DNA from: a virus | Taxonomy: Duplodnaviria; Caudoviricetes | IMG/VR virus record: IMGVR_UViG_3300045855_000012 | Location: 1 to 52,603 of that record | Direction: 5' to 3' (one strand) | Length of the DNA stretch: 52,603 bases | In this document: in pieces, positions 1-52,603 of the stretch | How positions within the stretch are numbered: the first letter of the stretch is position 1 | How the letters are laid out: the number at the start of each line of letters is the position of its first letter | Translations under genes and position numbers: made by a program | The notes under the pieces: generated by a model | Told to the model about the DNA's origin: nothing | The model's database searches: none | What the model saw: the letters and a program-made list of their open reading frames with translations, nothing else

Positions 1-8276: not shown

Positions 8277-9044
8277 CTATTTCTGCAAGAACATCTCAAT
8301 TTCTTTGTCAGTGTAACACTTGGGGTCAAGTTCCGAGTAAACGGTGTTAGCTGACAAACCAACCCACTGACACTTCTCGGCTATCTCCCTTGCTTCACGC
8401 CATTTGTCACGATCTAGCCAAATGGTGATGAACTCGTAAGGCTCCGTGCCGTCGCTCTGGCGGCCCTTCAGAGCGATTATTTTGTGAGCTGGTACGTTGG
8501 TGCCAAGTGCAGGCATTGCATCGCACTGAGAGGCTATACGGATGGCTGACAGGGCATCTTCAGTGATTACCAACCGCCTTCTATGCTGCCCAGTGGTACT
8601 TTTGTAGATCGGAGAAACTTCGCTGGTGGAACCTTGGTTAAAGTACTTGGCTTTAGCTGCCCGGTCAGGGTCAAAGTTACGGGCTTGTATGCAACGGGTT
8701 TGGCCTTCCTTGTCTTTGTATTCATAGATGAGTTGGTTGAAGTATAGGGAGTACTGGAGGCCACGTTGTATAGCTGTTGGAATTGATACATCAAACTTTG
8801 CGAGGTACTCGACACAGGCTGCTGAAAAATCATGTCCGCAGTCTCTTGGGGTGTGTAATGCTGGGTCGCTGCACTCTGTGTCGTCCAAGTGTTCATTGAG
8901 CCGTTCAGTGACGAATCCTGAAAGGCTACCTCTGCCTGACTTACGGCAACCGAAGCAGAACCACCCACCATCGGAGTAGTTGGCCCTGTTGTCTCTGGAA
9001 CCACAGTAGTTGCAAGGCCCGTGGCCGACGAATTTGTTGGCAAT
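8277..9044 (-). CDS. DNA primase (Zn ribbon + TOPRIM)
   Basis: In-frame extension of track ORF 8277..8888 gives HGPCNYCGSRDNRANYSDGGWFCFGC; TOPRIM LVITED..SAI, IWLDRD; ATT start after AAGGAG. Confidence 0.9.
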   Translation of the reverse strand: MANKFVGHGPCNYCGSRDNRANYSDGGWFCFGCRKSGRGSLSGFVTERLNEHLDDTECSDPALHTPRDCGHDFSAACVEYLAKFDVSIPTAIQRGLQYSLYFNQLIYEYKDKEGQTRCIQARNFDPDRAAKAKYFNQGSTSEVSPIYKSTTGQHRRRLVITEDALSAIRIASQCDAMPALGTNVPAHKIIALKGRQSDGTEPYEFITIWLDRDKWREAREIAEKCQWVGLSANTVYSELDPKCYTDKEIEMFLQK

Positions 9045-9055
9045 TTTAGTTCTCC

Positions 9056-9232
9056 TTAGTTTGATAGACCGTCTTCGTCGTCACCTTCTTCATACTCACT
9101 CTCGGTGTACTTCACATCATCAGCAATAGTGTTGAAGCATTTGTTACACAAGTCCACATAGGTATTGGAATTGGTAAACTTACGAGTGGATTCCTGAGTA
9201 GTCAAGATAACATTACAAGCATTACAGCGCAT
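9056..9232 (-). CDS. Small Zn-finger protein with acidic tail, 58 aa
   Basis: MRCNACN...DLCNKC...EYEEGDDED; GGAG upstream; not in track. Confidence 0.7.
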   Translation of the reverse strand: MRCNACNVILTTQESTRKFTNSNTYVDLCNKCFNTIADDVKYTESEYEEGDDEDGLSN

Positions 9233-9917
9233 TTTCTTCTTCCTTTTGGTTAATTTGTTCAGCAGTCATATTCTCACACCACGCCATTACACCACAATTA
9301 TGCACTGTAGTGCCACTATAGTTGTCCAACTCACTGTTGTAACCTGCACTATAGTACGTCCAGTACTTCTGGAACTCCTCTGGTACATCAAACTTCCAGC
9401 TCTTAGCAAGAGTAAAGCCACGGTCATAGATCGCACGGTCTGCTTGAGCGTGTTTGCTAGTCAAAGCATCCTCAAAATTCTTGAACTTCTTGTCACCATT
9501 CGAGATACGGATGATGTAAGACACCAGAGAGATGAGATATGTCTGGTTGAAGTAGTAACGTGGGACGAACATCAGGATGTTACCATCCACAACCTCCATT
9601 GTCAAGGGGAAGTCAGGCTTTTCAGCATTAATACAACATGCAATATTGTGCATAAACACATCAATGTCAGTGACATGGTACAAGCGTAGCCACACACCAT
9701 CGTCATTTAGCTTCATGTCATGGTTGTTAAGACCGTAAGCTATGACATGTTTACCATGATAACGTGCTACCACATCATTCAGGTAATCCTTACACATGAA
9801 CCGTCCTGTCTGTGGCAGGAATGTATCACCATCACGGTAGTACACTTGCCAACGCAGCGAGTTAGACTGAGGTGCTTCGCTGTAATGATACTGTGGGTCA
9901 GCTTCAAACTTATACAT
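9222..9917 (-). CDS. Hypothetical protein of the amidoligase cluster
   Basis: Start MYKFEAD overlaps the end of the ATP-grasp gene. Confidence 0.7.
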   Translation of the reverse strand: MYKFEADPQYHYSEAPQSNSLRWQVYYRDGDTFLPQTGRFMCKDYLNDVVARYHGKHVIAYGLNNHDMKLNDDGVWLRLYHVTDIDVFMHNIACCINAEKPDFPLTMEVVDGNILMFVPRYYFNQTYLISLVSYIIRISNGDKKFKNFEDALTSKHAQADRAIYDRGFTLAKSWKFDVPEEFQKYWTYYSAGYNSELDNYSGTTVHNCGVMAWCENMTAEQINQKEEENAL

Positions 9918-10605
9918 TTTGGGTGATTCCTTGGACGTATTTTTCAATGTTGCTACCAGTGATGCCGGGCGCACTGTTAACTTCAATGATGAAAAGGTCG
10001 TCGTTCCTCTCATTATATCCAATATCGACGCCACGGAAGTCCGACGTGCTAACTTTTGCCGCTGCAAGAGCAAGTTCACGTAGTCCGGCTGGCTCGTTCT
10101 CCACCTGTTGACAGAATATGTAGCCATTTGCAAGGTTCCTTACTTTAGTATCACGTTGATCGGTCCAGCCTGTCTTCTTACGCTTCTCCACCACAGACAC
10201 CACAGTGTCCTTGAATACATGCACACGAAACTCACGTTTCTTCTTCTTGTACATTGTGTACACAGGACAGGGCTGGAAATCTTCCATAGTTTCCATGATG
10301 ACAATGCCCTTACCGCAACTGCTGTTCAGGTACTTACGACCAAACACTGTCTTACCACTAGCAATCCACGCTTGGGCCATCTCAGGTGACTGTGTGAACT
10401 CCAAGGATGATAGACCTTGTGACGCGAACCAAACATATTGAGCAATCTTATTCACAGAATGCCCATAGCGGTACTGAATACGGCGTGTAGACAGCTTTGT
10501 AGTGCGAAGCACCCTATGCCCTAGCCGTTGCGTTAACGCACCAGCAAGGAGCTTTAGAGAGGCAGAGAACCGTGTAGATTCAGTGCAGAGCAAGGACAGT
10601 TTCAT
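9910..10605 (-). CDS. ATP-grasp (RimK-like) ligase
   Basis: SSCGKGI, REFRVHV, GVDIG, IIEVNSAPG. Confidence 0.85.
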   Translation of the reverse strand: MKLSLLCTESTRFSASLKLLAGALTQRLGHRVLRTTKLSTRRIQYRYGHSVNKIAQYVWFASQGLSSLEFTQSPEMAQAWIASGKTVFGRKYLNSSCGKGIVIMETMEDFQPCPVYTMYKKKKREFRVHVFKDTVVSVVEKRKKTGWTDQRDTKVRNLANGYIFCQQVENEPAGLRELALAAAKVSTSDFRGVDIGYNERNDDLFIIEVNSAPGITGSNIEKYVQGITQNV

Positions 10606-11746
10606 GCTTAACTCGCTTAGATGGGGTTACTTTCTTTAGATCACCTAGCCGGATTGTAACCATGCCAGTAGCTTTGTCATATTCCATGTCCGTTACACGG
10701 CCATAATACAGACAATTCAAGAAGGATTCCTTAGGATGCAATTCATTCAGATCAAACTCTGCTTGAACCACATGGTCAAAGGTAAACTCTTCAATGTCTC
10801 CCATGAGGAGAACATCAGATGCACCTTGTGCTATTGTTTTAGGAAAATCTTTCTCGATGAAGTCATCAGCCCAGAAGTCTGTTAACGCACCGAACCAACG
10901 CTTTTTTGCTGCTTTGAAAGCGTTCTTGCTCATCCGATTAGTCCCACCACGTTTGCCCTGTCCAGCCACCGTGGAGGCGGTCTTCCAATTGCCAGTTACC
11001 GTATTGGTAACTGGAATAGCTTTTTTTGGCATGTAACTGACAACCTCCACTTTGTTAGTGTCAAGATCAATCTTGTACAGAGTGTTCTCTTTCACAACAA
11101 CAGGCTCGTGGCCTTTAAGTGTTACACCATTACGCCCAAGTATCCAGTACAACAAGCCCATCTCAGATGCCCAGAAGAACCCTTCAGGAGTGTCTACAAA
11201 GCTCATAGGACGCTGATCGTTGCGGAGTAGATAGACCTGATGGTTATTCTGACTATACGCAGCAATGGCGTATGCACCCTTGACCTTACCGATAGCTTCC
11301 TCAAAGGCAGCCAAGTCCCAATCACCATTGAGTACTGGCTCAAGGTGAATGGCAAGAGCTTCACTATCCACCACAGTATCAGCTAACTCCTTGTGATTGG
11401 TTAACGTACCATTATGTACCATAGCAAACTCACCCTTGACGACGAATGGGTGAGCATTCTCGTCAGAGCCAATGCCAATAGTCTTCTTACGATTGTGTCC
11501 AATCAAAGCCTTACCGCGAGGGTACATAGCCTTACCAAGGTCAGACATTTGAATCTGATCTAGTACATAAGGAGCAGCATAGCCTTCCTTCATGATGCCG
11601 AAACCAGCAGTGTTCTCCACCATAATTACACCAGTGGAGTCATCTCCACGCAGCGTATCACAGAACAACATTTGATAGAAAGACTCCTCAGTCTTCTTAT
11701 CAAACCCAAAGTTACCACGAGGTACAACCCCAACAATTCCACACAT
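10580..11746 (-). CDS. Class II (Ntn) glutamine amidotransferase domain protein
   Basis: MCGIVG, RGDDSTG, GHNR, NAHPF, HNGT, DSE. Confidence 0.9.
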   Translation of the reverse strand: MCGIVGVVPRGNFGFDKKTEESFYQMLFCDTLRGDDSTGVIMVENTAGFGIMKEGYAAPYVLDQIQMSDLGKAMYPRGKALIGHNRKKTIGIGSDENAHPFVVKGEFAMVHNGTLTNHKELADTVVDSEALAIHLEPVLNGDWDLAAFEEAIGKVKGAYAIAAYSQNNHQVYLLRNDQRPMSFVDTPEGFFWASEMGLLYWILGRNGVTLKGHEPVVVKENTLYKIDLDTNKVEVVSYMPKKAIPVTNTVTGNWKTASTVAGQGKRGGTNRMSKNAFKAAKKRWFGALTDFWADDFIEKDFPKTIAQGASDVLLMGDIEEFTFDHVVQAEFDLNELHPKESFLNCLYYGRVTDMEYDKATGMVTIRLGDLKKVTPSKRVKHETVLALH

Positions 11747-12513
11747 TAGATCACCGCCAGTTTCAGGTCAAGGATTTGGTTGGTCATAAGACTGCGAACC
11801 AAGGTATAGTCATTGCTCAAACGAGAGCAGCCAAAAATCTTACCAAAGAGCATCTTGATGTTGTCCTCTTGTAAGAGGGTTGAATCAAGTGGAGCTTCCT
11901 TGGCAGTAGCCAACAAGTTACGGATGATGAGCAGCCATTCATCCATCAACACATCATCAGCATGACCATGCATATGACGGAACTCAATCGTACCCTGCTT
12001 GGTCAGGGGCTTGAGATTAAGTGCCGTGTACTTGTGCCAACGACTAATCATGTTGGATATACTACCACTATAAATACTAGGCAGATAAGTCTCTGTCAAG
12101 GGTGTGCAGTGAATGTTATCACGACGATCAGGAGCACACATCAAGAAGAAGGCTTCCTCAAACAAGGCATACAACCATACAGTATCCCGTACTTCCTTGA
12201 GCTTCATGTTAGCGCAGTTAGCATGGACATGAATGGATGTACGCTGAGAGAACGGGTCGAATGTGCCTGTGCTGATAGTCCCATGCAACTTCTTGAACAT
12301 AGTAGAAGCAACAGGGATGGACACAGGATTACTGATGTACTCGTGTCCGTTGTTACGCAACGAACCATCAGTAGTTACGCGCCAGCCTAATTGCTCTGCT
12401 CGTCCATGATCGGTGATGGCCTCAATCTCACACTCGATGCCAACGAATTGCCCAGCGGTAGGATCACGCAGTGCATCAATGTGTATCTCACAACCCAATT
12501 CATCCCAAATCAT
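11746..12513 (-). CDS. Putative amidoligase
   Basis: GIECEIE, TDGSLR..GHEYIS, SIHVH, KYTALN, GTIEFRH. Confidence 0.85.
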   Translation of the reverse strand: MIWDELGCEIHIDALRDPTAGQFVGIECEIEAITDHGRAEQLGWRVTTDGSLRNNGHEYISNPVSIPVASTMFKKLHGTISTGTFDPFSQRTSIHVHANCANMKLKEVRDTVWLYALFEEAFFLMCAPDRRDNIHCTPLTETYLPSIYSGSISNMISRWHKYTALNLKPLTKQGTIEFRHMHGHADDVLMDEWLLIIRNLLATAKEAPLDSTLLQEDNIKMLFGKIFGCSRLSNDYTLVRSLMTNQILDLKLAVI

Positions 12514-13106
12514 ACTAACACCTCATAATGTTCATTGTGGTCAACCATGTGCTGCATAATTTCCGGCAGGAAAATCTTATGCATCATACTGATACGCTTG
12601 GTAGTGTAATCAAACATAGCAATAGTTCGATTGTCAATCAGAATTTTACCTGACCGTAGATAAGACATACGTGGACTCAACGCAATGGCCTTGGTCTTAG
12701 CCTTGGTGTTGAACGCATTGCTGAACGATGAGTAGCTAGGCTTACCGACAAAAGCCTTGAGAGCAGGGAATCCAACATCAACTGCTGTACCTGTAGCTAC
12801 ATTGGTAATCATCGTGTTGTCAGAGCACAGACCACGACGATACTGCCGAGCAGGAATACGCTGCAACAGATAGACAGAATCTTTCCACTGAAACGTTGCC
12901 TTGTGTGGCAGGATGAAGTTCACAGTGTAAGGAGCAGCATCACTGAGATACATCTCAAACGCTGTGTTGTCCTCGTCAACACCACTGATACCATCAGGAC
13001 GTACCTGATGAATCATGAACAGCTTGTCACCAAACTCAGAGAACTTTACATAAGTACCCTCATAGTACTTCTGTATGTCTCGCCAATTGCTTGACGTAAA
13101 ATCCAT
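12510..13106 (-). CDS. Hypothetical protein of the amidoligase cluster
   Basis: 198-aa ORF packed in the operon. Confidence 0.75.
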   Translation of the reverse strand: MDFTSSNWRDIQKYYEGTYVKFSEFGDKLFMIHQVRPDGISGVDEDNTAFEMYLSDAAPYTVNFILPHKATFQWKDSVYLLQRIPARQYRRGLCSDNTMITNVATGTAVDVGFPALKAFVGKPSYSSFSNAFNTKAKTKAIALSPRMSYLRSGKILIDNRTIAMFDYTTKRISMMHKIFLPEIMQHMVDHNEHYEVLV

Positions 13107-13862
13107 TTAGATCACCTCCAAGTTAAACTCATCGACCAACGAACGAGCAACAGATTTGTTGTTGTTGTTGATGGCTTCAAGAATGGACTCAGCATACACA
13201 GACACATCCCACGTACCAGCAGTAGCCTCAGCACGAGTGGTGTTACGGAACACCCAATCAATCAAGCGATCTTCAAAAATCCAGAAGTTCGACAGAGTAC
13301 GGTACTCCACACCATAACTCTTTACTCGGTGTGCTCCGGCTTTTCCATACAGTTGTTTACGATCTTCACCACTATCCATAAGTACACTAGCCACGCCAAG
13401 AAACAAATCACAGTTGCGTACCACATCGGTGGCATCTTTGGCAGTTTCGATGTGAATATGGCCGCCAGCACTACGCATAAAAGGATGCGGAGGCTGTGGT
13501 TTCTGGTTAGTTTTGTTAGTCCAAGCATCATAGTCAGGCTCACATCCAAATATATGGGCAGCAGGGTGCTGCATTTGATCTTCAGGGAAGACAATACAAG
13601 ACAACTTACTGAATGACAAGTTTGGCAGATACTCCAGACTCTTAGCCATCACAGCGTTGATAGACCCTATGAGTTCTTCACTGGTGGATGCTGGGGGAAT
13701 GCCATACTCAAGGGATACGTTGTCCTCTTGCAGTGTATAGCCAGCAGGCATGTCAGGAATCTGCAAAGGATTCCACTTATCAGCCATGATGTAACCAATG
13801 GCGCTGATGGGTTTACCATTAACGTCAACCAAAAAAGTCTCGGGGTCGCTACCAATACGCAT
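13107..13862 (-). CDS. phiEco32-like COOH-NH2 ligase type 2
   Basis: IGSDPETFL, QEDNVSLEY, FGCEPD, RSAGGHIH, YGVEYRTLSNFW. Confidence 0.88.
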   Translation of the reverse strand: MRIGSDPETFLVDVNGKPISAIGYIMADKWNPLQIPDMPAGYTLQEDNVSLEYGIPPASTSEELIGSINAVMAKSLEYLPNLSFSKLSCIVFPEDQMQHPAAHIFGCEPDYDAWTNKTNQKPQPPHPFMRSAGGHIHIETAKDATDVVRNCDLFLGVASVLMDSGEDRKQLYGKAGAHRVKSYGVEYRTLSNFWIFEDRLIDWVFRNTTRAEATAGTWDVSVYAESILEAINNNNKSVARSLVDEFNLEVI

Positions 13863-13875
13863 AATATTCTCCTAG

Positions 13876-14538
13876 TTAATAAGCAATGTCAACCAACTCA
13901 AGGATGTATTCACGAATCAAATCGTTGCAATACAAGGCAAACTCATGGTCATTGTTAACCCATTCAGGATGACCCTGAATAGCAAGACCACGAATATCAG
14001 GGAACCAACATACCTCAACCTCAGGCTTACCTGTCATGTCCACCTCATTATCTGTACCATCCAAGTAAGTATCAGATAGGTGATGTGTAGCAGTAGCCAG
14101 CACCTTACAGTTCACATCATATGGGTACATCAACTGATGGTGTGCTGATGTAGTGGTGATGAGTTCACCATGATGTGTAAGCATAGGATGTTGTCCCATG
14201 TTGTGTCCATGCATGTGCTGGATAAGCCAGCCACCAGCAGCACAGCACATCATCTGAGCACCACGGCACACACCAATCATCGGTATCTTGTGTGCCTTGC
14301 AATACTTCATCGCTCCCCATTCAAATAAGTCTCGACCAGATGGACCATTTCCTGCTTGACTGCGACGACTAACACTATGAGAATACAGAGCAGGATGAAT
14401 GTCTGTACCACCCCAGAAGACAACAGCATCGACACCATCAAAGCCCACCTTAGATACGTCTTGTTGCAACGCAAACACATCGTCGAATGGCGACGCACTA
14501 TGACCAACAGGGCAATAGCCCAACGTGAGTTTCTTCAT
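13876..14538 (-). CDS. Class I glutamine amidotransferase / peptidase C26 (gamma-glutamyl hydrolase-like)
   Basis: GGTDIHPALY, GVCRGAQ, HHQ, IQGHPE. Confidence 0.88.
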   Translation of the reverse strand: MKKLTLGYCPVGHSASPFDDVFALQQDVSKVGFDGVDAVVFWGGTDIHPALYSHSVSRRSQAGNGPSGRDLFEWGAMKYCKAHKIPMIGVCRGAQMMCCAAGGWLIQHMHGHNMGQHPMLTHHGELITTTSAHHQLMYPYDVNCKVLATATHHLSDTYLDGTDNEVDMTGKPEVEVCWFPDIRGLAIQGHPEWVNNDHEFALYCNDLIREYILELVDIAY

Positions 14539-14539
14539 A

Positions 14540-14971
14540 CTAACATTCTCCCATAGATTCCAAGATAACAGGCTTGCACTTAACTACCCAATTGGTAGTA
14601 GTGTTGAGTATCTCTGTCCTATCACGAACAGATTGGATACTCAGGATTAGCGGTGGCTCATTCCAATCCACTGTGCCATAGTCATTGTAATGACGACACA
14701 CACCAATGACTTGACACAATCCATATGTAGCCAAATCCTTAGCATCAGCAGGCCATACAGTGTCACCTACTTGGAACTTGCAGTCCGATTGAGCACGACT
14801 TACCTCAGTCACACGATGCCGATAGACCTCAACAGTTAGTCCCATCTTCTCAGCACGAGTAGTCTCGAAGGGAGAAGGCGCGCCAGTGTGGTGAGTGACT
14901 GCGTAGTTCTTTTGTGGTGGATGGATTGGTTTAGCAATCACACGCTTGGTTGCAAAGTATTGTTCAATCAT
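14540..14971 (-). CDS. Hypothetical protein
   Basis: ORF with GGAG upstream. Confidence 0.65.
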   Translation of the reverse strand: MIEQYFATKRVIAKPIHPPQKNYAVTHHTGAPSPFETTRAEKMGLTVEVYRHRVTEVSRAQSDCKFQVGDTVWPADAKDLATYGLCQVIGVCRHYNDYGTVDWNEPPLILSIQSVRDRTEILNTTTNWVVKCKPVILESMGEC

Positions 14972-14989
14972 TTTTTGCTCCGAAAAAAC

Positions 14990-15379
14990 TCATGTTGTTG
15001 TATTCAATTCAGGAAACATCTCAGGGTCTTCGTAGAACATTGGCGCTGTGGAGATAGAGCCAAGAAGGCTCTTTTTACGCACAACTTGTGTTGATTTAGC
15101 AGCAGCATTGATAATGGTGCGCTTCTTCAAATCATTCTCTGCATACTCATTGCGAATAACCTCTACAATACCATTGGCAGGGTCAAGATTGAGTACCAGC
15201 ATAAAGAAACAACTGTATTCCTTCTGCTCAAAGTAATGCTTGAAATGCTTCTCATGTTCCAAGGCATTAGCCTCAGACGAGGGAGCATTGCTGTTATCAC
15301 GCACCGTGATGGCCTTGAGGAGTTCCATTGGACCCCTCTCGTATTTGTCAGAGCAACTATAAAAAAGATATTGTTTCAT
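14990..15379 (-). CDS. Hypothetical protein
   Basis: Adjacent to upstream stop, GGAG upstream. Confidence 0.65.
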   Translation of the reverse strand: MKQYLFYSCSDKYERGPMELLKAITVRDNSNAPSSEANALEHEKHFKHYFEQKEYSCFFMLVLNLDPANGIVEVIRNEYAENDLKKRTIINAAAKSTQVVRKKSLLGSISTAPMFYEDPEMFPELNTTT

Positions 15380-15886
15380 TTAAAACTCCAAGAAGTAAAG
15401 GTCAATTGTGTGGTTAAAGGTATAGTCATCTCGTGGGCCACCACGTTTATTCTTAAACGAGTGTACCTTTTGGATGTTAGGATGATTGCGTAATGCCTTG
15501 TCAAATCCAGCAGTTTCAACAGACAACAGCACATAGAATCCAGAAACTACGAATATATGCTGTGCTCCACCATCCTTATCACGCATTAGTGCTTGTTCTT
15601 TCCATTGTTTGCGAAAGAACTTAACAAAAGAGTCTACCTTTTTGGTATTATTCCAAAAGCCATACATACTTAATGCACCAATAGTAGATGCAGCACAGCA
15701 ATGCCCAATAGAAGATGTAACATGACACAAACGGTGCCCTGTTTCATCATACATATTGAAGCCGCGTGTATACCCATCTTCACCTTTACCAAAGGTAAAC
15801 ACAGGAGCTTTGCGTACACGTTTAACGGTAGTAGCAACAGGTACTGGTATGCCCGGAGGATTAAGAGGATCAAAGGTATTAAGCAT
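15380..15886 (-). CDS. Hypothetical protein
   Basis: Start MLNTFD after GAGG inferred. Confidence 0.6.
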   Translation of the reverse strand: MLNTFDPLNPPGIPVPVATTVKRVRKAPVFTFGKGEDGYTRGFNMYDETGHRLCHVTSSIGHCCAASTIGALSMYGFWNNTKKVDSFVKFFRKQWKEQALMRDKDGGAQHIFVVSGFYVLLSVETAGFDKALRNHPNIQKVHSFKNKRGGPRDDYTFNHTIDLYFLEF

Positions 15887-16103
15887 AGCAGTCCTCACCA
15901 GAACCGATGTTGCTGATAGACCCGATGTACTTGGGCAACGAAGCATCAAAGGCTTGACCAACCATGTGGCCCTGCTCATTGAGGATGTATCCACGTTTCT
16001 TGGCAGCACGAGCACGAGCTACATTAAACGATGGTGTCATAGCACCACTACGACGCGAGTATGTCTTACCATCCTCGGTATGGTCAACCATAGTGAAGTA
16101 CAT
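15879..16103 (-). CDS. Hypothetical early protein
   Basis: AAGGAG SD. Confidence 0.65.
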   Translation of the reverse strand: MYFTMVDHTEDGKTYSRRSGAMTPSFNVARARAAKKRGYILNEQGHMVGQAFDASLPKYIGSISNIGSGEDCYA

Positions 16104-16123
16104 TGCAATCTCCTTCTTACAGT

Positions 16124-16348
16124 TTAAGAATTCACAAGGAGATTGCGCTCCTTAGTTGCGGGTTTGTAAATGCTATTCAAAGTCTCGAACACACCAGTCA
16201 CTTCGTCATAAGACAAGACATTGCTGGTATGGCAGATACGACTGTTACTAACCAAATAACTGGTGTGATCTGTAGGATAGACACTAGCACTATGTCCCAC
16301 CTTGATGAAGTCCACAGTTGTGGGCGTGTAATGAACAGTTTGTTTCAT
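16124..16348 (-). CDS. Hypothetical early protein
   Basis: AAGGAG SD. Confidence 0.7.
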   Translation of the reverse strand: MKQTVHYTPTTVDFIKVGHSASVYPTDHTSYLVSNSRICHTSNVLSYDEVTGVFETLNSIYKPATKERNLLVNS

Positions 16349-16432
16349 GAAATACTCCTTTAGTTACAAGAAAAGATACTATCTAACATTTCGCAGGGAA
16401 CTGGGGGCAAAGCATTGATGTTGGCACAGCCG

Positions 16433-16582
16433 CTACTTAGCACGATAAGGACGACACACATTAGTTGAGCCATGAACTACCCTCCACTTGTAAGATACCA
16501 TCAAACCACGAGACAAGCGTGACTGTGGAAACCACGCATCACGCAAGTCCATGTCGAAAGCAACGTAGTTACCATGCTTCAT
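16433..16582 (-). CDS. Small hypothetical protein, 49 aa
   Basis: ATGA coupling to 16579..16725. Confidence 0.4.
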   Translation of the reverse strand: MKHGNYVAFDMDLRDAWFPQSRLSRGLMVSYKWRVVHGSTNVCRPYRAK

Positions 16583-16725
16583 TTTGTTGCCTTACGCACA
16601 GTTACGTTATTCTTGTGCAATTCAGCACGACGAGCAGCAATAGCGTTCCACATAGACGCATGTTTGCTGGGTTTGTCTGCCCTATTGGTATGGGCAGGGA
16701 CATTTCTTACAGTGTTAGTAGCCAT
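16579..16725 (-). CDS. Small basic early protein, 48 aa
   Basis: GGAG SD, MATNTVRN... Confidence 0.55.
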   Translation of the reverse strand: MATNTVRNVPAHTNRADKPSKHASMWNAIAARRAELHKNNVTVRKATK

Positions 16726-16969
16726 GTTAGCTCCAGTTAAACCTAGTCAAAGCGACTAGCCAAAGCACACTCATAGAATGTGCAGTGGTTAGGTGCTGCT
16801 CAAAGATGTTGATAGACCTTCGATGCCGAAGGCGAGACCTTTTATGCTCAAGGCTATACCCTTACATGAAGATGTACAGTATCCAAGGGATAGCTAATAC
16901 AAACGCGATGATAAAACATTCAACTAACATAGTAAGAGATTTCATATAAACTCCAAGGGGGATAATGTA

Positions 16970-17079
16970 TTTCTAATACTGTTAGAAAACGTATAGAAAA
17001 AAGAAGAACGAAAAAAGGCCCCCGAAGGGGCCACTTAATTAGATTAAATGATTTAAATCAGATTTTCTAATACTGTTAG
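16970..17079. repeat. 16-bp direct repeat TTTCTAATACTGTTAG (16970-16985, 17064-17079)
   Basis: Exact copies on either side of a terminator; first copy extends to palindrome TTTCTAA-N5-TTAGAAA. Confidence 0.8.
17011..17032 (-). terminator. Intrinsic terminator
   Basis: GGCCCC-TTCG-GGGGCC-TTTTTT. Confidence 0.9.
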
Positions 17080-17082
17080 TTT

Positions 17083-17931
17083 TTAGACAAGAGCAGTGTC
17101 ATTGTGTGTAAGGTTAGCATGGCGTGCATGTTTAGTTGACAAGTATGCCTTGTCTGTAATTGCTTGGGCCTGTTCAGCAATAGACGGAGCAGGAGCACGT
17201 ACCATAGCTGGCTTACTTGCTTCCGTTATCTCAACATTGCCGATAGCATCCGTCAATGCTTCAAGGGCTTGGGCATGTTGCAACTCATAAGTTGAAAGCA
17301 TAGATTTTAGTGCCGCTATTGCAGTTGCAAAATCACCCATTTTGTCAGCATCTGCCGTGGTCAATTCAGCCGCTATCTTGACAAGTTTACCTGCTATGCC
17401 TTCTTGTGTATGTGCTGGCTTCTCCACATTTTCAAGCAGCTTTTTGATAGCTGCAACAGTCAAGAGTTGACCATTCTCACACAATGGCAACTTGCCGCAG
17501 TATGCAAAATAACGGGTAACGAACGTCTTAGCTACAGCATAGCTTCCTGCTGCTTTCAAGTCTCCCGCCCACAGTTGCCACTGTTTTTCGATTGTCGCTG
17601 GCTTTGCGCCCTTGTCAGCATGGTATGCCGTAAACACTGGCTTGAAATACTCCACTTCTAGTTCACGAATAGCACTCTTAAGCTCATTTGGAATCGCTTC
17701 ATTTACTGGCGTAACACCTTTGTAACCATCTAGCCGTGGACTGCTAAGAATGTCATTCAGTGCGCTGACTGCGCCTTCTGAAGCTGACTTGTCAGCCTTG
17801 AAAGCCTTGTCAAGTGCACGCAATGCATCTACGGGTGACATAGATTCAAATGTGCTGACAGATTCAGCTTTACCCTTAGAATCTACAAATACAACTGCCG
17901 TAGCAGAAAACGAAATATCAAATTTAGACAT
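17083..17931 (-). CDS. First early gene, Ala/Lys-rich hypothetical protein (282 aa)
   Basis: GGAG SD before MSKFDISF; followed by its own terminator. Confidence 0.8.
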   Translation of the reverse strand: MSKFDISFSATAVVFVDSKGKAESVSTFESMSPVDALRALDKAFKADKSASEGAVSALNDILSSPRLDGYKGVTPVNEAIPNELKSAIRELEVEYFKPVFTAYHADKGAKPATIEKQWQLWAGDLKAAGSYAVAKTFVTRYFAYCGKLPLCENGQLLTVAAIKKLLENVEKPAHTQEGIAGKLVKIAAELTTADADKMGDFATAIAALKSMLSTYELQHAQALEALTDAIGNVEITEASKPAMVRAPAPSIAEQAQAITDKAYLSTKHARHANLTHNDTALV

Positions 17932-18268
17932 GATAAAAACTCCAATGAGTGTAGTCACATTGCACACTATGCACAAGCATACTAACCCCACAAGATCACT
18001 TAGCAGTGAGCTTGTAAAATCTTATACTGTTAGATTCTCGCCCTTGAGGGCTTCGGTTAGATTAATTAATCTTCTGATAATCCACGGTGAACGGAACATC
18101 GTTAGCAAGCAAGGCAGTAATCCACTTTAGGGCATCCCCTTGTGTCGTGTACTTTTGCACACGAGTACGTCCGAAAAACTCACATGTGATAACGATGGTC
18201 ATATCTTCCCCCTTAGTGGTCAACTCTAACTTTTAAACCTTGTGACGCGATGGTCACCCTAACTACTA

Positions 18269-18284
18269 TGCAAGCGCCGTGCCA
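18269..18284 (-). promoter_or_regulatory. sigma54 -24/-12 element 1
   Basis: TGGCACGGCGCTTGCA, matches TGGCACG-N4-TTGCW exactly. Confidence 0.8.
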
Positions 18285-18332
18285 ACTATCTCAAACTAAC
18301 CAAAAAGGCACCAACTCGCACATATAGACATA

Positions 18333-18348
18333 AGCAAACCCCATGCCA
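18333..18348 (-). promoter_or_regulatory. sigma54 -24/-12 element 2
   Basis: TGGCATGGGGTTTGCT (GG-N10-GC). Confidence 0.75.
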
Positions 18349-18428
18349 ACTATGTGTTTTGTCCTATATGCGACGCTTTTACGTCGCTTTTACAGTGATT
18401 TACCCCTATTTCCCTACACTTGACAACA

Positions 18429-18444
18429 TGGCATAGGACTTGCT
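18429..18444 (+). promoter_or_regulatory. sigma54 -24/-12 element 3
   Basis: TGGCATAGGACTTGCT (GG-N10-GC). Confidence 0.7.
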
Positions 18445-18502
18445 AAGTGTGACATAAATGTTAGAACTATGACATAAAAGGCACAATGTGACACATCTTG
18501 TC

Positions 18503-18518
18503 AGGCACAATACTTGCT
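18503..18518 (+). promoter_or_regulatory. sigma54 -24/-12 element 4
   Basis: AGGCACAATACTTGCT (GG-N10-GC). Confidence 0.6.
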
Positions 18519-18659
18519 AGTGTGTTTATATGCTGCGCTTAGGCTTGCATAAGCACTATGCTGCATGTAAGCATGATGTATGCACTTTAATGCACATGGG
18601 TTGGATACTCCATGGGGTATAGCTCGCTCAAATGGGGTGGGCCTGTCTACCTAGTCGCC

Positions 18660-18672
18660 TAACTCATTGATT
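18660..18672 (-). promoter_or_regulatory. IHF consensus site
   Basis: AATCAATGAGTTA = WATCAANNNNTTR. Confidence 0.5.
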
Positions 18673-19159
18673 TATTATAATAGGACACACATCAAATTAT
18701 AACCCTATTACACACACAGAGGGGGGTGGGGGGAAAACTTGGTGGAGCAGCATTTGACGTAATGCACTCTGTTACATTTTTTATGATTTTTTTATACTGG
18801 GGTGTTAGCCAATTGATTTAAAGGGTCTAGGAGCTCTTGAAAGAGGTTGTGGCTACATTGGTATACCCTACTGCGATTAAACGCCGTACAGAGCGTTTAA
18901 GAGCCTTCTAGGGCTATTGCTTAATGCGCTCGACCCTATGGGCCTCGCGTAACAGCTCACAACAAGGAGTGGGTAATACGCAGTGTAATACGCATACATA
19001 GAATACAACTTACTTACAAGAATACCTTAGTATTCTTGTTATATACTTATATACTAGTATATTACTTATATTAGGGTATCATACTTTTATAAAAAGTCAA
19101 GTGTTATTTTCACTTACGTTCAAATAACCATAATTGACTATCTTGTTTACTACTACTAC

Positions 19160-19189
19160 TTGACTTGTCAAGAGTATTAATGATATAAT
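19160..19189 (+). promoter_or_regulatory. sigma70-type promoter for the packaging/structural arm
   Basis: TTGACT-18-TATAAT with extended TG. Confidence 0.7.
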
Positions 19190-19233
19190 ATAGGTACTCG
19201 CAAACAACTACGTTGTCTTGCTCGAATAAAACC

Positions 19234-19464
19234 ATGTTTAAGGAAACAATCTTGTCTAAACTCTTTGTCATTCTCGCAGTTACACTGCTCGGTCTAGGCT
19301 TCGCCATTGCTGGTGATTTGAAAGTGTTTTCTGGCACCTTCCAAGACGGTGCTGTGATGAAATGGGTATGCCCTCCGGGCGCTGCAGGTACAATTCCTTT
19401 CCAGTTTACAACACCTGAAGGTGGTCAATATTCTGCTCAAATATCTTGTGGTAACGGTGTCTAA
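19234..19464 (+). CDS. Small exported or membrane-anchored protein
   Basis: Signal-peptide-like KLFVILAVTLLGLGFAIA; two Cys in mature part. Confidence 0.6.
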   Translation: MFKETILSKLFVILAVTLLGLGFAIAGDLKVFSGTFQDGAVMKWVCPPGAAGTIPFQFTTPEGGQYSAQISCGNGV

Positions 19465-19499
19465 TTTTGCTACAAATTAAAACCAAGGGGCAAAATTAA

Positions 19500-20060
19500 G
19501 TGGCTTATAAACCTGTAACAAAAGATCGTTCTACCTTAGCTGAGACAAACTTGCGATGGTCGGAGAAGCAACGAATGGAAGCTGTGAACAGCTACCTCCT
19601 ACTCGGTAACCTCGCGCTCACAGCGCGTATACTGAACATCCCAGAGATTACTCTTCGTGTTTGGAAAGCTCAAACATGGTGGAAAGATGCTGTTCTGGAG
19701 ATTAAGAGTTCTGAGAAGGTTCAACTGTCCACTCGAATTCGTAAGCTTGTAGACGGAGCCTTGGCTGTAGTCGAAGATCGTTTGACCAACGGAGACTTTC
19801 AGTTTGACCAGAAAACTGGTGTAGTTGTACGCAAGCCGGTTAACATGAAAGATGCTCACAAGGTTGCCATTGACATGGCAGACAAGCATGAACAACTTGA
19901 ACGCTCTGAACGTCCTGAACAGACAGAGGAACATGTAGAGGATAAACTCCTGAAGCTTGCTGAGAAGTTTGCTGACATGGCTACAAAGAAGATTGAACAA
20001 AACAATAATGCATCCCGTACTGTTGACGTTGAGGATGTAGAAGATAACACAGCTCGGTAG
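19500..20060 (+). CDS. Putative terminase small subunit
   Basis: N-terminal HTH (LALTARILNIPEITLRVWK), size, position upstream of TerL. Confidence 0.7.
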   Translation: MAYKPVTKDRSTLAETNLRWSEKQRMEAVNSYLLLGNLALTARILNIPEITLRVWKAQTWWKDAVLEIKSSEKVQLSTRIRKLVDGALAVVEDRLTNGDFQFDQKTGVVVRKPVNMKDAHKVAIDMADKHEQLERSERPEQTEEHVEDKLLKLAEKFADMATKKIEQNNNASRTVDVEDVEDNTAR

Positions 20061-20125
20061 TGTAATGGGCAGCACAGCAGCCTCCAAATCTGCTTGTAGA
20101 GGTTCGAGTCCTTTCCGGGTTGCCA
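20051..20125 (+). tRNA. tRNA-Trp (CCA)
   Basis: Acceptor AGCTCGG/CCGGGTT, anticodon loop CTCCAAA, T arm AGAGG-TTCGAGT-CCTTT, encoded G-CCA end. Confidence 0.9.
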
Positions 20126-20183
20126 GATAACATGGCTCACCTGATTTACTTCGGTAGACGGGTGGGTTCTTTAAGGAGTACTC

Positions 20184-20471
20184 ATGCCATATATGACTGA
20201 TGGTCACCGTGATTACAAAAAGGAATACAAGCTTTATGCTGGAAAGCCCGCAGCTATTCACGCCAGATCAGAACGGACTACTCTTCGTAGACAAGCTAAT
20301 GCCAAAGGCATCACACACAAGGGTGACGGAAAAGACCTTGATCACATCCATCCCCTGTCAAAAGGTGGATCGAATACTCTCGCTAATACGAGAGTCGTTT
20401 CCCAACATCAAAACCGAAGTTTTAGTCGCAATCACGACGGCTCTCTTAAGCGAAACGACGGTCATAAATAA
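20184..20471 (+). CDS. HNH endonuclease (packaging module)
   Basis: GDGKDLDHIHPLSKGGSN..NTRVV..NRS. Confidence 0.85.
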   Translation: MPYMTDGHRDYKKEYKLYAGKPAAIHARSERTTLRRQANAKGITHKGDGKDLDHIHPLSKGGSNTLANTRVVSQHQNRSFSRNHDGSLKRNDGHK

Positions 20472-20480
20472 GATTTAACA

Positions 20481-21998
20481 ATGGCTCTTTCAGCAGACGT
20501 CATAGCCGGTCTAGTCGGCTCAGTCCTTGGTAACCGTTTCGATGGACGAAGTGCAACTCCCCCCTTCCACAAGGAGTGCTGGGAGTTGTGTACTAGTCCT
20601 GATAAGTTCGTAGCTATTGCAGCCCCACGGGGCCATGCTAAGTCTACTGCAGTGACACTAGGTTACGGATTGTCTACACTGCTGTTTCGTGAACGTAAGT
20701 TCATGCTTCTTGTTTCGGATACTGAATCCCAAGCGTCCTTGTTCTTAGGTACGTTTAAACAAGAGTTACAAGATAACGATGAGTTAATTGATTTGTTCCG
20801 TATAAAGCGGAGCGAGAATGGTTTAGTCAAGTTTGTGAAAGACTCAGAAACTGACATTATAGTTGAGTGTGAGGACGGACATAAGTTTCGGATCATTGCC
20901 AAGGGAGCAGAACAGAAGCTCCGTGGATTAATCTGGAACGGGTCGCGTCCTGACATCATTATGTGCGATGACATGGAGAATGACGAGCTTGTGATGAACA
21001 AGGAACGTCGTGATAAGATGCGTAGATGGTTCAAGGGTGCTCTGCTACCCTGTCGATCTGACAATGGCATCATCCGTATTGTAGGCACCATCTTGCACAA
21101 CGACTCTTTGCTTGAATCATTCATGCCGAATGACTCTGACAAGATGACCCAACGGGTTGGTCTTAAAACTTTCACTACTCGCAAGTCGATGTGGAAAGCA
21201 GTTAAGTACCGAGCACACAATGAAGACTTCTCTGAGCTTCTCTGGCCTTCCAAGAAGAGTGCTGATGAGTTTAAGATGATGTATAACGAGGCTGTACGTG
21301 ATGGTACAACAGATATTTACTCACAAGAGTACTTGAATGTCCCTCTTGACGAGTCAGTTACCTTCTTCAAGAAGAGTGACTTCCTTGCAACTACGCAAGA
21401 AGATCGTCAAAACAAGATGCATCACTACATCACTGCTGACTTAGCCATTTCAGAATCAGAAAAAGCTGACTATTCGGTGTTCATTCTTGCTGGAGTGGAT
21501 GAAAACAAGATTATTCACATCAAAGACGTCATACGTGAGCGTCTAGATGGTCGTCAAATCGTTGACAATCTGCTGTTTATGAACCAAGTTTATGATCCTG
21601 AGGCCGTAGGCATCGAGGACATGCAGGTTTCTAAGTCAATTGGCCCCTTCCTACGGGAAGAGATGATTAAAAATAACAACTACCTTAGTCTTGTGCCCCT
21701 AAAGCATGGGGGTAAGGATAAAATTACACGTTCTCGCTCAATTCAGGCTCGTATGAGAGCCCACAGTGTTAAGTTTAACAAGGAAGCGGATTGGTATCCC
21801 ATCTTTGAGAACGAATGTTTAACCTTTCCTCGTGGTAAGCATGATGACCAAGTAGATGCATTTGCTTATCTAGGTCTGATGCTTGACAAACTCATAGAGG
21901 CCCCTACTAAAGAAGAAATAGAGGAAGACGAATATGATGCCGAACTCAGGAATGGCGAGTCAGCAAGCACCGGGCAGTCAGCAACAACAGGATACTAG
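20481..21998 (+). CDS. terL: Terminase large subunit
   Basis: APRGHAKST, IIMCDDME, ITADLA, HDDQVDA. Confidence 0.93.
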   Translation: MALSADVIAGLVGSVLGNRFDGRSATPPFHKECWELCTSPDKFVAIAAPRGHAKSTAVTLGYGLSTLLFRERKFMLLVSDTESQASLFLGTFKQELQDNDELIDLFRIKRSENGLVKFVKDSETDIIVECEDGHKFRIIAKGAEQKLRGLIWNGSRPDIIMCDDMENDELVMNKERRDKMRRWFKGALLPCRSDNGIIRIVGTILHNDSLLESFMPNDSDKMTQRVGLKTFTTRKSMWKAVKYRAHNEDFSELLWPSKKSADEFKMMYNEAVRDGTTDIYSQEYLNVPLDESVTFFKKSDFLATTQEDRQNKMHHYITADLAISESEKADYSVFILAGVDENKIIHIKDVIRERLDGRQIVDNLLFMNQVYDPEAVGIEDMQVSKSIGPFLREEMIKNNNYLSLVPLKHGGKDKITRSRSIQARMRAHSVKFNKEADWYPIFENECLTFPRGKHDDQVDAFAYLGLMLDKLIEAPTKEEIEEDEYDAELRNGESASTGQSATTGY

Positions 21999-24135
21999 TC
22001 AACTGCCTAGTGCTCCTCAAGCTCTACCCAATCAAATGGGTACACAGCCTCTTCAACCTCCTGTCCAACAGGAACCTACTGACGCTCTCCGTGGTATCAT
22101 TGAATCTAAGAACATTGCTAAAGACTTGGATGATGATAAACTGCATACCATTGGCTCTAATGCTCTTGAGGGATACCAGCAGGACGTTGAATCTCGCAAG
22201 GCTTGGGAACAAGCTATGGAAGAGTGGACGAAGTTGGCTACCCAGCATCGTGAGGACAAGACATATCCGTGGCCTAAGGCTTCCAATGTCAAATACCCTC
22301 TACTCACTACTGCTGCCATGCAATTTGCTGCTAGGTCTTATCCTAGCCTTATCCCTAGCGATGGTAAACTTGTTAAGTCTACTGTAATTGGTAAAGACCC
22401 AGATGGTTTAAAATATGCTCAGGCTGATCGTGTCTCCATGTACATGTCTTACCAGATTATGCATGAGATGGTTGGTTGGGAAGAAGGAATGGACAAGCTT
22501 CTCATCATGCTTCCTGTCGTAGGAACTGTGTTCAAGAAGACCTACTGGGATTCGATTACAAAGAAGGTTAAGTCTGACGTTATCCTGCCAAAGAACTTGG
22601 TGGTTAACTACTGGGCTAAAAGCCTCAAAGAAGCTGAACGTATCTCTCAAGTGATTGAGATGAGTCCTCGGATTTTGAAAGAGCGTCAACTGGCTGGAGT
22701 ATTCCTAGACGTTGATTTGGGTACTGCTCCAACTCCTGAAAATAGACGAAGTGAGAACATCCCTCCAAATGATAAGACTACTCCTTACACTATCATTGAG
22801 CAGCATACTTATCTGGACTTGGATGATGACGAATATCCAGAACCTTACATTGTAACCTTTCACCTTGAAACTGGTAAGGTACTTCGCATCGCCGCAAGGT
22901 TTGATGAGAATACCATTACTCAGGATGATGAGGGAAAGAAGATCATTAAGATTGAACCAATTGAGTACTTCACCAAATTCGGATTCATTCCCAATCCCGA
23001 TGGTAGTTTCTATGATTTGGGATTCGGTGTTCTCCTCGGACCTATTAACGAGGCAGTTAACTCTCTTATCAACCAACTTATCGACAGCGGCACACTTAAC
23101 AACCTGCAGTCTGGATTCCTTGGAAAAGGTCTTAAAGTCCGACTTGGTGAAACTAAGTTCATGCCCGGAGAATGGAAAGCTGTAAACTCCACTGGCTCTG
23201 ATCTGAAGCAACAGATTGTTCCTTTGCCTAGCAAAGAGCCTTCTACTACTTTATTTCAATTGATGGGTTCAATGATTTCATCTGGTAAGGAATTGGCCTC
23301 CGTCGCAGAGATTTTCGTAGGTAAGATGCCCGGTCAGAATACTCCTGCTACCACGACAATGGCTACCATTGATCAAGGTATGAAGGTGTTTACGGCTGTG
23401 TACAAACGCATCTACCGATCCCTCGCCGAAGAATTCCAGAAGTTGTTTGAGTTGAATGCAGCTTACCTGAATCCAAACACATACCAAGATGTGATTAACA
23501 TCACTATTGGTCCTGCTGACTTCTCTCAGAAGCAGTATAAGATTTGTCCCGGTGCGGACCCTTCAGCAATCAGTCAAACTGAGAAGCTAATCAAAGCACA
23601 AGGGCTTCAGGAGATGCTCCCTATGGGAGTCCTAGACCCAGTCAAGGTAGCAATGCGTATGTTGGAAGCTCAAGAGCAACACAACATTCAAGACTTGCTA
23701 AACCCTCAAGTTGCCCAGACAGGTCAACTGCCACAACGTGCTGACCCTAAACTCTTAGAGAGTCAGGCTAAAGTACAAGCTATCCAGCAAGTGTCTCAGA
23801 TTAAACAGCAGGAAGCTGCTAGTAAATCGGAGATGAACCAACGGGATGCTCAGTTTAAACAAGCTATGGCAGCGCAACAAGCTGACCAAGACATGCGCCA
23901 CAAGGCGATGATGGCTAAGCTTGAGGAAGCAATTCAAATCCACTCTGCCAATATGAAGACCGCTACGGATCAACAGGCAGCTAACCAGACATTGATGCAG
24001 AATCATTCGGCACATCAGCAGGACATTGTACAGAAGCACGTAGGACATGTGCAGAAGGTACGACAAACCGAGCAGATGGGGCACGTCCAACGGCAACAGG
24101 CTGCCAAACAAAAGCCACCTTCCAAAGGGAAATAA
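21934..24135 (+). CDS. Portal protein
   Basis: Follows TerL; PWPKASNVKYPLL motif; Gln-rich coiled-coil C-terminus like the P22 portal barrel; alternative start 21952. Confidence 0.85.
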   Translation: MMPNSGMASQQAPGSQQQQDTSQLPSAPQALPNQMGTQPLQPPVQQEPTDALRGIIESKNIAKDLDDDKLHTIGSNALEGYQQDVESRKAWEQAMEEWTKLATQHREDKTYPWPKASNVKYPLLTTAAMQFAARSYPSLIPSDGKLVKSTVIGKDPDGLKYAQADRVSMYMSYQIMHEMVGWEEGMDKLLIMLPVVGTVFKKTYWDSITKKVKSDVILPKNLVVNYWAKSLKEAERISQVIEMSPRILKERQLAGVFLDVDLGTAPTPENRRSENIPPNDKTTPYTIIEQHTYLDLDDDEYPEPYIVTFHLETGKVLRIAARFDENTITQDDEGKKIIKIEPIEYFTKFGFIPNPDGSFYDLGFGVLLGPINEAVNSLINQLIDSGTLNNLQSGFLGKGLKVRLGETKFMPGEWKAVNSTGSDLKQQIVPLPSKEPSTTLFQLMGSMISSGKELASVAEIFVGKMPGQNTPATTTMATIDQGMKVFTAVYKRIYRSLAEEFQKLFELNAAYLNPNTYQDVINITIGPADFSQKQYKICPGADPSAISQTEKLIKAQGLQEMLPMGVLDPVKVAMRMLEAQEQHNIQDLLNPQVAQTGQLPQRADPKLLESQAKVQAIQQVSQIKQQEAASKSEMNQRDAQFKQAMAAQQADQDMRHKAMMAKLEEAIQIHSANMKTATDQQAANQTLMQNHSAHQQDIVQKHVGHVQKVRQTEQMGHVQRQQAAKQKPPSKGK

Positions 24136-24141
24136 AGTAAA

Positions 24142-24348
24142 ATGAATCGTCAGGATTTTAAAGATTGGCAATCACAACCAATCACTAAAGCCTACTTTCT
24201 AGCCATTACCAATCGTATTGAGCTATTGAAAGAGGAGCTTGCACAGAGTGCTGCAGATGATCCCAAATGGGACGCTGTTAAACGCGGTGCTATAGCAGCT
24301 TTACGTGATATTACGGATGTTGATTGGTTTGAGGAAACACAAGTATGA
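24142..24348 (+). CDS. Hypothetical protein
   Basis: Packed ORF after portal. Confidence 0.7.
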   Translation: MNRQDFKDWQSQPITKAYFLAITNRIELLKEELAQSAADDPKWDAVKRGAIAALRDITDVDWFEETQV

Positions 24349-24671
24349 TTGCACCACTCCTACATCGCATCATCGTCAAGCAACACAAGCTTGCCGAGGT
24401 AAATAAGGACTACAAACGTGCTGAAGCAATTGGCTTATACATCCCAGAACATGAGGATACTAAGCGCGCTCAAGCAGGTGTAGACAAAGGAATTGTTGTC
24501 TCTATTGGCCCTACGGCTTACCGAGATTTTAATGTGCCTTGCCCTATTAGCATTGGAGATACTGTAGCTTTCGCTAGGTTTAGCGGTAAGGTTATTGTTG
24601 ACCCCACAGATGAAGAAGAATACGTCGCTCTTAATGATGAAGACGTTGTTGCAATACTGACTAAGGAATAA
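24345..24671 (+). CDS. groES: GroES/Cpn10-like co-chaperonin
   Basis: PLLHRIIVK, GLYIP, GIVVSIGP, GDTVAF..FSG, LNDEDVVAIL. Confidence 0.85.
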   Translation: MIAPLLHRIIVKQHKLAEVNKDYKRAEAIGLYIPEHEDTKRAQAGVDKGIVVSIGPTAYRDFNVPCPISIGDTVAFARFSGKVIVDPTDEEEYVALNDEDVVAILTKE

Positions 24672-24672
24672 A

Positions 24673-25440
24673 ATGGCTGATGAACTAATCCCTGAAGGCG
24701 AAGCGCCTATTGTTGAACATTCCCCTACGGAACTTAAAGCCATTGAATCTGGCTGGGTTCCGAAGGAAGACTTTCAAGGTGACGAACACAAATGGGTTGA
24801 AGCAGGAGAATTCTTGCGCCGTGGTGAACTCTTCAAGAAGATTGAGGACCAAGGTAAACAACTCAAGGATGTACGCTCTGCCTTGAATGAGATGAAAAAA
24901 CTCAACGGACAAATCCAAGAAGTTGAGTATAAGCGCGCCCTAGACACTCTAAAAGCACAAAAGAAAGCTGCTCTTGAGGACGGCGACGCCGACGCAGTTA
25001 TTGCTGCAGATGATCGAATCGACATGGTTAAGGAACAGCAAAAGGAGATGCAACGACAAGCTCCTTCTGTCCAATCTGATGAAGGTTCTGAACATCCTGA
25101 ATTCGTTGCATGGACGGAACAGAATAACTGGTATAAATCCTCTACTCCCATGAAAGCATTCGCTGATGCTTTGGGACAAGAGTTAGCTAGGGCAGGGAAT
25201 AGCCCTTCAGAAGTGCTTAAGAAAGTAGCTGCTGAAGTACGCAAAGAGTTCCCTAATAAATTCCGCAATCCTAATCAGGATAAAGCAGGAGCCGTGGAAG
25301 GTGGTACTGGCCGTGGTGTTAACACTACTGGCAAGTTCTCTCTCTCAGATGAAGAACGCTCTGTTATGAATAAGTTTGTCCGCCAAGGCGTGATGACTGA
25401 AAAAGAATATGTAGAGCAACTTAAGAAAGTTCGAGGATAA
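24673..25440 (+). CDS. Putative scaffolding protein
   Basis: Acidic coiled-coil protein upstream of capsid genes. Confidence 0.65.
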   Translation: MADELIPEGEAPIVEHSPTELKAIESGWVPKEDFQGDEHKWVEAGEFLRRGELFKKIEDQGKQLKDVRSALNEMKKLNGQIQEVEYKRALDTLKAQKKAALEDGDADAVIAADDRIDMVKEQQKEMQRQAPSVQSDEGSEHPEFVAWTEQNNWYKSSTPMKAFADALGQELARAGNSPSEVLKKVAAEVRKEFPNKFRNPNQDKAGAVEGGTGRGVNTTGKFSLSDEERSVMNKFVRQGVMTEKEYVEQLKKVRG

Positions 25441-25444
25441 CATA

Positions 25445-25852
25445 ATGTCTGAAAAAGAAGCAATTTCTAAGGCTCCAGTGAGCCGCGTTACGCGAGTGCC
25501 CGTAAGCCAGCGTAACATTCTTACGGTAAAGGGTAAAGACCCAAACTATGAATACCGAGTCGTGAACGATACAGAAGATCGCATCGCGCAATTCCTTGAT
25601 GGCGGGTATGAACTCGTTGACAAGGCTTCTGTTGATGTGGGTGACAAGCGTGTATCTCAAGGTACAAGTGTTGGTTCCAAGAAAGTGTTTTCTGTAGGTC
25701 AAGGCATTAAAGGCCATCTCATGCGAATCCCTCGGGAATTGTATGAAGAAGATCAACGTAATAAACAAGCTTTTGTGAACCTTCAAGAAGCCTCCATCAA
25801 AGAAAAAGCTCTTGATGGTAATTATGGAACTCTCGATATTAAGCGAGACTGA
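25445..25852 (+). CDS. Hypothetical head-module protein
   Basis: Packed ORF. Confidence 0.7.
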   Translation: MSEKEAISKAPVSRVTRVPVSQRNILTVKGKDPNYEYRVVNDTEDRIAQFLDGGYELVDKASVDVGDKRVSQGTSVGSKKVFSVGQGIKGHLMRIPRELYEEDQRNKQAFVNLQEASIKEKALDGNYGTLDIKRD

Positions 25853-25906
25853 TCTATTCTATTGCCATTAGGAATCCCACAAATTTGACTATTTGGAGTA
25901 TTACTA

Positions 25907-26530
25907 ATGTCAAGTGTTTCTCGTCTTAACGGGTTTCGTCCCGTTAAAACTATCACTGGTGCCCCCTATAACGGCCAAGGTGAAGTTGCGTTTCTTCCCG
26001 CCTCCGACTCCACAGTTGTGATGGTTGGTGATGCTGTGAAGCTGCTGGGCGATGCCCGTAGCCCCACTGGCGCCCCTACTGTTACTCGTGTATCTGCTGG
26101 TACAGATATCCCGTTTGGTATTGTTGTTGGTATTCTTTTCACTGGTGTAGGCGACATTCAAAACGTTCCTCCTGTCACCGATCTGAATACCCCTATGTAT
26201 CGTCGTGCATCTACTGACCGTTATGTGTTGGTGTGTACTGATCCTAGCGTTGTGTATGAAGCTCAGTATCTGACAACCTCAGTTGCTGGTGCTACCATTA
26301 CAGCTAACGTCGGTTTGAACGGTAGCTTCGATGTGACCGCTGGTTCCACCACTTCTGGTAGTTCTGGTATGTCTATTGCTGCTCTGTCTGCTACTACGGC
26401 TACATTGCCCCTTAAAGTGGTTGGCTTCCCCAATCGTCCTGATAACGTTCCCGGCGACACCTATTTCAGTTACTATGTTAAGCTCAACAGCTCGACCAAT
26501 AGTACTGGCACTGGTCAGACTGGCGTTTAA
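25907..26530 (+). CDS. Putative capsid decoration/minor head protein
   Basis: GFRPVK...MVGDAV pattern, directly upstream of MCP. Confidence 0.6.
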   Translation: MSSVSRLNGFRPVKTITGAPYNGQGEVAFLPASDSTVVMVGDAVKLLGDARSPTGAPTVTRVSAGTDIPFGIVVGILFTGVGDIQNVPPVTDLNTPMYRRASTDRYVLVCTDPSVVYEAQYLTTSVAGATITANVGLNGSFDVTAGSTTSGSSGMSIAALSATTATLPLKVVGFPNRPDNVPGDTYFSYYVKLNSSTNSTGTGQTGV

Positions 26531-26548
26531 TCAATAAAGGAGCAATAA

Positions 26549-27457
26549 ATGTCCGTAATCAATAGTGGCTCATTTGCCAAGGCCCTCTGGCCCGGTGTCA
26601 ACGCATGGTATGGCCGTGCCTATGACTCATATCCTGAAGAGTACACAAAACTCTTCGACAAGCAAACTTCTACCAAAGCGTTTGAAGAAGACGTCGGTGT
26701 AAGCTCGTTTGGTCTTGCAGTGCAGAAATCTGAAGGCGCACCTATCAGTTATGATAGCGAACGTCAAGGTTTCATCACTCGTTACCAACACGCAGTGTAT
26801 GCCCTCGGTTTCATCATCACTCGTGAAATGATGGAAGATGATCAGTATGATATCATTGGTAAGCGTAAAGCTGAAGGTCTTGCCTTCTCTATGCGTCAAA
26901 CCAAGGAAGTTATCGCTGCTAACGTGTATAACCGTGCTTTCAACAGCGCTTACACTGGTGGTGATGGTGTTGCTTTGATTAGTGCTTCCCACCCCAATAT
27001 TAAGGGTGGTACTTGGTCTAATCAGATTGCTACTCTGGCTGACTTGTCCGAAGCTTCTCTTGAGCAAGCATGTATCGACATTGCTGGTTTCACCAATGAT
27101 GCTGGTCTGCTCATCGCTGTGCGTCCTGAAACTCTGGTGATTCCTCGCCAGTTGATTTTTGAAGCAAAGCGTATTTTGGGTACTGAAGGTCGCGTTGGTA
27201 CTGATAACAACGATCTGAATGCAATCCGTACTCTGGGTTCTATTCCTACCGTGGTTACTAACCACTTCCTGACCGACACTGATGCATGGTTTATCAAGAC
27301 CAATGTTCAGAATGGTATGAAGTATATGGAACGTCGTGGTGATTCTTTCGACATGGATAACGATTGGGATACTGAGAACGCTAAGTTCAAGGCTACCGCC
27401 CGTTACTCGTTCGGCTGGACTGATCCTCGTGCCCTGTACGGCTCTGCTGGCGCTTAA
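26549..27457 (+). CDS. Major capsid protein
   Basis: AAGGAG SD, biased codon use, C-terminal FKATARYSFGWTDPRALYGS. Confidence 0.88.
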   Translation: MSVINSGSFAKALWPGVNAWYGRAYDSYPEEYTKLFDKQTSTKAFEEDVGVSSFGLAVQKSEGAPISYDSERQGFITRYQHAVYALGFIITREMMEDDQYDIIGKRKAEGLAFSMRQTKEVIAANVYNRAFNSAYTGGDGVALISASHPNIKGGTWSNQIATLADLSEASLEQACIDIAGFTNDAGLLIAVRPETLVIPRQLIFEAKRILGTEGRVGTDNNDLNAIRTLGSIPTVVTNHFLTDTDAWFIKTNVQNGMKYMERRGDSFDMDNDWDTENAKFKATARYSFGWTDPRALYGSAGA

Positions 27458-27509
27458 TTGACCATCACAATCCCCTCGTAAAACAGGGGGTTGTCTCTAA
27501 AGGAATAAA

Positions 27510-27971
27510 ATGGCAATTCTTGTCACTCCCGGTCAGGTCGCTGTATCTGATCCCGCTGCTGGCACAGGTCCAAGTACAACCAGTAACATTAAAGACATTG
27601 TAGTTAAGGCGGTTAAACTTACGTCTGCTAACTTCTCTACAACGGCTATTAATACAATGGTTGCACGGCTTCCTGCCGACGCAACGATCTTGTGTCTGAA
27701 ACTCTGGGTTAAAACTCAGTTGGCTGGTGGTGGTATTACTGCTGCCACGTTGAGCATTGGTTCTGCTTCTGCTGGTACACAGTTTGTTAGTGCTTCTGCA
27801 CTGGCTTTCGGTACTGCTGGTACGTACACTACAATGCCTGCTGTAACTAACATCTTCCAAAACTATAACATTCCTTATGGGTCTGATATTGATATTTGGG
27901 TGTCTGGTTTGGCAACCACAGGTATCCCCACTTCTGGTGAGTTGTATCTGGCAATCGAATACGTTCGATAA
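27510..27971 (+). CDS. Putative virion protein
   Basis: Beta-rich small-residue ORF after MCP. Confidence 0.7.
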   Translation: MAILVTPGQVAVSDPAAGTGPSTTSNIKDIVVKAVKLTSANFSTTAINTMVARLPADATILCLKLWVKTQLAGGGITAATLSIGSASAGTQFVSASALAFGTAGTYTTMPAVTNIFQNYNIPYGSDIDIWVSGLATTGIPTSGELYLAIEYVR

Positions 27972-27988
27972 CTTACCCGATTGGGTAG

Positions 27989-28025
27989 AAAAGGGGATTA
28001 TCTTAATAGATGTCCCCTTTTTTTT
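27989..28025 (+). terminator. Intrinsic terminator
   Basis: AAAAGGGGA...TCCCCTTTTTTTT. Confidence 0.7.
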
Positions 28026-28039
28026 CTAAGGAATTTCTA

Positions 28040-28354
28040 ATGCGCGCAAAGAAAATTACAGTCACTGGAACAGGCACCTCTGCGTGGATTCCTATGGACA
28101 ACAAGCAAGCCCCGTTCAATGTTGGTATCGGTTGTGTTATTGTCTCGGGTACAGCTACTTACTCAGTAGAACATACCTTTGATGACATTTTTGACTCGAC
28201 GGTAACCCCAGTGGCTTTCGCTAACGCAACAATTGCTGCAGTTACAACAAACAAAGACGGCAACTACGCTGCTCCCATTAAAGCTCTACGTCTTAACGTA
28301 ACGGCTGGTGTAGCTCCTGTTGTTGCTATGACTATTATTCAAGGACTACGTTAA
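28040..28354 (+). CDS. Putative virion protein
   Basis: AAGGA SD, MRAKKITV. Confidence 0.7.
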   Translation: MRAKKITVTGTGTSAWIPMDNKQAPFNVGIGCVIVSGTATYSVEHTFDDIFDSTVTPVAFANATIAAVTTNKDGNYAAPIKALRLNVTAGVAPVVAMTIIQGLR

Positions 28355-28827
28355 TGCAATTCGATGACTTCCTGAAGGTAGTTGACCTTCTCAAAGACCC
28401 CGCCCAGTATGAGGCTAAGGTTGCTGAATTGCAAGCTCGTGAAGATGCAATTAACGCAGCTATCAAACAAATGGGTTTGGGTGATGATGTATTTAAAGCT
28501 AAAGCTAAAGCAGATGCTCTTGTAGCTAAAGCTGAACAAGCTGTTAGTAATGCTACTGCCCAAGCCCAAACAATCATCATAGGCGCTCAAGCAGCTTTTG
28601 ATAAACGACACACTGAGCTTCAAGCTCGTGAAGTTGTAGCCGATCAAGCTCTTGCTGACTACAACACCATTAAGAATCAACTTGTTTTTCGTTCTAATGA
28701 ATTGAGTCAAGGTGAGAAAACTCTTAATGCGGCCCGAGTGCAACTCCAAGCTGATCTTGCTGATCTAGCTAGTAAACAACAAGAAGTTGATGCTCGTCTT
28801 GCTAAACTCCGTGAGGCAATGGGTTAA
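28354..28827 (+). CDS. Coiled-coil protein
   Basis: TAATG coupling; Ala/Gln/Lys heptads. Confidence 0.7.
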   Translation: MQFDDFLKVVDLLKDPAQYEAKVAELQAREDAINAAIKQMGLGDDVFKAKAKADALVAKAEQAVSNATAQAQTIIIGAQAAFDKRHTELQAREVVADQALADYNTIKNQLVFRSNELSQGEKTLNAARVQLQADLADLASKQQEVDARLAKLREAMG

Positions 28828-28829
28828 CC

Positions 28830-29072
28830 ATGAGTATCTCCAATGTTTCGTATCTAGCCAATGGCTATGCACAACCTTCTGCACAAAGGATTGATAATCT
28901 TACAACTACTGTGTACGTGGCAACTGCTCCCTTTGGAACATTGGACTCTGATCCCACATGGAGTATTAAACGTCTCACATTCTCTGGAACGTTGGTGATA
29001 ACTGAGTGGGCAAATGGAAATGATTCCAATGCTAACATCTGGACCAATCGTGCTTCTCTCAGTTACTCTTAA
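28830..29072 (+). CDS. Hypothetical virion protein
   Basis: Packed ORF, ends WTNRASLSYS. Confidence 0.7.
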   Translation: MSISNVSYLANGYAQPSAQRIDNLTTTVYVATAPFGTLDSDPTWSIKRLTFSGTLVITEWANGNDSNANIWTNRASLSYS

Positions 29073-29081
29073 GGAATACAA

Positions 29082-29477
29082 ATGGCATTAGGTTATGTAA
29101 CAACCCTACGCAATGCTCAACTGGATGCCATCACAACGGCAGTAGGTTCAGCAGGAAAACTTCAAATCTATGACGGTACGCGGCCTGCTACTGGCGGTAC
29201 GGCAACTAATAAGCTTGCGGAATTTACTCTGGGTAGTCCTTTTGCTGCCGCTGCTAGTGCTGGAAGCCTTTCTCCGACTCTTCCTTCTAATGTCACTGCT
29301 CTCCTTAGTGGCACTGCTACTTGGTATCGCATTACTACGAGCGCGGCTGCATTTGTAATGGATGGTTCAGCTAGTGCTACAGGTGGTGGTGGTGATTTAC
29401 AACTCAATAGTGCTGTCATCTCTAGTGGTGCAACAGTGTCTATTACAGCACACACAATTTCAGCAGGTAATGCATAA
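29082..29477 (+). CDS. Putative virion structural protein
   Basis: LRNAQLDAIT..LQIYDGTRPAT pattern common in phage structural modules. Confidence 0.7.
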   Translation: MALGYVTTLRNAQLDAITTAVGSAGKLQIYDGTRPATGGTATNKLAEFTLGSPFAAAASAGSLSPTLPSNVTALLSGTATWYRITTSAAAFVMDGSASATGGGGDLQLNSAVISSGATVSITAHTISAGNA

Positions 29478-30148
29478 TGGCAGCTAAAACCGACCAAGTT
29501 ATTATCCTACCTACCGACTCAGGTAATACGGGTAAAAAGATTCGTACTAAAGAATCTGTAATAGGTGCTAATACAGTGGAGGAGTATTTTTTCATTCCTT
29601 CGTCTGAACGAAATACCACTGGGCAGTATAAGTTCGTCATTCCTGCTCAAGCAGTACCAACGGCTGTGCATACTGGAACTACAACAGGTTTCTTGTTTCT
29701 TATCAACCCACTCTCCAGCACAGTGAACATTGCAGTAGACCGTATGTCATTTCGGCAAAACTTTTCTACGACACTTGCTGTGGATTTGATTGCCCCACTG
29801 ATTCACACTTCACGCATCACGTTCACAGGCACGTTGTCAGCGGCAACTACTACACCTGCCAAACGCAAGACAGCAGATGCAGCCGCACAAGGACTTATTG
29901 CAATTGCTTCTACTGGCTTGACCGTCACCAAGTTGGGTGATGTTTACGGCTTCGTTGGACAGACAATGGACTTAGTTACCGGTGGCGCAGGCCACTGGAA
30001 TGCGATGGTCGATGAATGGAATCCGCAAGACGAAGATGACGAGTTGATCTTAGTCCCCGGTGAAGGTATTGTTGTCTGGTCTACTTTCGCTGTGACCACG
30101 GCCAACCGAAAACTACTTATTACTGGAGCTTGGTTCGAGTTCAACTAA
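29477..30148 (+). CDS. Hypothetical virion protein
   Basis: TAATG coupling. Confidence 0.7.
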   Translation: MAAKTDQVIILPTDSGNTGKKIRTKESVIGANTVEEYFFIPSSERNTTGQYKFVIPAQAVPTAVHTGTTTGFLFLINPLSSTVNIAVDRMSFRQNFSTTLAVDLIAPLIHTSRITFTGTLSAATTTPAKRKTADAAAQGLIAIASTGLTVTKLGDVYGFVGQTMDLVTGGAGHWNAMVDEWNPQDEDDELILVPGEGIVVWSTFAVTTANRKLLITGAWFEFN

Positions 30149-30157
30149 AGGGATAAC

Positions 30158-31060
30158 ATGGCATTTATACTCATTGACGGTGTTATCGCCAATGACACCT
30201 TTGCCACTCCAGCTAGTGCTAGAACCTTTGTTTTACTAGATGGTTTAACCCATTCTCAGTTTAGTTCTGCAGCTTCTGCTACAGCACAGCCAGTAGACGC
30301 TATACTAGGTTTAACTACTTGGGCAGTTACTGGTGGTACTATATCTGGCACTATTTCCGCTACCCAAGCAGGAAATACTGCAGTAGTCACCGGTACAGTT
30401 ACAGCATTAGCTATTACTGGAACCATTGCAGCAACGCAAGGAAACAACACAGCAGTAGTTACTGGAGTGTTGTCCTTTGCTGGTTCTGTTACAGCCACTC
30501 AAGCAGCTAATACAAGTTCCTTGACAGGGGCTTTACTATTCAGCGGAACCATTAGTGCTACGCAGAATAGTAACACAGCAGTACTTACAGGTACAGTTTC
30601 GGGTGCGGGTACTACAGGAACCATCTCTGCTACGCAGGATGCTAATACCAGTGCATTAACTGGAGTAGAAACCTTTGTTGGTACGTTGTCTGTAACCCAA
30701 GCTGGTAATATAGCTAGTGTAACTGGTACAGAGACGTACTCCATTGTTATTGTAGCTACACAAGCAGATAACCAAGCTTCTATAACGGCTTCAGAGACGT
30801 TTAATGGCTTCATAGGGGCTACCCAAGCAGCTAACACTGTAAGCGTCTCTGGGACCGTTTTAAACAGTGTTACGGGGATTATCAATGCTACTCAGGCTGG
30901 TAACACTGCTCACTTAACTGGAACCAATGGAACTGTAACTGATTTAACATGGGGTCCAACAGGAATAGAATACTACTTCCTACAACCTCCCTATAGCTTA
31001 GAACTAGCTACAGGTTCTCTCGTCCTTCCTTTAGGACTCAATCTTGTCATGGTGCTATAA
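30158..31060 (+). CDS. Repeat-containing fibre-like protein
   Basis: About 9 repeats of GTISATQAxNTAxxTG with 21-24 aa period. Confidence 0.75.
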   Translation: MAFILIDGVIANDTFATPASARTFVLLDGLTHSQFSSAASATAQPVDAILGLTTWAVTGGTISGTISATQAGNTAVVTGTVTALAITGTIAATQGNNTAVVTGVLSFAGSVTATQAANTSSLTGALLFSGTISATQNSNTAVLTGTVSGAGTTGTISATQDANTSALTGVETFVGTLSVTQAGNIASVTGTETYSIVIVATQADNQASITASETFNGFIGATQAANTVSVSGTVLNSVTGIINATQAGNTAHLTGTNGTVTDLTWGPTGIEYYFLQPPYSLELATGSLVLPLGLNLVMVL

Positions 31061-31440
31061 TGCAAAACTGGCTTAAACTTGGTGATTACAACGTCATATG
31101 TGATTCGTGTGGACGTAAGTATAAAGCCTCTACCATGCGTAAGAGGTGGGATGGATTACTAGTCTGTAAAGAAGACTACGAAATTAAACATCCTCAGTTG
31201 TCTATGAAGGTACGTGGGGATAAACAAACAGTTCCAATCCCTCGTCCTGAGGCAGCAGATCAATTCCTAGAGTTCTGTGACTTGTGGAAATCTTCCCCTA
31301 TGGCAGGCTTCGGTACTGCTGACTGTGCGACAGTTGGAGGTAATACTTCCATCGCCATCTTAATTGACGTTTTTTCACCTAACGCCATTGCAGGTTATGC
31401 AATTGCTGGTAGGTCTATATCTGGAGTGTTACATACATGA
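31060..31440 (+). CDS. Hypothetical protein with Cys motif
   Basis: ICDSCG..WDGLLVC..DYEIKHPQ. Confidence 0.7.
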   Translation: MQNWLKLGDYNVICDSCGRKYKASTMRKRWDGLLVCKEDYEIKHPQLSMKVRGDKQTVPIPRPEAADQFLEFCDLWKSSPMAGFGTADCATVGGNTSIAILIDVFSPNAIAGYAIAGRSISGVLHT

Positions 31441-33245
31441 CTACAACAACCTTTGTTGATTACCAAACCCCCATTACTGCAGCTTGGCTTAATGATGTTA
31501 ATGCTGCTGTTTACAGTGGTATTCTTCCTTCTGGTGGTGTAACCTCTGAGATTAAAACAGCTACGGCTGGACAGACAGTGTTTACTCTGGCTAATTCCTA
31601 TGGTCCGGGTACACGTAACCTTTCTGTTTACATCAATGGTATTAAGATTAATTCAACCGACTATACTGAAACCAATAGTGTAACAGTCACTTTACATACT
31701 GGTGCTACTGTTGGAGATGAACTTGAGTTTGTTGTTCTTTCTGCTGTATCTCTTGGATCGACTTCTGCAAATAATGTATCTTATGCTCCTGCTGGTACGG
31801 GTGTAACCACTACAGTACAAAGTAAACTACGTGAGTCTGTTTCAGTGAAAGATTTTGGGGCAGTGGGTGATGGGGTTACGGATGACACTGCTGCCATTCA
31901 GGCGGCATTAAATACACTTGTTGCTGGTACTAATTACCAAGGCAATCCAAAAATTCGGTTGCCTGCTGGAATATACAAAGTGACTAGCACCTTAGTAAGT
32001 GCTAATTCTTGCTCTAACTATGTATTCTCAGGAGATGGTTTAAATTCAACAGTTATAAACTGGATGGGGGGCGCTGGAACCGCTATTTTGGAATTTCAAA
32101 ATGCACGTTCGGTTTATGTTGAAAATATGTCTATCGTCAACGAAACTGCAAACATCCCAGCATATGGCATACGGATACGCGAGGTTGCCGGAAGAATCAA
32201 CGGAGCAGGAGTAACTGGGTTTTCATGCACCAACCTATTTATTGGTAGTGGCCTAGTTGACCATATTGTTAAAGGTATTGCATATACGTCCGACCTAGGA
32301 AGTGGATTAAATAATGATGTGGGTATTTTTACAAATGTAAGCATCGGCAATGTCCAGATTGGGTATTCAATTGACCACCTGAACTCGCTTGAGCATCGCA
32401 TTTACGGTGGAAACCTGTTTCAATGCAGTGTTGCAGCCTTCAACACTTATCAGGGAAATGGGACAACCTGCGGCGGCACGTTTAAAACATTTGGTACGAC
32501 CACCGGCGTGTGCGATATTGTGATGAGACTTGGGCCAGCAACTCAAGGACAAAACATCGAAATGCATGGTCACACGTCGGAATTTGATGGCGCTATCCTA
32601 AATACACCATCCCCGATAACAGCAGAAAACTGCAATGTTTCTATCATTGGTGGATCATTTAAACCGTTTTCCGTGCGCGATATTGTGTTTGATACAACAG
32701 TCGGTGAATTGAATATAGTTAGTACAACGGTTACACAACTTGGAAAAATATCTATACCAACATCTGGCCCAAGAGTAAAGATATTTGGAGGCGGCATTGG
32801 ATACGCAACCATTGAATACAATAGCTATGTCAGATTAGTAGATGTGACCACAGGAAATGGTACATGTACATATACAAATCTTGGTTCTGGTATTTTGGTG
32901 CTGGATCATTCCTCGGGTACGGGACAGATAAACTCAACGCCTGTGACTATTGCAAACCTGACCTCTTTTCCGGTTGACGGTTTATCCAGTGAAGCAATCA
33001 ATATCCAAAATACTATTGCGACAAACATTAGCACACTCACTAAAGGGATTGCTGGGCAAACCTGTACACTTTACTTTAAAAATAGTAACAATACCTTGGT
33101 TAATGGAACTGGTGCCGCAGATACGTTTAGGCTTCGTGGCGCAATTAACGTAACTCCTGCCAATCTACAAAACATAACTGTCAAGTATTTGCTGGATTAC
33201 AACACTGGCAATATGTGCTGGCATGAAATATCACGTAATTTCTAA
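31437..33245 (+). CDS. Tailspike 1 (pectate lyase-like beta-helix)
   Basis: AAWLNDVN anchor, TATAGQTVF domain, KLRESVSVKDFGAVGDGVTDDTAAIQAA. Confidence 0.85.
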   Translation: MTTTTFVDYQTPITAAWLNDVNAAVYSGILPSGGVTSEIKTATAGQTVFTLANSYGPGTRNLSVYINGIKINSTDYTETNSVTVTLHTGATVGDELEFVVLSAVSLGSTSANNVSYAPAGTGVTTTVQSKLRESVSVKDFGAVGDGVTDDTAAIQAALNTLVAGTNYQGNPKIRLPAGIYKVTSTLVSANSCSNYVFSGDGLNSTVINWMGGAGTAILEFQNARSVYVENMSIVNETANIPAYGIRIREVAGRINGAGVTGFSCTNLFIGSGLVDHIVKGIAYTSDLGSGLNNDVGIFTNVSIGNVQIGYSIDHLNSLEHRIYGGNLFQCSVAAFNTYQGNGTTCGGTFKTFGTTTGVCDIVMRLGPATQGQNIEMHGHTSEFDGAILNTPSPITAENCNVSIIGGSFKPFSVRDIVFDTTVGELNIVSTTVTQLGKISIPTSGPRVKIFGGGIGYATIEYNSYVRLVDVTTGNGTCTYTNLGSGILVLDHSSGTGQINSTPVTIANLTSFPVDGLSSEAINIQNTIATNISTLTKGIAGQTCTLYFKNSNNTLVNGTGAADTFRLRGAINVTPANLQNITVKYLLDYNTGNMCWHEISRNF

Positions 33246-33319
33246 CATGACCGCCATCATCCAACTCCTCAAATCTCGCACAGTAGCGTTTTCACTGCGT
33301 TCCAAACGCTTAAGCCAAT

Positions 33320-33556
33320 ATGAATGACTTTCAATCAATAATTAACCTTGTAGCAGGTGTATTCATAGCCGCTGGTGGCTGGTTTGCTAGAACCCTTTGG
33401 GATGCTGTACAAGAACTTAAATCAGACCTTGGCAATCTACGAGTAGAAATTGCTAAAGACTATGTACCACGTAATGATTTCAATCGTCTTGGTGATGAAC
33501 TAAAAGAAATGCTAAACAAGATATTTGAAAAACTAGATCATAAGGCAGACAAATAA
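33320..33556 (+). CDS. Small membrane protein (TM + coiled coil), lysis-module type
   Basis: IINLVAGVFIAAGGWF then charged helix. Confidence 0.7.
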   Translation: MNDFQSIINLVAGVFIAAGGWFARTLWDAVQELKSDLGNLRVEIAKDYVPRNDFNRLGDELKEMLNKIFEKLDHKADK

Positions 33557-33940
33557 ATGGCACTAGACCCCTTGACGGCTGTAAGCGATTTAGCTTCTAC
33601 AGTTATAAATAAAATATGGCCGGACAAGACCGAGCAAGAGAAACAACAACTCGCTGCTGCTGTTGCTTTGGTTCAAGGTCAACTAGATATTAACAAAGCA
33701 GAAGCTGCCAATCCTAACGTCTTTGTTAGTGGTTGGAGACCGGCGATTGGGTGGATTAGTGGTGGAGCATTGGGTTATACCTATCTTGGATATCCCTTAC
33801 TGGTATGGGTAACAACCATCTGGTTTCCGACTATCCATGCTCCCGTTTTAGGTAATGATGGTATGTTATATGAATTGTTATTTGGTATGTTAGGCTTGGG
33901 TGGTCTTCGTACATTTGAAAAGGTTAAAGGCGTAGCATGA
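33557..33940 (+). CDS. Holin, GTA-release 3TM family-like
   Basis: FVSGWRPAIGW, LLFGMLGLGGLRTFEKVKG. Confidence 0.8.
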   Translation: MALDPLTAVSDLASTVINKIWPDKTEQEKQQLAAAVALVQGQLDINKAEAANPNVFVSGWRPAIGWISGGALGYTYLGYPLLVWVTTIWFPTIHAPVLGNDGMLYELLFGMLGLGGLRTFEKVKGVA

Positions 33941-35343
33941 CAAGTACAGTATTTACAACAGGAACAACCATTGCAAAAGAGTGGTTGAACGATGTTAACA
34001 ACTATGTTTACTCTGGTGCTGTTCCCGGTGTGGGTCCAGACGCTTCTACGGTTACCTATACTCCGGGAGGAACGGGTAGCGTTCCGACAACTGTCCAGAC
34101 CAAGCTGCGCGAGAGTGTGAGTGTGAAGGACTTTGGTGCTGTCGGTGATGGGGTTACTGATGATACTGCTGCAATTCAGGCGGCAGCAGATTATTGCCAT
34201 ACTTACGGCAAAAAACTAATAATTCTAGCACCATCTAACTTTTATAAAATTTCAAGCACTATTACTTTTAACTGTATAGATATTGCAGTTGAAATGTCAA
34301 ATGGCCCCATTGGTGTGTCGCTTGGGGCGGTGGGAGTGGCAGTATTTAAGGCTACGTCTGAATTTACCGCGTTCAAAATTTATGGATCAAAGAATACGGT
34401 TGAAAATATCAGTATTGAGTTTGTTCTAGGGTCTGCTGCATCATCAGCCATTGGCTTTGAGTTCGGGTCATCTACAGACTCAAGCAAGAACGTTCGTTTA
34501 TCTAAATTCAGAAACCTATATGTTCGCAATGCGTATGATGGGTTTAAAACTGTAAATACTGCTGGAACTGTTGCGGTTGCAGTATTTGAATTATGTACTT
34601 CATCCCTTCATACTCATATTGGCTTTAACTTTGATGCAGCGCCAGGCTCTACAAACTTCACTTTTATAAATTGTTTTTCTCAAGGCGCATCTACTGGTAC
34701 ACCGCAAGGCTATGTTTTTGGTTCAATAAAAGACATCCATATGATTGGATGCTCTGCTGACAGCATTGTTGATGTGGGTGTAAAAGTAACTAATGGGGAT
34801 TCTTTCTATGCTGATGTGCTTGCCTTTGAAAGTCCTAAACTTTCAACAGCTACATCATCACTTGTAACCTTTACAAACATATCATCCCAAGTTGATAAAA
34901 TTAGTTTGCAAGGTTTGGTTGTGAATGTCGGGGTCGGTAATGTTTGCTCCGTTATAGGTGGTCCAGTATCACCTTACAACACGGTTATTGGTGCAATATC
35001 TCAGCAAGCTACAACAATCACAACAGGAACGCTTTATAAACACAAAACAGGAGTCCCCAGTAACGGCGCATACAAAATCAACGACAGTAATTGTGCGTAT
35101 TCAGATATAAATTATGGAGGTTTTGATGCATTGGTTATGCTGAATGGCAGACAAAGTATCCCAAGTTTTGCGTTTATACTGGGGTCATGGATTCAAGGAG
35201 ATTTCCTTTGGAGTAGAGCGCCAGTAGAAGCTGGGGCTGCTTCAAGCAAATATGTCATTGTTGGCTGGTCAAGAATTACAACGGGTAGCGGGAACGTACT
35301 GAATACCGACTGGGTTCAATCCAGAGTGCTAACGGGTAACTAA
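33937..35343 (+). CDS. Tailspike 2
   Basis: EWLNDVN anchor, KLRESVSVKDFGAVGDGVTDDTAAIQAA, beta-helix-like body. Confidence 0.85.
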   Translation: MTSTVFTTGTTIAKEWLNDVNNYVYSGAVPGVGPDASTVTYTPGGTGSVPTTVQTKLRESVSVKDFGAVGDGVTDDTAAIQAAADYCHTYGKKLIILAPSNFYKISSTITFNCIDIAVEMSNGPIGVSLGAVGVAVFKATSEFTAFKIYGSKNTVENISIEFVLGSAASSAIGFEFGSSTDSSKNVRLSKFRNLYVRNAYDGFKTVNTAGTVAVAVFELCTSSLHTHIGFNFDAAPGSTNFTFINCFSQGASTGTPQGYVFGSIKDIHMIGCSADSIVDVGVKVTNGDSFYADVLAFESPKLSTATSSLVTFTNISSQVDKISLQGLVVNVGVGNVCSVIGGPVSPYNTVIGAISQQATTITTGTLYKHKTGVPSNGAYKINDSNCAYSDINYGGFDALVMLNGRQSIPSFAFILGSWIQGDFLWSRAPVEAGAASSKYVIVGWSRITTGSGNVLNTDWVQSRVLTGN

Positions 35344-35344
35344 T

Positions 35345-35539
35345 ATGACCACCATCCTCCAACTCCTAAAGTCTCGCACAGTCCTATTCGCCATCCTGCT
35401 TGCTGCTCTCTCAGTAGCACAAGGTTACGTCTTCCTCCTGCCCCTCACACAGCTAGAGCAAATGTACGCAGGCATAGCAATCTCAGTAATCGTCACGGTG
35501 CTTCGTATCGTCACCACTCAACCTATATCGGAGAAGTAA
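35345..35539 (+). CDS. Small 2-TM holin-like protein
   Basis: KSRTVLFAILLAALS..., VIVTVLRIVTTQPI. Confidence 0.65.
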   Translation: MTTILQLLKSRTVLFAILLAALSVAQGYVFLLPLTQLEQMYAGIAISVIVTVLRIVTTQPISEK

Positions 35540-35540
35540 T

Positions 35541-36950
35541 ATGAGCAAGGCAAAAAACAACAAGGTCAAGCTCAACAATATCGTTGATGTGGTGGCTGAC
35601 TATGGCGCTGACCCAACGGGTGTGGCTGATAGCACGACTGCGATTCAAGCTGCTATTACCTACTGCAAGCAACAGGTAGGAGGGTATTTTGTAGGTGAGC
35701 TGTACTTACCTGCTGGACTGTATTCTGTGAGCGCAACACTAGACTTTGGCTCATTGAAAGTGCGTGGTGCGGGTGTTAATGAGACATGCATTAAAACCGG
35801 AACATCAGGAATTCTTATTGCAAAAATGAGTGCAATGGGAGTTTTAGCAGATATTTCTATCGATGGAAATAACTTGGCTCTATGGGGTCTGCTGGTTGCG
35901 GGGGCGCGACCTGTTATTGACAATGTTGTTGTTGTCAAATGTACTGAATATGGAACAATTCTTAGTTCTACACAAAACGGTATCTTTAAGAATCTTTTGT
36001 GCTACCAAAACCATATTGGCCTTGTAATGGCAAATGGAACAAGAAATTGCAACTTTTACAATTTTACAAGTTCCGGTGCCGCGCAATCTGCTGCACTAAC
36101 TACAAGTGCCAATATTGCGTGGTTAACTGACATAACAAATCCACACGGATTTGGATTGACTACAACCGTTACCGCTGGAGGAAATGACAGAAACAATTTC
36201 TTCGGTGGAATTTCTGAAACCAATAATACAATTCAGTTATACGCAATGGTTACACTCAATCCAAATTCTTGGGTTGGTGCAAATGCTGCTATCAACACAT
36301 TTTACGGATATGAGTTAACCAGCGGAAATTCAATACTATTGACTGACAATAGTTTTACAGGTGTTTTTTATTTTATAAATGCAGAGTGGATAGGAAAAGA
36401 TAATCTAACCCCATTGACCTCTGGCACTGCTGGATCATTAGTTTTTATTGGTAGCACTTATTTTCTGTCTGGAGGAACACTTCCTAACCGTGGCGTAACT
36501 CAAAATAATAACTTGATAAGCACATTTGTCAAGAAAACTAATCTTATTGGCATCCCTCAATCAAATGTAGATTACCTACTCGTTAACTCGGCATCTCTTG
36601 TATATACACAAGCAACCAGAACGTATAAGGTAACAGGGGCATCAGGAACGGCGGATGGTCTGCGCATAATTCTAAATGGATATGATGGTTATACGGCTGT
36701 TTCAATTGTTGCTATGGCTCCTATATTGAGAGTTACTTTTTCTGTTAAGAATTTTGTTGGTGGAACACAAATAGATGTGGTGGCGCTAAATAACGGGAGT
36801 TCTTTTGGCACGGTTATTGGCTCCCCGATTGCAGGTGCATACCAATATTTATATAAATGTACTGGAGTAGAAAGTGGGGATATTGTTTTTTACTGCAAGG
36901 GTGCAACAACCTCATTTGAAATTTCTGATGTTGTGATTGAAGTTCTATAA
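35541..36950 (+). CDS. Tailspike 3 (no N-terminal anchor)
   Basis: DYGADPTGVADSTTAIQAA, LYLPAGLY. Confidence 0.8.
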   Translation: MSKAKNNKVKLNNIVDVVADYGADPTGVADSTTAIQAAITYCKQQVGGYFVGELYLPAGLYSVSATLDFGSLKVRGAGVNETCIKTGTSGILIAKMSAMGVLADISIDGNNLALWGLLVAGARPVIDNVVVVKCTEYGTILSSTQNGIFKNLLCYQNHIGLVMANGTRNCNFYNFTSSGAAQSAALTTSANIAWLTDITNPHGFGLTTTVTAGGNDRNNFFGGISETNNTIQLYAMVTLNPNSWVGANAAINTFYGYELTSGNSILLTDNSFTGVFYFINAEWIGKDNLTPLTSGTAGSLVFIGSTYFLSGGTLPNRGVTQNNNLISTFVKKTNLIGIPQSNVDYLLVNSASLVYTQATRTYKVTGASGTADGLRIILNGYDGYTAVSIVAMAPILRVTFSVKNFVGGTQIDVVALNNGSSFGTVIGSPIAGAYQYLYKCTGVESGDIVFYCKGATTSFEISDVVIEVL

Positions 36951-37058
36951 CATGACCGCCATCATCCAACTCCTCCCAACCTAACCGGAGCCACTATGGA
37001 CATTCAAGTAGCGTCTTCCCTTCGGTCCAGACGCTGAAGCCTATTTAACAAGGAATAT

Positions 37059-37769
37059 ATGAGTACATCAGGAACTTCCACTTGGTCGCTTAAACGTGAC
37101 GCTGTAATTAACTCAGCACTTCGTAAGTTAGTTGTCCTATCTGGTGGTAGCTCTCCTGCAACCTTTGAGACTACTAATGCCTCTGAGGCGTTGAATGCCA
37201 TGATTAAGGGGTTCCAAGCAGATGGAATGCCCTTATGGGCCATTAACGAGTACACCTTCACTACAACAGCTAATACCTCTTTGTACAACATTGGTGTGGG
37301 TGAAACCCTCAATACACCCATGCCACTCAAGGTTATTCAAGGTTATCGGATTGAGTCAACAGGAGCTATGAATATTCCCTTGAATATTTATAACCACTAC
37401 GACTTCAATCTCTTGCCACAGAATGCAACAGCAGGTGAACCAGTTACGCTATACTACCAACCGCTGTCTACCACTGGTAAGATCAAGCTGTGGCCTACTC
37501 CAATTGATGCTAACACTACAATTACCATTGTATATCAGCGTCCATTTGAGGACATGGTTACATCTACAGACGACTTTGACTTCCCTGCCTACTGGACAGA
37601 AGCCTTGGTCTATGGCCTAGCATGGCGCTTGTCTTACGAGTATGGTACTCCCATCCTTGACCGACAGGAGTTGCAAAAGACTGCTGAGTTCTTCCATGAG
37701 AAAGCCTTGTCCTTCGGAACTGAAGAAGGTAGTTTGTTTTTTCAACCTAATTCTGATTGGCATAGATAA
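37059..37769 (+). CDS. Head-tail adaptor (P22 gp4-like)
   Basis: INSALRKL..ALNAMI..IKLWPTP..ALVYGLA pattern; position. Confidence 0.65.
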   Translation: MSTSGTSTWSLKRDAVINSALRKLVVLSGGSSPATFETTNASEALNAMIKGFQADGMPLWAINEYTFTTTANTSLYNIGVGETLNTPMPLKVIQGYRIESTGAMNIPLNIYNHYDFNLLPQNATAGEPVTLYYQPLSTTGKIKLWPTPIDANTTITIVYQRPFEDMVTSTDDFDFPAYWTEALVYGLAWRLSYEYGTPILDRQELQKTAEFFHEKALSFGTEEGSLFFQPNSDWHR

Positions 37770-39230
37770 ATGGCATATTCAAAGAGTCCTACAGTTTCTA
37801 CTTATGATACAAAGAGAATTGACTTTGTAATCAACCCTATGCAGCGTAGTGGCTCTTTGCTAAACAAGGATGCCAAGCTGGTTAACATGATGGTTGAGGT
37901 TGTAGAAACTCCTAACAACACCAATCAACGTATCTTTGTCAAGAGTAGGCCCGGACTAGCTCTAGCCTATGCTACAACTGCTGGAGTTGGTCGTGGCTGC
38001 TATTACTGGCTAGTTGGTGGTGTAGGTTATGTTCTGTCTGTGGTTGGCTCTAGTGTCTATTACAACGGAGTGTTCCTACAGACATTGACAACCTCTACTG
38101 GTACTTGCGGCTTCACAGAGTTTGTTAACTCTACTGGAACTAACACTCTTGTTCTACTAGATGGTACAAAAGGTTATGTGTTCACTAGCCCAACAGTAGC
38201 TGGTACAGAGATTACTTCGGTTGACTTCCCAACACCTCACATACCAATCCCCATCTTCATGGATGGGTATTTGTTTGTAGCTAAAGCTGGTACTCAAGAC
38301 ATTTACAACTCCAACCTAGATGATCCTAGTCTATGGACAGCAGGAGATTACATCTCTGCTGAAATGTATCCAGATAAGATCGTTGCTCTATCTAAGAATA
38401 ATAACTACGTCTATGCCGTAGGCTCTAACTCAGTTGAGTACTTCTATGATGCTGCTACAGCCTCCGGTTCTCCTCTAGCACGACATGACTCTGCTGTTCA
38501 ACAGTTTGGTACTGCTGCTCCTTCTACTGTTGTTCAAACAGAGAAGGAAGTCATCATGATAGGTGAGACAGGTAATGGTGGTCACACTGTATGGACCATT
38601 GATGGCTTTAAGGAAACAGAAATTGGTACTCCAGCTATCCGTAGTGTCTTGCGTGTAGAAGGAGCTAATCTAGTCAATGCTGTAGCTCACTGTACTCGTG
38701 TATCAGGACAAAAACTGTACATTGTCAATTTGAGTACACAAACCATAGTCTACAGTTTTGATTCAAAGATGTGGAGCTTCTGGAACTCTGGTCCCGGTGG
38801 TACACTGGCGTTTGTAGGTAAATATGGCACAGATGGCCCTAATGGTGTAGCTTACATCCAGCATGAATCTGATGGTGACATCTACACTATTAGTGAAGAC
38901 AATCACATAGATCATGATGTAGCTTTCCGTTGTCGTATTCAAACACCTAAGTATGACTTTGATACTTTCAATGCCAAGTTCATGTCTAGGTTCTCCTTGA
39001 TTGGTGATATACCAGATGGTTCAGGTACGGGTAATGTTCTTCAAATCTCTTGGAGTGATGATGATTATCAAACATGGACTACAAATCGTGACCTGTCTTT
39101 TGACTACGATTTTCCTTGCATTGCTCAACTGGGACGTTTTCGCAGACGAGCTTTTCGAGTTGACTATTCCCAGCCATACCTTCTTCGACTAGAAGGGTTT
39201 GAGGTTGACATTAACAAAGGTAATCAATAA
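37770..39230 (+). CDS. Tail hub / DNA stabilization protein (P22 gp10-like)
   Basis: Beta-propeller-like; SAEMYPD, SWSDDDYQTW, LGRFRRRAF. Confidence 0.8.
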   Translation: MAYSKSPTVSTYDTKRIDFVINPMQRSGSLLNKDAKLVNMMVEVVETPNNTNQRIFVKSRPGLALAYATTAGVGRGCYYWLVGGVGYVLSVVGSSVYYNGVFLQTLTTSTGTCGFTEFVNSTGTNTLVLLDGTKGYVFTSPTVAGTEITSVDFPTPHIPIPIFMDGYLFVAKAGTQDIYNSNLDDPSLWTAGDYISAEMYPDKIVALSKNNNYVYAVGSNSVEYFYDAATASGSPLARHDSAVQQFGTAAPSTVVQTEKEVIMIGETGNGGHTVWTIDGFKETEIGTPAIRSVLRVEGANLVNAVAHCTRVSGQKLYIVNLSTQTIVYSFDSKMWSFWNSGPGGTLAFVGKYGTDGPNGVAYIQHESDGDIYTISEDNHIDHDVAFRCRIQTPKYDFDTFNAKFMSRFSLIGDIPDGSGTGNVLQISWSDDDYQTWTTNRDLSFDYDFPCIAQLGRFRRRAFRVDYSQPYLLRLEGFEVDINKGNQ

Positions 39231-39775
39231 TGGCTGGTGGTCTTCCTCCTCCTCCGACAAGAGCTGCCAATGGCGACTTTGCTTGGACAGCTTGGTACAA
39301 CCAGCTATACACCCTCCTATCCACGTCAGGAAGCGTTTCTTGGGCTTTAGTTAACAAGGCTGGCAGTAGTATTGCCGACCTAGCTAGCAAGGCTCACGAC
39401 CTTCTTACGGGCCTTCAAGGAGGCACTACAGGTGAGCATTACCACTTAACTGCTGCTGAACACACTGCTCTGTCTGGTCTAGGTGCTCACAATAGCCTAA
39501 CGGGTATCCAAGGTGGAACTGCTCTTCAGTACTACCACTTAACTTCTACAAACTACACTAATGTTAATGCATTACCAACAGCAGCTACTATAGTAACTAC
39601 TACCAACTATGCTACTAATAACATTGTAGACAAAACAACTAAAACAAAGGCTGGTGCAGTTGTTCTAGCTGACATTCCTGCCGGTACATGGGCTATCTAC
39701 AAAGATACCTCTGGTGGTTCCTTAGCATTGTACGCCAATGATGGCGGAGTTTTGAAATCGGTGGCAATTGTATGA
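39230..39775 (+). CDS. Tail needle/short fibre-like protein
   Basis: LPPPP start; two HxxLTGxQGG...YHLT repeats. Confidence 0.6.
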   Translation: MAGGLPPPPTRAANGDFAWTAWYNQLYTLLSTSGSVSWALVNKAGSSIADLASKAHDLLTGLQGGTTGEHYHLTAAEHTALSGLGAHNSLTGIQGGTALQYYHLTSTNYTNVNALPTAATIVTTTNYATNNIVDKTTKTKAGAVVLADIPAGTWAIYKDTSGGSLALYANDGGVLKSVAIV

Positions 39776-40821
39776 ACATCTCAAGATTTAAACATGTCCT
39801 CAGAATGCCTTGGGGCGAGGGCGGTGGTACTGACGGCGGTGCTGGTTCTATGGGAGCTAGTACTGGAACAGGAGATGGTGGTAACAACTCTAATTCAGGT
39901 TCTAGAACGTGGTCAGATAGCCAAGGTTCTGTAACAACCAATCCTGATTCAGGTAACATTACTTGGTCAGGTGGTGGTAATGGACAAACTGCTGGTTCAT
40001 GGAATGAAGCTACTCAAACAGCTACAGGAGCATGGAATACACCATTAAGTGAGCCTGTTGCTGTAGCCCCAGTAGCTCCACCTGTTGACCAATTCACGCG
40101 GCTTAAAGAGCTGTCTGACATGTTCAACAAAGAGAACCCAATGTTTGCTCAAACAGCAACACAATTGCCTAGTGTTACAGGTAGCCTTAATCAGCTTGTA
40201 AACAGTGGACCTATTGGTTCTGAATATAGTAATCCTGTAGTAGCTGGTCAAGATCAGAATGTAAGTGACAACTACAATACCTACGGAACTACAACTCCTA
40301 ACATGTGGCAGAAGTTGGGACTTGTTCCGGGTATGACTTCAGAGAATTTCTTTAATAGAGAAACTCCTGCCCAACGTGATGAACGTATGGGTATGGTTAG
40401 CGATGGTATAGGGGCTGTAGGTAGGGCCATTGTTGGTGCTGCTATCCCTGCCCCTATTAGGCTAGGACTCGGTGCCTATGGTGCCTACAAGGGCTACCAA
40501 GCCGATCCTAATCATGACGTAGGTAGAGCAATAGCCACAGGCGTTCAAAGTATGCCGGGTTATGCTGGTGCTCTTGGTAACCTGTACAACGGTAACTATG
40601 GTGCTGCCTTAGCTGGTGGTTTAGCAAAGAATGGTATTACTGGTCCTGCTGCAGGCTTGGCTGGTATTGGTGCTGATTATGCTTCTGGAAAGAATGTAGC
40701 TCCATCTCTGGGAGGTCTTGCAGGTCAATTTGTAGGACGTTCAGTAGGTGGTCCCTTAGGAGGGATGTTTGGTAGATCACTTGGTCAACAGATGAGCCGC
40801 AGTAGCTCTATAAGGAAATAA
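39772..40821 (+). CDS. Putative ejection (internal virion) protein
   Basis: Gly-rich with glycine-zipper C-terminus. Confidence 0.6.
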   Translation: MNISRFKHVLRMPWGEGGGTDGGAGSMGASTGTGDGGNNSNSGSRTWSDSQGSVTTNPDSGNITWSGGGNGQTAGSWNEATQTATGAWNTPLSEPVAVAPVAPPVDQFTRLKELSDMFNKENPMFAQTATQLPSVTGSLNQLVNSGPIGSEYSNPVVAGQDQNVSDNYNTYGTTTPNMWQKLGLVPGMTSENFFNRETPAQRDERMGMVSDGIGAVGRAIVGAAIPAPIRLGLGAYGAYKGYQADPNHDVGRAIATGVQSMPGYAGALGNLYNGNYGAALAGGLAKNGITGPAAGLAGIGADYASGKNVAPSLGGLAGQFVGRSVGGPLGGMFGRSLGQQMSRSSSIRK

Positions 40822-40822
40822 T

Positions 40823-41686
40823 ATGGCAGACAATACAGATATCGTTCAACAGATTCTGGGACACCTTCAGTCGTTAAAACAAACAGATTATGGCACACTA
40901 GGTGCCCTTGGTGGAGCTGTTGGTGCATATACCAATGGTAACAAGGTAGGTGATGCCTACGGAGCCTCTGCTGCTGATGCAGCTAGTCAAGCAGAAACCT
41001 TGCGTACACAGATGGAGCAGATGCCTACATTGGCTGCAATGTATGGTGCTGATTCTCCCTATGCTAAACAGTTGCAACAAACCCTAGCTCGTAAGGATGC
41101 TGCTGCTGGACGTAATAGCCAGTATGGTCCACGTTCTGTTCAGCTTCAAGCTATGCTGGCAGACAAGGGTAGTCAGTATGCTCAACAGCAAGCCACAATG
41201 GCTCAGGCTTACAACACTGCTCGTTCTAATGCCAATACACAGCGGGTTAATGCTGTAACAGGACAAGCTCAGGTACAAGGTCAACAGCTAGGTAGTTTGT
41301 TCAATCTTGGAGAGAAGTCAGGACTACTTCCTGCACTCAATGAAGGTTTGTCTAACATGTCAAGACCTTATGTTCAACAAGCTAGTTCTGCTCTGCGGGA
41401 TATGTTCCCCACTTGGAGTGGTACACCTACTAGTCAACCTATGAATCAATCACCCTACAGCGGTGGTGGTGATTATTCTGGTTACACTACTGGTAGTGGT
41501 TACTCTGCTCCAGAAGATGTATATCAAGGTGCTGTTAATCAGCCAATGGATCAGAGTCCTTACGCCAACTATGGTGGTAACTACCAAAGCTATACACCGG
41601 GTACTTCTGGAACAGAACAAGGACTAGATACTGCTCCTTACAATTCTGGTATTCCTGATAATTCTAATCCTTACTACGACTACTAA
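40823..41686 (+). CDS. Putative ejection protein
   Basis: Gln/Ala/Gly-rich; position. Confidence 0.6.
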   Translation: MADNTDIVQQILGHLQSLKQTDYGTLGALGGAVGAYTNGNKVGDAYGASAADAASQAETLRTQMEQMPTLAAMYGADSPYAKQLQQTLARKDAAAGRNSQYGPRSVQLQAMLADKGSQYAQQQATMAQAYNTARSNANTQRVNAVTGQAQVQGQQLGSLFNLGEKSGLLPALNEGLSNMSRPYVQQASSALRDMFPTWSGTPTSQPMNQSPYSGGGDYSGYTTGSGYSAPEDVYQGAVNQPMDQSPYANYGGNYQSYTPGTSGTEQGLDTAPYNSGIPDNSNPYYDY

Positions 41687-41688
41687 TC

Positions 41689-42618
41689 ATGATGGATTCC
41701 GCAAACCTCCCCTCACAAGCTGATTTGAATAGCCTGTATGGTGCATGGAATCCCATGTCCTACATGCAAGGTCAGCAGAATCAAGACCTAGCTGCTCAGT
41801 TCCGTGACCAAGCCTATCAGTCTAATCAGAATGAAGTTACTCAAGGTGCCTTGAAGAACGAGCAAGCTTCCTTGATGAATCCTTTGCTATTAACCCAACA
41901 GGGCTTGACTAACACTGGCCTTGACTTGGGTAACCAAAGTGCTGGTATTAAGAATGCTTCTGCTGGCATTGACTTGGGTACTAAGACAGCTCTTGCTCCA
42001 CAAGACCTTGAGAACAAACGCCTTGGGCTACAGAACCAACTAGGTGATGAGCAGTACAATGCTCTGAGTAACCAAATCTCCATGAGCTATCTTAAAGCTC
42101 TACACAGTGGTAATGCTGATGAAGCTCTTAAGCTTAAACCAATGGTAGAGTTCTTGAGTGGTCCTATTGGTGAGAAACTTGCTGACCGTTCACAGAAACG
42201 TGACCTTGAAGAATTGCGTAGTCTCACACAATTAGGTGTTGCTAATATCACTGCAGAAGGTCGAATGAATTCTGCTGGACAGCGGACTGCTCCTAAAGCC
42301 AGCGACCCTTTCACAGCTTTTAACAAGCTAAATCCTGCCACTCGTGCTGGTGTTGTTAAGATGGGCCTTGAGTCTGGAATAAACCCTGTTACTCACGAGC
42401 CAATGACTGCAGATGATAAGCAAGCCTTCACTGCTTTGTATCAACAAGATGTGGCAGTTGTGGATCAACAAGCGGCTCTACGTGGACAGACTCAGGGAGC
42501 AACTGCTGCTGTTGGTCCTGATGGTAAAATTGCCATTGTCAACAAACAAGTACCTAGCGTTGCTGGTAACAAACAACCGTCCGTAGCCGATATGCGCGCT
42601 GCACTAAAAGGAAAATAA
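41689..42618 (+). CDS. Putative ejection protein
   Basis: Gln/Asn/Ala-rich helical; position. Confidence 0.6.
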   Translation: MMDSANLPSQADLNSLYGAWNPMSYMQGQQNQDLAAQFRDQAYQSNQNEVTQGALKNEQASLMNPLLLTQQGLTNTGLDLGNQSAGIKNASAGIDLGTKTALAPQDLENKRLGLQNQLGDEQYNALSNQISMSYLKALHSGNADEALKLKPMVEFLSGPIGEKLADRSQKRDLEELRSLTQLGVANITAEGRMNSAGQRTAPKASDPFTAFNKLNPATRAGVVKMGLESGINPVTHEPMTADDKQAFTALYQQDVAVVDQQAALRGQTQGATAAVGPDGKIAIVNKQVPSVAGNKQPSVADMRAALKGK

Positions 42619-42619
42619 C

Positions 42620-45600
42620 ATGGCAGATTGGGTTGACTCTCTATCAGACGCAGAAGTTTCTGCTCTATATAAGTACAAGCAAGGTGGAGCAGACTCCCTT
42701 TCTGACGATGAAGTTAAGTTGATGTATCCTCACAAGGATAAGTTAACTGCTCCTGCAGCCAATTTTGCTGCCATCCCTGACTCTACACCTATGCAGGGCT
42801 CAGGCCCTGTAGCTGAACCTTCTTGGATGGAGAAGATCAATGCTGGTGTAGAGGCTGGTGTAAACACAGCCGCTGGATTGCTAGGTTCTGCTACTACTGG
42901 TCCCTTGGCTGCTGCTCGTACAGCCATTGGAACTGGTGTACGTGAAGGCCGTTTGGCTACACCTAAAGAGCTGGAAAGTTCTTTTAACGAAGGTGTGGGC
43001 ATTTTCACCAATCCTCTGGAGTCTCGTACTACAGAACTAGGTAAAGAGTATACTGGTAAGGTTGGTAATGTTATGAATGAGTTGCTACCTATGGCACCTC
43101 TTCATGGTACTATGCCTTCTCTGAGCGTAGGACAAGGAGTTAATGCGCTCCGTTCTAAGTTCTCTAAAGGCGGTGAAACAGGTTCTGCTGCTAGTCGTAT
43201 GGCTGCTGATTTAACGAAGCCCACAGAGGCTCCTGTGGCCCCTACAGAGCCTTTGGTGAACACTCGTCCTAGTGAACAACTGAGCCAAGAGGCTTACGCC
43301 CAAGCTCTACGTGAACAAGAGTTACAGAAGCAATCAGCCTTTAACCGTATTGGTGATGAAGGTGAAATCAATCCTGCATTGGAAGGTCTTGCTAAAGAAT
43401 CTCCAATGGAGCGTATGACTCGTGACTTGGGTGCTGAACCGGGTAAGGTTGAAGTACCACAAGGTCCAATGGAAAGCTTCTACAATCGCTTGACCAAGGA
43501 CGAAGGTTCTGGTAAGACTCAAGCAGCACAAGATATCATTGTGGAACGGTCTAAAGATCACAATGTTCGTGCTGACTATCTTGCTAAGGTTGCAGAAGAA
43601 CAAAAGGCTGCTGACCTAGCTCGTGCTAGGAACATGGACTCTACTCCATCTCCTGACCACCAAGCACACGTTAAGCGTGTTGCTGAAGAAGATGCACATA
43701 GGGCACAGCTTGAGGAAACCCATGCTCATGCTCTAGAGGAACAAGCTAGCCTAGAAGCTGCTCAGAAGGCTGTAGAAGCCCGTCAGAAGACCATAGATGA
43801 CGCTATGAGTGGTGTTAAGAGTCAGCATGAGGGTATACGTGCCCTGACCGCTGAAGGCGCTCCTAAGAACGATATGCTCAAGGCTGAAGCTGACCTACGC
43901 CGTCGTCAATCTGAAGCTCCTGCCAAGTCCCGTAAGCAATTGGCTATTGAAGCTAAGGCTGAACTAGCTGCAGAGAAAGCACGGATTGTCCATCAACGTG
44001 CTGAGAATGAGCATATGATTCAGGAGTTGCGTGACCAACATACTGAGTCTGAGATTCGCACTCGTCAAGCTCAAGCTGATGCTCAAGAAGCCATTGCTAA
44101 ACGCAATCAATCTAACACTGCAGAAACGACAAAAGCCGCACAAGAGGCGGCTAAGTTGAGAGCAGAAGCTGATGCTCTTGCTAAGGATAAGGCTAAACGT
44201 GATACGGCTTTGGCTAACATTGCCAAACAACATGCCTTGCAAGAGATTAACCTACCTGCTGGCTCTAAGGAACGTGCTGCTGCTGTTAAGGCAGTTAACA
44301 CTAAGTTCTCTGGTAAGACTGGTGGTTCCTCAAAAAAGTCTCAAGGCGGTAAACTCTTATTGAATTGGGGAACTAAGCAGAAAGCTGCTGCTTTTAGTAA
44401 CATTCCCGGACTGAAAGATGTTCTCCGTGATATTGGCAACGCCATGATTAAGTCTCCGGCTGAGGCCGTAGCCTTAGCTGGTAAGTTTAATGACGTATCA
44501 CAGAATGCTTTGCAGAAGGGTATTAACCTGCTGACTAAGGGTGGAACATACCTCAAGGGTAAGGTTGACAATCCTGTGGTTCACTTCACAGTAGATCGTT
44601 TCCTTACTGCTGACTCCAAAGCTAAAGCTGAGATTAGCCAGAAGTTGCACAATGAGTACCTCACTTCCCTACGCAACTTGAGTAAGGAAGAGTATCAGGA
44701 TGCGTTCACTCTGCTGAATGCTGCTGACTTGACTCAGAAGGAAATCACCCCTGCCATGATGCAGCAGTATGGTCTATCAACCGCCCTCCAAGACTTCATC
44801 ACTACCCACCAGAATGCTATGGCTGATGTTATGGGTAAGATCAATGCAGCTCGTGTATCCGTAGGTAAGAAGCCCATCTCATCCCGTGCAGCCTACTCTG
44901 CTATGAATATGTCTGGTGACTACCGCAAGGTAGCTTACAAGACTGTTAATGGTCAGAAGGTTGTGGTTGGTGTCATTGGTGCTGACCGTAAGGCTGGAAA
45001 GCTGGGATGGACTCTGGAGAAGATTGAAAAGGGTATGCTGGCTAAAGACCCTACTCTTGAGTTTGGTCCTTTGAAAGATACCACTGCTCGTACTGGCTCT
45101 ACCAAGGGTACACCACACGAAGCATTTCAAGATGCACTAGATACCATTGGTCAGAACAACCCTAACGTGCAAGCCTTCCTTGATACCTTGCGAGAGGTGG
45201 CTAAGGATGATCCATCTAACTACATGGGTATGCAAACACACACCATGCAGAAGAAGGGTGTTTGGGGTATGGAAGGTCGTAAGCCTTGGATGACAGAGAA
45301 ACAGAATGCTACTCAGTTCTTTGAGAACCAAACCAAGTATATGGAAGGTGCTTACAACTGGAGCCATCTTGCTGAAGCAGCAAAGGATGTTAATGAAGTC
45401 TTACGTGACGGTAGCGTAGCTGCCAAGCATGAGAATGCTATTAAAATGTCCGAAGCTTACATGCAGAACGCTCTAGGACTTAATCCTAGTCGTGTTGGTA
45501 GGGCTATTGACGAAGTGGTTAACTCCATTGGTAATGCTACTGGTATTGGTCCATCTAATATCCGTGGATTCTTGGGTGGTGCTAAAGCCTTTGCTAACAC

Positions 45601-47032
45601 CTCTATGCTGTCCCTCAACCCTAGCTTCTTGGCTATCCAGTTGATTCAAGGTCCAGCAGCACTACCTGCCATGACAGCCTTGCTACGTGGCCGGGGACTA
45701 GCTCCTAAGTCTACAATGCTCACTGGTGGTTTGGATTACATTACATCTGCGGGTATCACCCTACTCAAAGATCAAAGTAAGCTTACCCCAGTTGAACGTG
45801 GTGCTTTGGATTATGCTAAAGACAACCATGTGTACGCTGCGGATATGGTAGAGCATAGCAACACTACTACCAAGGGTGCTATGTATTATACCAATTGGGC
45901 TACACAGCATCCTGCTGCTTTGATTGAACAGGCTACTCGTGCTCAAGTGTACATGTCGTTTGTTAAGATGATGGATGACTCTGGCCTTAAGCCTAAGGAT
46001 GGTTTGTATGAACAGGCTCACCGCCTAACTGACCAAACCATGAACAACTATGGTGCTATGGAGAAGCCAGCAATTTATAATGCCTTGGGTCCAATTGGTT
46101 CTATGGCTTATAACTTGAAGAGTTTTGGTCACAACGAAATCTCACGCTGGTCTATGTTGGCAAGAGAGATTCCTGCTACTGGTAATGCAGTTCCTTTGCT
46201 CACGCAAATGGCTTCTACAATTGCCATAGCTGGTGTTATGGGACTACCGTTCTACACACAGTGGGAATCTATCTACGACACTATTACTAGCAAACTGGGT
46301 GAGCCTCGTAATCTATCCCTAGACGTTATGGAAGCCTCTGAGAAGCTTTCTAAAGCCTTAGGAGATGATGCAGGTAAGTTCAAGGATGTTATGTCTCACG
46401 GTGCTCCTACTATGCTTGGTATGGATGTATCTAAGCGTGTTGGTTTAGGTGATGTACTGCCTAACAAAGCGTCTGACGTAGCGTTTGCTGGTGGTAGCAA
46501 GCTAGGTGGTATGGTAACTTCTGCAGCTAGTGCAGCAATCCATCCCGATGAGCCTCACCTCAAGGCAGCAGCAATTAACTTTGCTCCTCCCATTGCACAA
46601 GGCTTTATGAAGGATGCTTGGTACACTGATGGCGATATGGCTTTGAGTATGGACCCAGCTAAAGCAACGAAAGCTACTGCTGAGTTGAATGCAACAGATC
46701 ACTTGTTGAAGAAGTTAGGTATCACTGGTATTAACGAGTCTAAGCAGAAGGAACGTAACTTCCAACTAGGTAAGCTTGATAAGACCTACCAAGACAAGCG
46801 AGACACTGCTGTGGCAGGACTCACGTTTGCTTTGGCTCATGGTGGTGATCTTGATCCATACATGCAGAAGTATCTTGACAACCAAGGCGATCCCGATTCG
46901 TTGGTAGCTACTGTTAATGGAGCAATTGAGTCAATCAAGATTGATCCTAACAAGTTAGCCATCATCAAGGATGCTGCTAGCAAGAGTATCACTCGTGCTT
47001 TGTCTTTACAACGTAGAATGGAGCATCAATGA
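42620..47032 (+). CDS. Large internal virion/ejection protein (1470 aa)
   Basis: Size, helical composition, last gene of the virion module. Confidence 0.7.
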   Translation: MADWVDSLSDAEVSALYKYKQGGADSLSDDEVKLMYPHKDKLTAPAANFAAIPDSTPMQGSGPVAEPSWMEKINAGVEAGVNTAAGLLGSATTGPLAAARTAIGTGVREGRLATPKELESSFNEGVGIFTNPLESRTTELGKEYTGKVGNVMNELLPMAPLHGTMPSLSVGQGVNALRSKFSKGGETGSAASRMAADLTKPTEAPVAPTEPLVNTRPSEQLSQEAYAQALREQELQKQSAFNRIGDEGEINPALEGLAKESPMERMTRDLGAEPGKVEVPQGPMESFYNRLTKDEGSGKTQAAQDIIVERSKDHNVRADYLAKVAEEQKAADLARARNMDSTPSPDHQAHVKRVAEEDAHRAQLEETHAHALEEQASLEAAQKAVEARQKTIDDAMSGVKSQHEGIRALTAEGAPKNDMLKAEADLRRRQSEAPAKSRKQLAIEAKAELAAEKARIVHQRAENEHMIQELRDQHTESEIRTRQAQADAQEAIAKRNQSNTAETTKAAQEAAKLRAEADALAKDKAKRDTALANIAKQHALQEINLPAGSKERAAAVKAVNTKFSGKTGGSSKKSQGGKLLLNWGTKQKAAAFSNIPGLKDVLRDIGNAMIKSPAEAVALAGKFNDVSQNALQKGINLLTKGGTYLKGKVDNPVVHFTVDRFLTADSKAKAEISQKLHNEYLTSLRNLSKEEYQDAFTLLNAADLTQKEITPAMMQQYGLSTALQDFITTHQNAMADVMGKINAARVSVGKKPISSRAAYSAMNMSGDYRKVAYKTVNGQKVVVGVIGADRKAGKLGWTLEKIEKGMLAKDPTLEFGPLKDTTARTGSTKGTPHEAFQDALDTIGQNNPNVQAFLDTLREVAKDDPSNYMGMQTHTMQKKGVWGMEGRKPWMTEKQNATQFFENQTKYMEGAYNWSHLAEAAKDVNEVLRDGSVAAKHENAIKMSEAYMQNALGLNPSRVGRAIDEVVNSIGNATGIGPSNIRGFLGGAKAFANTSMLSLNPSFLAIQLIQGPAALPAMTALLRGRGLAPKSTMLTGGLDYITSAGITLLKDQSKLTPVERGALDYAKDNHVYAADMVEHSNTTTKGAMYYTNWATQHPAALIEQATRAQVYMSFVKMMDDSGLKPKDGLYEQAHRLTDQTMNNYGAMEKPAIYNALGPIGSMAYNLKSFGHNEISRWSMLAREIPATGNAVPLLTQMASTIAIAGVMGLPFYTQWESIYDTITSKLGEPRNLSLDVMEASEKLSKALGDDAGKFKDVMSHGAPTMLGMDVSKRVGLGDVLPNKASDVAFAGGSKLGGMVTSAASAAIHPDEPHLKAAAINFAPPIAQGFMKDAWYTDGDMALSMDPAKATKATAELNATDHLLKKLGITGINESKQKERNFQLGKLDKTYQDKRDTAVAGLTFALAHGGDLDPYMQKYLDNQGDPDSLVATVNGAIESIKIDPNKLAIIKDAASKSITRALSLQRRMEHQ

Positions 47033-47445
47033 AAATGTCAGACAAGGGACTCAAACTCCTAACTTTACGGGAAGGCTCTCGTAAGAAAGCCTACCAAGAT
47101 ACTAAAGGTATCTGGACAATCGGTGTGGGCCATACTGGCCCAGAAGTGGTTAAGGGTTTGGTCTGGTCTGACCAGCAGATACTGGACCAGCTACGCAAGG
47201 ATGTTGCCATTACAGAGAAATGTCTGGATGACAATGTTGTTGTGTTGCTGGGACAGGATCAAGTAGATGCCTTGTGTAGCTTCATCTTCAATGTTGGAGT
47301 TAATGCTTTTAGGCGTTCTACAATGCTCAAGTTCATTAACAAAGGTATGATGAAGGAAGCAGCTAATGAGTTTGACAGATGGCACATACCGCCAGAGATA
47401 ACCTCAAGGCGTAATTCAGAGAAGTCCCAGTTTCAAGGGACGTAA
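47029..47445 (+). CDS. Endolysin, GH24 lysozyme
   Basis: E-x8-D-x5-T triad: REGSRKKAYQDTKGIWTIGVGHT; DALCSFIFNVG. Confidence 0.92.
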   Translation: MKMSDKGLKLLTLREGSRKKAYQDTKGIWTIGVGHTGPEVVKGLVWSDQQILDQLRKDVAITEKCLDDNVVVLLGQDQVDALCSFIFNVGVNAFRRSTMLKFINKGMMKEAANEFDRWHIPPEITSRRNSEKSQFQGT

Positions 47446-47486
47446 AAAAGCCCCCAGTCCTGTTACGGATATGGGGGCTTTCTTTT
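47444..47486. terminator. Bidirectional intrinsic terminator at the arm convergence
   Basis: AAAAAAGCCCCCA...TGGGGGCTTTCTTTT. Confidence 0.85.
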
Positions 47487-47492
47487 GTCTGT

Positions 47493-52603: not shown

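Follow-up and report, generated by a model that had tools for sequence, protein, structure and literature searches.

The divergent region of this phage genome carries four elements that look like genuine sigma-54 promoters accompanied by enhancer-like sites. In the window (the whole stretch of DNA analysed, 52,603 nucleotides long), positions 18230–18530 probably form the control region of a virulent-type phage, bidirectional and enhancer-dependent and operated by host sigma-54 together with a host activator; the four elements would act as promoters, the repeats among them as an enhancer and a host protein as the activator. Host RNA polymerase carrying sigma-54 would dock at the tandem leftward promoters, which head the early/replication arm, and start near 18322 and 18258. 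It would also dock at the rightward promoters, with starts near 18455 and 18529, and these transcripts would cross conserved non-coding boxes, about 700 bp in all, and an AT-rich stretch before reaching the packaging/structural arm. A host enhancer-binding protein would bind the TGACA/TGTCA cluster at 18421–18503 and serve the leftward and the rightward promoters alike. Sigma-54 holoenzyme is unable to open DNA unaided and the phage has no AAA+ activator, so firing should depend on a host enhancer-binding protein.

Candidate sigma-54 promoters and their chance level

The sigma-54 pattern TGGCAY-N5-TTGCW (TGGCAYNNNNNTTGCW) had three exact matches in the 52.6-kb window, all inside 176 bp (18269–18444). 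Two are in tandem on the minus strand: P(-)1 (TGGCACGGCGCTTGCA, 18269–18284), with a predicted start at ~18258 and a predicted leader of ~55 nt to an ATG at 18202, and P(-)2 (TGGCATGGGGTTTGCT, 18333–18348; predicted start ~18322), 64 bp upstream of it. The third, P(+)1 (TGGCATAGGACTTGCT, 18429–18444; predicted start ~18455), is on the plus strand, back to back with P(-)2. The fourth element, P(+)2 (AGGCACAATACTTGCT, 18503–18518, plus strand; predicted start ~18529), has a single mismatch, A for T at -26, and like the others contains GG-N10-GC within the pattern. Shuffled versions of the window had a mean of 0.18 exact matches and none of 100 reached three; the reversed pattern, used as a control, had no match in the window. 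The first-pass annotation had described four GG-N10-GC elements here and had suggested a scan against shuffled sequence, by which the array lies far beyond chance. With at most one mismatch, GG and GC being required, the window holds seven sites, namely the four of the array and others at 9405, 26365 and 36818. The one-mismatch site at 26365 appeared conserved at first sight; its -12 box is mostly lost in 46 aligned homologues and its bases encode a G-M/T-S-I/V-A peptide, so the promoter reading of that site was dropped.

Classical enhancer-dependent sigma-54 promoters of bacteria include glnAp2, nifH and pspA; a ChIP-mapped Salmonella set is another example (PMC3844500). Such promoters have the same 10-nt GG/GC spacing in TGGCAY-N5-TTGCW as the window, the same repeated or dyad sites ~70–250 bp upstream, and the same tandem and divergent layouts. 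Unlike them, the sites of the window are virus-borne, come with no sigma-54 or activator of their own, head an early/replication arm and have no credible IHF site.

A six-frame search of the phage genome found neither the AAA+ activator domains PF00158 and PF14532, which agrees with the earlier statement that no activator is recognisable, nor the sigma-54 DNA-binding domain PF04552, an integrase or a resolvase. A T7-type RNA polymerase was not found, but the control of the same search was silent, so this is weak evidence of absence. The best leftward sigma-70 matches in a consensus scan scored 9/12, and the observation that no strong sigma-70 promoter faces the early genes was therefore upheld. 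Because the phage encodes no recognisable activator or sigma-54 domain and the leftward pair is conserved in relatives, gating of early expression by a host sigma-54 activator, as the first-pass annotation had proposed, is the most economical reading. Since sigma-54 promoters fire only when an ATP-driven activator is on, start-up of the phage is probably tied to the signalling state of the host.

Phage start-up is usually attributed to strong sigma-70 promoters or a phage polymerase, and the earlier remark that most lytic phages start from sigma-70 promoters is true as it stands. Phage use of host sigma-54 nevertheless has a known precedent in Pseudomonas phage YuA, whose -24/-12 promoters were reported to be active in a promoter trap and whose development was reported to depend on sigma-54 (PMC10914365, PMC5053324). 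YuA is a phage without an RNA polymerase of its own that uses host sigma-54 at -24/-12 promoters, and the window shares the sequence part of that description. The three annotated YuA promoters lie in the structural module (38392–38570, 40888–41035 and 47152–47312; GenBank annotation), whereas the sites of the window occupy the divergent control region that precedes the early arm. YuA is no close relative: the best 25 of 893 large-terminase matches, headed by an uncultured phage and Alcaligenes phage QDWS535, do not include it.

Conservation of the sites in related phages

For comparison, 27 related metagenome loci were used, each reaching 300 nt or more upstream from a homologue of p282 (17083–17931, minus strand), which is the first gene in the leftward arm to be conserved. 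At least one site (at most one mismatch) lies on the gene strand 160–570 nt upstream of the p282 homologue in 19 of the 27, a count that overstates independent events because many of the loci are near-duplicates (L073/L074/L076, L082/L096 and L089/L094). In most relatives the sites number just one or two, and all of them share the strand of the gene. Spacers differ among relatives while the -24/-12 boxes stay, which is the pattern of purifying selection on the boxes and not on the spacer; position, orientation and GG/GC spacing are kept, so that the conservation on which the first-pass annotation had wanted its reading checked was indeed found. Across 29 loci (120.6 kb) there were 29 exact matches, 28 of them within the stretch upstream of the p282 homologue, and a whole-record scan of ten related phage records gave seven exact matches (five in the control region) versus one match to the reversed pattern. 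A motif-blind enumeration of 4-mer/gap/4-mer pairs in the 27 upstream regions ranked GGCA-N7-TGCT first (19/27) and TGTC-N8-GACA next (17/27), with a maximum of 5–7 in shuffles.

The divergent two-plus-two array is also present in L067 (p282 94% identical) and L087 (p282 homologue 45%). In L067, promoter 16-mers are identical at 12–16 of 16 positions, with differences only in the spacer or at the W position, and their flanks are 46–62% identical. P(-)1 is 14/16 identical, differing in the spacer and W position, P(-)2 and P(+)1 are each 16/16 identical, and the counterpart of P(+)2 is AGGCACAGATATTGCT, with all four differences inside the N5 spacer. The P(-)2 16-mer is also found unchanged in L087, which has an opposite-strand site equivalent to P(+)1. 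The first leftward ORF of the window (18062–18202, minus strand; 46 aa), which begins at the ATG at 18202 with AAGGGGGAAG upstream, belongs to no known family; its stretch is poorly conserved in L067 (58/141 nt identical), so its status as a gene is uncertain. The leftward arm as a whole comprises small unknown genes, p282, an amidoligase/glutamine-amidotransferase cassette and replication genes.

This pattern of conservation bears on whether the motif might be read by another DNA-binding protein or a phage RNA polymerase, its -24/-12 likeness being coincidental. The sites are assigned to sigma-54 by their sequence, and the control for the T7-type RNA polymerase search was silent, both of which leave room for such a reader. 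However, conservation is restricted to the positions that sigma-54 reads (TGGCAY, TTGCW and a fixed N5) while the spacer drifts, and the 16-mers are similar to the ChIP-mapped Salmonella sigma-54 sites (PMC3844500); we give this idea scarcely any credence.

A further alternative is that sigma-54 holoenzyme binds here without the sites serving as promoters, which would make them a sink, roadblock or anchor, much as the first-pass annotation had envisaged an RpoN decoy or DNA-entry anchor. Closed sigma-54 complexes are described as stable without an activator (PMC3844500), and 250 bp hold all four sites, of which two abut the repeat cluster. Four sites are, however, too few to titrate a cellular pool, they point at genes, with orientation toward the first gene kept in 19/27 loci and most relatives having one or two sites on the gene strand, and enhancer-like dyads lie at the usual, canonical distance. 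We regard a sink or anchor as very improbable and have set the decoy proposal aside.

Promoter function with host sigma-54, the reading that we prefer, would not apply throughout the clade. In eight of the 27 relatives the p282 homologue is not preceded by a sigma-54 site, so sigma-54 is dispensable for the clade. Replacement by sigma-70 promoters was considered in four sigma-54-less relatives and did not hold as a rule: a substitute was clear only in L081 (11/12, 10/12) and moderate in L080, and there was none on the gene strand in L083 or L090. In MW202796 (L054) a single exact site lies near the divergent region, at 18083 (plus strand); Alcaligenes phage QDWS535 (L055) shares its gene layout with the window but lacks a sigma-54 site in its divergent region. 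When 17900–19600 was compared by blastn with 50,697 phage records, nothing matched.

Enhancer-like repeats and the candidate activator

The window contains 141 TGACA/TGTCA half-sites. Five of these fall within 90 bp at 18421–18503 (18421, 18450, 18470, 18489 and 18499), more densely packed than anywhere else in the window (Poisson tail 5.6e-6; ~0.003 when corrected for 585 windows). The cluster lies between P(+)1 and P(+)2; counted from the -24 box, its distance upstream is ~75–170 bp for P(-)2 and ~75–240 bp for the leftward pair as a whole, and 55/58 bases of 18445–18502 (95%) are identical in L067. Activator sites usually stand ~70–150 bp or further upstream of a sigma-54 promoter, a distance that the cluster has from the leftward pair. 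Three palindromes and further TGACA half-sites had been noted in this region before, and all were recovered. The palindrome TGACA-N5-TGTCA occupies 18489–18503. The dyad GCGACG-N6-CGTCGC (18370–18387) lies between P(-)2 and P(+)1, where it would be transcribed from none of the four promoters; in L067 it reads GCGACC-N6-GGTCGC, its symmetry retained via changes on both arms. The dyad symmetry of GTGAC-N6-GTCAC (18242–18257), right where the P(-)1 leader would begin, is gone in L067. By eye, relatives have different hairpin-capable dyads at this last location.

An IHF consensus had also been placed at 18660. IHF sites are frequent, though not obligatory, between the enhancer and the promoter of sigma-54 systems. 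The match exists (AATCAATGAGTTA, 18660–18672, minus strand) and is probably fortuitous: the window has five matches to the consensus versus 3.1 expected, 23 of 100 shuffles reach five, the match is not conserved in the closest relative, L067, and it lies outside the enhancer-promoter interval, not between enhancer and promoter.

In many related loci the enhancer-like element is the dyad TGTC-N8-GACA, in two or three copies, present in 17 of the 26 related loci examined, with 40 exact copies in the upstream regions of 17 loci versus four elsewhere in these loci. Two such dyads separated by 4 bp occur in 9/27 loci, and in eight of the nine the pair stops 54–64 bp short of the sigma-54 site. An exact dyad of this kind is missing from the window, which counts against our explanation: there are one-mismatch versions at 18360–18375 and 18459–18474, and its TGACA repeats may be linked to the relatives' enhancer through a shared half-site.

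These relatives offer the best lead to the activator, which would be PilR/NifA-like. In L072–L076, L079, L089 and L094, two TGTC-N8-GACA dyads 4 bp apart are followed, after 54–64 bp, by TGGCAY-N5-TTGCW, and betaproteobacterial pilin promoters have the same dyad pair, then 50–64 bp to the sigma-54 site. Among the matches listed, an arbitrary subset, prepilin sigma-54 promoters were found in betaproteobacterial MAGs L109, L123, L134, L150, L153, L199 and L216, and a partner dyad at 20 bp was present in 5/9 pilin matches versus 3/112 others (Fisher 3e-5). The sites of PilR at P. aeruginosa pilA are described as NifA-like TGT-N11-AGA with GTCT elements (PMC6058289). TGTC-N8-GACA is a subset of the TGT-N10-ACA dyads that mark PilR/NifA-type enhancers and are usually paired upstream of the -24/-12 promoter. 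The window differs from the pilin promoters in having TGACA/TGTCA half-sites and one-mismatch dyads only; at best it would work like the PilR/NifA-type enhancer class, and we do not file it as a member. The dyad pattern also matches nif and flagellar promoters, so the activator may belong to another class. Two look-alikes of the relatives' dyads were considered that could not be separated from PilR/NifA on sequence grounds: the FleQ box GTCaNTAAAtTGAC (PMC6120874), which has the GTC-N8-GAC spacing in common with them, and the GlrR sites TGTCN10GACA (PMC3045617), which are 2 bp longer.

An NtrC-like activator would fit some relatives. Dyads resembling the NtrC enhancer consensus TGCACCAnnnTGGTGCA (PMC8743547) occur in L088, which has two (TGCACCATTATGGTGCT and TGCACTAAAAAGGTGCA) ~100–180 bp upstream of its single sigma-54 site, in L092, which has one ~100 bp upstream of its sigma-54 site, and in L094, where the dyad lies just downstream, not upstream, of the promoters. 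Overall, these three loci account for four NtrC-like dyads in 22.6 kb of control regions versus none in the 96.7-kb remainder. The window has no NtrC-like dyad, only direct GTGCAT repeats (18575–18600). The link to nitrogen status that had been floated as speculation thus gains nothing from the window, although it has some substance for the clade.

Three types of enhancer-like site were seen in the clade: paired TGTC-N8-GACA dyads (host-pilin-like, PilR/NifA-type), NtrC-like dyads, and TGACA direct repeats, which come with an added rightward promoter pair, as in the window. It is possible, and we put it forward only tentatively, that the clade keeps its sigma-54 core promoters before the same first gene but swaps the enhancer upstream, each lineage being wired to its own host pathway. 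The window phage has three tail-spike-like proteins, which suggest a polysaccharide receptor and so weaken a pilus-centred story for this phage.

The activator could instead be a phage factor of no known family, early or virion-delivered, or a phage-modified holoenzyme could read the sites. The YuA study suggested additional phage-encoded factors for some promoters (PMC10914365). Most early ORFs of the window phage lack a family or fold match, and these include p282, which always follows the promoters: it had no Pfam or PHROG match, a PDB profile search gave nothing meaningful, its AlphaFold model (pLDDT 70.7) matched no PDB fold at E <= 0.001, and its single BFVD match was an uncharacterised phage protein. 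The 282-aa 'antirestriction protein' of MW202796 was tried as a counterpart of p282 and showed no similarity. However, the sigma-54 activators characterised so far all work through a PF00158-type AAA+ domain, which this phage does not encode, a promoter at the head of the first genes cannot depend on what those genes make, and the relatives' enhancer dyads resemble those of host pilin, nif and ntr promoters. A phage-encoded activator or modified holoenzyme is, in our judgement, unlikely.

The rightward arm and implications for infection

The rightward sigma-54 pair faces a leader of ~700 nt without a conserved ORF. In the path of the rightward transcripts is a conserved box, GAGGGGGGTGGGGGGAAAA...ATTTGACGTAA (18719–18765, plus strand), whose G-run recurs in the control regions of most relatives, some sigma-54-less ones such as L017 among them. 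The RNA consensus fold of a conserved block at 18860–18960 was weak (-8.5 kcal/mol; 2/13 pairs changed on both sides), and a tRNA was the only match in an Rfam scan of the window. A consensus scan identified a TG-extended sigma-70-like promoter, TTGACT-18-TATAAT (19160–19189, plus strand; 11/12), just upstream of p83, a small membrane-type ORF, and the packaging genes; 28/37 bases are identical in L067. The rightward genes are already served by this strong sigma-70-like promoter; this, and the long leader with no conserved ORF and only weak signs of RNA structure, count against our explanation as far as the rightward pair is concerned.

P(+)1 and P(+)2 might instead activate or prime a replication origin, with transcripts from 18455 and 18529 entering the G-run box and the AT-rich DNA at 19000–19200, and gene expression not being their purpose. 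Some phage origins are built as tandem promoters followed by AT-rich DNA, as in the T7 primary origin. The cumulative GC-skew minimum of the window falls at 18–19 kb, with a local sign change near 18450–18500, but such a minimum is also expected wherever gene orientation switches. GC content falls to 22–28% at 19000–19200, GTAATAC/GAATAC-GTATTC repeat boxes and an invariant TATTAGGGTATCATA lie downstream, and both the leader's lack of a conserved ORF and the sigma-70-like promoter already present for the rightward genes fit an origin. However, the conserved boxes also occur in relatives without rightward sigma-54 sites, and no origin-binding protein or iteron system was identified. We hold an origin to be a rather unlikely role for the rightward pair; it covers only these two sites and is compatible with our main explanation, host-activated sigma-54 promoters, for the leftward pair.

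The window phage is an uncultured river phage from a clade of uncultured freshwater and river phages; for 15500–20500, five DNA-type riverine sequencing runs, which may be its source, and no RNA run were listed. The comparative set, with its 27 loci, two further four-promoter arrays and two or three enhancer types, provides testable predictions. If our explanation is true, the phage parts may be usable as tightly off, signal-gated expression modules, and the finding would be relevant to the condition-dependent plating of some phages and to the dynamics between phages and their hosts in natural waters. With an early region that fires only through sigma-54 and an activated host enhancer-binding protein, infection would depend on a signal from the host, for example surface/pilus state or nitrogen state. 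If enhancer swapping is real, these phages would be 'conditional infectors', committing to infection only in a given physiological state of the host.

Two divergent arms and the region between them

The virus record is complete at 52,603 bp and consists of two divergent arms, with their junction at 18.2-19.5 kb. The first genes of the leftward arm (minus strand, 18223 down to 1) are small ORFs that belong to no known family, followed by a conserved gene for a 282-aa protein, p282 (17083-17931, minus strand). Further along is an amidoligase cassette (9910-14538, minus strand) encoding a glutamine-amidotransferase, a COOH-NH2 ligase, an amidoligase, a GlmS-like Gn_AT_II protein and a RimK-like ATP-grasp protein; the annotation of Alcaligenes phage QDWS535 shows the same amidotransferase/amidoligase/ATP-grasp cassette. 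The distal end of the arm encodes primase, endonuclease VII, a DnaB-type helicase, a split family-A DNA polymerase and a 5'-3' exonuclease. The rightward arm begins with p83, a small membrane-type ORF, then a terminase-small-like protein, tRNA-Trp, an HNH protein and the large terminase, after which come the portal, major head protein, three tail-spike-like proteins and a head-closure protein. A six-frame search of the window found no integrase or resolvase. Given this layout, the four-site sigma-54 array is placed between the early/replication and packaging/structural arms, in the single large non-coding control region that separates them.

The family-A DNA polymerase is divided between at least two ORFs (4936-6063 and 3565-4257, within 3565-6063), and one of five HNH or endonuclease VII-type genes (1056-1454, 3197-3568, 7665-8225, 20184-20471 and 51733-52152) lies directly 3' of its C-terminal piece. 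The tRNA-Trp (CCA) gene (20051-20125) overlaps the final codons of the terminase-small-like ORF (19500-20060). In L027, L030 and L035, three related loci, the large-terminase match is broken into two pieces with a gap of ~480-620 nt, which suggests an intron, intein or homing-endonuclease insertion.

Sigma-54-type sites in the window and its relatives

The first-pass annotation described four GG-N10-GC elements accompanied by palindromes, and all were recovered: the leftward P(-)1 (18269-18284) and P(-)2 (18333-18348), the rightward P(+)1 (18429-18444) and P(+)2 (18503-18518), and each palindrome. The sigma-54 pattern TGGCAYNNNNNTTGCW has three exact matches in the window, all inside 18269-18444, against a shuffle mean of 0.18 (0 of 100 shuffles reached three); its backwards control version has none. 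Allowing up to one mismatch gives seven sites in the window, the fourth of the cluster being AGGCACAATACTTGCT at 18503 and the remaining three scattered (9405, 26365, 36818). Nowhere else in the genome are TGACA/TGTCA half-sites packed as densely as the five at 18421, 18450, 18470, 18489 and 18499. The proposed IHF site (18660-18672) appears fortuitous: it is lost in the related locus L067, and it is not evidence because the window holds five matches against 3.1 expected. A consensus scan bore out the lack of a strong leftward sigma-70 promoter (best 9/12), and found a strong, TG-extended sigma-70-like promoter facing rightward at 19160-19189 (11/12).

Relatives were gathered by a large-terminase search (50 IMG/VR loci) and an alignment of p282 homologues (10 IMG/VR and 33 metagenome loci). 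Locus counts overstate independent lineages, because some contigs are represented by both a metagenome and an IMG/VR locus (L072/L016, L080/L009, L088/L026, L090/L017, L092/L050) and others are near-duplicates (L073/L074/L076, L082/L096, L089/L094). Of the metagenome loci, 27 extend 300 nt or more upstream of the p282 homologue; in 19 of these the gene strand bears one or two sigma-54-type sites (at most one mismatch), located 160-570 nt upstream; no such site lies upstream of the homologue in L068, L070, L080, L081, L083, L086, L090 and L091. Across 29 loci (120.6 kb, both strands), 28 of 29 exact matches fall in the stretch upstream of the p282 homologue, where the window's shuffle rate predicts ~0.4 for the whole 120.6 kb. 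Ten related records scanned whole gave seven exact matches (five in the control region) and a single hit for the reversed control pattern. When all 4-mer/gap/4-mer pairs were counted motif-blind along the gene strand in the upstream regions of 26 loci and the window (27 in all), GGCA-N7-TGCT and TGGC-N8-TGCT ranked first (19/27; shuffles at most 5-7). The TGGCAY and TTGCW boxes are held across loci and their N5 spacers vary widely.

The two-plus-two divergent array is not confined to the window: it recurs in L067 (p282 94% identical) and in L087 (only 45% identical). Relative to L067, P(-)2 and P(+)1 are each 16/16 identical, P(-)1 is 14/16 (changes in the spacer and W position) and P(+)2 is 12/16 (all four changes in the spacer); the TGACA cluster is 55/58 identical and the flanks 46-62%, with a 10-bp deletion between the leftward pair. 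In L067 the dyad located between the divergent promoters, GCGACG-N6-CGTCGC, is retained via changes on both arms, and the symmetry of GTGAC-N6-GTCAC is gone. A conserved 40-nt element with self-complementary ends, TTGTCCAAAATGGNGCTGACAAMCCATAGGGACAAG, lies at about -150 to -105 in the 5' leader of the p282 homologue in L067, L069 and L087; a 46-aa ORF takes its place in the window.

Enhancer-like and other conserved elements

Upstream of the promoters in 17 of 26 related loci are 40 exact TGTC-N8-GACA dyads, with four elsewhere in these loci; the same dyad was the second-ranked motif of the blind count (17/27). A pair of dyads separated by 4 bp occurs in nine loci; in eight of them, 54-64 bp lie between the end of the pair and the sigma-54 site. 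The L087 pair sits between its two rightward promoters, the position of the TGACA cluster in the window, which has half-sites and one-mismatch dyads only. We scanned prokaryotes (one genome per species) for a dyad, N50-80 and a sigma-54 site, obtaining at least 121 matches. Genes downstream of those listed are recognisable sigma-54 regulons: nif-type in diazotrophs (NifH, IscA/HesB-like), flagellar and prepilin. Prepilin genes follow 9 of the 121 matches listed, seven of them of one family from betaproteobacterial MAGs, whose pilin promoters resemble the phage relatives in having dyad-4 bp-dyad, then 50-64 bp. Of the matches listed, 5 of the 9 at pilin genes have a partner dyad at 20 bp, versus 3 of the remaining 112. 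PMC6058289 describes PilR sites as NifA-like sequences of the TGT type. The tail-spike proteins suggest a polysaccharide receptor for this phage, so a pilus-linked explanation is not favoured for it in particular.

Using the NtrC consensus of PMC8743547, we found NtrC-like dyads in L088 (two, ~100-180 bp upstream of the sigma-54 site), L092 (one, ~100 bp upstream) and L094 (one, immediately 3' of its promoters), a total of four in 22.6 kb of control-region sequence and none in the other 96.7 kb. The suggested link to nitrogen status is unsupported for this phage but finds an echo in the NtrC-like enhancers of a few relatives. The clade thus seems to combine one core promoter type with differing enhancers.

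Other elements recur in these control regions. A G-run box (18719-18765; GGGGGG-N1-2-GGGGGG then AAAA, terminase strand) occurs in most relatives, L004, L006, L043, L063, L082 and L089 among them, including some carriers without sigma-54 sites; a ATTTGACGTAA motif follows it 3' in the window's subclade and L026/L088. Several related contigs end ~40-300 nt from the G-run, which could be a physical genome end, packaging site or origin, or else an assembly break at poly-G. The 15-mer TATTAGGGTATCATA (19069-19083, with GTCAA at 19096-19100) is invariant in 13 further loci (~11 distinct contigs) whose control regions are otherwise diverged; its opposite strand reads TTGAC(A/T)-N11-12-TATGAT, a spacing unfit for sigma-70. 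GTAATAC boxes recur at 18973-19040, where the palindrome AAGAATAC-N4-GTATTCTT is also found. The control regions of relatives hold 5-8 copies of related boxes, which take the form of GTAATACTTT half-sites and of dyads (GAATAC-N4-GTATTC or AGTAC-N4-GTACT) in 5' leaders and immediately before the distal -24 box; such boxes are candidate sites for a second regulator, or iterons. A non-coding block (18870-18950) shares 79% identity with L067 and can still be recognised in L087, and consensus folding gave weak support for RNA structure. The small minus-strand ORF at 18877-19008 is disrupted by an insertion in L067.

Proposed control of the two arms

The four sites would be bound by host sigma-54 holoenzyme as closed complexes, which a host AAA+ enhancer-binding protein at 18421-18503 would open. 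As first noted, the phage has no recognisable activator: PF00158 and PF14532 are absent from the window, as is a sigma-54 DNA-binding domain. The leftward promoters (predicted starts near 18322 and 18258) would then drive the early and replication arm, and the rightward pair (near 18455 and 18529) would use the same enhancer. The rightward transcript would run for ~700 nt through the G-run/ACGTCAAAT box, the conserved 80-nt block and an AT-rich stretch before p83 and the packaging genes, also served by the sigma-70-like promoter. This transcription may contribute to gene expression, yield an RNA or activate an origin; the minimum of cumulative GC skew falls in the control region, as an origin there would have it, but the reversal of gene orientation would also produce it.

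Gating of early expression by a host sigma-54 activator, as the first-pass annotation proposed, is the best-supported reading. The sites themselves, with their statistics, conservation and architecture, are established by the analysis, as is the lack of an activator gene; promoter use, enhancer identity and the host origin of the activator are what we infer. The 8 of 27 relatives that manage without the sites speak against this reading. The accompanying ideas of an RpoN decoy or DNA-entry anchor found no support.

Use of sigma-54 by phages is rare but described. Development of Pseudomonas phage YuA is reported to depend on host sigma-54 (PMC5053324), a sigma-54-like YuA promoter has been mapped (PMC10914365), and three -24/-12 promoters in the YuA record, all in the structural module, are annotated as active. 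Among the papers listed by targeted literature searches on sigma-54-dependent phage early promoters, none described the present layout. Unlike those of YuA, the sites of the window would control the early/replication module; further differences are their tandem and divergent layout, the enhancer architectures that can be seen, and their conservation throughout a clade of uncultured phages.
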